A stretch of DNA of 64,000 nt, taken from contig JBGATK010000005.1 of assembly GCA_044229265.1 (NCBI GenBank), forward strand, positions 14,963 to 78,962. Reading direction: 5' to 3'. This DNA comes from Minisyncoccia bacterium (GTDB lineage: Bacteria; Patescibacteriota; Minisyncoccia; Phycocordibacterales; UBA9973). Shown piece by piece: positions 1 to 64,000 of this stretch. Made by a program: the position numbers and the translations under genes. The stretch's first letter is position 1, and the number at the start of each line of letters is the position of its first letter. The notes under the pieces are model-generated. The model made no database searches, was not told where the DNA came from, and saw only the letters and a program-made list of their open reading frames with translations.

Positions 1-163
1 TATTTAAATCAAAACTACCGTCATAGTTTATTTTAATTGGGATAACTTCGTATTTATTTTTATTTATAGCATCTATCACATTTTTAGAAGAATTTATAGA
101 CACCTCGTGCTCTGCACTTCTACCACCAAAAAGTATTGCTATCTTTAGTTTATTTTTACTCAT
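1..163 (-). CDS. ddl: D-alanine--D-alanine ligase, N-terminal part; gene continues beyond window start
   Basis: Minus-strand translation from the ATG at 163 reads MSKNKLKIAILFGGRSAEHEVSINSSKNVIDAINKNKYEVIPIKINYDGSFDLN, which matches the conserved Ddl N-terminus (AxLFGGxSxEHEVS). There is no stop before position 1. Confidence 0.6.
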   Translation of the reverse strand, partial: MSKNKLKIAILFGGRSAEHEVSINSSKNVIDAINKNKYEVIPIKINYDGSFDLN

Positions 164-177
164 AACTTTATTATATA

Positions 178-942
178 CTAAACTTCTAAAACTGCATTTT
201 TGAAATCTTTTGGCATTTTGGTTATGTTTTCTGCGCCTTTTGTTTTGATAACCATCATGTCTTCTATGCGTACACCACCGAGGCCTCGAATGTATATACC
301 GGGCTCTATCGTCATCACGCAACCTACTGGCAGAGTGTCAGTAGTATTTGGCTTGAAATTCGGCCATTCGTGGATGACTGTGCCCACGCCGTGCCCTAGA
401 CCATGCTTGAAATTATTTTTATATTTTTGTGCGAGGAAAGACCTCGCACAAGTGTCTACTTTTTTAGCATCTTTCTCCCCTTTTTCAAGTAGCTTGATGG
501 CTAGTTCATTTGCACGCAAGACATCTTTATAAATTTTAAAAAGTTTTTCTTGTTTTATTTTTCCTTTTTTATCAATTGATAGTCCAAAGAAAAATGTGCG
601 AGTCATGTCTGAGCAATAATGATTCACTGTGGTACCAAAGTCTAGCATGATAATGTCACCCAATTTTAACTTTGTATCATTTGGCTCGTGGTGAATATTG
701 GCAGTATTTTTTCCAAAGGCCACTATCGGCGTAAAAGAAAGTATCGGCGCATCGTATTTTACAAATTGATTTTTGATGAAATTTTGAACTTCTAATTCAC
801 TTATATTTAGCTTAAGAAATTTCAAAACATCAGCCAGAACTTTCTCAGATATCCTTTGCGCTTTGATAATATTTGCGAGCTCTGCTTTAGTTTTAGGCGC
901 CCTAACTTCATGTATTAATTTAGTGTTATTATTTTTTCCCAT
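178..942 (-). CDS. M24 family metallopeptidase (Xaa-Pro aminopeptidase/prolidase-like catalytic domain)
   Basis: HGLGHGVGTVIHEWP matches the M24B signature H-G-x-G-H-x-x-G-x-x-V-H-E. DFG...D metal ligands are present, and the 254-aa length is that of the catalytic domain alone. Confidence 0.7.
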   Translation of the reverse strand: MGKNNNTKLIHEVRAPKTKAELANIIKAQRISEKVLADVLKFLKLNISELEVQNFIKNQFVKYDAPILSFTPIVAFGKNTANIHHEPNDTKLKLGDIIMLDFGTTVNHYCSDMTRTFFFGLSIDKKGKIKQEKLFKIYKDVLRANELAIKLLEKGEKDAKKVDTCARSFLAQKYKNNFKHGLGHGVGTVIHEWPNFKPNTTDTLPVGCVMTIEPGIYIRGLGGVRIEDMMVIKTKGAENITKMPKDFKNAVLEV

Positions 943-2006
943 GGCAAATTTTCTTTTCCAAAGTGGCCGTATTTGGCAGTTTGGCTGTAAATTGGCTTTT
1001 CTAATTCTAATTTTTCGATTATGGCTCTCGGGCGGAAATCAAAATTCTTTTTTACTACAATGCTCAAGTCTTCACCTTTTTCATTTATAGCTTCTATCAT
1101 GAGGGGCTCAGCCATGCCTATAGCATAAGCTACAGATACGAGGGCTTCTTTTGCAAAACCATTTGCTACTAAATTCTTAGCCACAAACCTACACATATAA
1201 GCACCGCTTCTGTCTACCTTGGTAGCATCTTTGCCAGAAAAACACCCTCCGCCGTGCGGTATGAGGCCACCATAAGTATCTACCATGATTTTGCGACCAG
1301 TCAGCCCTGTGTCAGCATAAAAACCACCAGTAGTGAATGAACCAGAAGGATTAACAATAATTTCTACGCCTATAAAATCTGCCCCTAGAACTGGCGCAAT
1401 TATTTTTTCAGTAATTTCTTTTTTAATTTCTTCGTTGGTTATATTTACATCATGCTGAGTACTTACGAGTACGGTTTTTACTTTACCACCTATTATTGTT
1501 ATTTGTGTTTTGCCATCAGGTAAGAGCCATGCTATTTCGCCGGACTTTCTTTTTTCTTCCAAAGCTTTCGCGAGTTTGTGGGCAAGCACTACACCTCTAG
1601 GTAAATATTCTGAAGTTTCATCTATAGCAAAACCGTACATTATGCCTTGGTCGCCAGCACCACCTGTGTCTACTCCGCCTGCTATCTCGCGGGATTGAGT
1701 AACCACTTGCACAGCGATATCTAGCTCTTCTTTGTAGCCGATATTTTTGTAAACATCTTTTGCAATTTGTGCGTAATTTATTTTAGCATTTGTAGTTATC
1801 TCGCCACCTATAACGAGGTGTCCGTGCCCGCCAAAAACTTCGACAGCCACACGACTCTTTGGATCTTCGTTTAGACAAGCGTCCAAAATAGCGTCAGAAA
1901 TTTGGTCGCAAACTTTATCAGGGTGTCCTTCGGTTACAGATTCGACTGTGTAATTGTCATTGTGTTTATAAAACATAAAATTCAGTATAGCATTAATTTT
2001 TTGCAT
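915..2006 (-). CDS. metK: S-adenosylmethionine synthetase
   Basis: Contains the GHPDKVCDQISDAILDA motif and is 363 aa, the typical MetK length. Confidence 0.9.
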   Translation of the reverse strand: MQKINAILNFMFYKHNDNYTVESVTEGHPDKVCDQISDAILDACLNEDPKSRVAVEVFGGHGHLVIGGEITTNAKINYAQIAKDVYKNIGYKEELDIAVQVVTQSREIAGGVDTGGAGDQGIMYGFAIDETSEYLPRGVVLAHKLAKALEEKRKSGEIAWLLPDGKTQITIIGGKVKTVLVSTQHDVNITNEEIKKEITEKIIAPVLGADFIGVEIIVNPSGSFTTGGFYADTGLTGRKIMVDTYGGLIPHGGGCFSGKDATKVDRSGAYMCRFVAKNLVANGFAKEALVSVAYAIGMAEPLMIEAINEKGEDLSIVVKKNFDFRPRAIIEKLELEKPIYSQTAKYGHFGKENLPWEKIITLN

Positions 2007-2034
2007 TAAAAAGTATATCTGTTAAGATTAAGAC

Positions 2035-2964
2035 ATGCCTAAAAATACAAAAAACAATAAAGAAAAAACAGAAATAAAATCTATAATAAATGAGAAAAAC
2101 ATATCAAATGCTGATGTGGTGTTCCTTTCTTGTTCTTACGACAAAACGGCATCCAGCCATAAAGGCACAGCTATGGGACCAAAAAAGGTTATAGAAATGC
2201 TCGAGAGTCAAATTGAATTTTATGACAGATCTTTAAATGTAGAGATGATTGATTATATAAAAAGTGCACATAAAGACATGGGTAATTTGAATAAATTCTC
2301 GCCCGATGATGTTTTACGCAAAATTCACGCTACTGCTGAAGAATTAGTAAATATGGATAAGTTTGTTTTCGTGCTTGGAGGTGAGCATTCTGTACCACTT
2401 GGACTTTACCAAACTCTTGCGGATAAATACAATCCGAAGGATGTGACCATACTGCAAATAGATGCACACCTCGACATGCGCAACGACGATAGCGATTACA
2501 GTAAGAATCCTACGCACCTCGCCCACTCGACCATAATGCGCAGAGCTCATGAGTTAGGATTTAATATAATAAATGTCGGAGCTCGAAGCTTTTCGAAAGC
2601 TGAATTAGATTATGCAAATAGTTTCAAAAATATAAAAGTCTTTCAATTTGGACACCCAATGAAGAAGCCAGAAAAAGAAGAAATCCTAAAAGCTATCAAG
2701 ACAAAATATTTATACATCACCATAGATGTGGATGGTTTTGATCCATCTGTAATGCCTGGCACCGGCACTCCAGTCCCTGGTGGCCTAAAGTGGAACTATG
2801 GTATGAAGCTCATAACAAAAGCCATAAATAAAAAAGGCACCACATTAATTGGTGCCGACATAGTCGAAGTCTCTCCGCAAAAAGAAACAGTTATAACCGA
2901 ATACGCTTCTGCGCAGCTCGCTTATAGTATAATCTGCGAAAAATTCAAAACTAGAGTGAAATAA
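2035..2964 (+). CDS. Arginase/agmatinase/formimidoylglutamase family hydrolase
   Basis: Carries the GGEHS, DAHLDMRN and DVDGFDP manganese-binding motifs of the ureohydrolase family. Confidence 0.7.
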   Translation: MPKNTKNNKEKTEIKSIINEKNISNADVVFLSCSYDKTASSHKGTAMGPKKVIEMLESQIEFYDRSLNVEMIDYIKSAHKDMGNLNKFSPDDVLRKIHATAEELVNMDKFVFVLGGEHSVPLGLYQTLADKYNPKDVTILQIDAHLDMRNDDSDYSKNPTHLAHSTIMRRAHELGFNIINVGARSFSKAELDYANSFKNIKVFQFGHPMKKPEKEEILKAIKTKYLYITIDVDGFDPSVMPGTGTPVPGGLKWNYGMKLITKAINKKGTTLIGADIVEVSPQKETVITEYASAQLAYSIICEKFKTRVK

Positions 2965-3019
2965 AAAAATCCCCGGCAGTTTATTACCAGGGAAATAATT
3001 GTTTACAATAGGTCTTTCT

Positions 3020-3715
3020 TTATGCGGTCTTCAAAAACAAAAAGAAGTTTTTGAAAAATTTATAAACACTTGAGAACACAAATCTTAATGTGAACCCAAA
3101 TGTTGCACCGAGGATAAATGGCAGGTTTTTAAATAGTCCAGACTTAATCATTGCTAAAATGTAGTACTTAAATCTCAAACAATTGCCAAATTTCCTAATT
3201 TCCTCATCTTTATTCCACTTATCAAATGAAATAAGATTAATAAATAATAAAGAAAGTGAGGACATTGCAAATCCTAAAATAATGTAAGTTCCTAAAAAGG
3301 TTATTAATCCATTAATTAAATTGGACAATGGGCCATACTTTAAATAAAACAAGTCAACAAAAGCAAATACTAATGGATATACCATCATAATACTAAAAGA
3401 AAGTATTGTAACAATTGCTACTCCAACTCTGGCATTGTACTTTTGTTCAATTGCAATCGAGTCAGTGTTTGGTTCTCTTCCGAAAATTTCATCTTTCTCA
3501 TTCCAAATGAAAGCGATAATGAAAATTAAAGGGAAGAAAATCAAATTCCACCAGTGGGAAATTTGAAGTGCATTAGGAAGATTTATCTCCCAAGTATCCC
3601 AAATGATTAAGGTTTTTTCATACAATGGTGTAGCTCTTGTAGCCAACAACACTGTGTAAGTGACCATGGTCATAAATGTAAACCAAAGGTACAAAGAAAA
3701 CTGTTTCCAATTCAT
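3020..3715 (-). CDS. Polytopic membrane protein, function unknown
   Basis: 231-aa ORF with multiple hydrophobic helices. No recognisable family. Confidence 0.4.
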   Translation of the reverse strand: MNWKQFSLYLWFTFMTMVTYTVLLATRATPLYEKTLIIWDTWEINLPNALQISHWWNLIFFPLIFIIAFIWNEKDEIFGREPNTDSIAIEQKYNARVGVAIVTILSFSIMMVYPLVFAFVDLFYLKYGPLSNLINGLITFLGTYIILGFAMSSLSLLFINLISFDKWNKDEEIRKFGNCLRFKYYILAMIKSGLFKNLPFILGATFGFTLRFVFSSVYKFFKNFFLFLKTA

Positions 3716-3907
3716 AAAAAATTAATTAATATGTGAAAGAAATTTTGCGTCTACTCTCTTTGATTATGCTGATTTTCAACGCACCACTCAGCGAATTCTT
3801 ATATAGAATAGCACACTTAGTAGTAAAAGTCAAGTTTATTGTCCTAAATAAAAAAAATAGTCACTTAAATTTAAGCGACTATTTGTATCTTATTGCAGAG
3901 AATAATT

Positions 3908-4144
3908 TTAATCTTCTGCGTATTTTACACTCAAGGCAATTACCCTAAGTGTATCTTCAGGGCAATTCTTTTTTATTAAAAAATATTCCATAGTATCTTT
4001 TTTTGTAATCTGAAATATTTGATCCCCTTCAACCGGGGTGTATTCTTTACTGTTAGCTGCTCCCACAACAACTCCAGCAACAAACCAGCAGGAAGTTAAA
4101 GTAAACATAAAAGATACGACGATAAGAAATAATACTTGTTTCAT
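3908..4144 (-). CDS. Small putative lipoprotein
   Basis: Signal peptide followed by LTSC (lipobox-like). 78 aa. Confidence 0.35.
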   Translation of the reverse strand: MKQVLFLIVVSFMFTLTSCWFVAGVVVGAANSKEYTPVEGDQIFQITKKDTMEYFLIKKNCPEDTLRVIALSVKYAED

Positions 4145-4308
4145 TTTTAATTGATTTAGTTAGGTAAAAAATAATATCCCATTTATATGAGGTGCTATTT
4201 TTTTCCTAACTAAATTTCTATTTCAAAGAACTACTTAATTACACATAAAGTATACCATACTTAATGATAAAAGTCAAGCATATTTGCTATTTTTCTTATA
4301 GAATAAGG

Positions 4309-5166
4309 CTATAATCCTTCTTCTTTTAGCTTTTCGAGTAATTCTTTAGCTTTATTTGAGATTTTGTGCGGGAGCTTGATATGGATTTTTACATACAAAT
4401 CCCCTTTTGTACCTTTAAAAACAGCTTCGCCTTTGCTAGACATTTTCAAAGTCTCACCACTATGCACACCAGCTGGTACTGGAATAGTTATTTCTTCAGT
4501 TTTTTTCAAAATTCCTTTTCCTCTGCATTCATCACAAACTTCTTTTGGAATTTCACCAGATCCAAAACAATAATCGCATAAACGAGTATTATTTATATTG
4601 CCGAGTATAGTTCTTTTAACTTCATGAATTTTTCCTTTGCCGCCGCAAGTTTTACAAGTATCCATCTTACTACCCTTTTTTGCACCACTACCACTACAAT
4701 TATCACATTCACTATTTTTTGTAACTGTAATTTTTTTATTTACACCGAGTATTGCTTCTGTAAAAGATATATTTATTTCAGTTTGCAAATCTCTTCCGCG
4801 ACGAGATTGCGCACGAGAGCCGCCACCGAAAAAGTCTGAAAAAATATCATTGAGGTCAAATTCTATTCCGCCCCCCTGACCAAAGCCACCGCCAAAGTCG
4901 AAGCCTTCAAAACCACCAAAGCCACCGCCTTGATTTGATCCACCACCCATATTTGCGTACTGCGAGCCAAATCTGTCGTACTGAGCGCGTTTTTGGTCAT
5001 CAGAGAGGGTCTGGTAAGCTTCATTTGCTTCTTTGAATTTAGTTTCATTGCCTTCCTTTTTGTCAGGGTGATACTTGTGGGCGAGCTTATAAAACGCTTT
5101 TTTAATTTCGTCTTTAGTGGCTCCTTTATTTACACCTAAAATTTGGTAATAATCTTTATTACTCAT
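4309..5166 (-). CDS. dnaJ: Chaperone DnaJ (compact form)
   Basis: J domain (DYYQILGV...HPD), Gly/Phe-rich region, four CxxCxGxG zinc-finger repeats and a C-terminal GDLYVKIHIKLP motif. It is about 90 aa shorter than canonical DnaJ. Confidence 0.8.
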   Translation of the reverse strand: MSNKDYYQILGVNKGATKDEIKKAFYKLAHKYHPDKKEGNETKFKEANEAYQTLSDDQKRAQYDRFGSQYANMGGGSNQGGGFGGFEGFDFGGGFGQGGGIEFDLNDIFSDFFGGGSRAQSRRGRDLQTEINISFTEAILGVNKKITVTKNSECDNCSGSGAKKGSKMDTCKTCGGKGKIHEVKRTILGNINNTRLCDYCFGSGEIPKEVCDECRGKGILKKTEEITIPVPAGVHSGETLKMSSKGEAVFKGTKGDLYVKIHIKLPHKISNKAKELLEKLKEEGL

Positions 5167-5208
5167 AGTTTTTATATATTAACAGAATTCTAATAAAATT
5201 CAATTTTC

Positions 5209-6672
5209 TTAAATCATCGGCTCTGATTCTACTTCTTTTTGATTTTCTTTTTCTTCGTCATTCTTACTTCCATGTCCTCTGATTGCAGATTTTTCCTCTG
5301 CACTACGAATTATAGTTGCCTCTTCTTCTTCGATAAGTTTTCTGGCTGAATCTTTTGGAATCGCGTATTTTCTACGAGAGGCCGCGATGATTTCTTCTTT
5401 GTATGAAGGGTGCGTAGGTGGTAATACACGCAAGGTTTCAGCAGAAAATGGATCATAACTCTCGCCATCAATAGTCATTTTGACATAAAATTCTCCTACA
5501 GCTAGGTTGATCAAATCTTTAATATCAAAAATAGGGGCGAACTCTGGTTTTAATTTTACAGCATCTTCGCCACCTACACGAAATGCAATAACCGAACCCA
5601 CATTACCTAGAACTGCTTGATGAACTTTTGGAATTATTTGCCCTACGTATTGATGCGCCATAGTTAAATTGAGTCCATATTTACGAGCTTCCGAAAGAAT
5701 ATTTTCAAAAGTTTGAGTTACGATATTTTGGAACTCGTCCACATATAAATAAAAATCATAACGCTGATGCTCGGGTATAGCTGCGCGTTCCATACCTGAC
5801 TGTTTGATTTTTGTTAAAAACATCGAACCAAAAAAACTAGAGTTCTCTTCACCAATGCGTCCTTTGGAAAGATTAATCAAAATAATTTTCTTATTATTCA
5901 TCAGTTCTGAGATAGAAATTTTATTTTCTCTCTGGCCGAAAATATTTCGAAGGAGTGGATCAGACAGGAATTGGCCTAATTTATTTACAAGTGGAATAAT
6001 AGCATCGGTATCGAACTTCTCAGACCAATCAGCGAATTCGATAGCGAAGAATCTTTTAACCATATCATCTTGAATATATTCCACTACTTTTTGACGATAA
6101 TTTCTATCCGTAAGCATGCTGATCATACCGCGCATTGTGGCATAAGGATAGTCGAGTAGTGCGAGGCAAGTAAAACGAAATACGTGTTCGAGACGAGGAG
6201 TCCAGTTTGCACCGAATTGCTTTTGGAGGACTTCGATGAGTCCTTGAGTAAGTTGGAATTTAAACATCGGATCCACATTGGAAAGTGGATTAAATGATGC
6301 TGGATATTCTGTATCTGAAGGGTCTATAATACATACATCCTCGATACGCTCCCGTGGAATATAATCCAAGATTTGATCTATGAGTTCACCGTGTGGATCT
6401 ATAACACAAAGTCCATGGCCATAAGAAACATCTTGCCTGATAAAAAGTTCGAGTAATTTGGATTTGCCAACTCCGGATTTTCCTATGATATATAAATGCC
6501 TACGCCTGTCGACACGCTTGAGTCCAAAAATAAATTTCTTTTCTTCAAGAGCAGCTACGTAATTTGTACGCCCAATAAAAGAAGCTTCTTCCGGCCTAAC
6601 TTTACCAAATATCGGAAGCTCTGGTGGTGGTGGAGCGTATTTAATTATCTGCACTCTATTACCCTTTGCCAT
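5209..6672 (-). CDS. P-loop NTPase, VirD4/TraD/TraG coupling-protein-like (possibly HerA/DUF87-like) ATPase
   Basis: Walker A GKSGVGKSK, a VIDPHGE motif, Walker B FYLYVDEFQN and MAHQ. 487 aa. The family assignment is inferred by eye only. Confidence 0.45.
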   Translation of the reverse strand: MAKGNRVQIIKYAPPPPELPIFGKVRPEEASFIGRTNYVAALEEKKFIFGLKRVDRRRHLYIIGKSGVGKSKLLELFIRQDVSYGHGLCVIDPHGELIDQILDYIPRERIEDVCIIDPSDTEYPASFNPLSNVDPMFKFQLTQGLIEVLQKQFGANWTPRLEHVFRFTCLALLDYPYATMRGMISMLTDRNYRQKVVEYIQDDMVKRFFAIEFADWSEKFDTDAIIPLVNKLGQFLSDPLLRNIFGQRENKISISELMNNKKIILINLSKGRIGEENSSFFGSMFLTKIKQSGMERAAIPEHQRYDFYLYVDEFQNIVTQTFENILSEARKYGLNLTMAHQYVGQIIPKVHQAVLGNVGSVIAFRVGGEDAVKLKPEFAPIFDIKDLINLAVGEFYVKMTIDGESYDPFSAETLRVLPPTHPSYKEEIIAASRRKYAIPKDSARKLIEEEEATIIRSAEEKSAIRGHGSKNDEEKENQKEVESEPMI

Positions 6673-6723
6673 ATGTTCTTTTATTTTAACATAAATACAA
6701 AATTTTGTATTTATAAAATTTAA

Positions 6724-7473
6724 TTGTATTATATAATTATGAAATTACACAGATTTATCGGAGAGTATAATTTGAATCAAAATTTGGTAGAAATCACAAA
6801 TCCTGAAAATATCAAGCAAATAAAGGGTGTTTTGCGGTTAAAAGAAGGAGAGAGTGTTGTTTTGTCAGATGGACTTGGATCTCAAGTAGAAGCCAAGATC
6901 ACTTCTCTTGCGCATGATAAAATAATTTGTGAAATAATTAGAAAATTAGAAAGTTCAGAGCCGAAGAAAAAAGTCAGTCTTTGCCTCGCTATACTTAAAA
7001 AAGAAAACTTCGAACTAGCAGTACAAAAAGCTGTCGAATGCGGTGTGAGTGAAATAATTCCCATAATTACAGAAAGGACAATCAAGACTGGGCTCAATAT
7101 GGAAAGGTTAAATAAAATAATTCTAGAAGCGAGCGAGCAATGCGAGCGAAGTGTGGTACCAAAACTTCATGAAATAATTAAATTCGAAGACGCTATCAAG
7201 GGCGGAGGCAATTCCTCCGCTAGTTTAGAGAAAGTAATTTTCACCCCGTCACTCGCGAGCGACAGGGTAAATACAGAAAATTCTACAGAGTATACACCGA
7301 ACAAAAATGCCAGTGATGCTAGTATTTTTATTGGTCCTGAAGGTGGGTTTACAGAAAATGAAATAATTCTTGCAAATAAATATGGCTACACTGTCGCTTC
7401 TTTAGGAAACTTAATATTACGCGGAGAAACTGCAGCGATAGTCGCTACCTATCGTGTTGTAAACGGAGTTTAA
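6724..7473 (+). CDS. rsmE: 16S rRNA (uracil1498-N3)-methyltransferase RsmE
   Basis: N-terminal HRFIGEY motif and C-terminal IFIGPEGGFTENE SAM-binding motif typical of RsmE. Confidence 0.75.
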   Translation: MYYIIMKLHRFIGEYNLNQNLVEITNPENIKQIKGVLRLKEGESVVLSDGLGSQVEAKITSLAHDKIICEIIRKLESSEPKKKVSLCLAILKKENFELAVQKAVECGVSEIIPIITERTIKTGLNMERLNKIILEASEQCERSVVPKLHEIIKFEDAIKGGGNSSASLEKVIFTPSLASDRVNTENSTEYTPNKNASDASIFIGPEGGFTENEIILANKYGYTVASLGNLILRGETAAIVATYRVVNGV

Positions 7474-7474
7474 A

Positions 7475-8089
7475 TTATTTTTTAAATTCGTAAACTTTTA
7501 CTTTGGCAGGTCTTAAAATCTTGTCTTTCATTTTATAGCCAACTTGAATAATACTTTCTATTTTATGATCTTTTTCTGGTACATCTGTAGAAACAAGCTC
7601 AACCGATTCGTGAAGATTTGGATCGAAAATGTCACCCACAGAGCCCAAGCTCTTTACTCCATATTCTTCGAAAATAGAATTCATTTGATTGTAAATATAT
7701 TCTACTCCCACTCGCCAAGCAGGATCTACTTTTTCCCAAGCATTTTTATTTGCAAAAGCCATACTAAAGCTATCAGCTAATGCTAAAAAACTTTCAAGTA
7801 TTTGTTCCCGAATAGTTTCCTTGCGACGTTCCAACCTATCATTTTCTTCTTTTTTGTAATTAGCAAAATCTGCTCGCTCCTTCTGCCAGCCAGTCAAATA
7901 TTCTTCCTTTTCTTTCTTTGCCTGCTTTAAATCATTACGGAGTTTCTTTAAAGTCTTCTTCAAATCTTCCTCACCATCATCGTTAAATTCAAATTCTAAA
8001 ATGTCATCTTCTGCCTCCTCGGGAATTTCAGCCTCTACAACTTCCTCATTTTTTAAATCTAGATTTTTTGTATTTTCTTCATCTTGCAT
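7475..8089 (-). CDS. grpE: Nucleotide exchange factor GrpE
   Basis: RADFANYKKE (GrpE ADFxNYRKR motif), a coiled-coil N-terminus and a C-terminal beta domain. Confidence 0.8.
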   Translation of the reverse strand: MQDEENTKNLDLKNEEVVEAEIPEEAEDDILEFEFNDDGEEDLKKTLKKLRNDLKQAKKEKEEYLTGWQKERADFANYKKEENDRLERRKETIREQILESFLALADSFSMAFANKNAWEKVDPAWRVGVEYIYNQMNSIFEEYGVKSLGSVGDIFDPNLHESVELVSTDVPEKDHKIESIIQVGYKMKDKILRPAKVKVYEFKK

Positions 8090-8104
8090 AAGTGCATTTT
8101 AGCA

Positions 8105-8136
8105 CAAAAAAATCCCTTCGAAAAGGGATTTTTTTG
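8105..8136 (-). terminator. Rho-independent terminator after rpsI
   Basis: ATCCCTT-CGAA-AAGGGAT hairpin (8112-8129) flanked by an A-run and a T-run, immediately downstream of the rpsI stop on the minus strand. Confidence 0.5.
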
Positions 8137-8148
8137 TGTATTTTTATT

Positions 8149-8553
8149 TTAACGTTTTGACCATTGTGGAGCTTTGCGGGCTTTTTTGAGACCGAATTTT
8201 CGGCGTTCTTTTGCACGAGGATCACGCTTTAAGTATCCAGCTTCTTTGAGCTCACCACGGATATTGCCATCGTGCAATACAAGAGCACGAGCGAGTCCAT
8301 GACGTACAGCTTCAGCTTGAGAATGATGTCCTCCGCCAGAAACTTTTACTTCTACAGAGAATTTTAATTTACCTTTAGATAATGCAGTAGCAAGCATAAC
8401 ACGTTCTTCTTCTGTCTTGAAAAATTCTTTTATATCTGCGCCGTTTATTACAAAACTAGTTTTAGCAGCTTCACGAATGCGAACACGAGCAGTAGAGGTT
8501 TTTCTGCGACCCAATCCTTCAAAATATTCTGATTTTTTTTCTTTCTTTTCCAT
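8149..8553 (-). CDS. rpsI: 30S ribosomal protein S9
   Basis: C-terminus KRDPRAKERRKFGLKKARKAPQWSKR. Confidence 0.95.
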   Translation of the reverse strand: MEKKEKKSEYFEGLGRRKTSTARVRIREAAKTSFVINGADIKEFFKTEEERVMLATALSKGKLKFSVEVKVSGGGHHSQAEAVRHGLARALVLHDGNIRGELKEAGYLKRDPRAKERRKFGLKKARKAPQWSKR

Positions 8554-8564
8554 TTTTATTAAAA

Positions 8565-8933
8565 TTAATTTTCTATTTTTAAATTCTTTACCATTTCCTT
8601 GTGAAGTTTATTTTTTGGAAGCATACGGTCTACAGATAACAAAAGTAGTGCTCCGTATCCTTTCTTCTCTACTGTTTCTTTTGCTGTAATAGAACGAAGT
8701 CCACCTGGATATCCTGAATAACGTTCATGAGTTATCGATGCAAGTTTTGTTGGAGAAATTGACATTTTTGAGGCATTTATAACCTTTACTGGAGAACCAG
8801 AAAAAACATTTCTTTCAAAAGAAACTTTGTCTTTACCCATAAGAGCTGTAGCTATGGAAGTAGCCACCCTGCCTAAACTCTTACCTGTTGCGTCTATTAT
8901 TTTTTCTTCTTTTTTTATCATATATTTATACAA
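8565..8933 (-). CDS. rplM: 50S ribosomal protein L13
   Basis: IDATGKSLGRVATSIATAL... matches the L13 N-terminus. Confidence 0.95.
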   Translation of the reverse strand: MYKYMIKKEEKIIDATGKSLGRVATSIATALMGKDKVSFERNVFSGSPVKVINASKMSISPTKLASITHERYSGYPGGLRSITAKETVEKKGYGALLLLSVDRMLPKNKLHKEMVKNLKIEN

Positions 8934-9279
8934 ATTCTATTTGTGCCATAGGTGCGCCATCCGACTTACGAACGCCTAATTTAAGAATACGAACATATCC
9001 GCCAGTTCTATCAGTATATTTTGGAGCAATTACTTCAAAAAGCTTTTTCGCATCACGCTTATTGTTGTCTAACTTTGCTACAACTAATTTTCGATTTGCA
9101 AGCGTATCTTTCTTTGCTTTGGTCAACAATTTTTCAACAAATGGTCGTAGCTCCTTTGCTTTTATAAGTGTAGTTTTCATTTTTTCGCGCACTATCAAAT
9201 TACGTGCAAGCGAAGAAACTAGTGCATCACGCTTAGACATTGTTCTCCCGAATTTTCTTTTGTTATTATGGTGTCTCAT
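8926..9279 (-). CDS. rplQ: 50S ribosomal protein L17
   Basis: MRHHNNKRKFGRTMSKRDAL is an L17 signature. Confidence 0.95.
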   Translation of the reverse strand: MRHHNNKRKFGRTMSKRDALVSSLARNLIVREKMKTTLIKAKELRPFVEKLLTKAKKDTLANRKLVVAKLDNNKRDAKKLFEVIAPKYTDRTGGYVRILKLGVRKSDGAPMAQIEFV

Positions 9280-9303
9280 ATCCTTTTTTAAAAATTAAAT
9301 AAA

Positions 9304-10290
9304 TTATTCCTTCAAATTAAGACCGAAAGCAGTCAATGCTTTTTTAATTTCTGAAATACCTTTTTCACCTATGCCTTCGATCTCAAGCAAATCTTCACGC
9401 TTCTTACGAGCAAGTCCACCAAGTGTGCGGATATTTGCGCCTGTAAGTGCGTTCAGTGTGCGAGTCGAAAGATCCATAGTATCAATACGGGTTTTTAAAA
9501 CATCAGAAAGTTCGTCTTTTTTATCTTCGGATTCATCTCTCTCTCCTCCTTCTTCTTTATTATTTGATTTTTTTTCTATTTTTATTTCTTCTTCCTCTTC
9601 TTCTTTAAAATCAACAACTGCTTTTAATTGCATAATCATTATTTTTACAGATTCAGATAATGCTTCACGAGGAGAAATAGTGCCGTCAGTCTCGATAGTA
9701 ATACGAAGACGGTTGTGGTTTGTCTTATCACCTACACGCATATTTTCTACTTCATAAGAAACACGGCGTATAGGTGTGAAAATAGCATCGACAGCTATAG
9801 TGCCGATATCTACTTTTTCTTTTTGCATTATTTCTTTTGGAATAAAGCCTAAACCTTTTTCAATGCGAAGTTCTATATCTAAGGAAACTTTACCTGTAAC
9901 TGTAGCTATATAAGAATCTGGATTTAAAATTTCAACTTGACCAGAAGCTTTGATGTCTTTTGCGTATATTTCTTTTGGTCCTTTTATAGATAGAGTTATA
10001 TTTTGTGGTTCATCAGAGAGAAGTTTGAAACGAACCTTTTTTAGATTTAAAATCATAACTATTACATCTTCTTTGACACCTTCGATTGTCTCAAATTCAT
10101 GTGAGACGCCAGAAATTTTTACAGAAACAATACTAGCTCCTTCTAAAGAAGAAAGTATAATACGACGCAAACTATTACCCAAAGTATGACCATACCCTGG
10201 ATATAGACCATCGATCTCGAATACTCCTTTGTTCCCTTCTTCGGAAACAACTTTAGGCTTTGAGGGCAAAATTATTTTATTTAGAGACAT
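9304..10290 (-). CDS. rpoA: DNA-directed RNA polymerase alpha subunit
   Basis: RpoA N-terminal and C-terminal domains are present, with an acidic Glu/Lys-rich insertion in the interdomain linker. Sits in the conserved rpsD-rpoA-rplQ order. Confidence 0.95.
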   Translation of the reverse strand: MSLNKIILPSKPKVVSEEGNKGVFEIDGLYPGYGHTLGNSLRRIILSSLEGASIVSVKISGVSHEFETIEGVKEDVIVMILNLKKVRFKLLSDEPQNITLSIKGPKEIYAKDIKASGQVEILNPDSYIATVTGKVSLDIELRIEKGLGFIPKEIMQKEKVDIGTIAVDAIFTPIRRVSYEVENMRVGDKTNHNRLRITIETDGTISPREALSESVKIMIMQLKAVVDFKEEEEEEIKIEKKSNNKEEGGERDESEDKKDELSDVLKTRIDTMDLSTRTLNALTGANIRTLGGLARKKREDLLEIEGIGEKGISEIKKALTAFGLNLKE

Positions 10291-10345
10291 ATGTTATAAA
10301 AATTCTTAATTTATAAAACTTATAATAAAAAACAAAATAAATAAA

Positions 10346-10939
10346 TTAACGACTATAAAACTCAAGCACTGCGTTAAAATCTATAAAAGTTTCTGCATTT
10401 TTCGGCTTTGCCAAAACTTTACCTTCCATCTGATCGATATTAAAAGAAAGCCAAGTAGGTACGGTATAATCTTTCATTTTTTCAGCGAGGTTAGAAAAAA
10501 TCTTTTTTCCTTTTGAGCCTTCGCGAACTACGAATACATCCCCTTGCTTGGTTTTATATGAAGGCACTGTAGTGCGCTTACCATTTATAACAAAGTGTCC
10601 GTGGGAAACCATTTGTCTTGCTCCACGTCTTGAAGGAGCGAGCCCCATGCGATACACTACATTGTCTAGTCTGGATTCTAATTCTTCAAAAAACTTTTCG
10701 ACAGTACCTGCGCCTTTTAATTTTGAGGCTTCTTTCACATAATTAGACAATTGTTTTTCTGTGATACCGTAAGAAAAACGAACTTTTTGTTTTTCCAAAA
10801 ATTGTGTACCGTATTCAGACAAAGCCTTTGGCCTTTTTGTGCCAATGCCTTTTGCCATATTAAACTTTGGAGTTTGAGTTTTATCAAATACTCCTGCGCC
10901 TAATCGTCTTGCAATTTTGAATTTTGGTTTGTTTATCAT
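10346..10939 (-). CDS. rpsD: 30S ribosomal protein S4
   Basis: S4 N-terminus (MINKPKFKIARRLG) and S4 RNA-binding domain. Confidence 0.95.
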   Translation of the reverse strand: MINKPKFKIARRLGAGVFDKTQTPKFNMAKGIGTKRPKALSEYGTQFLEKQKVRFSYGITEKQLSNYVKEASKLKGAGTVEKFFEELESRLDNVVYRMGLAPSRRGARQMVSHGHFVINGKRTTVPSYKTKQGDVFVVREGSKGKKIFSNLAEKMKDYTVPTWLSFNIDQMEGKVLAKPKNAETFIDFNAVLEFYSR

Positions 10940-10969
10940 TTGTCTAATTTTACTTTGTAATGTTTATAA

Positions 10970-11407
10970 CTATACTCTACGTGGTTTTTTTGCTTTTGGA
11001 CCATTGTGCGGAACTGGTGTTTTATCTTTAATAGAAGTGATTTCGATACCATGAGCCATGAATGCCCTCACTGCTGGTTCGCGACCACTACCTACACCCT
11101 TTATAACAATATCCGCTTCTTTTACTCCGATACCCAAAGCTTTTGCGCCCACAATATCACCAACTTTACTAGCTGCAAATGGTGTGCCTTTCTTTGCGCC
11201 TTTAAAACCTAGAGCTCCTGAAGAAGACGAAAAAAGTGCATTACCACCCTTATCTGTAAACACTACTTTGGTATTATTAAATGTAGCTTCTACAGACAAA
11301 ATACCAGCAGAAATTTTCTTTTTAGAAGTCTTTATTGCAGCAGACTTTTCTTCACCTTCTGTTTTTTTCTCTACTTTTTCTTCAGTTGTTGCTTTAGCTT
11401 TTGGCAT
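10970..11407 (-). CDS. rpsK: 30S ribosomal protein S11
   Basis: S11 core (VHNGPKAKKPRRV C-terminus) with a lysine-rich N-terminal extension. Confidence 0.9.
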   Translation of the reverse strand: MPKAKATTEEKVEKKTEGEEKSAAIKTSKKKISAGILSVEATFNNTKVVFTDKGGNALFSSSSGALGFKGAKKGTPFAASKVGDIVGAKALGIGVKEADIVIKGVGSGREPAVRAFMAHGIEITSIKDKTPVPHNGPKAKKPRRV

Positions 11408-11465
11408 GTTTTTAAATAAATTTTCGTTTTTTCATTAATAAATAAATAATTGTGAATATTTTTCT

Positions 11466-11846
11466 TTATGTCTTACTTTCTTTTCGGCGACCAGATGCCA
11501 TAGTCTTACGGACATTTCCACGGACAGTTCTGGAATTTGTCTTAGTGCGTTGACCATTTACAGGTAGACGCTTCATGTGCCTCACACCTTTATAACTTTT
11601 TATATCTTTAATTCTTTTTATATTTGCAGAAATTTCACGTTTTAAATTTCCTTCTATGGTTTTGCCTTCGATAATAGCACGAATTTTATTTTCTTCAGCT
11701 TCAGTCAAATCTCCAGCTTTTTTACTGTGAGCAATGCCGACTTGATCTAAAATCTTCTTTGCACTCGAGCGACCAATGCCGAAAAGCACGGTCAAGCCTA
11801 TTTCTAATCTTTTTTCATTTGGAACAGTTATACCGAGGATTCTCAT
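11466..11846 (-). CDS. rpsM: 30S ribosomal protein S13 (start adjusted to MRILGI)
   Basis: MRILGITVPNEKRLEIGLT is the S13 N-terminus. The ORF-track start at 11888 would overlap rpmJ. Confidence 0.9.
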   Translation of the reverse strand: MRILGITVPNEKRLEIGLTVLFGIGRSSAKKILDQVGIAHSKKAGDLTEAEENKIRAIIEGKTIEGNLKREISANIKRIKDIKSYKGVRHMKRLPVNGQRTKTNSRTVRGNVRKTMASGRRKESKT

Positions 11847-11847
11847 T

Positions 11848-11958
11848 TTATTGTTTTTGTTTATGCTTAGGATTAACACAAATAACACGCAAATGTCTTT
11901 GACGCTTTACTAACTTACATTTTGCACATATTTTTTTTACCGACGCTTTGATTTTCAT
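11848..11958 (-). CDS. rpmJ: 50S ribosomal protein L36
   Basis: Hand translation gives [36 protein letters not shown] with the C..C..C..H zinc ribbon. It falls below the ORF-track length cutoff and sits between infA and rpsM as in canonical operons. Confidence 0.85.
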
Positions 11959-12056
11959 GTTTTAATAAAATTTTAATTAACTTTTTTATATTGAACAGTT
12001 ATCCACAATTTAAAAAACATAAATTACAGATATCTTTTCCATATAACACAATAAAA

Positions 12057-12074
12057 ATAAGGAAAAACCCTTAT
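12057..12074 (-). terminator. Hairpin between infA and rpmJ (putative terminator)
   Basis: ATAAGG-AAAAAC-CCTTAT hairpin with flanking A/T runs in the 180-bp infA-rpmJ spacer. Confidence 0.35.
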
Positions 12075-12136
12075 TTTTCAATACTTTATAACCTTTTAAC
12101 TAACGTAATTACTATGATACACTATTTTCAAAAAAA

Positions 12137-12373
12137 TTACAACCTTTTGATAATACGCCCCTTGCCTCCGTATTCATCTAGGAAAATTTCAACATTATCT
12201 CCTACTAAAACTTTGATTCTATTCATACGCATTTTACCAGCAAGATAAGCTAAAATTTCTTTTTCTCCACCTGTTTCTTTATCGGCAATCATTACTCGAA
12301 AAAGTGTAGACGGCAATGCTTCGGAGACTACTCCTCGCGCAGTTAAATTTTTTTCATTTCTTGAATCACTCAT
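12137..12373 (-). CDS. infA: Translation initiation factor IF-1
   Basis: 78-aa S1-like OB-fold protein (GVVSEALPSTLFRV...KMRMNRIKVLVGD). Confidence 0.9.
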   Translation of the reverse strand: MSDSRNEKNLTARGVVSEALPSTLFRVMIADKETGGEKEILAYLAGKMRMNRIKVLVGDNVEIFLDEYGGKGRIIKRL

Positions 12374-12420
12374 TTGTATACCTTAATTCTACACAGAATA
12401 ATTAGTTTAGTCAAATTATT

Positions 12421-13746
12421 TTAATGAGGATAATTTATTTCTATTGAAATAGCTTTTAAATTACTTGGAAATTTTTGAAGCCAGAAAGGTTTTAAAGATA
12501 ATTCTGCAGATTTTATACTAGGGAAATTAGGTAATATTTCAGATAATATGTTTTTTTGTTTACCTAGAAGTTCGTTTTTTAATTTTTCTTCATCTACTTT
12601 AAAAACTACAACTATGTTTCCAGTAAGTCCAAAATCCAAATCTTTTATTTCATTAAGAGGAATATCCGAATTTTTAAACTCAAATTTTAAATCACGTATT
12701 TGTGGAATAAAAATAGGAGCATCGGTATATTGATCGATTTGTTTTTGAGCAATCTTTTTAGCTAATTCAGACTCTTTTATCAGAATACCGTAAAATGTCG
12801 CCTTCATAAATGCCTTGGCTTCCCCACCTGATACTATGGGTCCTATATTTTCTTCGTTTATCGTAAAACTAATAGCATCCTTATATAGGATAACATCAGC
12901 TGGTATTTGACTCTCAGCTTTTTCAAGTAGTTTTTTCTTTAACTTATTTTTTAATTCACCAAAAACTGCTAATTTCTCTAACTCTCCGAGCTCAATACGA
13001 GTGCCTACAAAACCACCGGTAATTTCACCTTTTGATTTTACAAAAAACTTTTCATATTTTGATGTTCCTTTAAAACCCAAAATTTGCAAATCAAGCGGGC
13101 CACTATTGTAATCGACTCCTGCTTTTTCTGCCCAAATACCTACTTCGACAGAACCTGGAGTTCCATCTTTTTTAAGTCCTGGAACTAAAACTTTTTTATC
13201 AGTTTTATATATTTTTCCATTTGTAGCTATTAATCTTGTATCAACATTTAAATTTTGAGGGGCGGAACTATAAGAATTATAAATTATGACTTTTCCATAA
13301 GCTTTTTCTTCAACATTTTTTTCTGTACCTCCTGAAACAGGGATACTTTCTTCGTCAGATAAAGAAACTGTGTCAAAAGATAAATTTTCAATTGTTGTGG
13401 AATTTTTAACTGCAGAAAAAGATTCATTGAGAGCGATGGCCTTTGCTTCTGGTTCTACTTTTACAATAGCTTTGCTAAAGAAAAAAGAAACTGAGAAGAA
13501 AAGTCCTACTATGGCTATTACTGCGACTATCCAAAAAGCATATTTATTACCACTTCCTTTTTGTCTTTCTATCGGTATTTCTACAGAAACATCTATTTTG
13601 GAAGGTTTCCTTTTTGGTATCTTATAATTAATTTCTTTTTCCGCGATAACAGGTAATTTACTCAAGGTATTTTTTGAGTTTGATTTTGTGTTTGCATCTT
13701 GTTTAACGCGAACCATGTCTTGAAATAAATTTTTATTTTTTGCCAT
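12421..13746 (-). CDS. Bitopic membrane protein with large extracytoplasmic domain, unknown function
   Basis: Basic N-terminus, a single TM helix (FWIVAVIAIVGLFFSVSFFF) and a ~350-aa extracellular domain. Confidence 0.4.
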   Translation of the reverse strand: MAKNKNLFQDMVRVKQDANTKSNSKNTLSKLPVIAEKEINYKIPKRKPSKIDVSVEIPIERQKGSGNKYAFWIVAVIAIVGLFFSVSFFFSKAIVKVEPEAKAIALNESFSAVKNSTTIENLSFDTVSLSDEESIPVSGGTEKNVEEKAYGKVIIYNSYSSAPQNLNVDTRLIATNGKIYKTDKKVLVPGLKKDGTPGSVEVGIWAEKAGVDYNSGPLDLQILGFKGTSKYEKFFVKSKGEITGGFVGTRIELGELEKLAVFGELKNKLKKKLLEKAESQIPADVILYKDAISFTINEENIGPIVSGGEAKAFMKATFYGILIKESELAKKIAQKQIDQYTDAPIFIPQIRDLKFEFKNSDIPLNEIKDLDFGLTGNIVVVFKVDEEKLKNELLGKQKNILSEILPNFPSIKSAELSLKPFWLQKFPSNLKAISIEINYPH

Positions 13747-13758
13747 ATTATCTATATT

Positions 13759-14946
13759 TTATTTTAAAAATCGATTAATGTAAATGGAATCAATTATGAT
13801 AAAAGGATCTTTTTTAGTTTCTTCGGGAACTTCAGCGATACCACCGAGTGCACTGGAATTCAAAAAAATCAATCTAAATTTTGATTCGGTTAAAGTATAT
13901 TGATTAAATTGTTCCGTGCGAATAGTTTCTGAAAAGAATTTTGCTAAACTAGGGTCAACAGTTATAAATACTGTAGCTGGTATTGAAATATCGGACGAAA
14001 GTGAAGAAAGAGTGGATTGAAATTTAGCGAGCCATTCCCCGCGCAATTTTTTAAGACTATCTTGAAAAACAACTTCATTCTTTTGTAGCATATTACCAGA
14101 TTCATATAACATTACAGATGAATATGCATCTTCGATGGAACACGTAAGAGATTTAGAAATACCTCGAGTTATAAAATGAGAACCCATTGGAAAAGTTGCT
14201 GCTTCTTTTAATACATCTTCTTTGACTATAGCTATATCAGTAACTTCGCCACCGATATTTATAAGTAAAAAGCTATTGTTATTTATAAACATATCCCGTG
14301 CGAGAGAAAACGAAGCCACGAGGAATGAAGAGAATTTAATTTCAAGGTGTGGAAAATGTCGCCAAATAGCCTCTTCTATTTCAGCTAGCACAGATTCTTC
14401 GCTCATCGAAACGAAAATAGTCATTTTTAAATTTGTAGCTTTTTGATTTATAGGATTTGAAGTCGTATAACCATTTAGCATGGTTTTCATATTGCGTAAT
14501 TCTATTGCTCTTACAGTATTTGGACCTTCACTACCTATGCCATGTTCTTCTTCGAAAATTTTTATTTCTGATGCGATGAGACTATCTGCGAGTTTTTGAG
14601 TAAAAATAAAAGATGCATTTTTTTCATAATTAATTACACGTGTTTGTGATGCATACCAAGGACTAGCGAGTACGCAAAAGATTCTTTTGGGTGCGCCTAA
14701 ATTGCTATCGCACATTTTTTTAACAACTTTATGAAGTGTGTGCATAGCGTATACACGAAAACGATCTACATTTAGAACTTCTTCTAATCGAATTGGTTCA
14801 CGAATCGATTTTATTACTTTTGGTGCAAGAGAAGGAGAAAGCTCAACAAAAGCCCCGCCGATAGACGAAGAGCCAATATCGAAAATTAAAACAAGTTCTT
14901 TTTTTTCTTTCTTTCTAAAAAAACTCATATGGAAATTATAACACAA
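13759..14946 (-). CDS. Actin-like ATPase fold protein (PilM/FtsA-like)
   Basis: Contains LIFDIGSSSIGGAFVEL (phosphate-1) and LINIGGEVTDIAIV (phosphate-2/adenosine) motifs of the ASKHA superfamily. The canonical ftsA lies elsewhere in the window. Confidence 0.45.
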   Translation of the reverse strand: MCYNFHMSFFRKKEKKELVLIFDIGSSSIGGAFVELSPSLAPKVIKSIREPIRLEEVLNVDRFRVYAMHTLHKVVKKMCDSNLGAPKRIFCVLASPWYASQTRVINYEKNASFIFTQKLADSLIASEIKIFEEEHGIGSEGPNTVRAIELRNMKTMLNGYTTSNPINQKATNLKMTIFVSMSEESVLAEIEEAIWRHFPHLEIKFSSFLVASFSLARDMFINNNSFLLINIGGEVTDIAIVKEDVLKEAATFPMGSHFITRGISKSLTCSIEDAYSSVMLYESGNMLQKNEVVFQDSLKKLRGEWLAKFQSTLSSLSSDISIPATVFITVDPSLAKFFSETIRTEQFNQYTLTESKFRLIFLNSSALGGIAEVPEETKKDPFIIIDSIYINRFLK

Positions 14947-14951
14947 AGATT

Positions 14952-16709
14952 TTATTCGAGCACAGCTTTAATACGGCGGATGCCTGAAGCCACAGCTTCT
15001 TCTTTTTGGATTTTGAAATGAGTGAGTTCACTAGTGTTTGATACATGCGGTCCACCACAGAATTCTTTGGAAATAGGGTTGCCATTCTCGTCTTCTATAA
15101 AATACACAGACACAGTCTCTGGATATTTTGCACCGAATTCCATCTCGGCACCGAGCTTTTCTGCATCTACGAAAGGCATTTCGCGCCTGACTACATTTAG
15201 TTTTTGATTTATCTTTTCATTTACCCAATCTTCTACTTTCTTTTTTTCTTCATCTGTAAGTTTGTGGTCGCACAAAAAGTCTATTCTTAATCTTTCTTCA
15301 GTTATGTTACTTCCCCTCTGTTTTATACTTTTATCTACAATATTTTGTAATCCAGCAAGGAGTAAATGATGCGCAGTGTGAAGACGAACAGTCTTTTCAT
15401 TATGATTTGCAAGGCCACCTTTGAACATGCCGGCACTAGCTGTCTGCGAGAGCTTTTGGTGTTCTGCCATTTTGTTATTAAAATCTTGCATATCTACCTC
15501 TATACCCTTTTCTTTAGCAAGCTCTTGTGTGAGCTCTATCGGGAAGCCATAAGTAGTAGCTAAAATAAATGGGTCTATGCCTTTTTCGAATTCTTTTATG
15601 CCTTGAGCTAATGTTTTTGTAAACTTAATTTCTTCTTCTTCAATAATCTTTCGTGTTTTTTCAATATTTTTTTCAACTTCAGGATAAGTATCTTTATATG
15701 TTTTAACAATTTCATTTATAACTCCATACAAATTTGAATGACCAGCAATTTCTCCTTTACCATTTGCTCTGTATATAGCTCTCCTCAATAATCTACGCAA
15801 TACATATCCTTGCCCTGTATTCCCTGGAATAACTCCGTCAGATATTAAAAATACAGATGTTCTCATATGATCAGCAATTATTCTTTTTGATTTTTCATTT
15901 AAATGTGAACCAGTAAACAAAACAGATGAAAAAATATCTTCAAACAAATCCGTATCATACGCGGTTTTTTTACCTTGCATTACTGCGGTCATGCGCTCGA
16001 GACCAGCGCCTGTATCTACATTTTTTTGTTTTAATTTACCTATGACTTTGCCGTCCTTTTTTTCGTATTCCATAAAGACATCATTCCATATCTCTATGAT
16101 AGTTTCTTTTTTAGTTTCTTCTATGAATTTTTCTTTATTTATTTCTTGACCGACAAATTGCCCATCCATATCATAAAACATTTCACTGCAAGGTCCGCAT
16201 GGCCCATTGTCCCCCGGACTCCACCAGTTGTCATCAGCCGGCAATGCATAAATCCTATTTTCAGGTATTCCCAAACTCATCCAGATCTTTTTTGATTCCT
16301 CGTCTAGCTCTGCATTTTCATCTCCTTCAAAGACAGTAAAATAAAGTCTGGCAGGATCAAGACCCAATCCTTCTTCTTTACTAGTTAGGAATTCATAACT
16401 CCATTTTATGGCTTCATCTTTAAAATAATCTCCGAGTGACCAATTGCCAAGCATTTCAAAAAATGAAAAATGCCTATTGTCCCCTATGTCATCCAAGTCG
16501 CCAGTGCGGACGCATTTCTGCACATTTGCAATACGTTTGCCCATTGGGTGAGTTTGACCTAGGAGGTAAGGCACGAGGGGTTGCATGCCTGCTGTATTGA
16601 ATAAAACTGAGGGGTCATTCTCAGGCACAAGTGAAGCCGAAGGGATGATGGCATGTCCCCTTTTTTCAAAAAATTTTAAAAATCTATTTCTTATCTCGCT
16701 TGACTGCAT
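14952..16709 (-). CDS. alaS: Alanyl-tRNA synthetase (short form lacking C-terminal domain)
   Basis: AlaRS N-terminus FLKFFEKRGHAIIPSASLVPENDPSVLFNTAGMQP and editing HxxxH (HTAHHLL). 585 aa. Confidence 0.85.
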   Translation of the reverse strand: MQSSEIRNRFLKFFEKRGHAIIPSASLVPENDPSVLFNTAGMQPLVPYLLGQTHPMGKRIANVQKCVRTGDLDDIGDNRHFSFFEMLGNWSLGDYFKDEAIKWSYEFLTSKEEGLGLDPARLYFTVFEGDENAELDEESKKIWMSLGIPENRIYALPADDNWWSPGDNGPCGPCSEMFYDMDGQFVGQEINKEKFIEETKKETIIEIWNDVFMEYEKKDGKVIGKLKQKNVDTGAGLERMTAVMQGKKTAYDTDLFEDIFSSVLFTGSHLNEKSKRIIADHMRTSVFLISDGVIPGNTGQGYVLRRLLRRAIYRANGKGEIAGHSNLYGVINEIVKTYKDTYPEVEKNIEKTRKIIEEEEIKFTKTLAQGIKEFEKGIDPFILATTYGFPIELTQELAKEKGIEVDMQDFNNKMAEHQKLSQTASAGMFKGGLANHNEKTVRLHTAHHLLLAGLQNIVDKSIKQRGSNITEERLRIDFLCDHKLTDEEKKKVEDWVNEKINQKLNVVRREMPFVDAEKLGAEMEFGAKYPETVSVYFIEDENGNPISKEFCGGPHVSNTSELTHFKIQKEEAVASGIRRIKAVLE

Positions 16710-16714
16710 AAAAT

Positions 16715-17188
16715 TTAATCAAATTTATCTGTATATCTACGAATAGGTTTTTCTAATATTGCCATGATGGTAAAAATGGAAAGTACGAAAAATGTCGCAA
16801 TGCCGGCAAGAGAAAAGAAACCAAAACCAGAAGCCATACCGATACCAGCAGTAACCCAAAGGCCGCTAGAAGTAGTGAGGCCCTTTACTCTGTCGCCCTG
16901 AAGCATTATAGAACCAGCTCCTAAAAAGCCAATACCTACTATTACTTGCGAAGCAATACGTGAAGCATCAAAACCTGCTACACCACCGTATTTTATAGCT
17001 AAAATTTCAGAAATAATAATAAATAAAGAAGCACCCATAGATACCAATGCATGAGTTTTCATACCTGCTTCTTTGTGCATAAATAAGCGCTCGAGCCCAA
17101 TAATAGTTCCCAATATCAAAGCTACTCCTAATCTAATAAAAATATCACTATTTTGTGAAAAAAATTCTGTCATGTTGATATTATACAC
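16715..17188 (-). CDS. MgtC/SapB family membrane protein
   Basis: RLGVALILGTIIGLERLFMHKEAGMKTHALVSMGASL matches the MgtC N-terminal domain. Confidence 0.7.
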   Translation of the reverse strand: MYNINMTEFFSQNSDIFIRLGVALILGTIIGLERLFMHKEAGMKTHALVSMGASLFIIISEILAIKYGGVAGFDASRIASQVIVGIGFLGAGSIMLQGDRVKGLTTSSGLWVTAGIGMASGFGFFSLAGIATFFVLSIFTIMAILEKPIRRYTDKFD

Positions 17189-17209
17189 TAATAAATTAAA
17201 AAATAAAAT

Positions 17210-18895
17210 TTAACTTTGGTGAGGCATGCCGTGGTCTTCACGAGCAATATGATCACGAATATAATCTATAGAACCAGCAACTTTTTTACCAGGATTAAAA
17301 ATATTTTTTGAGTCAAAAATATTTTTAGTTTGAGAAAAAAGTTCTAAAATTTTTGGACTGAAAATTTTATATAAATATGGTGTTCTGATAATACCGTCAT
17401 TGTGTTCAGCAGTAGTCGAACCATGATATTTCGCAACTAAATCATAAACTTTTTCTCCAAGCTCAAGAATTATTTTTGATGTATCTTCCCGTGAAAAATC
17501 CATAAGGGGAATAATATGGAAATTACCATCACCTGCATGTCCAGCTATGGTGAAAGTAATATCGTATTGTTCTAAAATTATATCAATTTCTGGTAAGAAT
17601 TTTGGCAAAAATTCTGGACGAACTATTATGTCATCGATGAATGGTGCGGTATGTTTATCTTTGACATGCTGGCGAAGTAGAGCAAAACTCTGACGACGAA
17701 TATCCCAATACTTACCTGCTTCAGCTTCGCTTTTAGTTATGTGTGTTTTTAAACGGAAATGACGAATTTTTTCTTTTAATTTTTTACATTCTAAATCTAC
17801 ATCTTTTTCATTTTGCCCAGCAAATTCAACAAGTAAAATAAGTTTTGGAAAGCCACTAGAAACCATCATCCAAAATTCTGGCAAAAAGCTCCACATGAAT
17901 TTTACCATTCCAATCAATCCTTTATTTTTCAAAAAATCTGGGAAAAAATTCACAGCGAGCTTCATGGTCTTGTCGTCATAAGTCTCCAGTGTCTCAGGCT
18001 TCATTTCTAAAATTTCATCTACAAGTCTACCAAGTGGACCCAAATCTTTCATAAAAACTACAACTAATTTTGAATGTTTGTGCTCAGGCACTAAACGAAA
18101 AGTTATCTCTGTAGTAATTCCAAGTGTGCCTTGCGAACCGACTAATAATTTATTTAAATCAAAAATATTTTCTTTATTTACATTCCATAAATAATATCCA
18201 GCGGAATTTTTGCTAACTTTTGGTTTAGCTTTGGCGAGCTCATTTTCGTTTGCTTTTACTAAATTAAAAATATTTTTATAAACCTGGCCTTCAAAATCAT
18301 TTTGGGCAATTTTCTTTTGTAATTCTTCTTCGTTCAATGGCTTTACTACATATTCATTGCCATCAGCAAAAATTACTTTGGCTTCCATAACATAATCTTC
18401 CGTTTTTCCATATTTAAGTGTGCGTTCACCTGCAGAATTATTGCCATACATACCACCCATAGCATTTAAACTTTTCGAAGCAGTATAACAAGGCAAGATT
18501 AAATCCCTCTCGAGGGTTAATTTTTCAAAATCGCGGTAAAACATCCCAGGCTGTACAGTTATCCTATCCTCATGAAAAGAAATCATTTTATTCATATGGC
18601 GAGTAAAATCCATAATTATACTCTCGCCTATCGCTCCACCACTCATATCTGTACCCGCACAACGAGCCGTAATAGAAATATTCCCATATTTTTGTGCGAG
18701 GTCTTGCCTCGCACAATTTTCACTTACCCACTGTACTAATTTTTTAACATCATTTGCATCCACAGGAAAAACTACCAATTTTGGCATAACTTCAAAAACA
18801 CTCGCATCGCGCGAATATTTTTTTAATACCTCTGGAGAATCCTCCACCTCTCCATTAAAAAATTTTTGTATTTCTTCTTTCAGTGAAATTTCCAT
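17210..18895 (-). CDS. FAD-linked oxidase (GlcD/D-lactate dehydrogenase-like)
   Basis: PCMH-type FAD-binding domain plus a C-terminal FAD-oxidase domain. 561 aa. Confidence 0.7.
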   Translation of the reverse strand: MEISLKEEIQKFFNGEVEDSPEVLKKYSRDASVFEVMPKLVVFPVDANDVKKLVQWVSENCARQDLAQKYGNISITARCAGTDMSGGAIGESIIMDFTRHMNKMISFHEDRITVQPGMFYRDFEKLTLERDLILPCYTASKSLNAMGGMYGNNSAGERTLKYGKTEDYVMEAKVIFADGNEYVVKPLNEEELQKKIAQNDFEGQVYKNIFNLVKANENELAKAKPKVSKNSAGYYLWNVNKENIFDLNKLLVGSQGTLGITTEITFRLVPEHKHSKLVVVFMKDLGPLGRLVDEILEMKPETLETYDDKTMKLAVNFFPDFLKNKGLIGMVKFMWSFLPEFWMMVSSGFPKLILLVEFAGQNEKDVDLECKKLKEKIRHFRLKTHITKSEAEAGKYWDIRRQSFALLRQHVKDKHTAPFIDDIIVRPEFLPKFLPEIDIILEQYDITFTIAGHAGDGNFHIIPLMDFSREDTSKIILELGEKVYDLVAKYHGSTTAEHNDGIIRTPYLYKIFSPKILELFSQTKNIFDSKNIFNPGKKVAGSIDYIRDHIAREDHGMPHQS

Positions 18896-18902
18896 AAAAA
18901 AA

Positions 18903-19808
18903 TTATAACATATTTAATTTCAAAATTTTGGTGCGGATTTCTTTGCGGAGCCAGAGTTTTGTGGTTTTACCTATGTCGCCATCAAATTTTATATCTATAA
19001 TTTGCGAAAGCAAATCTTTCAAAAAATCACTTTCTGTATAAATATAATTAATTCCTTCCTTTATGCTAGGCACTGAAAGCATCCAATTAATGTTGCCTAT
19101 ATTCTCTAGGGTTTCTTTGATTTCTTTTTGATTTTTTTGAATAAAATTCGCACCGTTCCAAAGCTCAATTTGCGCAAAAGTTATATCGCTAACTATGCCT
19201 TTGGTATCTTCTACTATAGCCTTTATTGGATTTTCCTCTACGGATTTGGTTTGCTCATTAAAGTAATCTTCTTTCCAACTTTTTGGCAAATGAGTATATT
19301 CTTGTAATTCTTTGAAAGCTGATAAATCTCTATCAGTAGTGACGGAGGATTTCAAATCCAAAGTATTTGAAACTATAGCTAAAATAAGTAAATTTGCATT
19401 TAAAAAATCAATTTCTATCTTTTCTTTTTTATATTCTTCCCAAATCAAAGTAGCACAAGCACCTACCATTTCTATTTTAGATTTTTCATTTAAAACATTT
19501 TTCCAATGATCTACAAAACCATATCTATGATCAAAAATCTCTATAATATTATTTTCATTTACTCCACTCGCTATTTGTGCCGGCTCAGAAACATCGACAA
19601 CTACAAACTTGTCCTCCTCCATAATAGAAATTTGTGTTTCAAAATCAATATCCCATTCTAAAATAGAGTTAGTAATACTAGAATTTAAAACACCGGGTAA
19701 ATAAATTTTGTTTTCAATTCCTTTTTCTCTTAATAAATGACTGTAGGCAACAGCACAAGCAAAAGCATCTATATCTGTCCACGACTGTCCTGAAGTTATG
19801 TAAAGCAT
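18903..19808 (-). CDS. DHH/DHHA2 family protein resembling family II inorganic pyrophosphatase, with atypical active-site motifs
   Basis: Collinear with PpaC (TDIDAFACAVAYSHLL; VVVDVSE; IEIFDHRYGF; GACATLIWEEY...SNTLDLKSSVTTDRD). Motif I is GQSWTD instead of GHQNPD, and motif III is DHR instead of DHH. Confidence 0.5.
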   Translation of the reverse strand: MLYITSGQSWTDIDAFACAVAYSHLLREKGIENKIYLPGVLNSSITNSILEWDIDFETQISIMEEDKFVVVDVSEPAQIASGVNENNIIEIFDHRYGFVDHWKNVLNEKSKIEMVGACATLIWEEYKKEKIEIDFLNANLLILAIVSNTLDLKSSVTTDRDLSAFKELQEYTHLPKSWKEDYFNEQTKSVEENPIKAIVEDTKGIVSDITFAQIELWNGANFIQKNQKEIKETLENIGNINWMLSVPSIKEGINYIYTESDFLKDLLSQIIDIKFDGDIGKTTKLWLRKEIRTKILKLNML

Positions 19809-19809
19809 T

Positions 19810-20700
19810 TTACTTTAGATTATTAAAAAGTTTTAAGCGGTTTTCTACTACTTTTTCTACAGCTTCTACTCCATGAATTGCTATTTTATATGGTGCAATT
19901 TCATTTGGATTTTCGTGCATGGCTTTATGCTCTGCTTCTACAAAAGCCTGCCTGATTTCACTGTTGATGTGCACGATAGCTACACCAGATGCTATAGCAT
20001 TTGTAAAATCCTCATCACGAAGTCCGGAACCACCGTGAAGCACGAGTGGCACACCTGCTACTTGCCTTATTTGTTTTGCGAGATCAGAATCTATGTGTGG
20101 TTTACCAGTTTTAATTAAACCATGCACAGAACCGATAGATGGAGCAAGTAAATCTATGCCTGTTTCTTCGACAAATCTTTTTGCATCTTCCATTTTGGTT
20201 AAAACACCAGCACCTTCGGGAATGCTTTCTTTGATATCACTACCTTTACCTATGAATCCCAGTTCTGACTCTACTAAAATATCTCTGCCTGTTTGCATAG
20301 ATACTTGTCGTGCGTAATCCACGCATTTTTTTGCAAGAGCTACATTTTCTTCAAATGGCAAACCTGCACTGTCTATAATCACAGCATCGAAACCTGCATC
20401 GATACATTTCTTTACACTTTCAAAATTTTCATGATGATCAGCGTTTAAAAATATCGGGTAATTATCGCGCTCACGAATTGTTTTAACGAGTGCCACTACT
20501 TCTTCGATACCTAAAAATTTCTCTTCTCCTGGTGATACACCAATAATCACAGGCACACTTAAGTTCTTTGCAGCATTATAAATAGCATGCAAGCCTTCTA
20601 AATTTGAAATATTAAAATGCCCTATAGCCACACCCTTTTCCTCTGCTTCTTTTATATACTCGCGCAGTGATTTTAGTTTTTCCATGTAAATATTATACAA
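19810..20700 (-). CDS. fba: Class II fructose/tagatose-bisphosphate aldolase
   Basis: VAIGHFNISNLEG...PVIIGVS and LVLHGGSG class II aldolase motifs. Confidence 0.8.
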   Translation of the reverse strand: MYNIYMEKLKSLREYIKEAEEKGVAIGHFNISNLEGLHAIYNAAKNLSVPVIIGVSPGEEKFLGIEEVVALVKTIRERDNYPIFLNADHHENFESVKKCIDAGFDAVIIDSAGLPFEENVALAKKCVDYARQVSMQTGRDILVESELGFIGKGSDIKESIPEGAGVLTKMEDAKRFVEETGIDLLAPSIGSVHGLIKTGKPHIDSDLAKQIRQVAGVPLVLHGGSGLRDEDFTNAIASGVAIVHINSEIRQAFVEAEHKAMHENPNEIAPYKIAIHGVEAVEKVVENRLKLFNNLK

Positions 20701-22180
20701 GCTCTTTAAGTAATTTCATAACCAATTGTGGATTTGCAGAGCCACCACTCTCTTTGATGACCTTACCTACGAGAGACATAATCGCATTTTCTTTACCACT
20801 TTTATACGTAGCTACAATTTCAGGATTTTCACCAATTATTTTCTGAACTATTTCTTTTAGGGCGCCTTCATCGTTTTGTTGAAGCAGATTTTTCTCTGTC
20901 GCTATCTTCATAGGGCTTTCGTCATTCAAAACTATCATAGCCAAAATGTCTTTTGCTCCGCGTGATGAGATTTTATTTTCGGCAAATAGTGTTATTAACT
21001 CAGCAAAATTTTCAGTACTTGGAATACCAACCTCACCCGACCTACGGCCACCCTCTCCTGTCCAGGAGAGGGGCTGGGGGTGAGGTGAATTTTTAAATAG
21101 ACTTTTCAAGATACCCATCAAATCTGAAGTTATGAAATTCGAAGCGGTTTTAATAGTTTCTTTATTTTTTAATATTTCTGCCACTTCTTCAAACCAAGTT
21201 GCGAGCTCTTTATCATTTATATACACTTCAGTGTCTTCAGCTTTGATGCCGAAATCATTCATGTACCTTGCACGCTTTGCTACTGGTAGTTCTGGAAGTT
21301 CTGACTTCATTCTAACTAGATCAAAAGCCTCATGGAGTCTAAGTTTTGGTAAATCAGGATCTGGGAAATACCTGTAGTCTTCACTACTTTCTTTTTTTCT
21401 CTGCGATATTGTTTTTTGTTTGCCTTCATCCCAGCCACGAGTTTCTTTGACTATCTCACTTTCCCTGCCTTCTTCCCAGAGCTTGATCATTCTATCTACT
21501 TCATGCTTGATAGCCTTCTCTACACTCTTGAAAGAATTTAAATTTTTGACTTCCACATACGCAGACCATTTTTTGTCTTTATCTGGACTGACGGAGACAT
21601 TGGCCTCCACTCGCATTTCACCCTTTTCCATATTTGCATGACTTGCTCCCAAATATTGCAAAAGCAACTGATACTCTTTAGCAAAATTACTTGCCACACG
21701 AGAAGCTTCGTCAACACTTTCGAAAGTATGAGGCTCGGTAACGAGCTCTGAGAGTGGCACACCTGCACGATTGAAATCTATCAAAGAATTTTCACCCACA
21801 TGCTTGTTATTCCCTGTGTCTTCTTCTAAATGCACGCGAGTTATGTCCATGTCTGCCAATTTGCCACCCTTCACTATCGGGTATTTATACTGCGAGATCT
21901 GATAGCCCTTGGGTATGTCAGGATAAAAATAATTCTTGCGATCGAATTCAGAAAAGTCGGCTATTTCACCATTTACCGCTAGCCCTATTTGAATCATCTT
22001 TTCTATAGCACCCTTATTCGGCACAGGCAAAGTTCCTGGGTGCGCCATACATACTGGGCAGACATTTTTATTTGGCTTCTCCTCCTCTGGATCATTCTTG
22101 CAAGAGCAAAACATCTTGGTTCTAGTCGCCAGTTCCGCGTGAATCTCGAGCCCTATAGTTGTGTAATACTTTTTCTCCAT
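20693..22180 (-). CDS. gatB: Asp/Glu-tRNA amidotransferase subunit B
   Basis: YYTTIGLEIHAELATRTKMFCSC N-terminus and a GatB/YqeY C-terminal domain. Carries an in-frame GC-rich insertion (see repeat 21031..21085). Confidence 0.9.
   Translation of the reverse strand: MEKKYYTTIGLEIHAELATRTKMFCSCKNDPEEEKPNKNVCPVCMAHPGTLPVPNKGAIEKMIQIGLAVNGEIADFSEFDRKNYFYPDIPKGYQISQYKYPIVKGGKLADMDITRVHLEEDTGNNKHVGENSLIDFNRAGVPLSELVTEPHTFESVDEASRVASNFAKEYQLLLQYLGASHANMEKGEMRVEANVSVSPDKDKKWSAYVEVKNLNSFKSVEKAIKHEVDRMIKLWEEGRESEIVKETRGWDEGKQKTISQRKKESSEDYRYFPDPDLPKLRLHEAFDLVRMKSELPELPVAKRARYMNDFGIKAEDTEVYINDKELATWFEEVAEILKNKETIKTASNFITSDLMGILKSLFKNSPHPQPLSWTGEGGRRSGEVGIPSTENFAELITLFAENKISSRGAKDILAMIVLNDESPMKIATEKNLLQQNDEGALKEIVQKIIGENPEIVATYKSGKENAIMSLVGKVIKESGGSANPQLVMKLLKELV
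21031..21085. repeat. GC-rich nested imperfect palindrome inserted in-frame in gatB
   Basis: Outer arms CCTCACCC/GGGTGAGG and inner arms CCCTCTCCTG/CAGGAGAGGG around a short loop. The local GC is far above surrounding sequence. It encodes ...HPQPLSWTGEGGRRSGEVG... within GatB. Confidence 0.6.
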
Positions 22181-22183
22181 AAA

Positions 22184-23179
22184 TTATTTCCCTAAAATTT
22201 TTGATAATTCGTGTTTGAATTCTTCTACTGAGGCATCATCGTAAAGAGACAATGTAAAAACTTGTTTTTTAAGTTTTGCAAATTCTTTTTTGATTTTCTC
22301 TATTTTCTTTGCATCGGGTATCATATCTGTTTTAGTCAGGATTATGATTTCTTCTTTATGTGCCAAACCATCATCATTTATTAAATTATTTTTCTTATCG
22401 TATTCTTCGAGCTCATTGCGTATTTCTTTGTAAACTTTCATTGGCTCAGCATTTTCTAGAGACACGAGGTGTGCAAGCATTTTAGTTCTTTTTATATGTC
22501 GCAAAAACTTTATACCGAGGCCTTTACCTTCGGATGCTCCTTCGATAAGTCCTGGCAAGTCTGCCAGAATATGACCAAAGAAATCTCCTAGATTTGGATC
22601 AAGAGTAGTGAAAGCATAATTACCTACTTTTGCTTGTGCATTAGTTATAGAATTAAGAAGTGATGATTTCCCTGCATTAGGCAAACCAACTAAACCAACA
22701 TCAGCAAAAAGTTCAAGTTCTACGTGAAAGTTTGCATGCTCTCCGTCTTGTCCATTGTTCTGTTCTATAGGAGTAGTATTTACAGAACTTTTAAAATGCT
22801 CATTGCCATAACCACCGTAGCCACCTTTTAATATCAAAAACCTTTCTTCAGGATTATTTAATTCCCATTTTTCGCCCGAGTCAATATTAGTCACAATAGA
22901 GCCAATAGGAAGTTTCAAAACGAAGTTTTCACCATTTTTACCATGCAAACTTTTTTTACCACCATCCTCACCGCGCTCGGCTATAAATTCATTCTTATGT
23001 CTATAATGAGCGAGTATACCGATATCGCGAACAGCTTCTATGTAAAAATCCCCGCCCCTGCCACCATCGCCACCTGCGGGCCCACCCCTAGGTACGAATT
23101 TTTCTTGGCGCCAGCGCACCACACCATCGCCACCCCTGCCTGCTTCTCCGTAAAAATTTAATTCATCTATAAATGCCAT
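22184..23179 (-). CDS. obg: GTPase Obg
   Basis: Obg fold with Gly-rich GGDGGRGGD and GTPase motifs GLPNAGKSS and DLPG. Confidence 0.9.
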   Translation of the reverse strand: MAFIDELNFYGEAGRGGDGVVRWRQEKFVPRGGPAGGDGGRGGDFYIEAVRDIGILAHYRHKNEFIAERGEDGGKKSLHGKNGENFVLKLPIGSIVTNIDSGEKWELNNPEERFLILKGGYGGYGNEHFKSSVNTTPIEQNNGQDGEHANFHVELELFADVGLVGLPNAGKSSLLNSITNAQAKVGNYAFTTLDPNLGDFFGHILADLPGLIEGASEGKGLGIKFLRHIKRTKMLAHLVSLENAEPMKVYKEIRNELEEYDKKNNLINDDGLAHKEEIIILTKTDMIPDAKKIEKIKKEFAKLKKQVFTLSLYDDASVEEFKHELSKILGK

Positions 23180-23189
23180 AAAATTGATA

Positions 23190-24113
23190 TTAGTTTAATA
23201 AAGCTTTCTCTGCAAATTCTATTGCATGTTCTTTTGAATCCAAATTTGCTAAATAACCATTATTGTGAACAAAAAAAATTCCCTCTATACCTTCTATCGA
23301 AGCTGTAAGATTTTCTTCAGATCTAATAAATCCACGCCAAGATTCTGGAAATGGTTTTCGGCTCTCCATCACTCCTGGGCTTTTACTAATAGCTTCTACT
23401 TTCCAGTTTGTACTGTGTCCGCTTGGATAGACTAAATAAATAGGCTCAGGAAAACTTGAAAGAACACTTTGGTATAAATATCTAGGGAATGAAGTTTCTA
23501 AAAAAATTATTCTTTTATCCTCAGCTTTTTCGTAAGCTGTTTTTATAATTTCTCTACCCTCAGCATCATCTAAGGCAACCATAATTTCGCGCTTTAAAAG
23601 TTCTACGACTTTTTTTACTTGTTCAAAAAAAACATGATCTGTAGCATTTGCATCTTCTTTCCAGGTAGGTTCAAAAATAGAAAATACTCTCGCCCCAGGA
23701 TATGGCTTTACATCATGAAATTTAAGTTCGCCTATATCTACACCATTATCATTTGCATCTATGGGACTCGCTATTTCCTCATCGATAATTTTCCAAGCAT
23801 CCATATTTCCAGCGCAAAGTTTTAAGCCAAAATGTTTCCAAACCAAACCGAAAGATGCATAAGGTATGCCATTTGACCTTACACCTGCACCACCTTTTTG
23901 ATGGTGGTCGTATCTATTTGTATCAGGATTATATTCCCCGCCCACATCGAAAACATAATCAGCATTTTTTATCATTTCCAAATCACGAGTGCGGATTATT
24001 TCAAAAGGCGTATTTTCATTTTGCATTACTAAGGCAAGAACACCTGCAGCAAAAAGATCGTCTGCATGAAAAGTGCCATTATGTGTTATTAATTTTTTTT
24101 TATTATTTTCCAT
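23190..24113 (-). CDS. UPF0160/MYG1 family metal-dependent hydrolase
   Basis: N-terminal HNGTFHADD motif of the MYG1/GAMM1 family. Confidence 0.7.
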   Translation of the reverse strand: MENNKKKLITHNGTFHADDLFAAGVLALVMQNENTPFEIIRTRDLEMIKNADYVFDVGGEYNPDTNRYDHHQKGGAGVRSNGIPYASFGLVWKHFGLKLCAGNMDAWKIIDEEIASPIDANDNGVDIGELKFHDVKPYPGARVFSIFEPTWKEDANATDHVFFEQVKKVVELLKREIMVALDDAEGREIIKTAYEKAEDKRIIFLETSFPRYLYQSVLSSFPEPIYLVYPSGHSTNWKVEAISKSPGVMESRKPFPESWRGFIRSEENLTASIEGIEGIFFVHNNGYLANLDSKEHAIEFAEKALLN

Positions 24114-24118
24114 CCAAT

Positions 24119-24571
24119 TTAAAATAAACCGTCAACTACTTCCTTAACTACATTTCCATCAGCCTTGCCTTTCAGATCACGCATCATAGCTGCCATAAGC
24201 ACACCTTTTTTACTAGCATCTTCGATATTTAATTCAAATTTTTTTGCGAGGGCTATGCCTTCTATCTCGCTCCTGTCCATCATTTTCGGTAAATATTGTT
24301 CGAGAATTTTTAATTGAGCCTCTTCTTCTGCTACCAAATCTTCGCGTCCACCTTTAGTGAATTGCTCTATACTATCTTTGCGTTGTTTGGCTGTACGCAT
24401 TATTACTGCTAAGACTTCTTCATCATTTAATAAATCTTGCGGAGTTTTGCCTTTAGCTACAACTTCGTTCATCATAGCGGTCGAGAGAGCACGCATAACT
24501 TCAAGACGAACTTTGTCTTTCGCCATCATCGCTTCTTTTATATTTGATTTTATTTGTTCATGTAAGTTCAT
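24119..24571 (-). CDS. GatB/YqeY domain protein
   Basis: 150-aa protein with YqeY-like helical domain motifs (KEAMMAKDKVRLEVMRAL). Confidence 0.75.
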   Translation of the reverse strand: MNLHEQIKSNIKEAMMAKDKVRLEVMRALSTAMMNEVVAKGKTPQDLLNDEEVLAVIMRTAKQRKDSIEQFTKGGREDLVAEEEAQLKILEQYLPKMMDRSEIEGIALAKKFELNIEDASKKGVLMAAMMRDLKGKADGNVVKEVVDGLF

Positions 24572-24679
24572 ATAGTCATTATAGCAAATTATGTTAAAAT
24601 ATAGAAACTTGTCCCGTACTAAAATTTTGATTACGGGATATGGCCGACATTTATTAACTTTTAAATTTTAAGTACTGGG

Positions 24680-25399
24680 ATGAATAAGAAAATAATATTT
24701 TTTGATACTGAAACTACTGGTAATACAGACAAAGATTTTATTTGCCAAATTGCCTATATGAATGATGGGGAAAAATTTGAGGCATTATACAAGCCTGAAA
24801 ATAAAATTCCCCCAGAAGCATCTGCTGTGCACCATATAACAAACAAAATGGTGGCTGATAAGCCTGCCTTTAAAGAAAGTACTGATTATAAAAAAATCAA
24901 AGAACTTTTTGAAGATACCAATACTGTAGCTGTAGCCCACAATGCCCTTTTTGATATTGCTATGTTTAAAAAAGAAGGTATTGAAATAAAAAACTTTATC
25001 TGCACACTTCGCTTAGCACGTGCCCTCGACCCCGAAGAAAAGATAGAACGCTACAATCTGCAATATTTGCGCTACCTCCTTGAAATAGAAGTCGAAGCAC
25101 AAGCTCATGATGCTATGGGCGACGTTATGGTCCTCGAGCAACTTTTCGGTAGACTTAAGAAAAAAATTATCGAAAGTGAAAATTTGAGCGAAGAAGAAGC
25201 CATAAATAAAATGCTGGAAATTTCCAGCCGTCCATCACTCCTGCGTACTATTCGTTTTGGTAAACATGCAGGTAAAAAAATGGAAGAAATACTAAAAATA
25301 GATCGCGGATACCTCGAATGGCTTTACGGTGAAAAGATCAAAGAAGAATCTCCTGACGAAGATTGGATATATACGCTGAAATATTATTTGGGGAAATAA
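24680..25399 (+). CDS. DEDD-family 3'-5' exonuclease (DnaQ-like)
   Basis: Exo I FFDTETTG, Exo II HNALFDIAM and Exo III HDAMGDV. Confidence 0.75.
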   Translation: MNKKIIFFDTETTGNTDKDFICQIAYMNDGEKFEALYKPENKIPPEASAVHHITNKMVADKPAFKESTDYKKIKELFEDTNTVAVAHNALFDIAMFKKEGIEIKNFICTLRLARALDPEEKIERYNLQYLRYLLEIEVEAQAHDAMGDVMVLEQLFGRLKKKIIESENLSEEEAINKMLEISSRPSLLRTIRFGKHAGKKMEEILKIDRGYLEWLYGEKIKEESPDEDWIYTLKYYLGK

Positions 25400-25445
25400 A
25401 AAAAGGCCGTAGCGTGCGCTCGTGCCTTAAAATCTTTTTTTGGTT

Positions 25446-25608
25446 ATTTTCTAAAATCAAATAACCAAACTAATGGATACAACCACCAACCAAAGATAAA
25501 CGCAAATCTATATTTAAACTGATTTAATCTTCGATCTTTTTCATCTTGAATCTCAATCAAGATTGCAGTGATCCCTAAATAAACAAGAATAAAAGTTGCT
25601 ATTTCCAT
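25446..25608 (-). CDS. Small hydrophobic peptide (54 aa), possible membrane protein
   Basis: ATG 2 nt after the stop of the upstream gene. Sequence MEIATFILVYLGITAILIEIQDEKDRRLNQFKYRFAFIFGWWLYPLVWLFDFRK. Below the ORF-track cutoff. Confidence 0.25.
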
Positions 25609-25609
25609 A

Positions 25610-26029
25610 TTACAAAATTTTCTTTTTGAAAGGAATAAAAACTCCCGCCGATAATACTACCTGCATTTTCCTCTCATAGAGAGTTCCAAGCTCTAAAAAA
25701 AGAGCTGCCTGAGTTTTTGGGACTGGAAAGGTATGGCCAATTCCTAAAAAATTACTTTCTCCTGCAGTATTTACCAAATGCACCGCATACCAATTTTCGT
25801 ATATGAATGCATTTACTAAATTATCCGTAAGAACAGTATACCCTCCTGCTATGGTTATTTTTTCAGAAATTTGATACCAAACCAAAGTATGGACTGGGTT
25901 GAATTGCTTTGGTTTTTTAAAATCCACAGTATATATTTGTGGAGCTAAATTAATCCCAATTGAAAGTTTCTGCGCACTAAGGTTTAAACCGAAAGCACAA
26001 AATAAAAAGAGAAAACAAATATTTTTCAT
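25610..26029 (-). CDS. Secreted hypothetical protein
   Basis: N-terminal signal peptide (MKNICFLFLFCAFGLNLSA), an aromatic-rich body and a beta-strand-like C-terminus. Confidence 0.4.
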   Translation of the reverse strand: MKNICFLFLFCAFGLNLSAQKLSIGINLAPQIYTVDFKKPKQFNPVHTLVWYQISEKITIAGGYTVLTDNLVNAFIYENWYAVHLVNTAGESNFLGIGHTFPVPKTQAALFLELGTLYERKMQVVLSAGVFIPFKKKIL

Positions 26030-26134
26030 GGTAAATTTTTTAAAGGTGAAAGGAAAAATTCAAATATAAACTAGCACGAGAATTTATATTTGTCAACCCT
26101 ATTTTGCTTAGTAAAATATTGCTAAAATGTATAG

Positions 26135-27196
26135 ATGGAAAATATTATCGGTATTTTAATAGCATTTTTGATTGGAGGCATTATTGCCTTTTTTGTGTTT
26201 TATAAAAAAAGCAATGTTGCAAGTGAAGAAAAAAAAGATGACATCGGCCTACAGCTAATACTCACCCAGCTCAATGAACTCGCGAGGACTGTGGATAATA
26301 AGATAGGAGAAAGCCATAAACAAGTGCGCGATAGTTTGCAATTCCATTCTAGTGAATCAAATAAAATCATCCGTGATGTGACAGAGAAACTTACGAGACT
26401 CGATGAGACGAATAAGCAAGTCATCTCCTTTGCTGACCAACTGCAAAGCCTAGAAAACATTTTGAAAAATCCAAAACAACGCGGAATCCTCGGTGAATAT
26501 TATCTCGAAACTGTCCTCAAAAATGTCCTCCCCCCTGGCTCATACCAAATGCAATACCCCTTCCCAGACGGCACCATAGTCGACGCTGTAGTATTTGTGA
26601 AAGACAAGATCATCCCTATCGACTCCAAATTCTCGCTTGAAAATTACAATAAAATGATAGAGGAGAATAATGAAGCCGAGAAGAAAAAGCTCGAAACTAT
26701 ATTTGTAAATGATTTAAAAAATCGTATTACCGAGACAGCTAAATACATTCAGCCAAATGAAGGCACTACAGACTTTGCTTTTATGTTTATTCCACACGAA
26801 GCTATATATTACGATTTAATAACAAATAAAATTGGTGGCTTAAAAGACGAAGAAAATGAGACTTTAATTCAACGCGCTTCTGGCAAATATAAAGTCATCA
26901 TCACTAGCCCCACATCATTTCTCGCATACCTCCAAACAGTCTTGCAAGGCCTTAAAGCAATGCAAATAGAAGAGAGTGCAAAAGAGATAATCAAGCGTGT
27001 CGAAGAGCTAGGCAAGCACTTAAAAAGCTACGATGAATACCATACCAAGCTCGGCAACTCACTCTCGACAGTGGTAAACCATTACAATGCTTCAAATAAA
27101 GAGCTGAAAAAGATAGATAAAGACGTCTTGCGTATAGCTGGCGCAAGCCCCGAGCTCTCGTCCCTTTCCATAGATAAGCCTCGCGAGGAAGAATAA
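26135..27196 (+). CDS. rmuC: DNA recombination protein RmuC
   Basis: N-terminal TM helix, coiled coil and RmuC nuclease-like core DFAFMFIPHEAIYYD. Confidence 0.75.
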   Translation: MENIIGILIAFLIGGIIAFFVFYKKSNVASEEKKDDIGLQLILTQLNELARTVDNKIGESHKQVRDSLQFHSSESNKIIRDVTEKLTRLDETNKQVISFADQLQSLENILKNPKQRGILGEYYLETVLKNVLPPGSYQMQYPFPDGTIVDAVVFVKDKIIPIDSKFSLENYNKMIEENNEAEKKKLETIFVNDLKNRITETAKYIQPNEGTTDFAFMFIPHEAIYYDLITNKIGGLKDEENETLIQRASGKYKVIITSPTSFLAYLQTVLQGLKAMQIEESAKEIIKRVEELGKHLKSYDEYHTKLGNSLSTVVNHYNASNKELKKIDKDVLRIAGASPELSSLSIDKPREEE

Positions 27197-27209
27197 AAAC
27201 AGAAAAAAC

Positions 27210-27237
27210 TTGACATTTTCTACAGAAAGAGTATAAT
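27210..27237 (+). promoter_or_regulatory. Near-consensus sigma70-like promoter (TTGACA-16-TATAAT)
   Basis: TTGACA at 27210-27215 and TATAAT at 27232-27237. Confidence 0.35.
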
Positions 27238-27408
27238 ATTGACTATATATGCTATTTGTGTTGATATTTATATCAAAACAAAGTTGACAATTTTTTTAAC
27301 CAAAAAAATCCTTCTACATGAAGAAAGCTAAACCTCCTCCCTGTTGTAGTAAAAAACCTATAACTACACCTAACTAAAATTATTTTCTTTTTTTAAAAAA
27401 ACTCAAAC

Positions 27409-27708
27409 ATGACAGCAGTTCATTTAGCCTTGCGGATCAAGGATGATCCAAAAAATCACATATTAGCGGTTAATAATTTTACTAGCGACCCCAAAAACCA
27501 AATTCCTTCCAACTTTAGCGAGCTACACCAGACCTTAAAATTTATAGCCCAACAAAAAAAGGAATCTATAGATGCTAAGAAAACAATTAGTTATCTAGCT
27601 AAAGAAGCCGTAAAGGCTACCGAAGCTGGATTACTCCAGGATGCTCTAAATTTACGCAAAAAAATTACTGGATTAATGCCAGTTGCTTTTGCAACAAATT
27701 TAGCTTAG
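27409..27708 (+). CDS. Hypothetical protein
   Basis: 99-aa ORF followed by a terminator. No recognisable family. Confidence 0.4.
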   Translation: MTAVHLALRIKDDPKNHILAVNNFTSDPKNQIPSNFSELHQTLKFIAQQKKESIDAKKTISYLAKEAVKATEAGLLQDALNLRKKITGLMPVAFATNLA

Positions 27709-27739
27709 CAATGTAAAAGTTTTATTTAAACATCACCTA

Positions 27740-27771
27740 ACAGCGTCTCTATCGAGGCGCTGTGTTTTTTT
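27740..27771 (+). terminator. Rho-independent terminator
   Basis: ACAGCG...CGCTGT stem followed by TTTTTTT. Confidence 0.55.
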
Positions 27772-27803
27772 ATTTAATTTTTTGTGTTATATTATTTTCT
27801 ATT

Positions 27804-27875
27804 GGCTCTATCGTCTAACGGTTAGGACACATCCTTCTCAAGGATGGAATCAGGGTTCGATTCCCTGTAGAGTCA
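27804..27875 (+). tRNA. tRNA-Glu (anticodon CTC)
   Basis: Cloverleaf folded by hand: acceptor GGCTCTA/TAGAGTC, anticodon stem CATCC/GGATG, loop TTCTCAA, T-arm CAGGG-TTCGATT-CCCTG. CCA is not encoded. Confidence 0.8.
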
Positions 27876-27928
27876 CAAATCCAATTTTCAGGTGTTCGAC
27901 ACCCGATAAGCTATATTTTATAAGGGTT

Positions 27929-29245
27929 TTATTTTCTTTTTAACCACTCAGGTTCTTGGCGCACGAGGAGGTGGGATTTATTTTTTGTATCTTTTAGAAT
28001 TCGCTCTACTGCACGTTCCATGCGCATACCTTGTGAGCCTTTTACTAAAACCAAATCACCCTTTTTTACAAATAAATGAAGAAAGTCGCCAGCTTCACGG
28101 GAATTATTGAATTCAAAAACATTTGTAGCTCCTTCTAAGAAATCACCATTACCCATACCATACTTTTCTGCTTCTTCTTTTATGAATTTTGCGCGAGGAC
28201 CTACTACTACCAAAACATCAGCTACTTTGGCTACTAAGGCGCCTATTTCTCTGTGTGCTTCTTCGGTATGACGGCCGAGCTCGAGCATGTCACCCAAAAC
28301 TGCAATATTGCGCCCTTTATTTTTAATTTCTTTTAAAGTTTTAAGAGCAAATTTAAGTGCAGTAGGTGAAGAATTATAAGTATCATCTAAAATCAAACTA
28401 TCGTTTATGCCGTAAAGTAAACAAAGTCGGCCTGGTGGAAAATTATAAGTTTCAAGAGCGCTGATAGCTTCTATGATATTAAAATTACTTGCATAGGCTA
28501 CAGAAAGGCCAGCGAGCGTAGCATAAATATGATTGCGTCCAAAAACACCACGCAAAACTACTGGCAAACTTTTACCTTCGATATTTACATGAAAAGAAAG
28601 ACCTTCAGGATTTTTATCTTTGCCATAAAAAATACTTTCATTTTCAGCAGAAAGAGTAGCTTCTTTGTCAAAACCAAAAGTAACGGTTTTATTTTTAGAT
28701 TCTAGGCGCATATCATACACGGATTCATCATCACGATTTAAAATAAGTGTGCCCTCTTTTTTTAGAGTTTTAATTAAAGCAGATTTTTCTGCTATTAGGT
28801 GTTCGCGTGAATTAAAGAATTCTATATGCACCGGAGTTTCTCCTATGGCTGTTTCAATAACTATATCGGTCTTGAGCCAAGAAGCTGTTTCGGCCATATC
28901 GCCAGGCTTGCCTACACCTACTTCTAAAACTAAAGTTTTCGGATATTTATGAGGATAAATTATAAGCCAGAAGCCACGAATAATGTTCCAAATCCAAGAA
29001 ATTGGGTTGTTCCACGCATTCGGCAGGCCAAGTATAGTAAGGGGTAAACCTATTTCACTATTATAACTTTTGGCACTTTTACGAACATAAGTAAAACGAG
29101 AAAGCACAGCAAAAACAGCATCTTTGGTTGAAGTTTTACCAACCGAACCAGTAATAGCTATAATTTTTGGTTTGTATTTTGCTATAACTAATTTTGATTG
29201 AAAACGTAAAATCCTATAAATAATTTTTTTAAAATATATTTTCAT
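27929..29245 (-). CDS. murF: Mur ligase, probably UDP-MurNAc-tripeptide--D-Ala-D-Ala ligase
   Basis: ITGSVGKTSTKD P-loop. Sits immediately downstream of ftsI in the dcw cluster, and is the only Mur ligase in this cluster. Confidence 0.55.
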   Translation of the reverse strand: MKIYFKKIIYRILRFQSKLVIAKYKPKIIAITGSVGKTSTKDAVFAVLSRFTYVRKSAKSYNSEIGLPLTILGLPNAWNNPISWIWNIIRGFWLIIYPHKYPKTLVLEVGVGKPGDMAETASWLKTDIVIETAIGETPVHIEFFNSREHLIAEKSALIKTLKKEGTLILNRDDESVYDMRLESKNKTVTFGFDKEATLSAENESIFYGKDKNPEGLSFHVNIEGKSLPVVLRGVFGRNHIYATLAGLSVAYASNFNIIEAISALETYNFPPGRLCLLYGINDSLILDDTYNSSPTALKFALKTLKEIKNKGRNIAVLGDMLELGRHTEEAHREIGALVAKVADVLVVVGPRAKFIKEEAEKYGMGNGDFLEGATNVFEFNNSREAGDFLHLFVKKGDLVLVKGSQGMRMERAVERILKDTKNKSHLLVRQEPEWLKRK

Positions 29246-29252
29246 GGCTAGT

Positions 29253-30959
29253 TTATCTATCTGGTGGAACTTCGTAATAATTTATTAAAAATTTACTAAT
29301 ACGTGAAAATGGATCAGCCCAAGTTTGGCTAGCATAAGGCACACCTTTTGGATGCACAGCATACAGAAATACTATAAATTTTGGGTCAAAAGCTGGAAAA
29401 TAACCGAAAAATGAATGAGTATTCCTATCTTCATAGTAGCCTCCCTCGTCCAAATTCGCAACTTGCCCAGTTCCTGTTTTTATAGCCACGCTATAATGCT
29501 CGAGTTTCAGTTCGCCATTTCGCAGTGATTTGTCCATAACCCCAACTAGCATTCTACTTATCTCTTCGCTAGTATTTTTAGTAATTTTTGTTTGCACATT
29601 TTCATATTTTAATTCTTTAAAAGTTCCATCACTATAACGAATTTTTGAAACTAAATGCGGAGTGACCAACAAGCCACCATTGCCAAGTGATGCCAGTGCT
29701 CGCACAAGCTCAAATGGAGTAAGTGCAATACCTTGCCCGAAAGATGCATTGGCATACTCTAAATCACGTGGAGAATTTAAATTCGCTACAAGGCCAGAAG
29801 TTTCATTTGGTAAATCTATACCGGTTTTATTTTTTATTCCATAGCCCAGCATATAATCACGAAATTTTTCTTTGCCGAGTTTTTGATATACAAAAACCAT
29901 ACCAGTATTAAGTGATTGGTTGAGCACATCTTGCATACTGGTATTTGGGCCACGGCCCTTTTTGTCAAAATTAAAAATTTCTTTTTTATCTATTATTACC
30001 GAACCTTTATCAGTATATGTAGTATCAGATTTTAAAACACCTTCATTTAGTGCGCTAGCCATTACCAATGGTTTTACTACTGAACCAAATTCAAGGACAT
30101 TTTCGACTAGTGGATTAGAAAAAGTTTTTGTATTTTCAACTTTTGAAAAATTATTTAAATCAAAATCTGGTTTTACTGAAAGCGCATATATTGAACCATC
30201 TTTTGGATTCATAATTATAGCCCCCAGAGAATCGGGATTATATTTATCGTATACTAGTTTTAGTTCGCGCTCTAAATTTGCTTGCACTACAGGTTCGATA
30301 GTACTAACAAGATCACCCTCCCGATTATCATTTTCAAAAAAAGTTTTATTGATATTTGAAAAAACTTCAGCAAAAAAATTCACATAAGGATTCTCGATTT
30401 TACGTGAAAGCTCGGTATTGTAATACCGCTCTAAACCATAACGGCCAGATAAATCATCGCCATTATAAGCCACAAAACCAATAGAGTGAGATGCTAAATT
30501 ATCTCCTGGATAAAAACGCCACTTTTCTTTAAAAACAGAAATACCTTTCAATTTCAGTGCTGAAATTTTATCAGCTTCTTTTTTATCTAATTTATGAATC
30601 ACTTCTTCGTAGCTATCAGTCGGACTTATTTTATCGAAATTCTCCTTGGAAAAATTTTTAATAGAATTTAATTTTTCATAGACCGCCTCACGATCTTTGA
30701 TTTTCGTCATATCCACGGCTACCTTGTAACCTGAGAGCTGAGTTGCCCCAGAAATTAGTTTGCCATCTTTACGAGTAAGTAAAATTGCTCCGCGCTCGAA
30801 TACATCGCTCGTTGGTGTAGCGTATTGCCTATCGGCCAAATCACGATAAGTATTTTTATTTATAATTTGCAGTAAAAAAAGCTTACCTATTAGGATAAGC
30901 GCGAAAAGTAGTATGAGAAAAGAAAAAATTCTATTACGTGAAAAAATTTTAGCGAACAT
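29253..30959 (-). CDS. ftsI: Penicillin-binding protein 2/FtsI-type transpeptidase
   Basis: N-terminal TM anchor, PBP dimerisation domain and transpeptidase motifs SVVK (SxxK) and KTGT. Confidence 0.85.
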   Translation of the reverse strand: MFAKIFSRNRIFSFLILLFALILIGKLFLLQIINKNTYRDLADRQYATPTSDVFERGAILLTRKDGKLISGATQLSGYKVAVDMTKIKDREAVYEKLNSIKNFSKENFDKISPTDSYEEVIHKLDKKEADKISALKLKGISVFKEKWRFYPGDNLASHSIGFVAYNGDDLSGRYGLERYYNTELSRKIENPYVNFFAEVFSNINKTFFENDNREGDLVSTIEPVVQANLERELKLVYDKYNPDSLGAIIMNPKDGSIYALSVKPDFDLNNFSKVENTKTFSNPLVENVLEFGSVVKPLVMASALNEGVLKSDTTYTDKGSVIIDKKEIFNFDKKGRGPNTSMQDVLNQSLNTGMVFVYQKLGKEKFRDYMLGYGIKNKTGIDLPNETSGLVANLNSPRDLEYANASFGQGIALTPFELVRALASLGNGGLLVTPHLVSKIRYSDGTFKELKYENVQTKITKNTSEEISRMLVGVMDKSLRNGELKLEHYSVAIKTGTGQVANLDEGGYYEDRNTHSFFGYFPAFDPKFIVFLYAVHPKGVPYASQTWADPFSRISKFLINYYEVPPDR

Positions 30960-31380
30960 TTTTAGCCAATTTTACATTATCAATATTTAAGCGAGTAGCA
31001 TAAAAAATTTTAGTATCTTTAAAACCAAGACTATGTGAGTAATCCAGATCAATAATGCTACCTTTTTCTAAATATTCAAGTTCAAGTGCGCTTAAAACAT
31101 TTGTGAGATCCCTCGCTTCTATTTCAAGTGTTCTTCGCTCTATAATATTTGTAACTAAATTCCCTAATATAAATACATAACCCAAAGCCAAAAGACCAAA
31201 AGCATAAAAAATAGATTTTAAAATACGTGCATTCAAATCTACATGGTGTATCACAGTAGCGTTATTTGCGTATTTATTTATATGCACATTTATTTTATTC
31301 ATATTTTTATTTTTATAATTTTTCAATAATTCGTAATTTTGCACTTCGAGAACGAGGATTTTCTTTCTTTTCTGCGTCAC
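30949..31380 (-). CDS. FtsL-like bitopic cell-division protein
   Basis: Small protein with a single TM helix, lying between rsmH and ftsI. The true start is possibly an internal Met. Confidence 0.4.
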   Translation of the reverse strand: MTQKRKKILVLEVQNYELLKNYKNKNMNKINVHINKYANNATVIHHVDLNARILKSIFYAFGLLALGYVFILGNLVTNIIERRTLEIEARDLTNVLSALELEYLEKGSIIDLDYSHSLGFKDTKIFYATRLNIDNVKLAKNVR

Positions 31381-32212
31381 TCGCCTCTATGGGTTTTTTA
31401 TTAATTAATTTTGCAAAATTATCTTGGCTAAGATTTCTAAAAAAATTCTTTACAATCCGATCCTCTAAGCTATGGAAACTAATCACGGCTATTCTGCCTC
31501 CAGAATTTAAAACTTTTACTCCTTTATACAGTCCTTCAGAAAGTGCTTGCAATTCATCGTTTACGGCTATACGCAAAGCCTGAAATGTGCGAGTAGCAAA
31601 ATGAATTTTTTGTCTTTTATAAAATGCAGGCAAAGCTTCATCAAGCACATTTACTAAATCAAAAGTAGTTTCAAATTTCTTTATCTTGCGATGTTCTACT
31701 ATAGCTTTGGCTATTTTTCGTGAAAATCTTTCCTCGCCATAACCATAAATAATACTTGCTATATTTTCTTCGTCCCAAGTATTTAAAATTTCTTTTGCGG
31801 TTAAAGTAGCCTTGGTAATTTTTGAAGACAAAGTCATAAGTAATGGCTCATCTTTTTTAAAAGAAAAACCTCTGCCCACTTCATCTAATTGGTCGCTCGA
31901 GAAACCGAGGTCCATCATCACGGCATCTACGCCGCCCTCTACTACTTCATCTAAATTGCGAAAATTTATATTATGAAAAGTAATTTCGCAAGAAAGATCT
32001 TTAAATTTATCTCCAGCTCTATCAAAAGCCCCAGCATCTTGATCTATAGCGATAATATTTATATCTTTATATCTTCTGCAAATTTCGCTACTATGCCCAC
32101 CGCCACCAAAAGTAGCGTCCAATACTGTAGCACCATCAGACAAATTCAAACCATCTATAACTTCATTTAAAAGAACACTAATATGCACACTACTCTTTTC
32201 TTTATCTATCAT
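31313..32212 (-). CDS. rsmH: 16S rRNA (cytosine1402-N4)-methyltransferase RsmH/MraW
   Basis: HISVLLNEV...DATFGGGGHS motif. Position follows mraZ. Confidence 0.9.
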   Translation of the reverse strand: MIDKEKSSVHISVLLNEVIDGLNLSDGATVLDATFGGGGHSSEICRRYKDINIIAIDQDAGAFDRAGDKFKDLSCEITFHNINFRNLDEVVEGGVDAVMMDLGFSSDQLDEVGRGFSFKKDEPLLMTLSSKITKATLTAKEILNTWDEENIASIIYGYGEERFSRKIAKAIVEHRKIKKFETTFDLVNVLDEALPAFYKRQKIHFATRTFQALRIAVNDELQALSEGLYKGVKVLNSGGRIAVISFHSLEDRIVKNFFRNLSQDNFAKLINKKPIEASDAEKKENPRSRSAKLRIIEKL

Positions 32213-32651
32213 TTCTTTTTTGGGCTAATTTTTCTGCTAATTCGGCTGAATCTTTTTCTGACTTTTCTTTATACTCTGCCCAAACTTTATCGTTCCAGAT
32301 TTCGAGGCGATCCTCTACGCCTACTATAGCAACACTGCCTTTTAGCTTTAACTTTTCTTTCAAAAATTCTGGAATTAAAATTCTGCCAATACTATCTACC
32401 TCGACTTCTGCGGCACGGCCAAACATGTATCTATTAAAACTACGCTGATCGCTCTCTAAAAATGAAAGCTCTCCTTTACTGCTAGTTAAATTTTTAACCA
32501 CATTTACCCAATCAGAATTTTTGAAAACGAATAAACAATTATCAATGCCTGGAGTGATAATGATTTTCTTGCCCAATTCCTTGCGGAATTTCACCGGCAT
32601 AGAAACACGGTTCTTTTCATCTATTGTGTGAATATATTCGCCGATAAGCAT
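32202..32651 (-). CDS. mraZ: Transcriptional regulator MraZ
   Basis: MLIGEYIHTIDEKNRVSMPVKFRKEL with duplicated MraZ domains. First gene of the dcw cluster. Confidence 0.9.
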   Translation of the reverse strand: MLIGEYIHTIDEKNRVSMPVKFRKELGKKIIITPGIDNCLFVFKNSDWVNVVKNLTSSKGELSFLESDQRSFNRYMFGRAAEVEVDSIGRILIPEFLKEKLKLKGSVAIVGVEDRLEIWNDKVWAEYKEKSEKDSAELAEKLAQKRNDR

Positions 32652-32693
32652 AAAATTTTTGCTAAAAAATCATTATCACTACTAAACATTGAT

Positions 32694-32748
32694 TTCCCAC
32701 TTTTTCCCACTTGATATACATTATACGCCACTTGTTCCCACTGAGCAA
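32694..32748 (-). promoter_or_regulatory. Candidate mraZ promoter with MraZ operator repeats
   Basis: Minus-strand GTGGGAA boxes at 32700-32694, 32710-32704 and 32741-32735, plus a GTGGC half-box near 32731-32727, on ~10-bp phasing. A minus-strand TATAAT (32725-32720) and TTGCTC (32748-32743) with 17-bp spacing are interleaved with them, 43-97 bp upstream of the mraZ start. Confidence 0.45.
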
Positions 32749-33009
32749 AATCCCCTATTGTGGATAACTTATTTCACCAGATTTTGCATTTTTTTCTCTT
32801 TTATGGCATAATAAAATTAGAAAAAATATTGTTTAACCTTTAAAAAATTCCTTATGGGAAAACATAAAAAAATATTGGAGAAAATTTTAAAAAAAATTAT
32901 TATTGCAATACCAGCTGCATATTACAATGGCTGTTTAAGCACAGTAATGCATCTTGAAGTGCAAAAAGAAAGAACTTTAATTTTGTTAAACCAATAAAAA
33001 AAGTAATGT

Positions 33010-33216
33010 ATGAGAAAATGGACTTTGTTTTCAATAAAGAATCTTTTGACACAAGAAGAAATTAAATTAGTTTCTGCTGTAAAAAATACAGATGGCGAAA
33101 TTAATTGGGGTATCACAAAAGAACCTCGAAGATTTAAAAACACAAACGCAAAAGTATCGGGCGTTTGGGATGTTGTAAATAATCCGCAATTCTTCCAAAT
33201 CAAAAGATTAGATTAA
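33010..33216 (+). CDS. Hypothetical small protein (68 aa)
   Basis: Hydrophilic, non-repetitive ORF ending just before a strong bidirectional terminator. The opposite-strand ORF 32922..33203 looks low-complexity. Confidence 0.3.
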   Translation: MRKWTLFSIKNLLTQEEIKLVSAVKNTDGEINWGITKEPRRFKNTNAKVSGVWDVVNNPQFFQIKRLD

Positions 33217-33251
33217 AAAAACATTTTTCATAATATAAAAATTTCATAATA

Positions 33252-33283
33252 TAAAAACCCGGACTTGTTCCGGGCTTTTTTTA
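33252..33283. terminator. Bidirectional Rho-independent terminator (lysS and the small plus-strand ORF)
   Basis: CCCGGA-CTTGT-TCCGGG hairpin flanked by AAAAA and TTTTTTT. Confidence 0.6.
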
Positions 33284-33293
33284 TTTCCAAAAT

Positions 33294-34760
33294 TTATTCA
33301 ATATTGTGTTTCGGGCGCATGAGGGGGAAAAATTGGGTTTCGCGTATAGGTTTGTCGGCAAGGAAAGCAAAAAGCATTTCACCAAAACCAAAGCCACAAG
33401 TAGGTGGCATGCCGTATTCCAGCATTTCGACGAATTCATAATCTGGCATCATGGCCTCTTTATCACCTTTTGCTATTAAATCTTGCTGGACCTCAAAACG
33501 CCTAGCTTGATCTATAGGGTCATTTAATTCAGAAAAACCGTTTCCCACTTCAGAGCCAGCAATGATAACCTGAAATCTTTCAGTTAGTTCAAAATTTTCT
33601 TGCATAGATTTTGAAAGCGGAGATACGAGTTTTGGGTGGCCAGTCAAAAATACTGGGCCTGAAATTTTCTTTCTACAATATTTCCAAAGTGTATCGACAA
33701 GGCGCTCCATAGTATCGCCATCGTAAACTACACCTAGACTTTCAAGTTTTTTCTTTACTTCTTCATATGTAGTATCGAGTACATCTATACCAGTTTCTTT
33801 CTTTACAGTTTCTCTATAATCTATCTTTTCCCACCGCCCTCCCAAATCAAATTTATGACCACGAGTTTCAAATTCTGTTTTACCAAATACATCAAGTGCA
33901 ATTTTTTTATAAAGTTCTTCTACTAATTTCATGCCGTCTTTATAATTCGCATAAGCCCAGTAAAATTCCATATTCATAAATTCTTGCAAGTGATTCGCAT
34001 CCGAACCTTCGTTTCGATAAGCTCGCCCTATCTCAAAAGTTTTCATAAAACCAGCCGCCATTAACCTTTTTTGCCAAAGTTCGCCGATAGATATACGCAA
34101 ATAAAGCGGAAGTTTAAAATCTTCATTATAAGTTTTAAATGGCGTAGCTTCGGCGCCGCCTGTAGTTACTTCAAGAGTTGGCGTTTCTATTTCTGTAAAA
34201 CCATGCTCTTTCATAAAATTGCGAGTAGTTTCCCAAAATTTAGTTTTCTTCATTAATAAATCTTTAACTTCTGTGTCTGTGAGTATGTCTAAATATCTTT
34301 TGCGAAAACGCTCTTCGATATCAGTAAGCCCACTCCATTTCTCAGGAAGTGGTAAGAGGGATTTGGTTAAAATATTCCAATCGACAGCTTCGATACTCTT
34401 CTCGCCTCTTTTAGTTATGAAAAGTTTGCCTTTTATTTCAACAAAGTCACCAATATCGATAACTTCATTCCAAAAATTAAGTTTCTCTTCTCCTAAAACA
34501 TCTAATTTTAATAAGCCTTGAAAATTCGCAGAGCCATCAAAAAGCGTCGTAAAAATTATCGCGCCTTGGCCACGAAGTGACATAACTCTACCGCCCAGCC
34601 ACACTTCCTCGCCACTTTTTTCTAAGTTTTCAAAATTCAAAATAGCCTCATTTAAGGACATAGAGATATGGGTTTCTGCAGGATAAGGATTTATACCCTT
34701 GTCTTGTATAACTTTTAACTTTTTTATGCGAACATCTCGAATCTCATCTATAGATGACAT
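33294..34760 (-). CDS. lysS: Lysyl-tRNA synthetase, class II
   Basis: N-terminal OB anticodon-binding domain plus class II core motifs (FMEIETPTLE, YLRISIGELWQKRL, GFGFGEMLFAF). Confidence 0.9.
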   Translation of the reverse strand: MSSIDEIRDVRIKKLKVIQDKGINPYPAETHISMSLNEAILNFENLEKSGEEVWLGGRVMSLRGQGAIIFTTLFDGSANFQGLLKLDVLGEEKLNFWNEVIDIGDFVEIKGKLFITKRGEKSIEAVDWNILTKSLLPLPEKWSGLTDIEERFRKRYLDILTDTEVKDLLMKKTKFWETTRNFMKEHGFTEIETPTLEVTTGGAEATPFKTYNEDFKLPLYLRISIGELWQKRLMAAGFMKTFEIGRAYRNEGSDANHLQEFMNMEFYWAYANYKDGMKLVEELYKKIALDVFGKTEFETRGHKFDLGGRWEKIDYRETVKKETGIDVLDTTYEEVKKKLESLGVVYDGDTMERLVDTLWKYCRKKISGPVFLTGHPKLVSPLSKSMQENFELTERFQVIIAGSEVGNGFSELNDPIDQARRFEVQQDLIAKGDKEAMMPDYEFVEMLEYGMPPTCGFGFGEMLFAFLADKPIRETQFFPLMRPKHNIE

Positions 34761-34774
34761 TGTTTTAAAAAAAA

Positions 34775-35242
34775 TTATGCTACGTTTGTAATTTTATATT
34801 CCACTTTTCCTTTTGGTGTACTTACTTCTACTTTATCACCTTTTTTCTTGCCAAAAAATGCTTCACCGAGTGGAGAGCGATTGGAAATTTTACCTTGAGA
34901 CATATCTGCTTCTTCACTGCCAACTATTTGAAATACTTTTTCATCTTTATTGTCAGTGCGAATTGTGGTCACCATTGAGCCTATCTCGATAATATCTCCG
35001 CCTCCACCAGAAACAGTTTCTGAAGATTGTAAGACTTCTTCTATTTTAGAAATTCGTTCTTCTAATTTAGCTTGATCTTCACGAGCTTGATGATATTCAG
35101 CATTTTCTGATAAATCACCCAAACTTTTAGCATATGCCAGTGCCTCTAATATTTCCTTTCTCTTTGCGCCTTTTAAATCAGCGAGTTCAACCTCGAGAGA
35201 TGTCCTCTTTTCTTTTGTTATATAATCTTTTCCTTTTTGCAT
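34775..35242 (-). CDS. greA: Transcription elongation factor GreA
   Basis: GDLSENAEY acidic finger motif and a C-terminal FKBP-like domain. Confidence 0.9.
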   Translation of the reverse strand: MQKGKDYITKEKRTSLEVELADLKGAKRKEILEALAYAKSLGDLSENAEYHQAREDQAKLEERISKIEEVLQSSETVSGGGGDIIEIGSMVTTIRTDNKDEKVFQIVGSEEADMSQGKISNRSPLGEAFFGKKKGDKVEVSTPKGKVEYKITNVA

Positions 35243-35306
35243 AACTAAAGCATATACTTTTTCCTAAAATATTGCAATAAATTTTAAATATGGTAATATT
35301 TCCTGT

Positions 35307-35534
35307 ATGTCAAAAACAGTTATAGAAATCAAGAAAAATCCAAATGAAAACAATGCTTCAGTATTGCGTCGTTTTTCTCGTAAAGTTCAAGAATCTAGTA
35401 TCATCCAAAAAGTAAAAGGTGGTCGCTATAATGAACGCAAAGAAAGTAAGGTTAAAGTAAAGAAAAGCACACTCAAGCGCCTGGCTCGTCGTAAAGAAGT
35501 AGAGAAGTTAAAAAAACTCGGTAAGATAAAATAA
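35307..35534 (+). CDS. rpsU: 30S ribosomal protein S21
   Basis: LRRFSRKV motif and a basic C-terminus. 75 aa. Confidence 0.7.
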   Translation: MSKTVIEIKKNPNENNASVLRRFSRKVQESSIIQKVKGGRYNERKESKVKVKKSTLKRLARRKEVEKLKKLGKIK

Positions 35535-35990
35535 ATGCATAGTGAGAAATTTTCAATAATAAATAAAACAAAGGGCAAGCTTGTAAGCTTGCCCTTTCCT
35601 CGTATCAAAGATGATATTTTGGGAAAAAATTATGAATTGTCTCTGGTAATAGCTACACCAAAAATTTCCAAAGAACTGAATTCTGAATATCGTGCGAAAA
35701 ATTATCCGACCAATGTATTATCTTTCTCTTTAGAGAAAAATTCTGGTGAAATAATATTATGCCCTTCTGTTATAAAAAAAGAAGCTATAAATTTTGAAAA
35801 AACTTTTACTGAATTTTTTGGTTTTTTAGTTATCCACGGAATGCTTCATTTGAAAGGAATGACGCATGGGAGTATAATGGATAAACAAGAACAAAAATAT
35901 TATGCGAAGTATTTCAGTAGGAATAGATATAGGCTCGAAGACCACAAAAGTCGTCGTAGCGGAGTTCGTAAAGGGAGAAAAAAATCCTAA
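35535..35990 (+). CDS. ybeY: rRNA maturation endoribonuclease YbeY
   Basis: HGMLHLKGMTH zinc-binding motif (HxxxHxxGxxH). The C-terminus overlaps the ftsA start in another frame. Confidence 0.75.
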   Translation: MHSEKFSIINKTKGKLVSLPFPRIKDDILGKNYELSLVIATPKISKELNSEYRAKNYPTNVLSFSLEKNSGEIILCPSVIKKEAINFEKTFTEFFGFLVIHGMLHLKGMTHGSIMDKQEQKYYAKYFSRNRYRLEDHKSRRSGVRKGRKKS

Positions 35991-37062
35991 AATTTTAGGC
36001 GTTGGTGAATTTGAAAATAAAGGTATGCGTGATGGATATGTAATATCTCCTCGTGAAGCAATTTCTTCTCTTAAGAATGCAATAGCCCAAGCCGAAAAAA
36101 CATCTGAGGTTAAAATCCGCCGAGGAATACTAGCCCTATCTGGCGCAACTCTGCGCGGAGATGTAGTCATGGGTAGTGCAATTATTTCAAAAGCCGATGG
36201 TGAAGTTACAAATTTGGATATATCAAAAGCTTTAAATGAAGCAGAAAGTAATGCGAATCTAACAAATAGAAAAACAGTTCAAGTATTACCTATTGCCTAC
36301 AAATTAGACGGCAAAGAAATTTTAGGACGTCCACATAATATGCATGGAAATAAGTTAGAAGTAAAAGCTTTGGTGATTTCTTGCTCTGAACAACACTTAG
36401 ACGATATGCTAGAAGTAGCTGTGAAATCTGGAATAGAAATTTTAGACGTAGTGCCGAGTGCAATATCAGCTAGTGAATACGCATTATCTGCTAAACAAAA
36501 ACAAGTAGGAGTTATGCTGGTAAATATAGGTGCTGAAACCACTTCTCTTATAGTTTACGAAAATGGCACCATTGTTTCCCTTTATACTTTTCCTATCGGT
36601 GGTGAAGACATTACAAATGATGTAGCTCTAGGATTAAAAGTATCACTAGAAGATGCAGAAAAAATAAAATTAGGAGAAATTGCTGGTAGTATTTCCAAAA
36701 GAAAAGTAGATGAAATCATAGAAGCACGCTTAGCTGATATTTTTGAAACAATAGATAATCATTTAAAAAAAATAAAACGTTCCGAATTATTACCTGCTGG
36801 AGTTTTCTTTGTAGGTGGCACAGCAAATATAGCCGGCCTCGAAGAATTATCTAAAGATTATTTGCGATTACCCGCACGCATAGGTACGACAGAAATTTTT
36901 GGAAATATTAAAACAAAACTACGTGATCCTGCATGGCTACCTGTACTTGGACTTTTAAATAGTGAAAAAACTCACAATGGTTTCGATGAAAGTAAGACTC
37001 ATAATATTTTTAAAGAATTTAAACAAATAATTCGTTCATTTACCAGGCAACTGATGCCTTAA
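35902..37062 (+). CDS. ftsA: Cell division protein FtsA
   Basis: VGIDIGSKTTKVVVAE N-terminus with actin-like ATPase motifs. Immediately precedes ftsZ. Confidence 0.85.
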   Translation: MRSISVGIDIGSKTTKVVVAEFVKGEKNPKILGVGEFENKGMRDGYVISPREAISSLKNAIAQAEKTSEVKIRRGILALSGATLRGDVVMGSAIISKADGEVTNLDISKALNEAESNANLTNRKTVQVLPIAYKLDGKEILGRPHNMHGNKLEVKALVISCSEQHLDDMLEVAVKSGIEILDVVPSAISASEYALSAKQKQVGVMLVNIGAETTSLIVYENGTIVSLYTFPIGGEDITNDVALGLKVSLEDAEKIKLGEIAGSISKRKVDEIIEARLADIFETIDNHLKKIKRSELLPAGVFFVGGTANIAGLEELSKDYLRLPARIGTTEIFGNIKTKLRDPAWLPVLGLLNSEKTHNGFDESKTHNIFKEFKQIIRSFTRQLMP

Positions 37063-37169
37063 TTGTCAAATTACTAACGTATATATGTATATTTGCTTTT
37101 TTTTGGGAAAGAGCTATTATGAATTTGTTAATTAATATTAAATCTGCTTTGCAGAAAAGAAGTAAATAT

Positions 37170-38393
37170 ATGCCTAAAATAAACCCTGAAATAGAAAGTT
37201 TTGCTCGAATTATGGTCATCGGCGTCGGTGGCTCTGGTAAAAATGCAGTAAACCACATGATATCTTCAAAAGTAAAAGGAGTTTCTTTTATCTGCATGAA
37301 TACCGATACTCAAGACTTGCACCACTCCCTCGCAGAAAAGAAAATTCATATTGGTAAGAACTTAACTAAAGGCTTAGGTGCTGGTATGAATCCAGAAATA
37401 GGTAAAAAAGCTGCCGAAGAAACTAAGTCAGAAATCCAAGATGTAGTCAAAGGTGCAGATATGATATTTATAGCTTGCGGTATGGGTGGAGGCACAGGCA
37501 CAGGTGCTGCACCTATCGTAGCTCGTATAGCACGTGAACAAGGTATACTAACCGTAGCTGTAACCACCAAGCCATTTATTTTCGAAGGTGCTCATCGTAT
37601 GCGCCTAGCTGAAAAAGGAATTGAGGAGCTAGCTCGTGAAGTAGATGCAATAATAACTATTCCAAATGACAAGCTATTGCAACTAGCAGATAAAAATACA
37701 AATTTCAAAGATGCTTTCGCAATGTGCGACAATATTTTGCGCCAAGCAGTCGAAGGTATTTCTGACCTTATAACTACTCCTGGTATTATCAATGTAGACT
37801 TTGCTGACATTAAAGCAGTGATGCAAGACGCGGGATCAGCCCTCATGGGCATAGGTATAGCTAGTGGTGAAAAACGTGCAGAACAAGCAGCATTGCAAGC
37901 TATCAATTCCCCACTTCTCGAAGTTTCTATAAATGGTGCTAAGGGTGTACTCTTTGCTATTTCTGGTGGCGACGATATCACTATTCATGAAATTCAAGAA
38001 GCTGCTAAAATAATTACAGAATCTATCGATAAAGATGCGAAAGTTATTTTTGGGACTATTCGTGATGAAAAAATGAAAAAAGGTGAAATCAAAGTTACTG
38101 TTATCGCTACCTCTTTTGGTACTGATGCTCCAAAGAGAAGCTTATTTGCTGGCACACCTCTTACAAATCAAACTCCAGTAAAAGAAGAAACTGCACCAAT
38201 TGTAAAAAAAGAAGTTCGAAATACTATTGAACAAAATATAAACCCAAATCCTGCACCTACTCCAATACAAAATCCAGGAAGTGAATTCTTGCGTAAAGTA
38301 GAGAAAAAAATAGAACCAGAAGAAATAATTATAGATGATGACAATGACGATTGGTCTGCAGTGCCTGCATTTCTCCGCAGAAACAAAAAGTAA
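37170..38393 (+). CDS. ftsZ: Cell division protein FtsZ (start chosen at MPKINPE)
   Basis: GVGGSGKNAVN and the tubulin signature GGGTGTGAAP. The ORF track begins at an upstream in-frame ATG (37119). Confidence 0.9.
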   Translation: MPKINPEIESFARIMVIGVGGSGKNAVNHMISSKVKGVSFICMNTDTQDLHHSLAEKKIHIGKNLTKGLGAGMNPEIGKKAAEETKSEIQDVVKGADMIFIACGMGGGTGTGAAPIVARIAREQGILTVAVTTKPFIFEGAHRMRLAEKGIEELAREVDAIITIPNDKLLQLADKNTNFKDAFAMCDNILRQAVEGISDLITTPGIINVDFADIKAVMQDAGSALMGIGIASGEKRAEQAALQAINSPLLEVSINGAKGVLFAISGGDDITIHEIQEAAKIITESIDKDAKVIFGTIRDEKMKKGEIKVTVIATSFGTDAPKRSLFAGTPLTNQTPVKEETAPIVKKEVRNTIEQNINPNPAPTPIQNPGSEFLRKVEKKIEPEEIIIDDDNDDWSAVPAFLRRNKK

Positions 38394-38400
38394 ATTCTTA

Positions 38401-38426
38401 AAAAACCACAGAAATGTGGTTTTTTA
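38401..38426 (+). terminator. Rho-independent terminator after ftsZ
   Basis: AACCACA-GAAA-TGTGGTT hairpin followed by a T-run. Confidence 0.5.
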
Positions 38427-38458
38427 ATTTATTTGACATATATGTTATAATGCAATAT

Positions 38459-39391
38459 ATGACATACGATTTAATAATTATTGGGGGCGGACCAGCTGGA
38501 GTATCAGCTAGTGTTTATGCTTCTCGCAAAAGATTAAATACCCTTTTTATAACTGCAGAATGGGGCGGGCAAAGTATAGTATCAGACACTATTTACAACT
38601 GGATAGGAACTCCTGCTATTTCTGGACATGAACTCGCAGAAAATTTCAAAAAACACGTCATGGTAAATTCAGGCGAAGGACAAACTCTAAAAGTCAAAGA
38701 AGGTAATAAAGTAAACAAAATAGAGAAAAAAGAAAATAATTTTTTAGTTTATACTGACGATGGCGAAAATTTTGAAACTAAAACTGTGCTCATAGCTACT
38801 GGATCAAATCGCCGTCAATTAAATGCTAAAAATGCAGATACTCTAGAACACAAGGGACTTACCTATTGTGCTTCTTGTGATGGGCCACTTTTTTCTGATA
38901 TGGATGTAGCTGTCATAGGTGGAGGTAATGCTGGTTTTGAAACAGCAGCTCAATTGCTCGCTTACTGTAAATCTGTAACCCTCATAAATAGGACAGACAC
39001 TTTTCGAGCTGATGAAATAACCGTAGAAAAAGTTTTAGCGAATCCAAAAATGTCAGTTATAAAAAATGCGGAAATTCTAGAAATTTTAGGCGATAAATTT
39101 GTATCAGGATTAAAATACAAAGACACACTCACTAATGAAGAAAAAGAATTATCTGTTTCAGGAATATTTGTAGAAATAGGACAAATACCAGCGACAAGTT
39201 TTGCAAAAGACTTAGTCGAGCTCGATGAACTGGGCCGAGTAAAAATCAACTATGCAAATCAACAAACAAGCACTCCTGGCGTTTGGGCTGCTGGCGATTG
39301 CACTAATATACTCTACCACCAGAACAATATAGCCTCTGGCGATGCTGTCCGCGCCCTAGAAGACATATATTTGTATATCCACACTAGATAA
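38459..39391 (+). CDS. trxB: Thioredoxin-disulfide reductase (start chosen at MTYDLIIIGGGPAG)
   Basis: FAD GxGxxG (IIIGGGPAG), redox-active CASCDG and NADPH-binding GGGNAG motifs. Confidence 0.8.
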   Translation: MTYDLIIIGGGPAGVSASVYASRKRLNTLFITAEWGGQSIVSDTIYNWIGTPAISGHELAENFKKHVMVNSGEGQTLKVKEGNKVNKIEKKENNFLVYTDDGENFETKTVLIATGSNRRQLNAKNADTLEHKGLTYCASCDGPLFSDMDVAVIGGGNAGFETAAQLLAYCKSVTLINRTDTFRADEITVEKVLANPKMSVIKNAEILEILGDKFVSGLKYKDTLTNEEKELSVSGIFVEIGQIPATSFAKDLVELDELGRVKINYANQQTSTPGVWAAGDCTNILYHQNNIASGDAVRALEDIYLYIHTR

Positions 39392-39422
39392 TATTGCCAA
39401 AAACACCCCTTTGTGGTAATTT

Positions 39423-39456
39423 AAACAACAGATTTAAATCTGTTGTTTTCATTTTT
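39423..39456 (+). terminator. Perfect 26-bp palindrome hairpin after trxB (putative terminator)
   Basis: AAACAACAGATTT/AAATCTGTTGTTT followed by a T-rich stretch. Confidence 0.45.
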
Positions 39457-39478
39457 CACACAATTAAAAACTTAAGTT

Positions 39479-39799
39479 ATGAACAAAAAATCATCTCCTG
39501 CTTTTTCTGTAACAGGAACTAGCGACCAGGGTTTATTTGAAATTAAACCTGAAAAATTCTTCTCCATTTCCGGTTATGGAAAAGGTAAACACAAAGTTGT
39601 CTTGATTGGGGAGGTAAAAAGAGGCGTAGTTCAAAATGACAACACCATTGCATTAAGTAATGGGAAAAAAATCTTGACAGCTAGAGTAGTCCGGATTGAA
39701 ATGAACAATCAAAAACTTCAAGAAGCCGTGCCGGGAGAAAGTATAGGTATTCAGCTTTCTGGAGTAAGAATCCAAGAGTTAAGGGAGTTGACTGCTTAA
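39479..39799 (+). CDS. Standalone EF-Tu domain II-like beta-barrel protein
   Basis: FSISGYGKG..V.GEVKRGVV...ARVVRIEM..QKLQEAVPGESIGIQLSGV aligns by eye to EF-Tu domain 2 (FSISGRGTVVTGRVERG...TGVEMF.K.LDEGRAGENVGVLLRGI). 106 aa with no GTPase domain. Confidence 0.5.
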   Translation: MNKKSSPAFSVTGTSDQGLFEIKPEKFFSISGYGKGKHKVVLIGEVKRGVVQNDNTIALSNGKKILTARVVRIEMNNQKLQEAVPGESIGIQLSGVRIQELRELTA

Positions 39800-39818
39800 G
39801 AGTCTAAAAATTAAAAAT

Positions 39819-39845
39819 AGCGGATACAAATTATTTGTTTCCGCT
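39819..39845. terminator. Bidirectional hairpin terminator
   Basis: AGCGGATACAAAT...ATTTGTTTCCGCT extended stem flanked by A and T runs, between convergent ORFs. Confidence 0.4.
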
Positions 39846-40065
39846 ATTTCTTTTTGTCTTTTTTATGATGTGGATGGTGAATAATAATGAGAGCTAAGCC
39901 GCTCAAAATCATAATACCTATACCTGTCAATGCATCTTTTTCCCAATCCCCTTTCTTGATGCAGGTCATTAGAAGCCATACTAAACTTCCTAAAAATAAT
40001 AATTCATAAATATAAGCCAAAATACGGTAGCCTATATGATGTTTTGGTTCATCCTCCCTCTCCAT
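39844..40065 (-). CDS. Small two-helix membrane protein
   Basis: 73 aa with two hydrophobic helices and a His/Lys-rich C-terminus (HHPHHKKDKKK). Confidence 0.35.
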   Translation of the reverse strand: MEREDEPKHHIGYRILAYIYELLFLGSLVWLLMTCIKKGDWEKDALTGIGIMILSGLALIIIHHPHHKKDKKK

Positions 40066-40147
40066 AATTTTGGTTTTGAATTAAAAAATAAAAAGCTATG
40101 TCGGAATACATACTACCATTTTTATGAATTATTTCAATTTTAAAATT

Positions 40148-40175
40148 TTGTGTTTATTTTTCTTTGTGTTATAAT
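40148..40175 (+). promoter_or_regulatory. Sigma70-like promoter with extended -10 upstream of tRNA-Glu(TTC)
   Basis: TTGTGT (40148-40153), a 16-nt spacer, then TGTTATAAT (40167-40175), about 18 nt before the tRNA 5' end. Confidence 0.45.
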
Positions 40176-40193
40176 CTTTTTTGTATAAATAAT

Positions 40194-40265
40194 GGCCTCA
40201 TCGTCTAGTGGTTAGGACAGCGGGTTTTCAATCCGTTAACGGGAGTTCAATTCTCCCTGAGGTCA
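40194..40265 (+). tRNA. tRNA-Glu (anticodon TTC)
   Basis: Cloverleaf folded by hand. The D-arm is identical in type to the other tRNA-Glu. Anticodon stem GCGGG/TCCGT has two G-U pairs, loop TTTTCAA, T-arm GGGAG-TTCAATT-CTCCC. No CCA encoded. Confidence 0.8.
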
Positions 40266-40278
40266 CAAATACAAAAAA

Positions 40279-40638
40279 ATGAACAAAAAGAAAAACGGTA
40301 GTCCGGATTTGGATAAAAAAATCAAAAATTATTTAATAGACATAGATGGCACAATTTGCGAAGATATTCCAAACGAAGAGGCGTATCGAATGCCAAAAGC
40401 CAAGGAACTTCTAGGGGCGAAAAACTGGGTAAATAATTTGTATAAAAAAGGTCACATTATCACCTTTTTTACTTCTCGCACAGACGCGCACAAAAAAGCC
40501 ACAATAGGATGGCTGAAAGAACATGGTTTTAAATACCACACCATTATTTTCAACAAACCTCGTGGTGGAAACTATATTTGGCTAGACGACAAAAAAACTA
40601 AAACCATACTTTTTAAAGGCAAATTTCCAAAAATTTAA
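40279..40638 (+). CDS. Minimal capless HAD-superfamily phosphatase-like protein
   Basis: Motif I LIDIDGTI (DxDGT), motif II FFTSR, a later Lys and motif IV WLDD. Only 119 aa. Confidence 0.5.
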   Translation: MNKKKNGSPDLDKKIKNYLIDIDGTICEDIPNEEAYRMPKAKELLGAKNWVNNLYKKGHIITFFTSRTDAHKKATIGWLKEHGFKYHTIIFNKPRGGNYIWLDDKKTKTILFKGKFPKI

Positions 40639-40693
40639 ATAAAAAGTCAAAGTCCTTTTAATTTAGCACAAAAATGCTATAATCTTCCCTATT

Positions 40694-41443
40694 ATGACAA
40701 GCAATGTGCAAATTATAATATTGGCAGCTGGCAAAGGAACACGAATGGAAACCGATAACCCAAAAGCCCTAACTCTACTCTCTGGTAAGACTTTTTTAGC
40801 GCATGTGCTCGACACTGTAGCCAAACTTAATTTACCGTTAAAACCCATAATCGTAGTTGGCTATCAAAAAGAAAAAATAATAGAAACTTTGGGTAATGTG
40901 TATCATTTTGCAGAACAAAAAGAACAGCTTGGTACAGGTCATGCAGTACTTGTGGCAAAAGAAAAAGCTGAAAGTGATCATGACGTAGTAGTGGTTCTTT
41001 ATGCGGATCACCCGCTCATAAGCTCACAAACTATTTTAAATATGATAAAAAAACAAAAAGAAACTGGAGCGCCAGTAGTCATGGCACCAACCATTATTCC
41101 AAATTATGAAAATTGGTATTCATCATTTATAAAATGGGGACGAATAAAAAGAGATAGTGCTGGAAAAATCTCTGGAATTGTAGAATACAAAGACGCAAAT
41201 GATGAAGAAAAAAATATTACAGAAATTACTCCAGGGTATTTTGCTTTTGATGCAAAGTGGATGTGGGAGAATTTGAAAAAACTAGACAACAATAATGCGC
41301 AAAATGAATATTATCTAACCTATCTTGTAAATATTGCCCTTGCAGAAAATAAAATTGTAGAAAGTATTCAAATCCCTCCCGAAGAAGCCATCGGGGCGAA
41401 TTCAAAAGAAGAATTAGAAATTCTTGAAAAACTCATAAAATAA
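40694..41443 (+). CDS. Sugar-phosphate nucleotidyltransferase (GlmU N-terminal-domain-like)
   Basis: LAAGKGTRM (G-x-G-T-R) nucleotide-binding motif and a Rossmann-like fold. 249 aa with no acetyltransferase LbH domain. Confidence 0.65.
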   Translation: MTSNVQIIILAAGKGTRMETDNPKALTLLSGKTFLAHVLDTVAKLNLPLKPIIVVGYQKEKIIETLGNVYHFAEQKEQLGTGHAVLVAKEKAESDHDVVVVLYADHPLISSQTILNMIKKQKETGAPVVMAPTIIPNYENWYSSFIKWGRIKRDSAGKISGIVEYKDANDEEKNITEITPGYFAFDAKWMWENLKKLDNNNAQNEYYLTYLVNIALAENKIVESIQIPPEEAIGANSKEELEILEKLIK

Positions 41444-41517
41444 CTATTTTGCAAAAAACAAAGTGCAGAGTATAATAAATACTCATTAATATTAATCCGC
41501 TTTGCGGGAATAAACAT

Positions 41518-42747
41518 ATGCACAATCCATTTGAGAATGCCATGGCTCAGCTAGACAAAGTAGCTAAAATAAAAGACTTTGGTAGTGAATTTATAAACCA
41601 ACTACGTGCTCCAAACCGCGACATACGGATTTCTATCCCTGTAAAAATGGACGATGGCACTCAAAGGATTTTTGAAGGCTACAGAGTGGAATATAATGAC
41701 GCTCTTGGACCTTACAAGGGTGGCATTCGTTATCACTCTCTAACTGAAATCAACGAAGTCAAAGCTCTTGCTTTTTGGATGGCTATCAAATGTGCTGTAG
41801 CTGGCATACCTATGGGTGGAGGCAAAGGTGGCATTACTGTTGACCCGAAAGATTTATCCAAAGCTGAACTAGAAAGACTTTCTCGTGGCTGGGTAAAAAG
41901 ACTTTATGAAATACTTGGGCCACATAAAGATGTGCCTGCGCCGGATGTGAATACTACTGGTGAGATAATGAACTGGATGAATGATGAATACATGAAGCTC
42001 TCTGGCGAAAAAACTCTCGCTACTTTTACTGGCAAACCCCTTAGCTCTGGTGGATCAGAAGGCCGTGAGAGTGCTACAGGCCTCGGAGGATACTATGTTT
42101 TTAAAGCTCTGCAAGAAAAACTAGGCTTACCAGAAAAATGCTCTGTAGTTATACAAGGCTTTGGCAATGTAGGCTCTTTTGCCATGAAAAGCTTTGTAAA
42201 TGGAGGACATAAAGTCATGGCTATCTCAGACTCTAAAGGTGGAGTTTACAGTGAAGCTGGGCTTGATTTTGAGGCTTTGGTGGCACACAAAAAGGCTACA
42301 GGGTCGCTCGCAGACTATCCTGGTGCAAAAAATGTAAGTAATGAAGAACTGCTCGAAATACAGTGCGATGTGCTCGTGCCAGCAGCTTTTGAAAATCAAA
42401 TTACAGATAAAAATGCAAATAATATAAAAGCTAAAGTAGTGCTAGAACTTGCAAATGGTCCAACCACACCAGAGGCTGATGAAATACTATCTGGTAAGGG
42501 TATCGCTGTGATTCCTGATGTGCTCGCGAATTCTGGTGGAGTAACTGTCTCGTATTTCGAATGGGATCAAAATTTAAAAAATGAAAAATGGAATGAAGCT
42601 GATGTAAATATCAAGCTAGACGAAATCCTAAAAGATTCTGCAAGTAAAATTTTTGATATTTCAAAAGAACACAATACTACCCTGCGCAACAGCGCTTTTA
42701 TACTAGCCCTCGACAGAATTAAAGCAAAAACCCCGACGCATTTATAA
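41518..42747 (+). CDS. gdhA: Glutamate dehydrogenase (Glu/Leu/Phe/Val dehydrogenase family)
   Basis: KCAVAGIPMGGGKGG catalytic Lys/Gly-rich motif and NAD(P) GFGNVG motif. Confidence 0.9.
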   Translation: MHNPFENAMAQLDKVAKIKDFGSEFINQLRAPNRDIRISIPVKMDDGTQRIFEGYRVEYNDALGPYKGGIRYHSLTEINEVKALAFWMAIKCAVAGIPMGGGKGGITVDPKDLSKAELERLSRGWVKRLYEILGPHKDVPAPDVNTTGEIMNWMNDEYMKLSGEKTLATFTGKPLSSGGSEGRESATGLGGYYVFKALQEKLGLPEKCSVVIQGFGNVGSFAMKSFVNGGHKVMAISDSKGGVYSEAGLDFEALVAHKKATGSLADYPGAKNVSNEELLEIQCDVLVPAAFENQITDKNANNIKAKVVLELANGPTTPEADEILSGKGIAVIPDVLANSGGVTVSYFEWDQNLKNEKWNEADVNIKLDEILKDSASKIFDISKEHNTTLRNSAFILALDRIKAKTPTHL

Positions 42748-42779
42748 AAATGGTCGGGGAGCCGACTTAAACGTCGGCT
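42731..42779. repeat. CCCCGAC-family GC-rich double hairpin (copy A)
   Basis: CCCCGAC-(15 nt)-GTCGGGG immediately followed by AGCCGAC-TTAAAC-GTCGGCT. Overlaps the last gdhA codons and ends 10 bp before the GIY-YIG start. Confidence 0.6.
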
Positions 42780-42788
42780 TGTAATATA

Positions 42789-43049
42789 ATGCCGTGTGTT
42801 TATATATTAAAAAATAAAAATGGAAACTTTTATATAGGTAGCACTATCAATTTAGAAGTTCGTATAAAGCAACACTTATCAGATTATTGTAAAACAACAA
42901 AAAGATTGGGTGCCTACGAGCTGGTATTTCATCAAAATTATGAAAATATAAAAGATGCTAGAAGAATTGAATATAAATTAAAACAATTGAAAAGAAAGGA
43001 TTATATTGCTAATATAATAAAAGATGGTTTTATTAAGATAAAACCATAG
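42789..43049 (+). CDS. Small GIY-YIG nuclease family protein
   Basis: MPCVYILKNKNGNFYIGSTINLEVRIKQH... contains GIY(x10)YIG with a conserved Arg and Glu. 86 aa. Paralogous to 55364..55642. Confidence 0.8.
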   Translation: MPCVYILKNKNGNFYIGSTINLEVRIKQHLSDYCKTTKRLGAYELVFHQNYENIKDARRIEYKLKQLKRKDYIANIIKDGFIKIKP

Positions 43050-43052
43050 TTT

Positions 43053-43125
43053 GGGCGGTTAGCTCAGTTGGTAGAGCGCAATATTGACGTTATTGATGTC
43101 AGAGGTTCGAATCCTCTACCGCCCA
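43053..43125 (+). tRNA. tRNA-Val (anticodon GAC)
   Basis: Acceptor GGGCGGT/ACCGCCC, D-arm GCTC-AGTTGGTA-GAGC, anticodon stem CAATA/TATTG, loop TTGACGT, T-arm AGAGG-TTCGAAT-CCTCT. Starts 4 nt after the GIY-YIG stop. Confidence 0.75.
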
Positions 43126-43197
43126 CTAGAATTGTAATTAGCGGTTTATTCAAAACAAATAGCTTATCGCACACAGAAAATATGCTACTATAAGGAT

Positions 43198-44025
43198 ATG
43201 CAAAATATTCACTTTTTGAATGGGAAATTTGTTAGTGAGGAGGAACTCCTTATCTCCCCTCGAGATTTGGGTTATACGCGTGGTTATGCTGTATTTGATT
43301 TCTTGCGTACTTACAATGGCAAACCATTTCACCTAAGTGAACATATAGAACGACTTTTAAATTCAGCAAAGCTTATTGATCTAAAAATTCCTTATACAAA
43401 AGAAGAAATAGAAAAAATAGTTTTAGAAACTTTAAATAAAAATAATAAAGACACAGAAAAAGCTATTAAAATCATAGCTTCAGGTGGCATTTCGAGCAAA
43501 ATGACTCAAATAGGTTCCCCTACTTTTATGATTTGGATTGATGACATGCCACCTGTGCCACAAGAGTACTATGAAAATGGCATAGGCATAATTACAGTCA
43601 AATACAAAAGATACATGCCAGAAGCTAAAACGAATAATTATATAGAAGGAGTAAAACAAACCCAAATAGCAGAAAGTGTGGGTGCACTCGAGCCGGTGTA
43701 TTTTGACGACGATGGTTTATATGAAAGCTCAAATAGTAATCTTTTTATAATTAAAAATGGCAAAATCTATACTCAAAAAGAAAATATGCTAATTGGTATC
43801 ACTAGGAAAGTTTTAATAGAAATTCTAAAACCTGAATTTATAGTCGAAGAAAAAAATCTAAAAATAGAAGATTTGCTCGGAGCTGATGAAGCATTTTTGA
43901 CAGGCAGTGCCAAAGAGATTTTGCCGATAGTCAAAATAGATGGCAAAATTTTTAGCCTAGGCGTGGTTGGTGAAAATACTAAAAAAATCTTAGAAATATG
44001 GAAGAAATATACAAATAAATATTAA
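43198..44025 (+). CDS. Class IV (branched-chain/D-amino acid) PLP-dependent aminotransferase
   Basis: Fold-type IV aminotransferase length and motifs (..RGYAVFDFLRTYNGKPF...EAFLTGSAKEILPI). Confidence 0.75.
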   Translation: MQNIHFLNGKFVSEEELLISPRDLGYTRGYAVFDFLRTYNGKPFHLSEHIERLLNSAKLIDLKIPYTKEEIEKIVLETLNKNNKDTEKAIKIIASGGISSKMTQIGSPTFMIWIDDMPPVPQEYYENGIGIITVKYKRYMPEAKTNNYIEGVKQTQIAESVGALEPVYFDDDGLYESSNSNLFIIKNGKIYTQKENMLIGITRKVLIEILKPEFIVEEKNLKIEDLLGADEAFLTGSAKEILPIVKIDGKIFSLGVVGENTKKILEIWKKYTNKY

Positions 44026-45167
44026 CTTTCATTAGACAAAGAGTCGTACTTCTTTTCCAATTTACTCTCCCAAAATGATGTTTTAGATCCATTTTTGCGG
44101 GCATCTTGTTCTATGAAAAGAGCATCTTTGTGATCTAACAAATTTATTACCTTAAAACCACCTATCTGAAAATCTGGATGATAAAATTTAATATTTATTT
44201 TCTTTATATTTTTCTCTTGAGTTAATTTTAAAACTTCTTGCATTAAAGAATCATATTCTTCTCTTGAAGATACATCGTTATCTGGTTCATCGGTAATAAG
44301 TAAAATTTCATTATCACTACTGTCTTGTTTTTCTAATTTTGATAATACATGAATCAAAGTACGCAAATGAGCCTCCTGGTTTCCGCCTTCTAAATTTACG
44401 ACTTCAATATTTTTATTGTATGTTTTGTTAATTTCCTGCACTGATTTAATTGCCTCCCCTGCTTCCCCTGCCATAGATTTCGAATGATCTACAATAACTC
44501 TAACTACATTCTTATAAAGGTCTGGAATTTTTTTTATATTATCGGGTTCTATTTCTAAAATCTTTTTTAAAGAAATATCGATACCTTGAGTTCTATCTTT
44601 TAATATTTCTTTCATTTCTTCACTCATATCTTGAATTTGTTCCTCTGTAAAACCCAAATCCAATATGGATTTCTCTAAAGATGAAGATTCTATTTTAATC
44701 TTCTCTATTTCCTCAGGCGAAAAACGTTCAGCTAAAACTTCATTTACCATTTCCAAACCTAATTCCTTTCTTGCTTCACGCAATTCATTATTTTTAGGTG
44801 TAGGCCTTTCTTTAGAACAAAGACCGGTTATGGTTATAATATTTTTTTCAAAATTTACATTTTTTAAGAATTCTCGAATAGCATTCTTGGCATTTTCTCT
44901 AGCATTTGAATCAAAAAATTCCGTAGTGCCTGTTTTGCAAAATTTAGCTATATTCAGACTATCTGAAAATTCTATTTTTTTATTGATATCATAAGTCTCA
45001 GAATCTGATATCTTTGTTTTTTCATTTTTTATTTCAATCTTATTAGGATCTAGTGATTTAGAATCAGAAGCTTTTGTTTCTGTGGCTACACCTAAAGAAC
45101 CAAGCATAGCTGTTCCAACAAGCACCTCTTTTGCATTTTTTCTAAAATTTTTAAAAATATTTTCCAT
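44022..45167 (-). CDS. Secreted von Willebrand factor A (vWA) domain protein
   Basis: Signal peptide, MIDAS-like DHSKSM (DxSxS) and LLITDEPDN motifs. Lies immediately downstream of the NHL giant protein on the same strand. Confidence 0.55.
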   Translation of the reverse strand: MENIFKNFRKNAKEVLVGTAMLGSLGVATETKASDSKSLDPNKIEIKNEKTKISDSETYDINKKIEFSDSLNIAKFCKTGTTEFFDSNARENAKNAIREFLKNVNFEKNIITITGLCSKERPTPKNNELREARKELGLEMVNEVLAERFSPEEIEKIKIESSSLEKSILDLGFTEEQIQDMSEEMKEILKDRTQGIDISLKKILEIEPDNIKKIPDLYKNVVRVIVDHSKSMAGEAGEAIKSVQEINKTYNKNIEVVNLEGGNQEAHLRTLIHVLSKLEKQDSSDNEILLITDEPDNDVSSREEYDSLMQEVLKLTQEKNIKKINIKFYHPDFQIGGFKVINLLDHKDALFIEQDARKNGSKTSFWESKLEKKYDSLSNES

Positions 45168-45181
45168 TAAATCAAAAATAA

Positions 45182-48100
45182 TTAAACCTTAAAATCTTTC
45201 TTTAGATAACCCTTAGTAATTTGAATTCCTTCTTCACTATGGACTTTGGTATAAGAACCGTCAGCATTTTTTTGCTCTATAGAAATATTGTAATTACCAT
45301 TTGGAGCCAAACAGAAATAATTGCCGAGGCGATCGATAATTTTATGAGTAATTTCTGTACCACTTTGCTTAGAGAATACACGTAAAATTCCATAAGCTAT
45401 AGGAGCGCCAATTTTAAACATAGCTTTGCCTTTAGCATTATTACCAAACTCTGTATGATTAAAAGCAAATAATATACCGTAAAGTGCAAATATGATTACA
45501 TTGTAATCTTTAATTTGACTACCGAGCAAAGTGATACCAGAAACAATAAAACCTACTAAAAAGAATATATCTACTATTTGCCCTACTGCTTTATCACTAC
45601 GCTTATACCAACGCAAACGATGTTGTTCTAATTTTGCATATTCATTCCAATCAAAACCTATTCTATCCATAGGAATATTTTTACTAATCACTTCTCCGAA
45701 TTCTTTTATTTCAATATAATTTCCATAATAAAGATCAGTATAAACTTCGTCTCTATCTCTACTATTTAATTTACTTGATGGGAAAACATAATGGGTTTTT
45801 TCAGCAATAATATGATAATGACCTGGCTCTACTAAAAATCCATACCTACCATCTATATCTGTAAAACAAGTTGCTAAAGTTTTCTTTTCTATGTCTACAA
45901 GTTTTAAATACACAGGATCGAGAGGTTGTTTGGTTTGTGAATCAAACACTACGCCCCATGGCTTGTGGCGTTTTTTAATACCAAAACCATAGAGGAACAT
46001 GGACCATGCTCGCATAGCGAGGTCTGTAATTCCAAGTGGATTTGTAAATACAAGTCGCACAAGATTCAGCGCAATAGTAGAAGCAGCTCCTAAAATAACT
46101 AAGGTTTTGGTAATTGCACTACCTAATATATCAGAAATTATTTCAAAAATTCCTTTTCCTGTATTTACACCAGAATTTTCATTTTGGTTTTCGCTACTAG
46201 GATTATTATTAGGATTTTGATTTGGATTATTGCCTGACGGAATATTTGGATTATTTGGTGGCGTATTTGGATTACTTGGATTATTACCTGATCCGCCATT
46301 TGGGGTAGTTGGATTATTATTTGGAGTTGTCGGAGTATTTGGAACAGATGGATTGCCACTTGGTGTATTTGGAGGATTTGTTGGTGGTGTAGGTATTGGA
46401 TTATCTGGAGTATTTGGTGGTATATTTGGATTTGAAGTATCACTATCTGTGGTTGAGACAGAAAAAATTACATCTGCTACACCATCATAACTAGTAGCCG
46501 AAAGTTCATCTATAACAGAAATAATAATATTATAACTTTGATTTCCATCAACCACTCCATCTGAAATACCAGTCAAAGTTATAGTTTGTGGTGTATTCCA
46601 ATTATTATTACTAAAAGTAATAGTTGCCGGCGAAACAGTGCCTTCATTTGTATTGCTAGAAGTAATAGATAAAACTACATCACTAGTGATATTTGATTTT
46701 AGCGATATGGTAAAAGTATCTGTGGTATTTTCAGAAACCATAGTTCCACCCTCTGTATGAACTACATTTATTCCTGGTTGCTGTCCACCGCCTCCACCCC
46801 CACCACCTCCTCCACCAACAGTTTCAGATACATCAAAAACCATAATACGATGATGTCCTGCATCAGCTTCATACAAATAATCATGAACACTATCATATCT
46901 AAGACCATTTGGATTACCTATACCAGATTGAGAAAGAGTAGGACTACCTGTTGTAAAATTTCCTTTACCTAAAACTTTTACCGCATTTTCTCCGTCAATA
47001 ATAGTAGATACATCAAAAGTTAAAACACGGTGATTAGCAACATCGGAAACAAAAAGTGTGTTATCCGAGCTACGCAGAGCAAGACCAAAAGGAAGATTAA
47101 ATTTCGATTGAGTAAGGCCGCTACTTCCAGTAGTAAAATTACTTTGTCCTAAGACATTTACAGCATTTTCGCCGTCAGTTATTGTAGCTACATCAAAGAC
47201 CATGACTCTATGATTATTACCATCAGCTACATAAAGTTTGTGATTAGTATTATCATACAAAACACCAAAAGTTGTATTGAATTTTGCTACTGTATTTCCT
47301 GTAGTTCTAGTAGTAAAATTGTTTTGTCCAATAACATTCACCGCGTTTTCGCCATCAGTGATAGTAGCTACATCAAAAGTTAAAACACGATGATTGTAAG
47401 TATCAGAAACGAAAAGTCTATTATTGGTAGAATCAAAAGATAAACCGTAAGGATAATACATCCTGGATTGAGTTACACCATTTAATGCATTTGTGAAATT
47501 GGGTTGCCCTAAAACATTTACTGCATTTTCACCGTTTACAATAGTAGTAGTATCAAAAACCATTACACGAGAATTTGTGGTATCAGAAACAAAAAGCCTA
47601 TTATTTACATCATCAAAAGCAAGCATAGTCGGATGATTTAATCCGGACTGTGTTGTAGTAGTTTCCCTTGAATTAAAATTAGGCTGACCTAAAACATAGT
47701 CTGGGATACGGTCCATCAGCAGATCATCAGAAGTTAAATTGTAAACTAACACTCTATGATTCCCATTATCTACCACGAATAAACGGTGATTGGTGTGGTC
47801 CATTGCAATATCTACAGGCTGATCGAGTCCTATTGCATTCGGCGTATCTGTAGATGAAAAATAAAACGGAACAGGATCAGTGAAATTGGTGCCATCGTAT
47901 TTACCAATCAAATCAACAGCGTTTTCACCGTTTGTAATAGTAGTTGTATCAAATATCATTATGCGATTATTATTATAATCACCTACGAACAAATAATCAT
48001 TAACTTCATCAAAAGCTAAGCTTTGAGGTGAAATTAATTTAGATTGACTAGTGTTGCCAGTTGAAGTTGTAAAATCTGTTTGACCTAGAACTTTTACTGC

Positions 48101-50356
48101 ATTTTCGCCATCAGTAATTGCGGTAGTATCAAAAACCATAATTCTATTATTATCTGAATCTGATACAAATAAACGATTATTTCCATCGAGAAGTAAAGCA
48201 TTTGGATTACTAAATCCATTAATAGTAGTTGCTACTGTATTTGAATAAAAATTAGATTGACCTAATACATTGTCTGGAACAAGGTCTTCCAATTCATTTG
48301 TGATTGATAAATCATAAACCAAAACACGATGATTCCCTGTATCTAAGACAAAAAGTCTATGATTTATAGTATCTATTACTTGGCCAGTGGGGTTAGATAA
48401 TCCCAATCTATTTGGAGCATCATCTATTCTCTGTGTTGTATAAATAGGATATGGACTAGAAACAGAAGTTTGATCGTATTGACCTATCGCATCACCAGCG
48501 TCCATACCATTTACCATTTCATCTTGTGCGGCAAATTGTAGCATACGATGCAAACTAGAATCTGTTACAAAAACACCTGCATTCTCAGGTAAGCTTACAG
48601 CTATGCCTTCAGGAGTATATATACCATTTTGATCTACATCTAAATTCTGGCTAGTAAAATTACTCTGGCCTAGAACATGCACTGCATTTTCACCATCTGT
48701 AATTGTATTTACATTATATTGAGTTATTCGCGAATTATTTTTTTCAGAAACAAATAAAGTTCCATCATTGTCAGCACCGTTCGCACCATCTCCAAAATAA
48801 GCTACATCGTGAGGATGATTCATGGTGGACTGCGTAATATCTCCGCTATTACTAATAAAGTCTGGTTGACCAAGTACATTTACTGCATCTTCACCGTCAG
48901 TAATAGTATTTACATCAAAGACTAGAACACGATTATTGTCTGCATCTGCCACAAAGAGTCTACCTGTTGCATAATCTATCGAAACACCTTTTGGAGAAGC
49001 CATACCATTTACCGTTGTCGTATAATTACTACTTACAAAATCACTTTGGCCTAAAACTTTTGTTGCATCTTCACCATTTGTTATACTAGCAACATCAAAG
49101 ACTAGAACACGATTATTGTAAACATCAGCTACATATAAAAAATTTTCTGAAAATAATATTCCCTCTGGGTAATTAATACCTGACTGCGAAAGATTTGAAT
49201 TATTACTAACAAAATCCACTTGTCCGAGAACTGCCATAGCATCTTCACCGTCTGTTATACCATCACTTAAATCATAAGCTAAAATACGATTATTTCCTGT
49301 GTCGGAAACAAAAAGTCGAGAATTTAAATAATCAAAAGTAAGACGAGTTGGGTTATTTAAAGAAGATATTGAAGTTCCTGAATTATTAGTATAATAATTT
49401 GACTGCCCTAAAACATAGTCCGGTATTCTGTCTGTGCTAGAAAAACTATTATGTACATCCAAATTATAAACCAAAATACGATTATTTGAGCTATCTGCTA
49501 AGAATAAAAAACCTCCACCTATAGCCACACCTTTAGGTGTATTAAATCCCAATCTATTTGGTGAATTATTCGCTCTATTTGAAGTATAAAGAGATGTAAG
49601 ATTACTGTAATCTGTTTCATCATATTGACCAAGCAACTTTGTTGCATCTTCACCATTTGTTATACTAGCAACATCAAAAACTAAAACTCTATGATTTGCA
49701 GAATCAGAAACATAAAGTAAATTATTAGTGTCGTCTAAGGATAATCCTTTTGGACTACTTAAACCCCACGCAGTAGCATTGTTTCCGCTGCTAACAAAAT
49801 CACTTTGACCTAAAACATTTATCGCTGTTTCGCCATTGGTAATTTCAGCAACATTAAAAATCATTATACGATTATTAGAAGAATCAGAAACATAAAGTAA
49901 ATTATTTACTGAATCAAAAACCAAATTACTAGGATTGTTTAAACCTGATTCCGTTGTATTAATAGTATTAGTGTAAAAATTAGATTGACCAAGTACATTA
50001 TCTGGAACATGATCTACAAGTAAATCTCCTGCTGTTAAATCAAAAACTAAGATACGATTATTTGCTGAATCAGAAACAAAGAGTCTATGATTCACAGAAT
50101 CAACGACTTGACCATATGAACCAGTAAAACTAAATAAATTTGGTAAATTGTTTACACGGCTAGACGTATAAAGTGGATTTGGATTTGGATAACCAGTTTC
50201 ATCAAATTGACCTAGTCCATTTGTAGCATTAGGACCATCGGAAAAAGAATTTATATTAATAACAAAATAAATAGACAAACCTACACCAAGAAGAATAGAT
50301 AAAGTAGCGAGAAAAAAATGTTTAGTTTTCATATTATTCATAGGATATATGTACAT
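45182..50356 (-). CDS. Giant surface protein with ~18 NHL (beta-propeller) repeats, a poly-Gly tract, an Ig/Calx-like segment, a Pro/Thr/Asn-rich linker and a C-terminal membrane anchor
   Basis: N-terminal signal/TM segment. Recurring ~45-aa units (N[NH]R[IV][LM]VFD...ITDGENAVNVLGQ.NFT). Other segments are GGGGGGGGGGG, PNTPDNPIPTPPTNPPNTP... and a DGRYGF carboxypeptidase-regulatory-like segment. Several hydrophobic helices lie near the C-terminus. Confidence 0.8.
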   Translation of the reverse strand: MYIYPMNNMKTKHFFLATLSILLGVGLSIYFVININSFSDGPNATNGLGQFDETGYPNPNPLYTSSRVNNLPNLFSFTGSYGQVVDSVNHRLFVSDSANNRILVFDLTAGDLLVDHVPDNVLGQSNFYTNTINTTESGLNNPSNLVFDSVNNLLYVSDSSNNRIMIFNVAEITNGETAINVLGQSDFVSSGNNATAWGLSSPKGLSLDDTNNLLYVSDSANHRVLVFDVASITNGEDATKLLGQYDETDYSNLTSLYTSNRANNSPNRLGFNTPKGVAIGGGFLFLADSSNNRILVYNLDVHNSFSSTDRIPDYVLGQSNYYTNNSGTSISSLNNPTRLTFDYLNSRLFVSDTGNNRILAYDLSDGITDGEDAMAVLGQVDFVSNNSNLSQSGINYPEGILFSENFLYVADVYNNRVLVFDVASITNGEDATKVLGQSDFVSSNYTTTVNGMASPKGVSIDYATGRLFVADADNNRVLVFDVNTITDGEDAVNVLGQPDFISNSGDITQSTMNHPHDVAYFGDGANGADNDGTLFVSEKNNSRITQYNVNTITDGENAVHVLGQSNFTSQNLDVDQNGIYTPEGIAVSLPENAGVFVTDSSLHRMLQFAAQDEMVNGMDAGDAIGQYDQTSVSSPYPIYTTQRIDDAPNRLGLSNPTGQVIDTINHRLFVLDTGNHRVLVYDLSITNELEDLVPDNVLGQSNFYSNTVATTINGFSNPNALLLDGNNRLFVSDSDNNRIMVFDTTAITDGENAVKVLGQTDFTTSTGNTSQSKLISPQSLAFDEVNDYLFVGDYNNNRIMIFDTTTITNGENAVDLIGKYDGTNFTDPVPFYFSSTDTPNAIGLDQPVDIAMDHTNHRLFVVDNGNHRVLVYNLTSDDLLMDRIPDYVLGQPNFNSRETTTTQSGLNHPTMLAFDDVNNRLFVSDTTNSRVMVFDTTTIVNGENAVNVLGQPNFTNALNGVTQSRMYYPYGLSFDSTNNRLFVSDTYNHRVLTFDVATITDGENAVNVIGQNNFTTRTTGNTVAKFNTTFGVLYDNTNHKLYVADGNNHRVMVFDVATITDGENAVNVLGQSNFTTGSSGLTQSKFNLPFGLALRSSDNTLFVSDVANHRVLTFDVSTIIDGENAVKVLGKGNFTTGSPTLSQSGIGNPNGLRYDSVHDYLYEADAGHHRIMVFDVSETVGGGGGGGGGGGQQPGINVVHTEGGTMVSENTTDTFTISLKSNITSDVVLSITSSNTNEGTVSPATITFSNNNWNTPQTITLTGISDGVVDGNQSYNIIISVIDELSATSYDGVADVIFSVSTTDSDTSNPNIPPNTPDNPIPTPPTNPPNTPSGNPSVPNTPTTPNNNPTTPNGGSGNNPSNPNTPPNNPNIPSGNNPNQNPNNNPSSENQNENSGVNTGKGIFEIISDILGSAITKTLVILGAASTIALNLVRLVFTNPLGITDLAMRAWSMFLYGFGIKKRHKPWGVVFDSQTKQPLDPVYLKLVDIEKKTLATCFTDIDGRYGFLVEPGHYHIIAEKTHYVFPSSKLNSRDRDEVYTDLYYGNYIEIKEFGEVISKNIPMDRIGFDWNEYAKLEQHRLRWYKRSDKAVGQIVDIFFLVGFIVSGITLLGSQIKDYNVIIFALYGILFAFNHTEFGNNAKGKAMFKIGAPIAYGILRVFSKQSGTEITHKIIDRLGNYFCLAPNGNYNISIEQKNADGSYTKVHSEEGIQITKGYLKKDFKV

Positions 50357-50424
50357 ATAATAATAGCATTACGAGCATTTAAATAAAAGTGGAAAAAAGT
50401 TAGAAAATAAGGTAAGTTAAGATT

Positions 50425-51558
50425 ATGATAGTTTTAAGCATAGAAACCTCGTGCGATGATACGGGCATAAGCATATTAGAAATAAAAGACTTGAGAACCA
50501 AAGCTGTATTTTCAGTATTGGCGAATTTCGTATCTTCCCAAACTGCTATACACTCTCCTTATGGCGGAGTTTTTCCTGCGCTTGCCAAACGTGAACATAT
50601 AAAAAATTTGCCAATATTATTAGAAAAAGCTCTAAAAAAAGCAAAAATTAAAATAGAGGATTTAGATTTAATTTGTGTGACAAGTGGCCCAGGACTCGAA
50701 CCTGCTCTTTGGACTGGAATAGTCTTTGCTAAAGAACTAACCAAAAAATACAAAATTCCCATAACTGCTGTAAACCATATGGAAGGCCACATACTATCTG
50801 TATTTGCAAAAAGTAAAAATTTTGAAATTCCAAAAGAGGCAAGCAAGGTAGGATTTCCTATGATTTCGCTTTTAGTTTCGGGCGGGCATACTGAACTTGT
50901 ATTAGTAGAAGCTTGGGGTAAATACAAGATTTTAGGCAAAACTCTCGACGACGCTGTTGGTGAAGCTTTCGATAAGGTAGCGCGCATGCTAGGCCTGCCA
51001 TACCCTGGAGGACCAGAAATTTCAAAATTAGCAGAAGAAAATAGGAAGATTGTGAATTTAAGAACCCTTGCGCAGGCTGACGAGCCGAGCAGAGCAATTT
51101 TTCAGCAGAAAAATATGCGTGGTGAGAAAATTCATAATCTTCCTATTTTCACCCTCCCTCGCCCAATGATGTATAGCAAAGATTTTAATTTCTCATATTC
51201 AGGACTCAAAACTGCAGTACTATATTTAATAAAAAAAATTGATGTTTTAGATGAAAATACAAAAAAAGCTATAGCATTAGAATTTGAAAATGCAGCCATA
51301 GAACCACTATTACATAAAACTAAAAAAGCTATAGAAAAATACAATGCAAAAACATTAATTGTCGGCGGAGGTGTAGCTCAAAATAAACATTTACAAAGAA
51401 TCTTAAAAAAAGAAATAAAAAAAACTAAAATCTTCTTCCCTGTTCGTGCTTTAGCTTCTGACAACGCTCTGATGATAGGTATTGCTGGCACACTATCATA
51501 TCTCAAGAAAAAAAAATCGTCAAAAAATGTAAAAGCCGAGGGTAATCTATCATTGTAA
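50425..51558 (+). CDS. tsaD: tRNA N6-adenosine threonylcarbamoyltransferase TsaD
   Basis: MIVLSIETSCDDTGISILE N-terminus and Kae1/TsaD HxEGH metal motif (NHMEGH). Confidence 0.85.
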   Translation: MIVLSIETSCDDTGISILEIKDLRTKAVFSVLANFVSSQTAIHSPYGGVFPALAKREHIKNLPILLEKALKKAKIKIEDLDLICVTSGPGLEPALWTGIVFAKELTKKYKIPITAVNHMEGHILSVFAKSKNFEIPKEASKVGFPMISLLVSGGHTELVLVEAWGKYKILGKTLDDAVGEAFDKVARMLGLPYPGGPEISKLAEENRKIVNLRTLAQADEPSRAIFQQKNMRGEKIHNLPIFTLPRPMMYSKDFNFSYSGLKTAVLYLIKKIDVLDENTKKAIALEFENAAIEPLLHKTKKAIEKYNAKTLIVGGGVAQNKHLQRILKKEIKKTKIFFPVRALASDNALMIGIAGTLSYLKKKKSSKNVKAEGNLSL

Positions 51559-51609
51559 AAAAATAAATTTTTATTTGGAAAAACATACTAAAAATGTTAT
51601 ATTTTTTAT

Positions 51610-53766
51610 ATGGAAATTAATGAAAAATTACTAAAACCTTATAATGCAAAAGACACCGAGGGCAGAATTTACAAGGAATGGGAAGATTCTGGTTTTTTCA
51701 ATCCAGATGTATGTATAGAAAAAGGCGTCATACCTAGCACCGCTGAAGCATTTTCTATTGTACTTCCCCCACCAAATGCAACTGGAGTCCTCCACCTCGG
51801 CCACGCACTCGAGACTTCAATGCAAGACGCTATGATACGCTACAATCGTATGCAAGGTAAAAAAACCTTATGGCTTCCAGGAACTGATCACGCAGCCATA
51901 GCTACTGATGCCAAAGTTACCAAAATTTTAGAAAAAGAAGGTTTAAAAAAGAAAGATATTGGCAGAGAAAAATTTTTGGAGAGAGTAGAGGTATTTGTAG
52001 AAGATAGTAGGAAAACTATTACAAGCCAACTTCGAAACATGGGTGCTAGCCTAGATTGGTCACGTGAAGCTTTTACCTTAGATGAAAAAAGGCATATTGC
52101 CGTAAATACTGCTTTCAAAAAAATGTACGATGATGGTTTAATTTATCGCGGGCACCGTATTGTAAACTGGGATCCCAAAGGCCAAACTGTAATTTCTGAC
52201 GACGAATTAGTTTACGAAGAAAAAAAGGGTAAATTTTATACTTTTAAGTATGGTCCATTCAATATAGGCACTGCCCGCCCTGAAACAAAATTTGGCGATA
52301 AATATGTAGTAATGCATCCAGATGATATTCGTTATAAAGAATATATGCATATGCAGAAAATAAATTTAGAATGGATAAATGGCCCGATTGAGGCGACTAT
52401 TATTAAAGATGAAATGATAGATATGGAATTCGGCACAGGAGTCATGACCATTACTCCATGGCACAGCCACGAAGACTTTGCTCTAGCAGAAAAATATAAA
52501 TTAGAAAAAGAGCAAATTATCGACAAATACGGCAAGCTACTCCCTATCGCTGGTGAATTCGCAGGTATGAAAATAAGTGATGCGAGAGAAAAAATTGTAG
52601 AAAAATTAAAAGAAAAAGGTTTACTTGTGTCAGTAGACGAAAACTATACAAATCGTGTAGCTACTGCCGAGCGCACTGGTGGCACAATAGAGCCTCAAAT
52701 CATGGAGCAATGGTTTATAGATGTAAATAAAAAAATAAAAGACAGAGACAATAAATCTCTCAAAGAGCTCATGCTATCTCCTGTGCAAAATAGCGAAATA
52801 AAAATCCTACCAGATAGATTTGAAAAAGTGTATTACAACTGGGTAGAAAATTTACGCGACTGGTGTATTTCAAGGCAGATTTGGTATGGACACAGAATTC
52901 CTGTTTGGTATCGAGGGGAAGAAATTTTTGTAGGAGAAAATCCAGGCGAAAATTGGACTCAAGACCCTGATAGCCTAGACACATGGTTCTCTTCTGGACT
53001 TTGGACCTTTTCTACGCTAGGCTGGCCAGAAAATACAAATGACTTAAAAAAATTCCACCCGACAAGTGTTGTGAATCCTGGATATGAAATTCTATTCTTT
53101 TGGGTTGCTCGTATGATACTTATGTCTAAATATTTGCTAGACGAAATTCCATTTAAAACAGTTTATCTACACGGCATGCTTCGTGATGCAAAGGGTCAAA
53201 AGTTCAGCAAGTCACTGGATAATGGCATAGACCCAATAAAAGTTATTGAAGAATACGGAGCTGATGCACTGCGTATGTCGCTCATCGTTGGCATTGCTCC
53301 TGGTATGGATAGTAAATTCGATATTCAAAAAGTAAAAGCTTACAGTAAATTTGCAAATAAGATCTGGAATGCAACTCGTTTTGTCTTAGAACAAACACAA
53401 GACCTAGATTTAAATAATTTAGCAAATACAGATTTAGACGAAGAAGACAAAAAGTCTCAGGAAGAATTAAATAAACTTTTGCAAGAAATAACATTAGAAA
53501 TGGAAGAATATAAATTCTACATAGTTGCTGAAAAGCTTTACCATTATTTTTGGCATACTTTTGCAGACATAATAATTGAACGCTCAAAAAAGAAAATTTT
53601 AGAAAATAACAACACAAAAAGTGCTAAAACTATACTTGTAATGCAACTAGAAATACTAATTAAAGCTCTTCACCCATTTATGCCTTTTGTTACAGAAGAG
53701 CTTTGGGCTATAATGAATAAGAAGGATATGCTAATGGTATCTCCTTGGCCAACAAATAATGTTTAG
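51610..53766 (+). CDS. valS: Valyl-tRNA synthetase (short form)
   Basis: PPPNATGVLHLGHA (HIGH), ...WLPGTDHAAIAT, and KFSKS (KMSKS). 718 aa, lacking the C-terminal coiled-coil. Confidence 0.85.
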   Translation: MEINEKLLKPYNAKDTEGRIYKEWEDSGFFNPDVCIEKGVIPSTAEAFSIVLPPPNATGVLHLGHALETSMQDAMIRYNRMQGKKTLWLPGTDHAAIATDAKVTKILEKEGLKKKDIGREKFLERVEVFVEDSRKTITSQLRNMGASLDWSREAFTLDEKRHIAVNTAFKKMYDDGLIYRGHRIVNWDPKGQTVISDDELVYEEKKGKFYTFKYGPFNIGTARPETKFGDKYVVMHPDDIRYKEYMHMQKINLEWINGPIEATIIKDEMIDMEFGTGVMTITPWHSHEDFALAEKYKLEKEQIIDKYGKLLPIAGEFAGMKISDAREKIVEKLKEKGLLVSVDENYTNRVATAERTGGTIEPQIMEQWFIDVNKKIKDRDNKSLKELMLSPVQNSEIKILPDRFEKVYYNWVENLRDWCISRQIWYGHRIPVWYRGEEIFVGENPGENWTQDPDSLDTWFSSGLWTFSTLGWPENTNDLKKFHPTSVVNPGYEILFFWVARMILMSKYLLDEIPFKTVYLHGMLRDAKGQKFSKSLDNGIDPIKVIEEYGADALRMSLIVGIAPGMDSKFDIQKVKAYSKFANKIWNATRFVLEQTQDLDLNNLANTDLDEEDKKSQEELNKLLQEITLEMEEYKFYIVAEKLYHYFWHTFADIIIERSKKKILENNNTKSAKTILVMQLEILIKALHPFMPFVTEELWAIMNKKDMLMVSPWPTNNV

Positions 53767-54442
53767 TGACCCAAAAATTTTAGGATTAGCTTTTATAGGA
53801 GGAACTGTTCCTGCTCTGATTTGGCTGTGGTTTTGGCTTAAAGAAGACAAGCATAACAAGGAACCTCGTGGACTTCTAACTATGATATTTATCATGGGTA
53901 TGCTCGGAGTGATATTAGTTTTACCTATACAAAAAATAATTCAAAATATCGGATTCTCTTCTGACACAGAAACTATTCTCTGGGCACTAGCAGAAGAATT
54001 AATAAAATTTTTAGCTATAATTGTTGTCTTAGTTAAGACTAACTTTATAGATGAACCTGTAGATTGGCCAGTTTATCTAATAACCGGAGCGCTAGGCTTT
54101 GCTGCACTTGAAAATAGTCTTTTTATTTTAAAACCACTTTCACTAGGTGATGCAACTGTAAGTATAGTAACTAGCCAGCTTCGCTTCCTCGGTTCGACAT
54201 TGCTTCACGCTGTATCTAGTGGAATCTTGGGAGTTTTTCTTGGACTTGCCTTCCATTTAAAACCATTTTTCAAAAAAATTTATTTTCTTTGTGGAATTAT
54301 TTTTGCAACCGCCTTGCATAGTATCTTTAATTTTTTTATAATTAAAGGAGATGGTAATAATTTTCTAGAAACTTTAGCTTTCCTTTGGGTTATCACCATT
54401 ATACTCATGCTACTTTTCGAAAAATTACGAAGAATGAGTTAG
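53759..54442 (+). CDS. PrsW-family intramembrane metalloprotease-like protein
   Basis: Polytopic protein with EELIK (EExxK), LLHAVSSG and HSIFN (HxxxN) motifs. Confidence 0.5.
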   Translation: MFSDPKILGLAFIGGTVPALIWLWFWLKEDKHNKEPRGLLTMIFIMGMLGVILVLPIQKIIQNIGFSSDTETILWALAEELIKFLAIIVVLVKTNFIDEPVDWPVYLITGALGFAALENSLFILKPLSLGDATVSIVTSQLRFLGSTLLHAVSSGILGVFLGLAFHLKPFFKKIYFLCGIIFATALHSIFNFFIIKGDGNNFLETLAFLWVITIILMLLFEKLRRMS

Positions 54443-54474
54443 TAATTAATATTTTTAATAAACAAAACAAAACT

Positions 54475-54936
54475 ATGAGTAAAAAAAGAAGTTTTTTTGA
54501 AAGATTAACAGGTAGTATAAATGTCGATGAAGAGATCGAAGAAGAAAAGCCCACAAAAGGAAATGACAAGAAAGGTGGTATGGAATGGATGGAAGAAGAA
54601 AATGAAGAAGCGGAGCTAGCTGTCGATGTATACCAAACTCGCTCTGATATCGTAATACAGACCATGGTAGCTGGTGTAAAGCCTGAAGACCTAGACCTGA
54701 CTATCGCTCGCGATATGGTTACCATAAAAGGTAAACGTGAAGAAAATAAAAATATCGATGATGATGATTATTTTACTAAAGAGTTATACTGGGGCGCATT
54801 TACTCGCACCATTCTCCTACCTCAAGAAATAGAACCAGAAGAAACTGAAGCCACAGAAAAACATGGCCTACTCACCATCAAACTCCAAAAAATAGATAAA
54901 GAAAAGAAAACTTCTGTGAAAGTTAAATCTTTGTAG
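54475..54936 (+). CDS. Hsp20/alpha-crystallin small heat-shock protein (start set to MSKKR)
   Basis: Alpha-crystallin domain (VDVYQTRSDIVIQTMVAGVKPEDLDLTI...GLLTIKLQK). The ORF-track start at 54385 overlaps the upstream gene. Confidence 0.8.
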   Translation: MSKKRSFFERLTGSINVDEEIEEEKPTKGNDKKGGMEWMEEENEEAELAVDVYQTRSDIVIQTMVAGVKPEDLDLTIARDMVTIKGKREENKNIDDDDYFTKELYWGAFTRTILLPQEIEPEETEATEKHGLLTIKLQKIDKEKKTSVKVKSL

Positions 54937-54955
54937 CAAAAACTTAAATTGATAC

Positions 54956-55297
54956 ATGCGATCAGTTTTACATGCAAAAATTCATAAAGCCACAGTAACG
55001 GAAGCAGATTTGAGCTATATCGGTAGTATTACTATTGATCAAGAATTAGCCGAAAAGGTTGGCCTTTGGGATGGCGAAAAAGTCATGGTGGTTTCTAATA
55101 CCTCGGGTAACCGCCTAGAAACTTATGTAATCTACGGAGCTAGGAATTCTGGCATCATATGCATGAACGGCGCCGCAGCTCACCTAATAAAAAAAGGAGA
55201 TGAAATAATAATTATGGGCTTTGAACTTACAGATAAACCCATCAAAGCTACCAACATACTTGTCGATAAACAAAACAAATTTGTTAAGTTTTTGTAA
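54956..55297 (+). CDS. panD: Aspartate 1-decarboxylase (pyruvoyl-dependent)
   Basis: MRSVLHAKIHKATVTEADLSYIGSITID matches the PanD N-terminus including the Gly-Ser self-cleavage site. 113 aa. Confidence 0.9.
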   Translation: MRSVLHAKIHKATVTEADLSYIGSITIDQELAEKVGLWDGEKVMVVSNTSGNRLETYVIYGARNSGIICMNGAAAHLIKKGDEIIIMGFELTDKPIKATNILVDKQNKFVKFL

Positions 55298-55298
55298 A

Positions 55299-55373
55299 TG
55301 GTGCCGGGGGTGAGAATCGCACTCACGACCTATCCCTCTTCAGGGGAGAGCTCTACTACTGAGCTACCCCGGC
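55299..55373 (-). tRNA. tRNA-Phe-like (anticodon GAA), non-canonical features
   Basis: Minus-strand sequence GCCGGGGTAGCTCAGTAGTAGAGCT CTCCC CTGAAGA GGGAT AGGTC GTGAG TGCGATT CTCAC CCCCGGC A CCA. CCA is encoded. There is a C-U mismatch at 27-43, G at position 37 and G at T-loop position 55. Confidence 0.6.
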
Positions 55374-55642
55374 ATTTTTATTTTAACAAAACCATCTTTT
55401 ACTATCTTCTCTATGTAATCATGTCTTTTAAATTTTTTCAACCTTTTCTCAATATATCTTACCTCACTCAATGTTTCAAATTTTTGTGAAAAAACTAATT
55501 TTAATTTTCCCATCTTACTGGTTGAAGGTGTATAACCTCCATTATGATGCCTAATTCTTTCATCTATATCAGTAGTGCTACCTATATAGTAATTCCCCTT
55601 TTCACTTTGTAATATATATACGTATGGCATATATTTTAACAC
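55364..55642 (-). CDS. Small GIY-YIG nuclease family protein (paralog of 42789..43049)
   Basis: MPYVYILQSEKGNYYIGSTTDIDERIRHH..., ending in KDGFVKIKMPG. The last three codons and stop overlap nt 1-10 of the tRNA. An alternative start at 55630 gives MPYVYIL, as in the paralog. Confidence 0.8.
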   Translation of the reverse strand: MLKYMPYVYILQSEKGNYYIGSTTDIDERIRHHNGGYTPSTSKMGKLKLVFSQKFETLSEVRYIEKRLKKFKRHDYIEKIVKDGFVKIKMPG

Positions 55643-55644
55643 TG

Positions 55645-55698
55645 AGCCCCGACGCTTTCGGTCGGGATCCCGACTTTACGTCGGGGCTACCCCGGCAT
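55645..55698. repeat. CCCCGAC-family nested palindrome (copy C) plus a 13-bp duplicate of the tRNA 5' end
   Basis: AGCCCCGAC-GCTTTCG-GTCGGGA|TCCCGAC-TTTAC-GTCGGGGCT, then GCTACCCCGGCAT (55686-55698), which is identical to 55363-55375 at the tRNA 5' end. Confidence 0.6.
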
Positions 55699-55712
55699 AT
55701 ATGAATAATAGA

Positions 55713-55958
55713 TTAAGGCACTAAATCTTTTAATTTTTGAAAAGATGAATTGGTTTCTTTTACTGTGTTTTGCAATTGCTCTACAAAAGGTTGTAGAAAA
55801 TAAAAAGTACCAACTGAAACACCTACAATCAAAATCCAATAAAAAATCTTAAAAAATAGGTTCCATTTTTGGATGCCTCTTACTTTTTTAAGCATTTCAT
55901 TGTTCTCTTTTACTAATGCTAAAGTTTCCTCTAGCATTTGCTTTTCTTCTGTATCCAC
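55713..55958 (-). CDS. Small membrane protein, unknown function
   Basis: 81 aa with an N-terminal coiled/charged region and one hydrophobic helix. Confidence 0.35.
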   Translation of the reverse strand: MDTEEKQMLEETLALVKENNEMLKKVRGIQKWNLFFKIFYWILIVGVSVGTFYFLQPFVEQLQNTVKETNSSFQKLKDLVP

Positions 55959-55982
55959 TCAAATATATTATCATAAAGAATT

Positions 55983-56013
55983 AAAAAAGCCAACTTGGGT
56001 ATTTGGCTTTTTT
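55983..56013. terminator. Bidirectional hairpin terminator
   Basis: AGCCAA-CTTGGGTAT-TTGGCT flanked by AAAAA and TTTTT. Confidence 0.45.
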
Positions 56014-56053
56014 ATGTTAAATTATATAAGGTTTTTTATTGTTTCGCCCTCAT

Positions 56054-56095
56054 AGCCCCGACGTAAAGTCGGGGAGCCGACAAGTATCGTCGGCT
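56054..56095. repeat. CCCCGAC-family double hairpin (copy B), solo copy upstream of tRNA-Arg
   Basis: AGCCCCGAC-GTAAA-GTCGGGG followed by AGCCGAC-AAGTATC-GTCGGCT. Same architecture as copy A. It ends 15 bp before the tRNA 5' end. Confidence 0.6.
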
Positions 56096-56110
56096 TTCAA
56101 TAGACAAAGC

Positions 56111-56182
56111 GTCCTTGTAGTTAAATGGATATAACTTCCCCGTCCTAAGGGGACATTGCAGGTCCGATTCCTGCCAAGGACA
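56111..56182 (+). tRNA. tRNA-Arg (anticodon CCT)
   Basis: Acceptor GTCCTTG/CAAGGAC, D-arm GTTA-AATGGATA-TAAC, anticodon stem TCCCC/GGGGA, loop GTCCTAA, T-arm GCAGG-TCCGATT-CCTGC (C at position 55). No CCA encoded. Confidence 0.7.
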
Positions 56183-56185
56183 CAA

Positions 56186-56419
56186 TTAGACTCCCAAAAG
56201 ACTCGATATTTTTTGTTTATCAAAACCTACGATTAAATCATTCTCTATAAGTATAACTGGCACGCCTAACTGGCCGGATTTTTCTACCATTTCTTTGCGT
56301 TTATCCATATCACTCGCTACATCGTGCTCGGTATAAGCTACATTGTTTTCTTTAAAGAACTCTTTCGCCATTTGGCAAAAATGACAACTAGGTGTGGAAT
56401 ATATTGTTACGTTTTTCAT
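56186..56419 (-). CDS. Glutaredoxin/NrdH-like thiol-disulfide protein
   Basis: 77 aa with CHFC active site and a thioredoxin fold (TIYSTPSCHFCQMAKEF). Confidence 0.75.
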   Translation of the reverse strand: MKNVTIYSTPSCHFCQMAKEFFKENNVAYTEHDVASDMDKRKEMVEKSGQLGVPVILIENDLIVGFDKQKISSLLGV

Positions 56420-56481
56420 AAATTTTTATCTGCCCAAGGCAGTAATTAATTCTTAATAATACTATTATATCATATTTACCC

Positions 56482-56853
56482 TTACTTGAACCAGTTTTTT
56501 ATTTTTGTAATAAAGTTCTCTTTTTCTTGTGTAATTGGCACAAAGTTTGGATCTTCTACTACTACTATGAGCTGTTCACCCTCTTTTACAAGCCCATATT
56601 TTTCACGAATACTAGCTTCAATGCCTTTTTCGTTACTCAACTTTTCTATATCCGATTTTAATTTAAGTTCATTTTCTTTTAATTCTAAAACTCGATTTTC
56701 AGCAATGTCTAATTTTTTTTGAGTTTCATTCCTTTTTTCCCAAAAATTAAGCATATTCCAAAAGAAAAACATAAGTAATACAAAAAATAAAATTAAAGCC
56801 GGCTTGGATTCTAGTATTTTTACAAAACTTGGTTTTTCTTGAAAATTCTTCAT
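56482..56853 (-). CDS. FtsB/DivIC-like septum formation initiator
   Basis: N-terminal TM helix followed by a coiled coil (LELKENELKLKSDIEKLSNEKG). Confidence 0.45.
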   Translation of the reverse strand: MKNFQEKPSFVKILESKPALILFFVLLMFFFWNMLNFWEKRNETQKKLDIAENRVLELKENELKLKSDIEKLSNEKGIEASIREKYGLVKEGEQLIVVVEDPNFVPITQEKENFITKIKNWFK

Positions 56854-56985
56854 ATTTTTGTTATTATAATTATATGCTTTTTAATAGAAAACATCAAAAA
56901 AAGGTTCAATTTATATTTGCCACCATAAGCTTACTCGTAATTGTGAGTATGATTTTGCTTTATTTCCCTTCCCTTTGGAGATAAA

Positions 56986-58809
56986 TTATTTATCACTACC
57001 TCGAATCATTTTCAAGAAAACTTCCTGAGGGATGTTTATTTTTCCCATACCTCTTTCTTTCATTCGGGCTTTGCCTCTTTTTTGTTTTTCAAGTAATTTT
57101 TTCTTACGGGAGACATCACCTCCACCCACAACTTTGGATCCATGCATAAGAACGTCTTTACGAAAAGATGACACTGATTCCGAAGCTATAATGCGCCCCA
57201 ATGCCTTGGCTTGAATTTTGAAAGCAAATTGTTGGCGTGGCATAACTTTTTGCAAATTCTCAACCTGAGTGCGAGCTTCTTCTTCGAGTCTTCGACGAGA
57301 TACCACTCTGCAAAAAGCTGCCACAGGCTCATCAGCTACGAGTATATCCATACGTATTACATCAGCTTCTTTATATTCAGTCATTTCATAAGATATAGAA
57401 CCATAACCAGAAGTAATGCTTTTTAGGTCATCAAAAAAATTCCGCATTAGTTCACGCAGTGGCATTTCTAATTTTATAGCACTACGATTATCTCCAAAAT
57501 TTTCAGCACCGAAAACATTTGCCTCATGATCAAACAAAAATGGCATAAGCACACTAGAATAATTTGCTGGTGCAATAATTTTAACATTTACCCAAGGTTC
57601 ATAAACTTTTATTATTTGACCATCTTCTGGAAATAAATGCGGGGAATAAACTATTTCTTCTTTATTATTTTTTAAAAGAATTTTGTATGTAATAGAAGGC
57701 ATCGTAACAACAAGATTAAGATCGAATTCTCTGCGCAAACGCTCGGTAATAATTTCAAGATGAAGCATTCCTAAAAATCCACATCTAAATCCTTTACCAA
57801 GTGTACCTGAAGATTCTTCTTCAAAAGAAAAAGCAGAGTCAGATAATCTAAGTCGCCCGAGAGCGAGTTTTAATTCTGGAAAATCATCTGCATCTTCTGG
57901 GTAAATCGAAGCCCAAACTACTGGTTTTGGATTCATATATCCCGGTAGTGGCATACTTGGTTTTCTAGCAAGAGTTATTGTATCACCCACTGAAGCCACA
58001 CCTGAACGCTTGATACCTGTTACTATATAGCCTATCTCTCCTGCAGTTATAGATCCTGTGCTATGCTCGCCTGGGGCAAAATAACCTACTTCTAATGATA
58101 TAAATTTTTCACCAGCTACAGCGAAATACAAACTATCACCTTTTTTTACAGCTCCATCAAAAACACGAACATAAACAATAACTCCTCGATGTGAATCGTA
58201 TTTAAAATCAAAAACCAAAGCTTTTGCCGTATCTGCATTTTCTAAGTGCTCACTTTTTGGCGGTGGAATTCTTTTTATGATTTCCGAAAGTAAATTTTCT
58301 ACACCAAAACCTGTTTTACCGGAAACTTCCATAATAGAATCAGGGTCGATATCAAGCAAAATAGCTACTTCCATTTTTACTTCATCAATACGCGCTAGTG
58401 GTGAATCGACTTTTGAAAGAACAGGAATAATAACCAGGCCCGATTCACGTGCTAATTCAAGAGTAGTCAAAGTCTGGGCCTGCACACCCTGAGTAGAATC
58501 TACGAGAAGTATTGAACCTTCTACCGCTTTTAGTGCCCGTGAGACTTCATAAGAGAAGTCTATATGCCCCGGAGTATCTATCAAATTCATTTGATAGTCT
58601 TTATCTTCATAATTAAAATTCATGCGCACTGGTTGCATTTTGATAGTAATACCTCGCTCACGCTCTAGATCCATAGAGTCTAATACTTGCTCGCGCATTT
58701 TACGCGCCTCAATAGTGTGGGTTATTTCGAGCATTCGATCAGCTAATGTGGATTTACCATGATCAATGTGTGCAATAATTGAAAAATTTCGAATATTTTC
58801 TAATTTCAT
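56986..58809 (-). CDS. lepA: Elongation factor 4 (LepA)
   Basis: IRNFSIIAHIDHGKSTLADR G1 motif plus the LepA-specific C-terminal domain. 607 aa. Confidence 0.95.
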   Translation of the reverse strand: MKLENIRNFSIIAHIDHGKSTLADRMLEITHTIEARKMREQVLDSMDLERERGITIKMQPVRMNFNYEDKDYQMNLIDTPGHIDFSYEVSRALKAVEGSILLVDSTQGVQAQTLTTLELARESGLVIIPVLSKVDSPLARIDEVKMEVAILLDIDPDSIMEVSGKTGFGVENLLSEIIKRIPPPKSEHLENADTAKALVFDFKYDSHRGVIVYVRVFDGAVKKGDSLYFAVAGEKFISLEVGYFAPGEHSTGSITAGEIGYIVTGIKRSGVASVGDTITLARKPSMPLPGYMNPKPVVWASIYPEDADDFPELKLALGRLRLSDSAFSFEEESSGTLGKGFRCGFLGMLHLEIITERLRREFDLNLVVTMPSITYKILLKNNKEEIVYSPHLFPEDGQIIKVYEPWVNVKIIAPANYSSVLMPFLFDHEANVFGAENFGDNRSAIKLEMPLRELMRNFFDDLKSITSGYGSISYEMTEYKEADVIRMDILVADEPVAAFCRVVSRRRLEEEARTQVENLQKVMPRQQFAFKIQAKALGRIIASESVSSFRKDVLMHGSKVVGGGDVSRKKKLLEKQKRGKARMKERGMGKINIPQEVFLKMIRGSDK

Positions 58810-58875
58810 AAATATTTCTACATACTAACAGAAAAAGGAGAAAAATGAAATAAATAAAAATTGAAAGGCATATTT

Positions 58876-60555
58876 TTAGACAGTATCTTCGCTTGGAGGC
58901 AATACTCCATTTCGCCAGAATTTAGTTTTAAAAGTTTTAAGTAATTCTAAAAATTCTTCATTTTTCAAAAAAAATAAAATTACAGCACAAGTAATTATAC
59001 CTATAATTCCTGACAAAAAGCCTTGCAAGAATATTCCAAAAAAAGTATTCAAATTAAAAACCGAAGAAAATGCATTGAGTGCTAAGTACGCAGAGAATCC
59101 CAAGAAAAAAGAAGCGGACAAACTTTGGAAAAAACTTTTAAATATAAAAGGCTCCTTATGAATAAAATCTTTTTTAATATAAATCCAAAGAAAAATAAAA
59201 TTCATAATTGTGCCGAGTGAATACGCAAGTGGGAGCATTAATACTTCGGTTCCAGAAATATCTGAAACCTTAAATAAAGATTCAATAAAATACCGAAAAC
59301 CATCGAAAGTTTTAAATATATTTATAAAGATATATGCGAAAACGATTATCGATAATGAAGAAAATAAATTTATATAGAGTGGCGTCTTTGTATTACCTCC
59401 AGCATAATAAGCTCTAGCAAAAAGAGAGATAAGGCATTGAGCTACTATAGATATTGAAAACATAGCGAGTGATGCCGCCACGAGCCGTGTATTATCCCAA
59501 GAGAAACCAGATGATCCTAATATAACACGGACTATCTGAGCTCGAAGCACAATAAATAAAAATGCTATCGGCAAAGACCAGAAAATGATCTGCCTAGAAG
59601 CTCCAATCAAATTATTTTTAAATTCAGCTAAATTGCCATCTTTATACGAACGAGAAAGCGATGGAAAAGCTGCTGCTGCATAGGAAATACCAATAACTCC
59701 AAGTGGCACGGATTGAATATTAATAGAAAAGGTAAAAATCGAAATTGAGCCACTTTGCAAAAAAGAAGCAAAAGAAACAATTACAATAAGAGCTATATTA
59801 TTAAGTGAAAGTCCGAGAGTCCGAGGAAGCGATACTATTATAACACTACGCACTTGCTCCCAATTTATTTTTGTCCTAATTTTAAAAGTAAAATGTGCAA
59901 ATTTAACTGAGAAAAACTGTATACAGAAATGCATAATAGCACCTAAAACTACGCCGATAGCAACTCCATAAATACCCCATAAAGGGTATAAAAATACTAC
60001 ACCTATGATTATACCTAGATTATAAAATATTGGACTAAGTGCATAAATAAAAAATCTCTTGAACATTTGAGTTAATGTTCCAAGTAAATTTGAAAGTCCG
60101 AGGAGTATTGGAGAGAGAAGCATTATACGAGAAAGTTCTACAACTTTATCTTGCATTTCAATTTCAAAACCAGGAACTAAAACTTTAACAATAATTGGCA
60201 TTAAGAAAAAAATAATTACAGAAACCCCGACTAAACCATACAAAAAAGCTGAGAAAATATTCTGCAAAAATGATTCTGCTTCACTGCTTAATTCATTGCC
60301 CTTCATTCTATTTAACAGAAATGGTATGAGGACTGTAATTGAAGCAAGAGATGCTATAGAAATAAAAACAAAATCAGGCACACGGAAAGCTGCATAATAA
60401 GTGTCGAGTGCAATAGAAGGCCCAATATAATGAGCTATTAACCTATCACGAAAAAGTCCAAGCACTTGTGAAAATAAGGTAAAAAAACCAAGCAGGAGCG
60501 CTGCTTGGTTTAAATTACCATATTCTTTGCCGAAAAATTTAAAAATTCGCTCCAT
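58876..60555 (-). CDS. murJ: Lipid II flippase MurJ/MviN
   Basis: 14-TM MOP-superfamily protein with a MurJ N-terminus (LGLFRDRLIAHYIGPSIALDTYYAAFRVPDF). Confidence 0.8.
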   Translation of the reverse strand: MERIFKFFGKEYGNLNQAALLLGFFTLFSQVLGLFRDRLIAHYIGPSIALDTYYAAFRVPDFVFISIASLASITVLIPFLLNRMKGNELSSEAESFLQNIFSAFLYGLVGVSVIIFFLMPIIVKVLVPGFEIEMQDKVVELSRIMLLSPILLGLSNLLGTLTQMFKRFFIYALSPIFYNLGIIIGVVFLYPLWGIYGVAIGVVLGAIMHFCIQFFSVKFAHFTFKIRTKINWEQVRSVIIVSLPRTLGLSLNNIALIVIVSFASFLQSGSISIFTFSINIQSVPLGVIGISYAAAAFPSLSRSYKDGNLAEFKNNLIGASRQIIFWSLPIAFLFIVLRAQIVRVILGSSGFSWDNTRLVAASLAMFSISIVAQCLISLFARAYYAGGNTKTPLYINLFSSLSIIVFAYIFINIFKTFDGFRYFIESLFKVSDISGTEVLMLPLAYSLGTIMNFIFLWIYIKKDFIHKEPFIFKSFFQSLSASFFLGFSAYLALNAFSSVFNLNTFFGIFLQGFLSGIIGIITCAVILFFLKNEEFLELLKTFKTKFWRNGVLPPSEDTV

Positions 60556-60560
60556 TTATA

Positions 60561-62633
60561 CTAATTGTTTTTATTATCATCTTTCTTGTCTTCTACCTCA
60601 ATTATTTTTGCTGATTTAAAACTAGCTACGTAATCTATGAGGTCTTGATTATTTGGAAGTATTCGAAGAGCTTGCTCGGCATATTTTAATGCTTCATCTC
60701 TTTGACCTTCACGCTTTGCAATTTGTGAAAGAAAAATCAAAGCATCGACATAATCCCCTTTTAGCGACAATGCTTTTGAAGCAGAAGTTTTTGCTTCTTT
60801 TAGTTTATTGTCAGATAAATATACTTGTGATTTATTTAATTCTAGGCCTGGATTTAGAGGATTGAGTGCTATTGCTTTATCTAAAGCTTTTATTGCTTCA
60901 TCTACCGCGCCTTCTACGCCAAGCGGAGCTACGGTCGAATACACAGTAGCGAGCGAACGGTGATTGATATAATTACTTGAATCATAATTCACTGCTGCTC
61001 TGCTAGCTGTTTGTGCTTTATTGAAACTATCTAGTATATCTTTTTTATCTTGTTCAGATAATTCAGATTTTGAGGCCAAAGAATTTAATTTGATTAAATA
61101 AACTTGAGAAAAAGTACGCAAATATAAATCATTTGGATAAAGTGATACAGCTTTATTGATAGAACTTTCAGCTTTTTGAATTTCCTTCGCAGAAAGAGCA
61201 TTTCTAAAATACGATACTGAAGCAAATTTTTCTACATATTTAAATGTAGCACCAGCAGAAATTACCATAAATAAGATGAGAGCCAAAATCGCAAAGAAAC
61301 TTTTTCTAGGATCTCCTAAAAAGGAAATATGAAGCTCACCTTTTTCTTTATGCATATATACCAAACCTATAGCAATGCCTAGATAAGCAAATATAAGCAA
61401 AAATATAGAATTACTTACTGAATAAAAAAGACTATAAACCAAAAGCATTGCGGAAGAAAATACAAAAAAAGGAATTTCCCATTTTATATTTTCTTTATGT
61501 GCAGAAAATAAAACTTTAAACATAAAAAATAAAAACAATCCTATGAATAAAGTCCAAGCGAGTGTTCCTAATATTCCCGTAGTAAGTGCCATAGTTGGCA
61601 ATAATCCTGAGCCTACACTAAAAGATGTATCCCAAAATTGAGTTCCATTTATATTTTGTGGCTTATATAAAGCCCAGATTTCTGTAAATTTATTTGGACC
61701 AATACCAAAAAGTGGATCTTTCGCTAGTGAAGCTTTGCTTACTGAAAAAGTCGCACCAAATGAAGGTCCTACTTCTATACTACTAATACCTAGACTATTC
61801 GGTAAATAAGAACCTATGAATTGTCCTGACATAAAAAATAACAGTGCAATCATGACTAATCCAAAAGAGTATGCCGGAAATGCAAATTTATGATTTTCTT
61901 GTTCTTTCTTGTTAAAAATAGAAACTTTGTATACGAATACAAGCAAAGCAAAAATTCCAATTACTTGCCAAGAAAGTGGAAAATTCACTGCCATGACAAA
62001 AAACAAAGACAATACTGCCATGACTGTAACAATTATTTTGCCACGCTTTTTTAAATTAAAAAATTCTAAAATCAACACAGCTCCTAAAAGAGACAATGAT
62101 GCCATGATTCCGAGAGAATTCCATGAACCAAAAATGTTATCTGTTTTTGATTCTAATGCACCGAAAGAAAATACAGATGGGGATATCATGCGTAAAATTT
62201 GAAACAAAAATACAATAGTAAAAGCAAGCATAGAACCAAACATTACTTGTTTAGCTTTACTAGCATCTTTAAATAAAATAGATGACATTAAGAGTAGTAA
62301 AAAGGCCACCAATACAAAAAGTGCTGTGCCTGTATCAAACATAACTCCGAAAAGTGAAGCCTTTATTGAGCTTGAAAAAAATGCCGATAGGAATGTAGCT
62401 ACTACTACAGCAAGGCCAGATAATAATATAGAGGCTTTAGCGACTACTATCTTACCATCAGCAAAACGTGCTCCCAAATACGCAATAATAGATACTGCGA
62501 GGCCGACAACCACCAAAAAACCTTTTCCTATTTCTACCGGTATATTGAATACTGGGAAAAAAAATAAAGGGAGTAATACTACTACAAGGAATAAAGACCA
62601 ATAAGAAATTCTATCTAAGATGTTTGACCACAT
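60561..62633 (-). CDS. O-antigen ligase/polymerase-like polytopic membrane protein with C-terminal TPR repeats
   Basis: About 12 TM helices (Wzy/O-antigen ligase-like) then ~250 aa of TPR-like repeats (ALKYAEQALRILPNN, AIALNPLNPGLELNKSQVYL). Confidence 0.6.
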   Translation of the reverse strand: MWSNILDRISYWSLFLVVVLLPLFFFPVFNIPVEIGKGFLVVVGLAVSIIAYLGARFADGKIVVAKASILLSGLAVVVATFLSAFFSSSIKASLFGVMFDTGTALFVLVAFLLLLMSSILFKDASKAKQVMFGSMLAFTIVFLFQILRMISPSVFSFGALESKTDNIFGSWNSLGIMASLSLLGAVLILEFFNLKKRGKIIVTVMAVLSLFFVMAVNFPLSWQVIGIFALLVFVYKVSIFNKKEQENHKFAFPAYSFGLVMIALLFFMSGQFIGSYLPNSLGISSIEVGPSFGATFSVSKASLAKDPLFGIGPNKFTEIWALYKPQNINGTQFWDTSFSVGSGLLPTMALTTGILGTLAWTLFIGLFLFFMFKVLFSAHKENIKWEIPFFVFSSAMLLVYSLFYSVSNSIFLLIFAYLGIAIGLVYMHKEKGELHISFLGDPRKSFFAILALILFMVISAGATFKYVEKFASVSYFRNALSAKEIQKAESSINKAVSLYPNDLYLRTFSQVYLIKLNSLASKSELSEQDKKDILDSFNKAQTASRAAVNYDSSNYINHRSLATVYSTVAPLGVEGAVDEAIKALDKAIALNPLNPGLELNKSQVYLSDNKLKEAKTSASKALSLKGDYVDALIFLSQIAKREGQRDEALKYAEQALRILPNNQDLIDYVASFKSAKIIEVEDKKDDNKNN

Positions 62634-62711
62634 ATTTTATTTAAATTAATTAATATTAAAATTACATTACGCCTGATAACTTGTTCAATTATACTATAAA
62701 AACTAAGGATT

Positions 62712-64000
62712 TTAAATTACGATGTTAATAAGTCTGCCTTTTACATATATTACCTTTTTTATTTCTTGATCACTAAAGTATTTTTTAGCTTGCTCATTTT
62801 CTAGTGCTTTATTTTTTATTTCATCTTCACTCTCATCTGCTCCTACTAAAATTTCTCCTCTTACCTTTCCATTTACCTGAATAATAATTTTCACCTCTTC
62901 ATCTACTATCATACCCTCATCATACTTTGGCCAAGAAGATATGTGTATAGAATTTTCTTCTCCGAAACTATGCCAAAGTTCTTCGGCAACATGTGGCGCA
63001 AAAGGTGCGAGAATTTGTAAGAATTTTTTGAAATCTTCACTTGATATTTCTTCTATCTTTACTTCATTCATAAAAATCATCAGAGTAGATACTGCTGTAT
63101 TGAATTTAAAATTCTCTATATCTTCTGACACTTTCTTGATAGTTTTATGTAGAATTTTTTGCGAAGCAAAGTGTTCTTTATTTTCTATGGTGTGGGTCCC
63201 ACCCGGTACTCCGGGAAGGGTTAAGCCATGAAAATCAAGAACATTTTGTGCAGCCTTCCAAACTCTCTCTAAAAATCTATAAGTCCCCACCATGCCGTCC
63301 TCATTAAAAGGCACAGTATTTTCAAAAGGGCCAATAAACATTGTGTACAGACGAAATGCATCCGCGCCGAAACGCTCTACCATATCGTCTGGATTTATGA
63401 CATTGCCCCACCTTTTACTCATCTTCCTGCCATCTGGTGCAAGTATAAAACCGAGGAATTCAAGCCTTGGGAATGGCTCTTCTGTACTCACTACACCTAT
63501 ATCAAAAAGAAATTTATGCCAAAAGCGGGCATAAATGAGGTGCCTTGTAGCGTGATCGCCTCCTACATAAACATCCACAGGCATAAAAGCTTTTTCTTTA
63601 CCTAAATCCACGCAAGATAAATCATTTTTTGGATCAATGTATCTCAAATAATACCAAGAACTTCCTGCCCATTGTGGCATAGTATTCGTCTCACGTTTTG
63701 CATCACCGGCACACTTTGGACATTTTGTATTTACCCAATCAATGATATTTGCTAGCGGACTCTCGCCTGTACCAGAGGGCTCATAATTTTCTACTTCAGG
63801 AAGTTTGATCGGCAAATCTTTTATATCTACCGGTATAACTCCGCAACTATCGCAATGCACCATGGGTATCGGCTCACCCCAATACCTCTGACGAGAAAAT
63901 ACCCAATCTTTAATTTTATAATTTATTACTTTTTTACCATTTACTTTTTTTATTATTTCTTCTGTATCAACAAAATCTTTTTCTACTATTGGAATATTAT
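62712..64000 (-). CDS. leuS: Leucyl-tRNA synthetase, C-terminal part; 5' end lies beyond window
   Basis: KMSKRWGNVINP (KMSKS) and zinc knuckle CPKCAGDAK. The reading frame stays open upstream of the ORF-track ATG (…FSRQRYWGEPIPMVHCDSCGV…) to position 64000 with no stop. Confidence 0.85.
   Translation of the reverse strand, partial: NIPIVEKDFVDTEEIIKKVNGKKVINYKIKDWVFSRQRYWGEPIPMVHCDSCGVIPVDIKDLPIKLPEVENYEPSGTGESPLANIIDWVNTKCPKCAGDAKRETNTMPQWAGSSWYYLRYIDPKNDLSCVDLGKEKAFMPVDVYVGGDHATRHLIYARFWHKFLFDIGVVSTEEPFPRLEFLGFILAPDGRKMSKRWGNVINPDDMVERFGADAFRLYTMFIGPFENTVPFNEDGMVGTYRFLERVWKAAQNVLDFHGLTLPGVPGGTHTIENKEHFASQKILHKTIKKVSEDIENFKFNTAVSTLMIFMNEVKIEEISSEDFKKFLQILAPFAPHVAEELWHSFGEENSIHISSWPKYDEGMIVDEEVKIIIQVNGKVRGEILVGADESEDEIKNKALENEQAKKYFSDQEIKKVIYVKGRLINIVI

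Follow-up and report, generated by a model that had tools for sequence, protein, structure and literature searches.

In Saccharibacteria, host binding requires a pilin that bears a beta-propeller (PMC11623550), and large extracellular proteins vary between strains of Peribacteria (PMC4736985). No description of the locus presented here, or of the module that anchors its product, was found in the literature on surface proteins and propeller adhesins of Patescibacteria (CPR); the anchor module has not been described previously, and its family, unnamed so far, is defined here. To our knowledge, partner recognition and attachment in this group are largely unknown outside a few cultured Saccharibacteria, and for Paceibacterota we know of neither hosts nor adhesins. 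The present locus is a concrete candidate: it occupies a conserved position, and the head of its product is swapped wholesale between near-identical strains, while stalk and anchor are ~99-100% identical.

The DNA analysed (the window) comprises 64,000 nucleotides of a Minisyncoccia bacterium assembly (GCA_044229265.1, JBGATK010000005.1:14963-78962). By translation, its longest ORF occupies 45182..50356 on the minus strand, on which all features below are located, and encodes 1724 residues from an ATG start, as the initial annotation had stated for the largest gene of the window. It is confirmed as a real protein; the same product is present in NCBI (P0071, 1719 aa, 100% identity) with its start at Met6. 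Syntenic orthologues of 1724, 1726 and 1464 aa come each from independent assemblies, the 1464-aa orthologue from two contigs of different sequencing runs. Since such orthologues exist, the ORF is not a merger of smaller genes, and the mis-assembled collapse considered in the initial annotation is ruled out.

From N- to C-terminus the protein consists of a signal peptide, 18 NHL blades, an 11-Gly hinge, an Ig-like sandwich, a 90-aa linker and a membrane module of ~330 aa. The Sec-type signal peptide (residues 1-39, 50240..50356), recognised by hydrophobicity scan and translation, possesses the n-region MNNMKTK, a 20-residue h-region and a putative cleavage site, SFS/DG. The hydrophobic stretch detected by the scan at residues 13-39 agrees with the N-terminal signal or transmembrane (TM) segment noted initially. 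The motif [LIV]Px[TSA]G is absent from the entire 1724-aa protein and the C-terminus is a folded sandwich instead of a sorting signal, which rejects anchoring by LPXTG and sortase. Pfam and NCBIfam scans of the protein detected neither SLH, CWB2 or other recognised S-layer anchoring or lattice domains, nor RHS/YD repeats or a toxin domain. The ScyF NHL/PEP-CTERM model (NF035926) is matched with 119.1 bits against an equivalog cut-off of 350, and the protein has no PEP-CTERM motif.

The head (residues 40-1180, 46817..50239) is made of 18 NHL blades, delimited by Pfam NHL matches, core motifs and DNA periodicity. The domain search suggested by the initial annotation yields a strong NHL signal (PF01436, E=2e-67, 220.4 bits with a cut-off of 20, 12 stretches) and, together with a pattern search that finds the blade-core motif 18 times at spacings of 59-73 residues, bears out the approximately 18 repeats claimed there. 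DNA periodicity in the head is 180 nt, and blades 1, 4, 10 and 13 stand out by a longer 'GQYDxT...YT...PN' insert. The AF2 model of the head covers residues 815-1320 (mean pLDDT 89) and contains six 4-stranded blades at pLDDT >93; blades 13-18 (residues 815-1180, 46817..47914) close into one six-bladed propeller, taken as the third of the head. The six-bladed units predicted initially are thus found in the modelled part, and the 18 blades would by extension form three six-bladed beta-propellers.

Foldseek matches of the modelled unit include the SOQ1 lumenal NHL domain (7djj, target-normalised TM-score 0.74), NHLRC2 (6g7w, 0.71) and Mei-P26 (7nyq, 0.74), besides peptidyl-alpha-hydroxyglycine alpha-amidating lyase (3fvz), 6-phosphogluconolactonases and the archaeal S-layer propeller+PKD unit 1l0q (E=7e-18). 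Among Pfam families, Arylesterase (PF01731, 108 bits, model positions 41-84 of 86) and SGL (PF08450, 64.6 bits, model positions 128-213 of 246) score above their cut-offs; these matches span fragments of one or two blades, and the likeness would therefore be one at the level of the repeat. TEN_NHL (PF25021) is matched weakly (49.6 bits). RHS repeats are present in some of the head's database relatives, and relatives are also labelled 'beta-propeller fold lactonase family protein'.

Variable head and conserved stalk meet at the poly-Gly hinge (11 GGN codons, residues 1181-1191, 46784..46816), the 11-residue glycine tract of the initial annotation, which is evident from translation and has an AF2 pLDDT <50. 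It is followed by an Ig-like beta-sandwich (residues 1192-1306, 46439..46783) with 9 strands at pLDDT ~85-95. The Ig part of the 'Ig/Calx-like' segment proposed initially is upheld by this AF2 fold, a generic 9-strand sandwich; the Calx part is not, as Calx-beta (PF03160) has no HMM support and residues 1192-1306 have no match in Pfam (E<=1), NCBIfam or PDB sequence searches. The Pro/Asn/Thr/Ser-rich low-complexity linker (residues 1307-1396, 46169..46438) contains 29 Asn, 26 Pro, 11 Thr and 9 Ser in 90 residues, close to the ~85 residues estimated at first, and may act as an extended spacer through the cell wall.

The remaining residues 1397-1724 (45185..46168) form a conserved anchor module, delimited by homologues and an AF2 model (pLDDT 83.6) with two sandwiches and three long helices. 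An amphipathic lead-in is followed by TM-B, an Asn-Pro turn, a short R/W helix, a KKR cluster, sandwich 1, an amphipathic FDWNEYAK helix, a TM-C/TM-D hairpin and sandwich 2. TM-B (residues 1415-1437, 46046..46114), found by hydrophobicity and contained in AF2 helix 15-52 of the module, would serve as stop-transfer helix after the extracellular part. The short conserved helix (residues 1441-1460, 45977..46036; AF2 helix 54-71, column and charge statistics) lies between Asn-Pro and KKRHKPWG. Across the family, the residues conserved here are N (62%), P (77%), E/D (86%), R (91%), W (84%) and G (94%), and its conserved charged residues suggest an interfacial rather than a membrane-spanning position.

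Beta-sandwich 1 (residues 1466-1575, 45632..45961) is CarboxypepD_reg/CnaB/transthyretin-like according to Pfam and Foldseek, the latter matching SdrD B, CnaB2 and the transthyretin-like domain of carboxypeptidase D. CarboxypepD_reg (PF13620) is matched here with E=1e-6 and 29.4 bits, under the Pfam cut-off of 32.3, and in other family members with 40-45 bits, above it. The DGRYGF motif (residues 1502-1507) is located inside this match. The TM-C/TM-D hairpin (residues 1591-1634, 45455..45586; hydrophobicity, AF2 helices 200-225 and 231-248) has a 6-residue loop, and beta-sandwich 2 (residues 1641-1724, 45185..45436; AF2 strands 257-327, pLDDT >90) is a second transthyretin-like domain with profile matches to carboxypeptidase M and NOMO. 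The hydrophobic C-terminal region with a CarboxypepD_reg-like DGRYGF motif, as described at the outset, does contain the sandwich; the description was incomplete, as the region is a conserved module of three TM helices and two sandwiches.

Family charge statistics place clusters of Lys/Arg after the short helix (3.7 in 8 residues), before TM-C and after TM-D, and few or no charges in both short turns, including the TM-C/TM-D loop. Because of the positive-inside rule, both sandwiches and these clusters most likely face the cytoplasm, a placement predicted from sequence. Against it counts that transthyretin/CnaB-like sandwiches are normally extracytoplasmic. In favour of it, a headless tandem paralogue possesses neither a signal peptide nor a TM helix ahead of sandwich 1, although this paralogue could be a decaying copy.

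The module is the defining feature of a large family. Homologues (n=70) share 24-53% identity with it over 39-100% of a 338-residue module query (E=9e-109 to 7e-19). Membership is defined by a collinear match along the entire module, as present in the protein described here, with an F-x-N-P turn, an R-L-W helix, KKR-x-x-P-W-G, TD-x-DGRYGF, NIPMD...FDWNE, a TM hairpin and a second sandwich. In sandwich 1, the invariant residues are mostly determinants of the CarboxypepD_reg fold. A collection of species-representative genomes contains 592 confirmed module loci, and single genomes have several copies; the 80 loci listed of these 592 all belong to Patescibacteria genomes, as does every named genome match. 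A profile search detected 2,572 protein clusters at E<=1e-30, in which the module is almost always C-terminal. The anchor thus ties the protein to a family of thousands that is, as far as sampled, restricted to Patescibacteria. Family proteins are 332-2916 aa long, and most have comparable P/T-rich linkers ahead of the module. Their heads are mutually unrelated (NHL, other propellers, Fn3, Ig, Big_12, a 'GWINF' repeat), and judging from these sequences the module appears to serve the whole lineage as a platform for many unrelated extracellular heads. In ~30 of the 80 loci, the canonical family member follows a Peptidase_M50 gene of the same strand at a distance of 2-33 nt.

The gene lies between tsaD and a class-IV aminotransferase gene in four genomes, and the housekeeping proteins of these genomes share 57-100% identity with those of the window; synteny is seen in L083, L084 and L107/L108. 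Because of this synteny the locus is not accessory genome content, as had been assumed initially, and only the head is variable. Downstream, 14 nt past the stop codon, a gene at 44022..45167 encodes 381 aa with a signal-peptide-like N-terminus, a DHSKS (DxSxS-like) motif and no significant match in Pfam or NCBIfam. It is 99.5% identical in L083 and absent from the locus of P0077, a possible operon partner that is not conserved with the locus. Neither its homologues nor those of other window neighbours occur near the 80 family loci, so it is not a partner of the family. Both in the window and in its orthologous loci, a PrsW-family protease gene is located at a distance of three genes; the window has no Peptidase_M50 gene. 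A metagenome scan for close relatives of stalk and module retrieved distant members alone (32-49% identity) and no further alleles of the locus, and neither the window protein nor P0071 has an exact match on any contig of the contig index.

The comparison with the near-identical strain L083 reveals how the head varies. Neighbouring genes are 96-100% identical and the module 99.4%, vs about 50% for the head. In windows of 90 nt, a hypervariable segment (46850..50233) begins at the mature N-terminus and ends with the final strand ahead of the poly-Gly tract, with 33-73% identity inside and 98-100% outside. Its boundaries are sharp, at S39/D40 and just ahead of the Gly tract: the signal-peptide stretch is ~99% identical to the L083 DNA, and divergence begins right after SFSDG. 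On the other side, 7 of the 11 Gly codons differ synonymously, the Ig-like domain is an intermediate zone (90% aa identity, 81% identical codons), the linker is 100% identical, and codons of linker and module reach 98.7-98.9% identity. Both alleles keep the reading frame and have an identical length of 1724 aa. The head segments share 51% of their amino acids, loops varying more than strands (47% vs 64% identity), and 52.4% of the codons at conserved residues are identical, where fully randomised synonymous sites would give 52.7%. Because of this saturation of synonymous sites, in-situ positive selection is rejected as the source of the divergence.

A genome of only ~57% housekeeping identity has a head that is nearer to the window's (85% identity in blade 1, 77% in blade 13) than the head of the conspecific strain is; this proximity is mainly based on a few blades, because head identities of ~50-57% are little above the 35-45% found between any two such NHL arrays. 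A third relative has 12-13 blades and an extra Ig domain on a module 81-86% identical, and the Gly tract recurs in P0077 ahead of a homologous Ig domain. Other pairs of family members display like decoupling, with modules 84-100% and heads 40-79% identical. Among the genomes compared, all of them metagenome assemblies, this pattern indicates allele replacement of the head by recombination.

The account that we consider probable is that of a surface-displayed binding protein of an ultrasmall bacterium of the Paceibacterota (Patescibacteria/CPR) with a recombinationally replaceable head under diversifying pressure. The Sec signal peptide would export the N-terminal part, and three six-bladed NHL beta-propellers would provide a large binding head. 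The poly-Gly hinge, the Ig-like sandwich and the 90-residue Pro/Asn/Thr-rich spacer would keep this head off the cell. The C-terminal module would anchor the protein in the cytoplasmic membrane, its first TM helix stopping transfer and its two transthyretin-like sandwiches residing in the cytoplasm, linked by the TM hairpin. Homologous recombination in the conserved flanks, i.e. the signal-peptide/upstream region and the Gly-hinge/stalk, may place head alleles of ancient divergence in genomes that are nearly identical elsewhere. Selection would be diversifying or frequency-dependent, acting e.g. through recognition of host or partner cells or through avoidance of phages or host defence. The propeller head is a good candidate for partner or host recognition because it is completely different in a near-identical strain, and the surface adhesin or partner-interaction role of the initial annotation counts as supported, as an inferred role.

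Several other explanations bear on the same features. An unlikely one is that the protein is a transmembrane receptor whose head senses a ligand and whose module signals inward, e.g. by M50 site-2 and PrsW-type site-1 proteolysis that frees or exposes the cytoplasmic sandwiches. An Asn-Pro motif is required for site-2 cleavage of SREBP, and the conserved helix breaker after TM-B, the family members closely downstream of Peptidase_M50, the nearby PrsW-family gene, the probably cytoplasmic sandwiches and a conservation of the module far beyond the needs of a plain anchor all fit such signalling. However, the window lacks an M50 gene, the order of M50-family gene and rpsL could be mere core synteny of reduced genomes, the proximity of PrsW may be chance, the protein has no output domain (DNA-binding, anti-sigma, kinase), and the invariance of sandwich 1 concerns mostly determinants of its fold. 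A wider proposition, doubtful and put forward tentatively, is a major Patescibacteria-specific receptor platform that connects interchangeable, rapidly exchanged extracellular heads (NHL propellers, 'GWINF' repeats, Fn3, Ig and others) via the three-TM unit to two cytoplasmic transthyretin-like domains; its founding member would be co-transcribed with an M50 protease beside the str operon, and the family, the present 18-blade paralogue included, would serve partner recognition of episymbionts, with host range set by head swapping. Quite unlikely is a structural envelope or S-layer protein whose propellers tile the surface in a lattice that linker and anchor hold; the variability of its head would then stem from pressure of phages or predators upon a coat protein of high abundance and not from partner recognition. 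Surface layers on CPR cells have reportedly been seen by cryo-EM (Luef et al. 2015), cassette switching by recombination is known for S-layer genes, e.g. slpA of C. difficile, and both the 1l0q match and a haloarchaeal-like build of signal peptide, domains, Thr/Pro-rich spacer and C-terminal TM resemble S-layer proteins. The absence of any S-layer anchoring domain speaks against a coat; several paralogues with unrelated heads per genome make a single lattice protein a poor fit, and 18 blades on a long flexible stalk suggest a binder that reaches outward more than a lattice. That the head works as an enzyme on the cell surface (lactonase, arylesterase or PAL-like six-bladed propeller) instead of binding is very improbable: the Arylesterase, SGL, 3fvz and 6-phosphogluconolactonase matches and the lactonase label of relatives would suit one, but the Pfam matches are blade fragments, conspecific alleles diverge by ~50%, mostly in loops, unlike a conserved active site, and three tandem propellers on a stalk are an adhesin-like design.

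Two further explanations concern the origin of the variation itself. The allele replacement might be an artefact of assembly or binning, with heads of co-occurring populations, or of paralogues with identical signal-peptide and stalk sequences, stitched to the same flanks. This is improbable, even though all sequences are MAG contigs, the breakpoints lie in conserved stretches at which de Bruijn graphs can pass from one population to another, the family is multi-copy and the exact protein of the window is missing from the contig index. Both alleles are in frame at equal length, the transition from head over Ig domain to linker and module is graded instead of a single switch, the P0077 allele is identical from two sequencing runs, and independent family pairs show the same decoupling of head and module. 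Moreover, a graph crossover itself needs populations with identical flanks and different heads, which amounts to the same biological conclusion. Diversity-generating retroelements (DGRs) are common in CPR genomes, and the head might be diversified in place by such targeted hypermutation. DGR variable regions comprise ~0.1-0.2 kb and are adenine-specific. The head diverges over 3.4 kb, saturated at all codon positions and with indels; the window ORFs scanned encode no reverse transcriptase, their sole YxDD-type motif residing in an FAD-linked oxidase, and no template-like repeat occurs outside the gene. Hypermutation is thereby effectively refuted. DGR hypermutation in microbiomes worldwide is the topic of a preprint (10.1101/2020.04.01.020958).

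With an exchangeable binding head as the preferred reading, head alleles could mark host or phage specificity in metagenomes of populations, recombinant heads could serve to fish for ligands, and the module could be used for tests of topology and proteolysis. If the head variability were an assembly artefact, or the protein a coat component, it would be an ordinary large surface protein.

Among known systems, NHL propellers (PF01436; 6g7w, 7djj, 7nyq, 3fvz) share the repeat signature, the four-stranded blade and the six-blade closure with the modelled unit. Here, in contrast, 18 tandem blades are stalked, presumably exported and hypervariable between strains, and Trx, TRIM or catalytic partner domains are lacking. 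Teneurin/RHS-type NHL proteins, to which the weak TEN_NHL match refers, differ by RHS/YD repeats or toxin domains that are missing here. The Methanosarcina S-layer protein 1l0q likewise has a propeller followed by an Ig-like/PKD sandwich, its propeller being of YVTN type and the present one of NHL type. Haloarchaeal S-layer glycoproteins have the same order of signal peptide, domains, low-complexity spacer and C-terminal membrane anchor; the archaeal anchor is a single TM or PGF-CTERM, whereas the anchor here is a module of three TM helices and two sandwiches. Stalk domains of MSCRAMMs and pilins (SdrD B, CnaB, SpaA) and CarboxypepD_reg match both C-terminal sandwiches in fold. Those of MSCRAMMs are extracellular stalk repeats, whereas the present sandwiches are interleaved with TM helices, probably cytoplasmic and not accompanied by LPXTG. 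The large Peribacteria proteins (PMC4736985) and PilX2 of Saccharibacteria (PMC11623550) are strain-variable CPR surface proteins implicated in attachment, some with propellers, but cysteine-rich or pilin-borne, unlike the present protein; the passages searched in these papers mention neither the C-terminal module nor the canonical M50-rpsL locus nor the decoupling of head and anchor.

The slpA cassettes of C. difficile resemble the present locus in mode of variation, as conserved anchor and flanks are combined with deeply diverged exposed parts that are exchanged between near-identical genomes. They belong to other protein families and another phylum, and the unit exchanged here is a segment within a gene, from the signal peptide to the poly-Gly hinge.

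The ATG-initiated ORF 45182..50356 (minus strand) comprises 1724 codons and is, as the initial annotation stated, the longest of the window; NCBI holds the same protein from Met6 onward (P0071, 1719 aa). On the minus strand follow a signal peptide (residues 1-39, 50240-50356), an NHL head (residues 40-1180, 46817-50239), a poly-Gly tract (residues 1181-1191, 46784-46816), an Ig-like beta-sandwich (residues 1192-1306), a linker (residues 1307-1396) and a C-terminal module (residues 1397-1724). The head matches Pfam NHL in 12 stretches (E=2e-67) and possesses 18 copies of the blade-core motif, spaced 59-73 residues, and its DNA has a 180-nt periodicity with 60-83% identity between repeats. The approximately 18 NHL-type repeats and the 11-residue Gly tract read initially from the sequence are thus both present; the linker is PT/N-rich as described (N29, P26, T11, S9), with 90 instead of ~85 residues. 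The whole protein contains only two cysteines and no LPXTG-like motif. ScyF (NCBIfam) was rejected as an identity, its score being far under the equivalog cut-off.

The AF2 model of residues 815-1320, based on a 31-sequence alignment (mean pLDDT 89), consists of six consecutive four-stranded blades (pLDDT >93), the disordered Gly tract and a nine-strand sandwich. Foldseek matches in the PDB are SOQ1 (7djj, TMt 0.74), Mei-P26 (7nyq, 0.74), NHLRC2 (6g7w, 0.71), a further six-bladed NHL structure, PAL (3fvz), and the propeller+PKD unit of the archaeal S-layer protein 1l0q. From model and matches, blades 13-18 are predicted to close into a single six-bladed propeller, with an Ig-like domain after it. 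Of the multiple propellers proposed initially, the one made of the last six blades is therefore backed; three propellers from 18 blades is an extrapolation. The segment formerly called Ig/Calx-like is Ig-like in the AF2 sandwich, and 'Calx-like' is unsupported because Pfam, NCBIfam and PDB sequence searches returned no match for this domain.

The window (G+C ~35%) carries core chromosomal genes: FtsA/FtsZ, Mur ligase, PBP, MurJ, LepA, several aminoacyl-tRNA synthetases, TsaD and 5 tRNAs. Among its LepA relatives, the named ones (77-81% identity) are assigned to 'Candidatus Paceibacterota', 'Candidatus Pacebacteria' or 'Patescibacteria group', which places the organism in the CPR/Patescibacteria. 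Orthologues of the NHL gene are located between tsaD and a class-IV aminotransferase gene in three further assemblies: the conspecific L083 (P0072, 1724 aa) and the more distant L084 (P0075, 1726 aa) and L107/L108 (P0077, 1464 aa). A mis-assembled collapse of several smaller genes is not borne out by these lengths at the same position. The locus is conserved and the head is replaced; the gene is not the accessory content initially supposed, the variable part being the head.

All strain comparisons are of metagenome assemblies at contig level. Between window and L083, nine neighbour proteins are 96-100% identical, flanking DNA mostly 98-100% per 90-nt window, the linker 100% and the module 99.4%, and the head (residues 40-1170) just 51% in amino acids. 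DNA identity is 33-73% between ~50233, directly after the SFS/DG junction, and ~46850, the last strand ahead of the Gly tract; amino-acid identity in the Ig domain is intermediate (90%), and both alleles have exactly 1724 aa. Codons at conserved amino acids are identical in 52.4% of cases in the head, compared with 52.7% predicted under full randomisation of synonymous sites with the codon usage of the window head, in 81% in the Ig domain and in 98.7-98.9% in linker and module. This points to anciently diverged heads, apparently set in a recent common background. Recent positive selection was rejected as the source of the divergence, synonymous sites being at the randomised level. Between alleles, loops (47% identity) vary more than strands (64%).

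Against L084, TsaD and synthetase are 57-58% identical, the module 49% and the head 57%, with 85% in blade 1 and 77% in blade 13; the best blade match lies at the same position for 13 of 18 blades, compared with 8 of 18 for the conspecific L083 allele. The P0077 genome shares housekeeping proteins at 72-83% identity; P0077 retains the Gly tract, adds a second Ig domain, and its blades are ~70% identical to window blades 4-9. Blade number thus differs between orthologues (18 in the window, 12-13 in P0077). These three comparisons indicate discordant histories of head and anchor and mosaic heads. Since any pair of such NHL arrays already shares 35-45% identity, the head phylogeny can be resolved only to a limited degree. 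Identity to L083 also falls, to a lesser extent (80-93% per 90-nt window), in the tsaD 5' end (50441-50620) and the intergenic stretch 50365-50378. This second dip is set apart from the hypervariable head by a near-identical promoter/signal-peptide stretch and, being separate, suggests more than one recombination tract.

Further features surround the gene. Two GIY-YIG nuclease ORFs, 42789-43049 (plus strand, 86 aa, Pfam E=8.5e-16, abutting tRNA-Val 43053-43126) and 55364-55642 (minus strand, 92 aa, Pfam E=6e-14, abutting tRNA-Phe 55299-55373), are diverged paralogues and form a 70-72% inverted repeat around a 12-kb block with the NHL gene. The ~310 nt with the second ORF (55376-55685) behave like a mobile insertion, as they are missing from L083. 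A GC-rich inverted repeat (55649-55689/56053-56093, 41 nt, 80% complementary, 'CCGACG...TCGGG' units) lies just upstream of tRNA-Arg 56111-56183, with no Rfam match at gathering threshold. Co-directional with the NHL gene and 14 nt beyond its end lies a 381-aa gene (44022-45167, minus strand), which L083 shares at 99.5% identity and the P0077 locus lacks; its Lys/Glu-rich product has a signal-peptide-like N-terminus, no Pfam or NCBIfam family match and a DxSxS-like motif, DHSKS, possibly of VWA/MIDAS type. The 487-aa product of another ORF (5209-6672, minus strand) is weakly similar to TrwB/VirD4-type coupling proteins and HerA-like ATPases (E ~2e-7); for a 441-aa ORF (12421-13746, minus strand) adjoining an FtsA-like gene, Pfam yields nothing at E<=1e-5.

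The C-terminal region constitutes a module that defines a protein family. The last 338 residues of the protein match 70 proteins (E 9e-109 to 7e-19, 24-53% identity), the named ones from Patescibacteria, Paceibacterota, Gribaldobacteria, Parcubacteria and one source given just as 'bacterium', the richest annotation being 'carboxypeptidase-like regulatory domain-containing protein'. Their N-termini vary: some lack any head, and many carry a signal peptide ahead of three 'GWINF'-type repeats and a P/T-rich linker. Pattern and tblastn searches with one genome per species confirmed at least 592 family loci. The best 80 of these, with ORFs of 332-2916 aa and often 2-3 loci per genome, are all from Patescibacteria MAGs, and the apparent restriction to Patescibacteria rests on them and the named matches. 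Searching 1.84 billion cluster representatives with a profile yielded 2,572 clusters (E<=1e-30), nearly always with the module at the C-terminal end. The 236 distinct heads sampled are GWINF-type (109), NHL (25) or other (102), including Fn3, Big_12 Ig-like domains, BNR/sortilin-like and further propellers. The commonest head (among others in P0014, P0015, P0040; L002, L011, L013) occupies the N-terminal ~250 residues with signal peptide, 'GTID' motif and a threefold repeat of 'G(Y/W)AWxxxxGWI(N/K)F'. Pfam contains nothing that matches this head, which seems to be an extracellular repeat domain, so far undescribed, that is conserved across Paceibacterota.

Head and module are decoupled in further family pairs (P0283/P0285, P0134/P0157, L016/P0205, L006/L007), with modules 84-100% and heads 40-79% identical; in L016/P0205, divergence again begins directly past the common signal peptide. 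In ~30 of the best 80 loci (within L013-L077, e.g. L020:4117-8942, L049:6455-9011), the order is ComEC (Competence + Lactamase_B) - Peptidase_M50 - family gene - rpsL - rpsG - fusA, the family gene often starting 2-33 nt past the M50 gene. Heads there are mostly GWINF, NHL in L020 and L024, and other in L016, L017 and L071. The window NHL gene is a paralogue and occupies another conserved locus. Three genes away from it, a PrsW-family intramembrane protease is encoded (53759-54442, plus strand), a position kept in L083 and L108.

The AF2 model of the module (pLDDT 83.6) comprises a 38-residue helix including TM-B, an 18-residue helix, sandwich 1, a short amphipathic helix, a TM hairpin and sandwich 2. 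Both sandwiches have fold matches to CnaB, SdrD-B and transthyretin-like domains of carboxypeptidases D and M and of NOMO. The carboxypeptidase-regulatory-like sandwich initially noted in this hydrophobic region is upheld in fold, the CarboxypepD_reg score lying under the cut-off here and over it in relatives. No PDB structure matches the full-length module, and Pfam and NCBIfam contain no whole-module model. Among ~150 members, Lys+Arg peak directly after the short helix (3.7 per 8 residues), ahead of TM-C (2.5 per 10) and past TM-D (3.1 per 12), and hardly any charge is present in the TM-B/short-helix turn or the TM-C/TM-D loop. The short helix is unlikely to be an ordinary span because of its conserved E/D (86%), R (91%) and W (84%) and the preceding N-P (N 62%, P 77%). 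By the positive-inside rule, the head would be outside, TM-B would run out to in, and sandwich 1, the TM hairpin and sandwich 2 would follow with both sandwiches inside. At the M50-rpsL locus L081:2190-4825, a complete 600-aa GWINF-headed gene is followed, 8 nt past its stop codon, by a 274-aa copy (P0054) with neither head, signal peptide nor TM ahead of sandwich 1, an architecture that would fit a cytoplasmic sandwich 1. At L082:1677-3028, also M50-rpsL, a 163-aa head/TM ORF overlaps a 287-aa module ORF by 4 nt, either a frameshift or a genuine split. Such sandwich folds are mostly extracytoplasmic, which counts against this placement; we consider cytoplasmic sandwiches somewhat the likelier arrangement.

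The NHL protein is probably displayed on the surface. The Sec pathway would export it; three propellers would act as binding head, carried by Gly hinge, Ig domain and Pro/Asn/Thr spacer, with the lineage-specific module as membrane anchor. Homologous recombination probably exchanges the head, using conserved signal-peptide and stalk sequences as flanks, under diversifying pressure from partner, host or phage. As precedents, PMC11623550 describes a propeller-bearing pilin as required for Saccharibacteria host binding, and PMC4736985 reports large extracellular proteins varying between strains of Peribacteria.

A receptor that signals by way of the module, conceivably with proteolysis by M50/PrsW, is unlikely, the window containing no M50 gene. 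A structural coat or S-layer-type protein is less likely still, and assembly chimerism behind the apparent head replacement ranks below it, P0077 having been recovered from two sequencing runs. An enzyme displayed as head is very improbable: the Pfam matches to Arylesterase and SGL, like that to TEN_NHL, are fragmentary and at the level of the repeat. DGR-type hypermutation of the head is hardly credible, with neither reverse transcriptase nor template repeat within the window.

Anchor module, Patescibacteria-wide distribution, canonical M50-rpsL locus and sharply bounded head replacement are apparently new, no account of them having emerged from our literature search. The protein was assigned to none of Calx-beta, LPXTG, known S-layer family, DGR target or RHS protein. 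Its head belongs to the NHL family and both sandwiches to the CarboxypepD_reg/CnaB fold class. In its way of working it may be likened to stalked adhesins of Gram-positive bacteria or to anchored surface glycoproteins of archaea, and in mode of evolution the gene resembles switchable S-layer or adhesin cassettes.

Follow-up and report, generated by a model that had tools for sequence, protein, structure and literature searches.

A GIY-YIG nuclease cassette with a double hairpin at the 5' ends of tRNA genes in Patescibacteria, a candidate homing-type element

Introduction

tRNA genes belong to the most conserved sequences of a genome; in bacteria, large integrase-bearing islands classically use them as landing sites. 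The 323 bp cassette analyzed here, which is located in a 64-kb stretch of contig JBGATK010000005.1 (the window), resembles such islands and tRNA-integrating prophages in that it is inserted without loss of the tRNA and has a direct tRNA repeat at both ends. In contrast to them, it duplicates the 5' end of the tRNA gene instead of the 3' end, harbors no tyrosine or serine integrase or recombinase, is 30-300 times smaller, and has a duplicated part that is variable and carries hairpins. Across a superphylum, this opposite (5') end of tRNA genes is the seat of a ~320-bp element whose only gene encodes a nuclease of 86 aa.

SegB of phage T4 is a GIY-YIG homing endonuclease encoded in the T4 tRNA gene cluster, which recognises a conserved tRNA motif (the T-psi-C arm) and drags neighbouring tRNA genes along (PMC2330249). 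Like SegB and other free-standing GIY-YIG genes of T4, the nuclease gene of the cassette lies beside tRNA genes, is present or absent between close relatives, and may be inherited together with neighbouring markers including tRNA genes. SegB acts in a phage and recognises the T-psi-C arm, whereas the cassette resides in a bacterial chromosome and its choice of tRNA correlates with a conserved sequence of the D-arm. Moreover, its open reading frame is fused to the tRNA 5' end by a common stop codon, a double hairpin lies inside a displaced tRNA fragment, and the protein has only 86-88 aa and no DNA-binding domain, while Seg proteins are much larger and consist of two domains.

By sequence and fold, the best matches of the cassette protein are UPF0213/YhbQ and Slx1 proteins, which have the same size and single-domain build. 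Unlike the genes of these proteins, the cassette gene has no fixed housekeeping synteny, is polymorphic between strains and is linked to tRNA 5' ends and palindromic hairpins; no Slx4-like partner is evident. The hairpins themselves recall the REP/BIME sequences and their RAYT enzymes, as short GC-rich palindromes occur in numerous scattered copies, frequently paired and nested, and one copy always adjoins a small nuclease gene. REPs feature a GTAG, and the AG just before the cassette hairpin bears a resemblance to it, though a resemblance only. In contrast to REP/RAYT systems the enzyme is a GIY-YIG protein and not an HUH Y1 transposase, and the hairpin is confined to one side of the gene, without flanking inverted REPs. 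It also differs from MITEs, lacking terminal inverted repeats combined with a target duplication, and from both REPs and MITEs by its tight linkage to tRNA D-arms. No description of a GIY-YIG hairpin cassette at tRNA genes was found in the full-text literature searched.

Results

Anatomy of the cassette at tRNA-Phe

An initial annotation of the locus had described a GIY-YIG gene of ~90 codons which ends within nt 1-10 of a tRNA, a palindrome of the CCCCGAC family upstream of its start, and a 13-bp direct repeat of the tRNA 5' end. All of these elements were found in place, with the correction that cassette and tRNA lie on the minus strand, to which all positions in this section refer. The tRNA is an intact tRNA-Phe(GAA) (55299-55373) detected by ARAGORN and by Rfam (tRNA, 64 bits), and its nt 1-10 overlap with the end of the GIY-YIG gene (55364-55630). 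The open reading frame that matches GIY-YIG spans 55364-55642; since homologues begin with MPYVYIL, the real start is the ATG at 55630, resulting in a single-domain, UPF0213/Slx1-like protein of 88 aa. Its stop codon TAG (55366-55364) is identical to tRNA nt 8-10, and the final three codons and the TAG are drawn from nt -2 to +10.

Upstream of the start codon an AT-rich spacer (GTTAAAATAT, 55631-55640), similar to one in L082, is followed by the rest of a displaced D-arm ((G)CTCAGT, tRNA nt 11-16, 55641-55647) and by a GC-rich double hairpin (55648-55685), CCCGAC-GTAAA-GTCGGG AT CCCGAC-CGAAAGC-GTCGGG, located between nt 10 and 11 of the displaced tRNA fragment. The two CCCGAC/GTCGGG hairpins (55648-55666 and 55669-55685) lie 17-55 nt upstream of the ATG. 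A function as intrinsic terminator was rejected, as there is no T-run and the terminator scan was negative. Beyond the hairpins lies the upstream copy of the tRNA-Phe 5' end (ATGCCGGGGTAGC, 55686-55698), which corresponds to tRNA nt -2 to +11. The 13-mer GCTACCCCGGCAT is exact at 55363-55375 and 55686-55698, and has no further match in the 64 kb even if 2 mismatches are allowed. On the minus strand, the sequence of the upstream copy runs ATGCCGGGGTAG, C-hairpins-G and then CTCAGT. When the hairpins are taken out, it matches the tRNA over 18 nt (nt -2 to +16), demonstrating that the hairpin interrupts a partial duplicate of the tRNA D-arm.

The GIY-YIG ORF is the sole coding content of the 323 bp. 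An Rfam scan of the window yielded tRNAs only and no intron or other RNA family; the ORF lies outside any intron, upstream of an uninterrupted tRNA, and is therefore not an intron-encoded homing endonuclease.

Filled and empty alleles in related strains

The initial annotation had taken a segment of ~320 bp, flanked by repeats of a tRNA end, for a small mobile or homing-type element that targets and regenerates this end, and had proposed a search for empty sites in related genomes. Such sites were found at two tRNA genes. L086 is an exact empty site of the tRNA-Phe locus, in which an 81-aa gene is directly followed by an identical tRNA-Phe without hairpin and without ORF; the 323 bp are missing and the flank is 99.48% identical over 4252 nt. 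The upstream tRNA copy of the filled allele is continuous with the native upstream flank, which equals the empty allele up to this point. A second syntenic pair was identified at tRNA-Thr, where L220 is empty and L082 and L089 are filled. With the window and L087 filled and L086 empty, presence and absence are polymorphic at one site, as is the case for free-standing homing endonuclease genes. The proposed mobility is supported by these empty sites. The segment is, however, not a simple target-site duplication as made by a transposase: the hairpin lies inside the upstream repeat copy, and at related loci anything from ~10 nt to the whole tRNA is duplicated, with the dead copy either upstream or downstream. 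From this variation it follows that the anatomy is not the product of one clean reaction, a point that counts against homing.

The filled strain L087 harbors a diverged cassette and a different tRNA-Phe allele. Compared to the window, 18 of 19 differences are located inside hairpin, ORF and tRNA, including 5 positions in the tRNA T-arm, and only one in 770 nt upstream; the block of hairpin, ORF and tRNA therefore diverges between strains far more than its flank. Between the window and L086, a 10-nt indel and 8 SNPs are grouped in the 60 nt that follow the tRNA on its 3' side, a pattern reminiscent of a co-conversion tract. In the three alleles compared, the differences cluster in and beside the cassette, as co-conversion would give, and the tRNA appears to move along with the cassette. 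We consider it probable, though far from certain, that a small selfish, homing-type cassette of Patescibacteria resides on tRNA 5' ends and invades or replaces tRNA genes by recombination. The cassette comprises the double hairpin in a displaced tRNA 5' piece (acceptor strand and D-arm), the AT-rich spacer and a GIY-YIG gene of ~86 aa.

The same design at many tRNA genes

To define the range of the cassette, 80 related GIY-YIG genes were fetched from genomes of different Patescibacteria species. In 76 of the 80 loci a tRNA on the same strand follows the ORF; in three further loci an interrupted tRNA-Asn 5' end does so, and one locus has a hairpin-interrupted tRNA. A group I intron was detected in L048 and L049, in the latter ~300 nt 3' of the tRNA-Asn end, while L007, with an interrupted tRNA-Asn 5' end, gave no Rfam match. 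The cassette gene runs up to the intact tRNA gene or 10 nt into it: its stop codon is tRNA nt 8-10 in 39 loci, and ORF and tRNA are separated by -1 to +6 nt in 22. Ten specificities are occupied (Thr, Arg, Val, Phe, Ile, His, Lys, Asn, Ala and Met), whereas none of the tRNAs for Ser, Leu, Gly, Pro, Gln, Asp, Tyr or Glu was occupied among the surveyed loci. The motif T[AG]GCT[CT]A at nt 8-14 is present in 54 of 76 occupied tRNAs as opposed to 14 of 57 unoccupied neighbours. The same design thus recurs at many different tRNA genes across Patescibacteria.

A hairpin was found upstream in 71 of the 76 loci; the other five have a hairpin-bearing tRNA copy downstream, with the exception of L047, whose contig begins 55 nt before the ORF. 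The local acceptor strand is repeated without mismatch (7/7) before the hairpin in 32 of 66 loci, compared to 0.5% in a non-local control, and the part behind the hairpin matches the local tRNA variant in other loci. In ~10 loci the acceptor sequence of the fragment is that of another bona fide allele from the same tRNA family. An ORF of 84% identity with a nearly identical hairpin is found in a different context, next to a tRNA-Thr whose 5' end flanks it. In general, genomic contexts vary among relatives and the tRNA is the sole constant neighbour.

These counts also bear on the trivial explanation that the 13-bp repeat and the gene order arose by coincidence or by misassembly at a repetitive tRNA. 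Contigs often break at such loci (L082 and L219 end in the tRNA), and with 2 mismatches allowed the 13-mer was matched twice in 2 of 100 shuffles. Nevertheless, independent assemblies from several samples (L001, L087) show the same arrangement, which recurs in 80 species-level genomes, and copies of the local acceptor exceed the control by far, so that this explanation is already refuted and we assign it practically no probability.

In a neighbour-joining tree of the 86-aa ORF, partial clustering by tRNA type is accompanied by much mixing. The mixing implies that moves between tRNA species must have happened, as far as this weak tree can be relied on. Strict tRNA-type-specific lineages, as expected for allelic homing only, were considered and not retained, the tree being much mixed and too weak to settle the matter.

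Two further sites in the window

Hairpins occur at three tRNA genes only within the 64-kb window. At the second of these, an ORF-less version (56046-56110, plus strand) begins with what is left of a resident tRNA-Arg 5' end (GCCCTCATAG, 56046-56055), continues with a double hairpin (56056-56094) and closes with a decayed D-arm remainder (56095-56110); it lies directly upstream of a different tRNA-Arg allele. This tRNA-Arg(CCT) (56111-56183, plus strand; ARAGORN and Rfam) has the acceptor stem GTCCTTG, which like its other arms is unlike the upstream remnant and unlike the orthologous tRNA of the relative L083. In L083, GCCCTCGTAGTTCAATGG follows directly after the same tRNA-Arg flank without hairpin. 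The remnant in the window extends the conserved flank exactly like the resident tRNA of L083, and the tRNA present now differs from it.

At the third site, a GIY-YIG paralogue of 86 aa (42789-43049, plus strand; found by tblastn and in the ORF list), with 49% identity to the first, stops 3 nt short of tRNA-Val(GAC) (43053-43126, plus strand; ARAGORN and Rfam). Its double hairpin (42731-42778, plus strand; CCCCGAC..GTCGGGG A GCCGAC..GTCGGC) overlaps with its first stem the last codons and the stop of gdh, and no clear tRNA fragment precedes it. The same gene in the same context was found in three other samples, and the absence of polymorphism among the four counts against homing. All Val-locus relatives found in a search for an empty site were filled, and the 275-aa neighbour was not on record.

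The GIY-YIG protein

The match to Pfam GIY-YIG (PF01541, 6e-14) spans residues 5-73. In a comparison of 24 sequences, the GIY and YIG motifs (VYIL...YYIGS) contain a nearly invariant Y5 and invariant Y15 and G17, and the predicted catalytic residues R25, H29 and E61 are invariant. The AF2 model (pLDDT 91; E3-9 E14-19 H22-30 E43-50 H54-67 H70-79) has a GIY-YIG fold, in which helices surround a three-stranded sheet. Foldseek returned GIY-YIG proteins only as top matches (1zg2, 1ywl and Slx1), in the same order as a profile search of the PDB (1zg2 5e-12, 1ywl 1.2e-10, Slx1 ~1e-3). The protein thereby belongs to the UPF0213/YhbQ-Slx1 clade by both sequence and structure. Its 88 aa are made up entirely of the catalytic domain and one extra helix (relatives have 85-130 aa), and it does not share the two-domain build of I-TevI and Seg proteins, as there is no C-terminal DNA-binding domain. 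This lack also counts against homing. Nuclease activity remains a prediction, as do the cleavage site and the hairpin role proposed below.

A PADLOC scan for defence systems gave weak generic GIY-YIG matches only. A phage origin was rejected, with 4 weak relatives in 2.9 million viral contigs and generic PHROG matches only.

The gene is under strong purifying selection (dN/dS 0.02-0.28, intact ORFs in 78 of 80 loci). This would fit a gene useful to the host equally well, such as one for a nuclease of repair, recombination or RNA processing that is expressed along with tRNAs, in which case fragments and hairpins would be by-products of local rearrangement at recombination-prone tRNA loci. A host factor of this kind would also agree with the large and uniform family (2253 clusters at E<=1e-10, nearly all single-domain), with the invariant Val-linked copy and with the non-mobile cellular nucleases in the UPF0213/Slx1 clade. 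In addition, a Slx1-type protein fused to a TrmH-like tRNA methyltransferase was reported, which hints at links to RNA (PMC1564403). The initial annotation had likewise named a UPF0213-type housekeeping gene in fixed synteny as the case that would speak against a mobile element; the assignment of the protein holds, but the gene keeps no fixed synteny. Strains of 99.5% identity either have or lack the cassette, two different alleles of it exist at one locus, ten tRNA specificities are occupied, paralogues of 49% identity share one 64-kb stretch, displaced tRNA remnants of foreign alleles are present, and no synteny besides the tRNA is conserved. A purely host-beneficial gene is therefore very doubtful in our judgement.

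The hairpin as a dispersed element

An exact 25-mer of the window hairpin was found in more than 120 metagenome contigs, and 110 of 120 of these have neither a tRNA nor a GIY-YIG gene nearby; a structure specific to tRNA or GIY-YIG genes was therefore rejected. The mobile entity could instead be the palindromic double hairpin itself (REP- or MITE-like), with the GIY-YIG protein as its structure-specific mobilising nuclease in the role of a RAYT. Hairpins would favour AG|CT and sites resembling a hairpin loop, the tRNA D-arm (TAGCTCAG) being the universal case, and insertions in tRNAs would survive only with a second (partial) tRNA copy, hence the duplicates by the nuclease gene. The flank consensus AGT|hairpin|ACT prolongs the palindrome and fits AG|CT targets, hairpins are often nested within the loops of other hairpins, and dead tRNA copies may bear several of them, including in the anticodon stem. 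Within the same loci, the 140 nt upstream of the ORFs have a ~130-fold higher density of hairpin units than the remaining sequence, the pair being always in one orientation and on the upstream side of the ORF only. Furthermore, the Slx1 proteins, as closest structural relatives, cut branched or cruciform DNA.

On the other hand, no consistent target duplication was found at hairpin insertions outside tRNAs. A flanking direct repeat of at least 7 nt is absent in 46 of 94 non-redundant hairpin copies, most of the surplus of longer repeats is due to tRNA sites and tandem-repeat contexts, and the terminal inverted repeats with a target-site duplication of fixed length that define a MITE are lacking. 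Hairpin insertion alone thus leaves the tRNA duplication unexplained. The ORF joins the tRNA precisely even at loci that lack a recognisable tRNA fragment in front of the hairpin (the Val locus of the window and L116), Arg tRNAs without AGCT still bear the hairpin in the D-loop, and the confinement of hairpins to three tRNA genes of the window also argues against this view. We regard the hairpin as the primary mobile entity as unlikely, and this view overlaps with homing without excluding it.

Discussion

If the cassette homes, the nuclease would break an unoccupied tRNA gene, probably in or beside the conserved D-arm-coding DNA (TAGCTCAG-type), and the break would be repaired through recombination with an occupied allele. 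Repair would copy hairpin, ORF, tRNA and some flank into the recipient, while the resident tRNA 5' end would stay as a dead, hairpin-bearing fragment. As an intact tRNA is kept downstream, the host would lose nothing. The hairpin may be the DNA substrate of the nuclease, or it may have a stabilising role, interrupting both the direct repeat and the target site. It counts against homing that the intact downstream tRNA retains the putative D-arm target, to which occupied alleles would need to be immune. Moves between tRNA species by simple homing would also graft a foreign acceptor strand onto the recipient tRNA; several recombination schemes that keep the acceptor stem intact in such moves were considered, and none is supported by the data.

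In a harsher version, which appears quite unlikely to us, the cassette would be a nuclease-driven tRNA-gene replacement drive. The Slx1-like enzyme would act on hairpins or cruciforms, plant the double hairpin in the resident D-arm and kill that tRNA. The intact tRNA of the cassette, fused to the nuclease ORF, would then rescue the host and render it dependent, a kill-and-rescue addiction in which removal of the stop codon by RNase P would gate expression.

If homing holds, this would be, to our knowledge, the homing system with the smallest enzyme. It would offer a natural explanation for the turnover of tRNA alleles and for tRNA pseudo-fragments in Patescibacteria genomes, and would make the cassette a source of assembly breaks and of ORFs mis-annotated as "hypothetical" or "excinuclease-like". 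The enzyme would be a candidate compact nuclease with a specificity directed by a conserved motif or by structure. For the hitherto unexplained UPF0213/YhbQ family, the cassette provides a biological context that is concrete and open to testing.

ORF and tRNA are probably transcribed together, from the promoter that belongs to the tRNA. A promoter-like site, TTAAAA-17-TATTAT (55705-55733, minus strand), was identified by a consensus scan, in which the count of such sites across the region is not above shuffle expectation. As the stop codon is part of the tRNA (nt 8-10), it would be lost upon cleavage by RNase P, and translation of the nuclease and maturation of the tRNA would therefore be alternative fates of one transcript. 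The overlap provides a direct handle on the competition between translation and RNase P processing. In the empty allele, transcription from the TTAAAA-17-TATTAT site would start at about tRNA nt -2 to +1, and in the filled allele this predicted start position coincides with the left edge of the displaced fragment.

A GIY-YIG gene that shares its stop codon with tRNA-Phe

On the minus strand, an 88-aa GIY-YIG ORF (Pfam 6e-14) lies directly upstream of a tRNA-Phe(GAA) gene at 55373..55299, which was identified by both ARAGORN and Rfam. Its start was placed at the ATG at 55630 because the homologues all begin with MP(Y/W)VYIL. The ORF ends with ATG CCG GGG TAG, and its TAG stop codon is therefore nt 8-10 of tRNA-Phe; the initial annotation, which had the nuclease gene end within nt 1-10 of the tRNA, is thereby sharpened, with all features placed on the minus strand. 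Read 5' to 3' from 55698, the locus runs ATGCCGGGGTAG-C[CCCGAC GTAAA GTCGGG AT CCCGAC CGAAAGC GTCGGG]G-CTCAGT-GTTAAAATAT-ATG and continues through the ORF into ATAAAA-ATGCCGGGGTAGCTCAGTAGTAGAGC... The 13-mer direct repeat described earlier is exact at both sites and has no other occurrence in the 64 kb. Leaving out the 38-nt double hairpin (55685..55648) extends the agreement between the upstream copy and the tRNA to 18 nt (nt -2 to +16); the hairpin is thus lodged between nt 10 and 11 of a partial tRNA copy that has been displaced. From a promoter-like site at 55733..55705, transcripts would begin near nt -2 of this fragment, so that co-transcription of ORF and tRNA is plausible; in that case, RNase P cleavage would strip the ORF of its stop codon. 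The tRNA-Phe of the window (55299-55373) has an unusual D-loop, CTCAGTAGTAGAGC instead of CTCAGTTGGTAGAGC, and an unusual T-loop, TGCGATT; both loops have the canonical form in L083, a locus from a more distant relative.

The cassette is polymorphic among almost identical strains

Near-identical copies of the 81-aa gene that adjoins the cassette were found in other samples. Empty sites had been proposed as a check on mobility, and L086 (sample SRR12487046) is such a site: it is 99.48% identical to the window over 4252 nt up to nt 11 of tRNA-Phe, and after a 13-nt overlap the alignment resumes past the cassette, the window being longer by exactly 323 bp. At the site L086 reads ...ttattcatatATGCCGGGGTAGCTCAGTAGTAGAGC..., and its tRNA-Phe is identical to that of the window. 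A bare tRNA-Phe is likewise present in L083, in which a neighbouring protein is 73% identical. Differences between the window and L086 bunch directly 3' of the tRNA (a 10-nt indel and 8 SNPs within 60 nt, against a background of about 0.5%), and one more SNP lies 23 nt upstream of the junction. In L087 (sample DRR198493), which is filled, 18 of 19 differences from the window fall within 55709 to 55306, i.e. in the fragment, hairpin, ORF and tRNA, five T-arm positions of the tRNA included; only one difference was found in 770 nt upstream. Therefore, three alleles segregate among otherwise almost identical strains. The cassette is mobile or exchangeable, and from these alignments the hairpin, ORF and tRNA appear to behave as a separately exchanged module.

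When the window and L086 were compared with L083, L084 and L087, the aspartate decarboxylase gene panD (54956-55297, downstream of tRNA-Phe) was detected in the former two; at the corresponding position L083 has no panD and an HSP20 gene follows the tRNA, and in L087 the sequence downstream of the tRNA is unrelated to the window and panD is apparently absent. Thus, the tRNA-Phe locus is a breakpoint for other gene-content differences too.

Other copies within the window

A second GIY-YIG paralogue (42789-43049, plus strand), 49% identical to the first, ends 3 nt before tRNA-Val(GAC) and has a double hairpin of the same kind upstream (42731-42778), which overlaps the stop of gdh, the glutamate dehydrogenase gene. 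The first stem and loop of this hairpin (42728-42747) supply the last codons of gdh (..TPTHL) and its stop, and the C-terminus of gdh seems to have been rewritten by hairpin insertion. The Val-linked paralogue also occurs on a contig from SRR12487046, the sample with the empty Phe site; if both contigs belong to one strain, one family member does not fill the site of another. Over the Val-linked ORF and tRNA-Val (42789-43126, compared with contigs L217-L219) no differences were found among four samples, and the flanks differ by 1-1.5%; the invariance may stem from a recent sweep, from gene conversion, or from chance given a length of 340 bp.

The third double hairpin (56056-56094, plus strand) has no ORF and immediately precedes tRNA-Arg(CCT). 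Its flanks, GCCCTCATAG on the 5' side and TTTCAATAGA on the 3' side, resemble the two parts of a tRNA-Arg 5' region interrupted by the hairpin. The remnant GCCCTCATAG extends the conserved upstream flank exactly as does the resident tRNA-Arg of L083 (GCCCTCGTAG...), from which the present tRNA-Arg of the window (GTCCTTG...) differs in every arm. Beyond the Phe, Val and Arg sites no further hairpins of the cassette type were found in the 64 kb, and neither tRNA-Glu gene of the window has a hairpin.

Cassettes occupy ten tRNA specificities in Patescibacteria

A total of 72 close homologues (50-99% identity) were found for the window protein; each is about 86 aa long and comes from Patescibacteria. 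A profile search yielded 2253 clusters at E<=1e-10. Eighty loci, each from a different species-level genome, were fetched. The suggested co-occurrence of GIY-YIG and tRNA genes was borne out, as ARAGORN placed a same-strand tRNA directly 3' of the ORF in 76 loci and the other four have an interrupted tRNA. In L007, L048 and L049 the ORF is followed by the 5' end of tRNA-Asn through the anticodon region, which ARAGORN missed because the tRNA is interrupted thereafter; one of the 80 loci has a hairpin-interrupted tRNA. Group I introns (Intron_gpI) were detected by Rfam in L048 (440-796, 84.7 bits) and, about 300 nt 3' of the tRNA 5' end, in L049 (3656-3903, 80.3 bits). Rfam gave no intron match in L007 (~3270 onward), where the contig stops about 250 nt past the tRNA 5' end; from its sequence, a comparable arrangement is suspected there.

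The cassettes are strictly linked to tRNA 5' ends. In 39 loci tRNA nt 8-10 serve as the ORF stop, and in 22 the ORF and the tRNA are separated by a gap of -1 to +6 nt; where the tRNA has no TAG at nt 8-10 (e.g. several Arg), the ORF carries its own stop just before nt 1. Occupied tRNAs (n=76) are Thr (25), Arg (14), Val (10), Phe (9), Ile (5), His (4), Lys (4), Asn (2), Ala (2) and Met (1); none of these loci involves a Ser, Leu, Gly, Pro, Gln, Asp, Tyr or Glu tRNA. The cassettes are biased to tRNAs with a canonical D-arm, T[AG]GCT[CT]A at nt 8-14 being found in 54/76 occupied tRNAs versus 14/57 unoccupied neighbours. A double hairpin lies within 150 nt upstream in 71 of the 76 loci, and in the remainder a tRNA copy bearing a hairpin lies downstream, save in L047, where the contig begins 55 nt before the ORF.

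Upstream of the ORF, a copy of the local tRNA typically runs from about nt -2..0 to nt 10 or 15/16, where it meets the double hairpin; past the hairpin the local D-arm carries on to nt 16-29, and a short AT-rich spacer separates it from the ATG. Local tRNA sequence is thus duplicated at the cassettes: the acceptor 7-mer before the hairpin matches the local tRNA perfectly in 32/66 loci and at 6/7 positions in 7 more (non-local controls: 0.5% and 5%), and the part after the hairpin tracks local D-loop variants, e.g. in L027, L029, L033 and L071. At tRNA-Thr behind rpsB-tsf, L082 has an 84%-identical ORF and an almost identical hairpin with the flank GCCGCCTTAG, which is the tRNA-Thr 5' end; L220 shares its synteny and has a bare tRNA-Thr. 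Before the ATG the D-arm remainder often changes from TTGGTAGAGC to TTGGTAGAAT (L003, L004, L026 and others), giving a sequence similar to an extended -10 promoter element (TGnTAnAAT) placed 1-10 nt ahead of the start codon, which may be a sign of leaderless or short-leader mRNA.

The GIY-YIG protein is maintained by selection

In the protein, the GIY and YIG motifs, R25, H29 and E61 are conserved, and a confident AF2 model was obtained (pLDDT 91). Among solved structures, the UPF0213 proteins BH0048 and EF2693 come closest to it in both sequence and fold, with Slx1 next, and tests of membership placed it in both the GIY-YIG superfamily and the UPF0213/Slx1 branch. NCBIfam, PADLOC and PHROGs gave only weak generic GIY-YIG or homing-endonuclease matches, and viral contigs only four weak relatives. 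The ORF is kept by selection (dN/dS 0.02-0.28; intact in 78/80 loci).

The double hairpin is also dispersed on its own

The core CCGAC/GTCGG is the same in all of 150 hairpin units, and the two outer pairs show compensatory changes (C-G, T-A, G-C, A-T; >90% complementary). Folded as RNA, the window hairpin prefers one long nested stem (-33.6 kcal/mol, z = -3.0). Its exact 25-mer occurs in >120 metagenome contigs; in L093-L212, 10/120 copies adjoin a tRNA (6 with ORF, 4 without) and 110/120 have neither a tRNA nor a GIY-YIG gene nearby. Thus, the hairpin also exists on its own, as a dispersed palindromic repeat of Patescibacteria. In these contigs it is often nested within other hairpins.

The main rival explanation assigns mobility to the hairpin, with the GIY-YIG enzyme as its mobiliser, as RAYT is for REPs. 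Much of the data can be reconciled with it, hairpins being enriched about 130-fold just upstream of GIY-YIG ORFs, and it may be part of the same story. The copies have the flank consensus AGT|hairpin|ACT, and a consistent target duplication was looked for at them and not found. To our knowledge, no mobilising enzyme is known for the dispersed double hairpin. Since the hairpin also occurs in the D-loop of Arg tRNA fragments lacking AGCT, its location in displaced D-arms is not explained by an AG|CT preference alone. The hairpin may serve as a substrate of the enzyme or as a means of splitting both the direct repeat and the target, or it may colonise dead tRNA copies independently.

Structural variants and a proposed route of invasion

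In L059 an intact tRNA-Ala is followed by the ORF and a full-length tRNA-Ala whose D-loop contains a hairpin and whose acceptor strand is ruined; a similar layout occurs in L013. A dead tRNA copy lies downstream of the intact tRNA in L006, L011, L031 and L057, with extra hairpins in the anticodon stem in L057 and of another allele than the ORF-linked tRNA in L031. In about 10 loci the acceptor strand of the fragment is unlike the adjacent tRNA, yet equals a genuine acceptor of the same family elsewhere. Recombination-based invasion or replacement of tRNA genes appears to fit these variants better than a precise cut-and-paste reaction. We propose that the nuclease would break tRNA genes that are unoccupied, within or close to the DNA that codes for the D-arm, that repair by recombination with an occupied allele would copy hairpin, ORF and tRNA, and that the resident tRNA 5' end would stay behind as the hairpin-bearing remnant.

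As a genetic element, the cassette seems to behave like a free-standing homing endonuclease gene, which it resembles in its presence/absence polymorphism and in the clustering of differences at its alleles, suggestive of co-conversion. It differs in that the two-domain enzyme typical of this class is absent, no separate DNA-binding domain being found in the protein. The nearest functional precedent is T4 SegB, whose recognition site is a conserved tRNA motif and which carries neighbouring tRNA genes along as it spreads (PMC2330249). The literature searched, of which coverage was incomplete and hence no proof of absence, held no account of the arrangement; no description was found of the ORF-tRNA fusion with its shared stop codon, of the obligate hairpin-disrupted tRNA remnant, or of the occupation of ten tRNA specificities across a bacterial superphylum. 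There is a minority chance that the cassette is mechanistically new.

The 1.8-kb contig L088 has an array in the order fragment, fragment-hairpin, ORF, fragment-hairpin, tRNA, fragment-hairpin. Around its GIY-YIG gene and tRNA-Thr(GGT), at 1100-1777, the three fragment-plus-hairpin units are near-identical and the other fragment is hairpin-less; a second, divergent GIY-YIG gene lies on the opposite strand and adjoins tRNA-Met.

Follow-up and report, generated by a model that had tools for sequence, protein, structure and literature searches.

The pair of hairpins immediately upstream of the tRNA-Arg(CCT) gene in the window, i.e. the whole 64-kb stretch of DNA analysed here, is a genuine palindromic doublet that lies within a decayed duplicate of the tRNA-Arg 5'-end and has no open reading frame (ORF). 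This doublet, designated copy B, is taken with moderate confidence to be a copy, devoid of the ORF, of a selfish DNA module widespread among Patescibacteria, and it does not look like a dedicated control element of the tRNA. It is best read as a copy whose ORF has decayed or as one made in trans, carried in the leader of the pre-tRNA.

Site of copy B

The window belongs to an AT-rich, Paceibacteria-like chromosome of the Patescibacteria, and the features discussed below are collected in Table 1. On the forward strand the segment 56046-56183 reads GCCCTCATAG / CCCCGACgtaaaGTCGGGG / AGCCGACaagtatcGTCGGCT / TTCAATAGACAAAGC / tRNA-Arg(CCT), corresponding to u(1-10), the doublet, u'(11-25) and the intact tRNA, where u and u' stand for the copied tRNA positions given in brackets; the doublet is embedded in the duplicate. 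When the two flanks were joined (GCCCTCATAG+TTCAATAGACAAAGC), 21 of 25 positions agreed with the tRNA-Arg(CCT) of locus L019, the first ten without exception (10/10), and 17 of 25 agreed with the adjoining tRNA-Arg(CCT) of the window itself. Neither 21/25 nor 17/25 was reached in any of 2000 shuffles. As the fragment is closer to the tRNA-Arg of other genomes than to its own, plain local duplication does not fit. The preliminary description of this DNA gave the interval as 56054-56182, which takes in tRNA-Arg(CCT) itself; it missed both the duplicated tRNA-Arg 5' fragment interrupted by the hairpins and the existence of a phylum-wide family. Its distance between the hairpins and the tRNA was correct, hairpin 2 ending at 56095 and the tRNA starting at 56111, with a gap of 15 nt.

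Table 1 Features of copies A, B and C and the adjoining tRNA genes, in positions of the window.
Feature	Position	Strand	Basis or remark
u(1-10), decayed tRNA-Arg 5'-end copy (GCCCTCATAG)	56046..56055	+	directly left of the B hairpins; flank-join match
B hairpin 1, CCCCGAC-GTAAA-GTCGGGG	56056..56074	.	sequence, motif count, folding, R1
B hairpin 2, AGCCGAC-AAGTATC-GTCGGCT	56075..56095	.	sequence, motif count, R1
u'(11-25), decayed tRNA-Arg D-arm copy (TTCAATAGACAAAGC)	56096..56110	+	abuts position 1 of the intact tRNA
Intact tRNA-Arg(CCT)	56111..56183	+	ARAGORN; 56.4 bits with the tRNA model of Rfam
Copy C left end: u(1-10) of tRNA-Phe with 2 leader nt, doublet, CTCAGT (tRNA positions 11-16)	55645..55698	-	13-nt direct repeat; R1
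Copy C doublet	55645-55689	-	motif count, R1
Copy C GIY-YIG gene, 88 aa	55364..55627	-	stop TAG = tRNA-Phe positions 8-10
Strain-variable 323-bp segment, 13-bp direct repeat at its bounds	55376..55698	-	in the window and L313; absent in L314, L315
tRNA-Phe(GAA) downstream of copy C	55299..55373	-	ARAGORN, Rfam
Copy A doublet	42731..42779	+	R1; gdh stop codon in hairpin 1 loop; no recognisable flanking tRNA fragment
Copy A GIY-YIG gene, 86 aa	42789..43049	+	then, 3 nt on, tRNA-Val(GAC) 43053-43126

The hairpin motif is strongly enriched in the window. CCCCGAC was counted 7 times, with 0.94 expected, and CCGAC-N(3-20)-GTCGG 6 times, with 0.11 expected, all six occurrences being within copies A, B and C. 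Folded as RNA, the B region has a z-score of -5.5; as single-stranded DNA it forms two hairpins on either strand, at about -16 kcal/mol and with z = -4.7 and -5.8.

The absence of a GIY-YIG gene between copy B and tRNA-Arg(CCT), as first described, was borne out, and the search for degraded remnants suggested at that time was carried out. No GIY-YIG remnant or degraded coding sequence was detected by hmmsearch --max in the six-frame translation of 55941-56200 (best E 0.94), and copy C, as positive control, was recovered with E 5.6e-49. The family has two GIY-YIG genes only in the 64-kb window. Given the 15 nt gap and the lack of a remnant, copy B is classed as an ORF-less relative of the full GIY-YIG element found at tRNA 5'-ends, and not as a full member.

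No known RNA family or terminator was recognised around the hairpins. At the gathering score of Rfam 15 only tRNAs pass in the whole window, and with E allowed up to 10 no credible family covers the B hairpins in 55950-56200. A scan of 55600-56300 gave no terminator-like site; the hairpins run into TTCAATAG, which does not provide the T run of an intrinsic terminator. Promoter-like matches in 55600-56300 were not above those in shuffled sequences.

Doublet family and covariance model

A covariance model, R1, was built from an alignment (A3) of 40 doublets from other genomes, none of them taken from the window. R1 found exactly three sites in the 64-kb window, namely B, C and A, with copy B the best (51.2 bits, E 3.5e-9), which establishes the proposed homology of B with the other two copies. 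Hairpin 1 is the same in B and C, including its loop and the preceding TAG.

Copy B follows the rule of the family: two adjacent 7-bp stems with an invariant CCGAC/GTCGG core and no spacer beyond the outer pairs. The core is fixed by the selection of sequences, and the outer two pairs of each stem were left free to vary. In the 40-doublet set these outer pairs covary, being paired in 98.9% of cases, with 58 double-change cells vs 13 in shuffles, and pairing collapses once the partners are slid. Over 152 sites the outer pairs are formed in 91-95% of cases vs ~50% one position further out.

The loops are highly variable (4-25 nt), and the GTAG tag is absent from the doublet. In 136 of 152 sites the first base of the hairpin 1 loop is G, and in an equal number (136/152) the last base of the hairpin 2 loop is C; the B loops, GTAAA and AAGTATC, fit this dyad symmetry, and R1 scores doublet B on both strands. 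Thus the doublet consists of two inverted copies of one asymmetric hairpin and is the same on both strands, which suggests an element at the level of DNA rather than a strand-specific RNA motif.

tRNA-Arg(CCT) genes with and without a doublet

Fifteen tRNA-Arg(CCT) genes were surveyed. None was accompanied by the ORF (0/15), five by a solo doublet and ten by no doublet at all. The solo doublets recur in four lineages, and the ORF-less layout of the B type is present also in L178 and in the syntenic locus L002, from a Nomurabacteria metagenome-assembled genome. The syntenic site is empty in L003, a close relative, as it is in nine further tRNA-Arg(CCT) genes, which mostly lie in the same gene block. 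Comparison of L002 with copy B disclosed identical stems, outer pairs and inter-hairpin junction, unrelated loops and a u that differs at 3 of 10 positions, and the protein encoded by the neighbouring ORF81 is only 32% identical to that of the window. The identity of stems alongside diverged loops and u, together with the hairpin 1 common to B and C, indicates that stems are maintained or refreshed as the tRNA-like flanks decay.

Stems kept despite diverged flanks and loops, recurrence in four lineages, fixation of copy B in six strains (see below) and its position between the tRNA and a promoter-like AAATTATAT box, conserved in L002, would suit a functional element of the pre-tRNA-Arg(CCT) 5' leader, kept by selection at the RNA level for processing, stability or regulation. 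This explanation is nevertheless very improbable. Ten of the fifteen genes, including that of the close relative L003, lack the doublet, which is dyad-symmetric, scores on both strands and matches no Rfam family, and the tRNA-like fragment around it is decaying. The doublet is also present in rRNA and within coding regions. A role dedicated to processing or regulation of the tRNA, one of the three readings put forward in the preliminary description, is thus unlikely for an entity found as well in intergenic regions, in the uvrA and gyrA reading frames and in 23S rRNA.

Presence and absence of copy C

Contigs of related strains were found by means of an identical glutaredoxin neighbour. L313 has the same sequence as the window (100% identity), and for L314 and L315 the identity is 99.6% over 3.2 kb; the contigs in this range of 99.6-100% include assembly GCA_964617005.1. 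L314 and L315 lack copy C, and in both a normal tRNA-Phe follows directly on the leader (...catatATGCCGGGGTAG). The 323 bp extra in the occupied allele comprise the doublet, CTCAGT, the ORF and a second copy of tRNA positions -2 to +10, and the u of copy C sits exactly at the tRNA start, behind the leader that it has in common with the empty allele. As one indel holds both the doublet and the ORF, the hairpins and the nuclease gene are gained or lost as one unit, and as no hairpin is present in the empty allele, a pre-existing landing pad is not required.

Presence or absence at the same site in close genomes, a trait of homing endonucleases, was seen at copy C and not at copy B, whose 138 nt are the same in all six strain contigs, those without copy C included. 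In a third strain, L082, the copy C allele is 5% diverged, the upstream DNA is 100% identical and the downstream gene content is different, which is the pattern that exchange of the element with co-conversion would produce.

GIY-YIG loci

Homologues of the copy C protein were all from Patescibacteria, and 80 related GIY-YIG loci were fetched with the family profile. At least two CCGAC...GTCGG hairpins lie within 130 nt upstream of the ORF in 67 of these 80 loci, and a same-strand tRNA gene lies within 200 nt downstream in 73; the tRNAs are those for Thr, Arg, Phe, Val, Ile, Lys, Asn, Ala, His and Met. In half of the loci (40/80) the ORF stop is inside the tRNA, where it is the tRNA's own T8-A9-G10. 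At most loci the sequence to the left of the doublet corresponds to the first 10 (or ~16) nt of the downstream tRNA and that to the right continues with the D-arm. Insertions are concentrated at landmarks of the tRNA structure, namely after positions 7-8, 10 and 15-16.

The first seven bases of u agreed fully with the local tRNA in 28 of 81 cases (~33 after correction of one-base ARAGORN offsets); the corresponding values were 0.9% when pairs were permuted and 6% when same-anticodon tRNAs were taken from other loci. A u closer to another tRNA than to its neighbour was found in copy B, L027, L026, L028 and L039, and in L027 two tRNA-Thr genes that differ from each other are preceded by one u plus doublet, 98% identical in its two occurrences. 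Chimeric-tRNA integration, with a native u and a foreign tRNA 5'-end (t), was considered as a general rule and rejected, as, wherever u and t differ, it is t and not u that is perfectly paired with the 3' strand of the tRNA. Hexamers resembling the -10 box were found upstream of u(1) in 11 of 42 cases, upstream of plain tRNAs in 13 of 66 and upstream of t(1) of occupied sites in 5 of 42, which is at most suggestive of an enrichment before u(1). That the start context of the ORF is copied from the tRNA 5'-end was also tried as an idea and dropped, the signal being weak (12/73 vs 7.7 expected, p = 0.014).

At a few loci the ORF is enclosed by near-identical fragment-plus-doublet repeats (L038, 70 nt, 94%; L002, 63 nt; L025), and in L027 repeats of 57 nt with 98% identity flank the ORF together with the tRNA. 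Recombination at pre-existing copies may thus be a minority route. The same four loci show the pattern expected if a nuclease gene integrates at a copy already in place, i.e. if copy B were an attachment site or landing pad, a solo fragment plus doublet that is the target of the gene and is unoccupied or vacated. For copy B this proposal, also among the three made at the outset, is quite unlikely: the empty copy C allele is a clean tRNA-Phe with no doublet, so that a landing pad is not needed, none of the 15 tRNA-Arg(CCT) genes is occupied, and B is unchanged in six strains.

The nuclease

The proteins of copies A and C are 49% identical and consist of a single GIY-YIG domain of 86-88 aa in which the conserved GIY-YIG residues are kept. 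The AlphaFold model of the copy C protein has a pLDDT of 89.7, and the closest solved structures are those of the UPF0213 proteins BH0048 and EF2693 and of the Slx1 nuclease domain. Slx1 is a structure-specific endonuclease for branched DNA. No extra DNA-binding domain was found in the proteins of copies A and C, which are therefore not built of the two parts of a homing endonuclease. As a DNA-binding module of the I-TevI or SegB type is missing, the most economical guess is a structure-specific activity on hairpin or cruciform DNA.

Doublets away from tRNA genes

Among the matches listed for metagenome contigs, canonical doublets, i.e. those with both stems of 7 bp, made up 41 of 65 in low-GC contigs and 5 of 60 in high-GC contigs; none of the 17 matches listed for low-GC viral contigs was canonical. 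A viral origin was accordingly discarded, the 2 of 103 canonical high-GC viral matches being taken as chance (110 matching stretches were listed). Most of the metagenome doublets among the matches listed have no tRNA or GIY-YIG gene nearby, and 11 of the 41 canonical low-GC doublets listed are inside long ORFs. Doublets occur in frame in UvrA (L099) and GyrA (L192), at helix tips of 23S rRNA (L194, L103) and nested in the loops of other copies. In L054 a doublet is in the anticodon loop of a partial tRNA copy, a fragment from D-loop to anticodon located downstream of a tRNA, and in L036 the two hairpins were inserted separately, between fragment's tRNA positions 7|8 and 16|17. The doublet alone is a dispersed, REP/RPE-like palindromic repeat. 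As most of the metagenome doublets listed have no GIY-YIG gene nearby, the link between enzyme and element is drawn from their co-location.

The numerous doublets without a nearby GIY-YIG gene among the matches listed, those at 23S helix tips and in the loops of other doublets, and the arrangements in L054 and L036 would all agree with copy B being an independent insertion of a REP/RPE-like doublet into a dead tRNA-Arg 5' fragment, with no link to a GIY-YIG gene and with its placement due to a preference for hairpin loops and stem bases. Such an origin is unlikely in view of the joint gain or loss of doublet and ORF in the 323 bp of copy C and of the doublet upstream of 67 of the 80 GIY-YIG genes. 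It would also call for tRNA 5' fragments devoid of hairpins, which were not seen as a separate class.

Proposed module and origin of copy B

The preferred reading of copy B, an ORF-less copy of a selfish module, can be set out as follows. The cis part of the module would be the dyad-symmetric doublet of two inverted CCGAC...GTCGG hairpins, which in the full form would stand at the left end of a ~320-bp unit with a gene for an 86-88 aa GIY-YIG protein of the Slx1/UPF0213 type. The unit would lie within the 5' portion of the tRNA gene, behind position 10 or ~16, flanked by the duplicated first bases of the tRNA; due to this duplication an intact tRNA follows the unit and the old 5'-end (u) stays by the upstream leader. 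In copy B, only the doublet and the duplicated tRNA-Arg positions 1-25 would remain, abutting tRNA-Arg(CCT).

The putative nuclease may cut hairpin or cruciform DNA, either in the doublet or in the D-arm region of the tRNA, and in this way drive insertion, copying or conversion; a structure-guided cut with staggered nicks, or a circular intermediate with the interrupted fragment, would fit. Copy B may derive from the process by which full elements are installed, the ORF having been lost later or the process having run in trans with a nuclease encoded elsewhere, e.g. in copy A or C. It would now be a passenger, transcribed in the 5' leader of pre-tRNA-Arg and removed by RNase P, with no dedicated function for the host.

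Recombination between the direct repeats of a full element leads to a clean tRNA, as in L314, and not to a solo doublet, so that copy B needs another route. Considering this and the lack of the ORF at all 15 tRNA-Arg(CCT) genes, we lean towards copy B having been ORF-less from its origin. The early suggestion of a remnant left after loss of the nuclease gene therefore holds in part: of the three readings a gene-less relative of the nuclease element fits best, and loss of a gene at tRNA-Arg(CCT) is not documented, as there is no ORF-bearing allele among the 15 genes.

More tentatively, and possible rather than likely, the doublet and the 86-aa Slx1/UPF0213-like GIY-YIG protein may represent a new class of bacterial mobile element, an analogue of REPIN-RAYT that is driven by a structure-specific GIY-YIG nuclease, inserts at hairpin tips or bases in genes of structured RNAs (tRNA D-arm, anticodon loops, rRNA helix tips) and regenerates the tRNA by duplication of its 5'-end; copy B would then be a non-autonomous member for which a neighbouring element supplied the nuclease in trans.

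Relation to known systems

No description of a tRNA-linked module of doublet and GIY-YIG gene was found in full-text literature searches, and the combination is apparently undescribed, the ingredients (palindromic doublets, free-standing GIY-YIG genes beside tRNAs and duplicated gene fragments adjacent to mobile endonuclease genes) having precedents. If the proposal is true, a REP-like family gains a candidate dedicated enzyme, a minimal GIY-YIG nuclease in place of an HUH transposase, and a selfish gene is able to occupy the 5'-end of tRNA genes that are essential and single-copy in the streamlined CPR genomes and yet leave them intact. The tRNA would be regenerated through duplication of the target, and the tRNA promoter would probably be used by the gene. 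One repeat would also tie together, within one phylum, the short unexplained insertions of CPR rRNA genes, the peptides inserted in frame in uvrA and gyrA, and unusual tRNA leaders. As both the empty and the occupied allele of copy C are known, the substrate of the nuclease is directly testable, and annotators should be prepared to meet 40-nt palindromes and 5' fragments of pseudo-tRNAs ahead of tRNA genes in Patescibacteria.

REPs and REPINs (BIMEs) are presented in passages of PMC3337134 and PMC3116915 as short GC-rich palindromes that form inverted doublets, occur in many copies and flank a RAYT transposase gene. As in that system, the doublets described here are GC-rich and inverted, fold as two hairpins or as one long hairpin, are multi-copy and flank a candidate enzyme gene. 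The co-located gene is different, one for a GIY-YIG nuclease and not for an HUH/Y1 transposase, the doublet has no GTAG tag, and, unlike in REPIN-RAYT, a multi-copy enzyme gene is located at tRNA 5'-ends with duplication of a tRNA fragment, in a Patescibacteria host.

CGTC-tagged REPs and the Rickettsia palindromic elements (RPEs) form head-to-head dimers, are found in frame in uvrA and can be nested, and no dedicated transposase is known for the CGTC REPs (Di Nocera et al. 2013, PMC3733652). Head-to-head dimers, in-frame positions in replication and repair genes and nesting are features in common with the present family, as is the CGTC motif, here in the form CCGACG/CGTCGG. It is placed on the loop side of a 7-bp stem with invariant CCGAC, whereas the CGTC REPs have it at the foot of a stem of 8-9 bp beginning with A-T pairs. 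Loops of 4-25 nt and a co-located candidate enzyme also set the present doublets apart from CGTC REPs and RPEs.

The double-hairpin elements (DHEs) and GC clusters of fungal mitochondria are adjacent GC-rich hairpins that lie between genes and in rRNA genes and are potentially mobile (PMC10085805, PMC2800124). They resemble the doublets in having two adjacent GC-rich hairpins, in the AT-rich genome and in the intergenic and rRNA positions, and differ in host, which here is bacterial, in their unrelated sequences and in lacking the systematic tie to tRNA 5'-ends and to one GIY-YIG family. DHEs inside other DHEs and beside mobile endonuclease ORFs were reportedly observed by Paquin et al. 2000.

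SegB of phage T4 is encoded by a free-standing GIY-YIG gene within a tRNA cluster and recognises a conserved tRNA motif, the TpsiC arm (PMC2330249). Common traits are a GIY-YIG gene by tRNA genes, presence or absence in related genomes, and co-conversion of flanks, which in our case is suggested by the L082 allele. In contrast to SegB, the putative nuclease considered here is an 86-88 aa catalytic domain alone, of the Slx1/UPF0213-like type, and is associated with hairpins and with duplication of the target.

Last, the non-intron insertions described in CPR rRNA genes by Tsurumaki et al. 2024 (PMC11270868) lie for the most part at the top or base of stem-loops; GIY-YIG proteins are encoded by some of them, and many are short and have no ORF. 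The main text of that article has no mention of tRNA, hairpin or palindrom. These insertions are from the same phylum, are located in structured-RNA genes and in some cases carry GIY-YIG genes, and the CCGAC doublet described here is likewise found at helix tips of 23S rRNA.

Copy C and its tRNA-Phe gene

Copy C, in which a doublet (two adjacent 7-bp CCGAC...GTCGG hairpins) and a GIY-YIG gene precede tRNA-Phe, was found to be present or absent depending on the strain. Two contigs with 99.6% identity to the window (L314 and L315) lack the 323-bp copy C segment, which is bounded by the 13-bp direct repeat GCTACCCCGGCAT, and carry the same leader as the window followed by a clean tRNA-Phe. A copy C allele diverged by 5% occurs in strain L082, where panD is missing downstream and Hsp20 comes directly. 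The tRNA-Phe of L082 is of the window type in its 5' part and L002-like in the T-arm and the 3' acceptor strand, and this mixed make-up results in a G4.A69 mismatch; either the tRNA gene has recombined internally, or the contig, which is of low coverage, is chimeric in its assembly.

In 40 of the 80 loci with related GIY-YIG genes (L001-L080) the TAG stop codon of the ORF is T8-A9-G10 of the tRNA itself. If RNase P cuts at the 5' end of the tRNA, the mRNA would lose its stop codon, which may act as a built-in brake on nuclease expression.

Coordinates of the features described (window or locus positions)
Feature	Sequence	Positions
Copy A, region of hairpin 1 and gdh end	window	42731-42759
Glutamate dehydrogenase stop codon	window	42745-42747
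Copy C ORF stop/tRNA-Phe overlap	window	55364-55373
Copy C, present/absent between strains	window	55376-55698
12-bp inverted repeat	window	55982-56014
tRNA-Arg(CCT)	window	56111-56183
Copy C allele with tRNA-Phe (compared with window 55299-55373)	L082	1104-1180 and downstream
Element with direct repeat	L054	1360-1900
tRNA-like fragment with doublet, two copies, 98% identity	L027	1436-1492 and 1868-1924
In-frame canonical doublet, UvrA ORF	L099	1564-1606
In-frame canonical doublet, GyrA ORF	L192	4666-4707
Doublets at 23S rRNA helix tips	L194	141-181 and about 330
Doublet at 23S rRNA helix tip	L103	1594-1629

Surroundings of tRNA-Arg(CCT)

The genes grx (glutaredoxin), tRNA-Arg(CCT), ORF81, GIY-YIG and tRNA-Phe form a conserved block. 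When the window was compared with L001, L019, L020, L022, L023, L043 and L058, the tRNA-Arg gene of the window, L002 and L003 turned out to have the opposite orientation to that of the other genomes; its sequence is of the GTCC... type in these three and of the GCCC... type in the others. Between ORF81 and B, the doublet devoid of a GIY-YIG gene, lies a perfect 12-bp inverted repeat (TAAAAAAGCCAA...TTGGCTTTTTTA) flanked on both sides by A and T runs. By its sequence it looks like a bidirectional terminator; its G-C pairs are too few for the consensus scan to have called it.

Doublets with tRNA fragments and within other genes

In L054, the direct repeat around the element spans the final 22 nt of the ORF and tRNA positions 1-16, and downstream of the intact tRNA-Thr there is an incomplete tRNA copy that runs from the D-loop to the anticodon loop and has a doublet within the latter. 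The near-identical copies in L027 stand before two distinct tRNA-Thr genes (GGT and CGT), and their fragment, GCCGAAGTAG, matches neither tRNA; judged from this pair, fragment and doublet can be copied as a single unit.

At copy A, which precedes tRNA-Val(GAC), the glutamate dehydrogenase (gdh) stop codon falls within the loop of hairpin 1. The order gdh-doublet-GIY-YIG-tRNA-Val(GAC) was found again in L013 and L066, with no recognisable tRNA fragment in this context.

In the 23S rRNA gene of L194 a 6-nt loop is replaced by a 60-nt insertion, and the 23S rRNA doublets may be equivalent to short insertion sequences without an ORF that have been reported from CPR rRNA genes. The in-frame doublets of UvrA and GyrA encode peptides of the PRRQGVGAPTEAS type, and in this they resemble the Rickettsia palindromic elements, which likewise encode peptides in frame.
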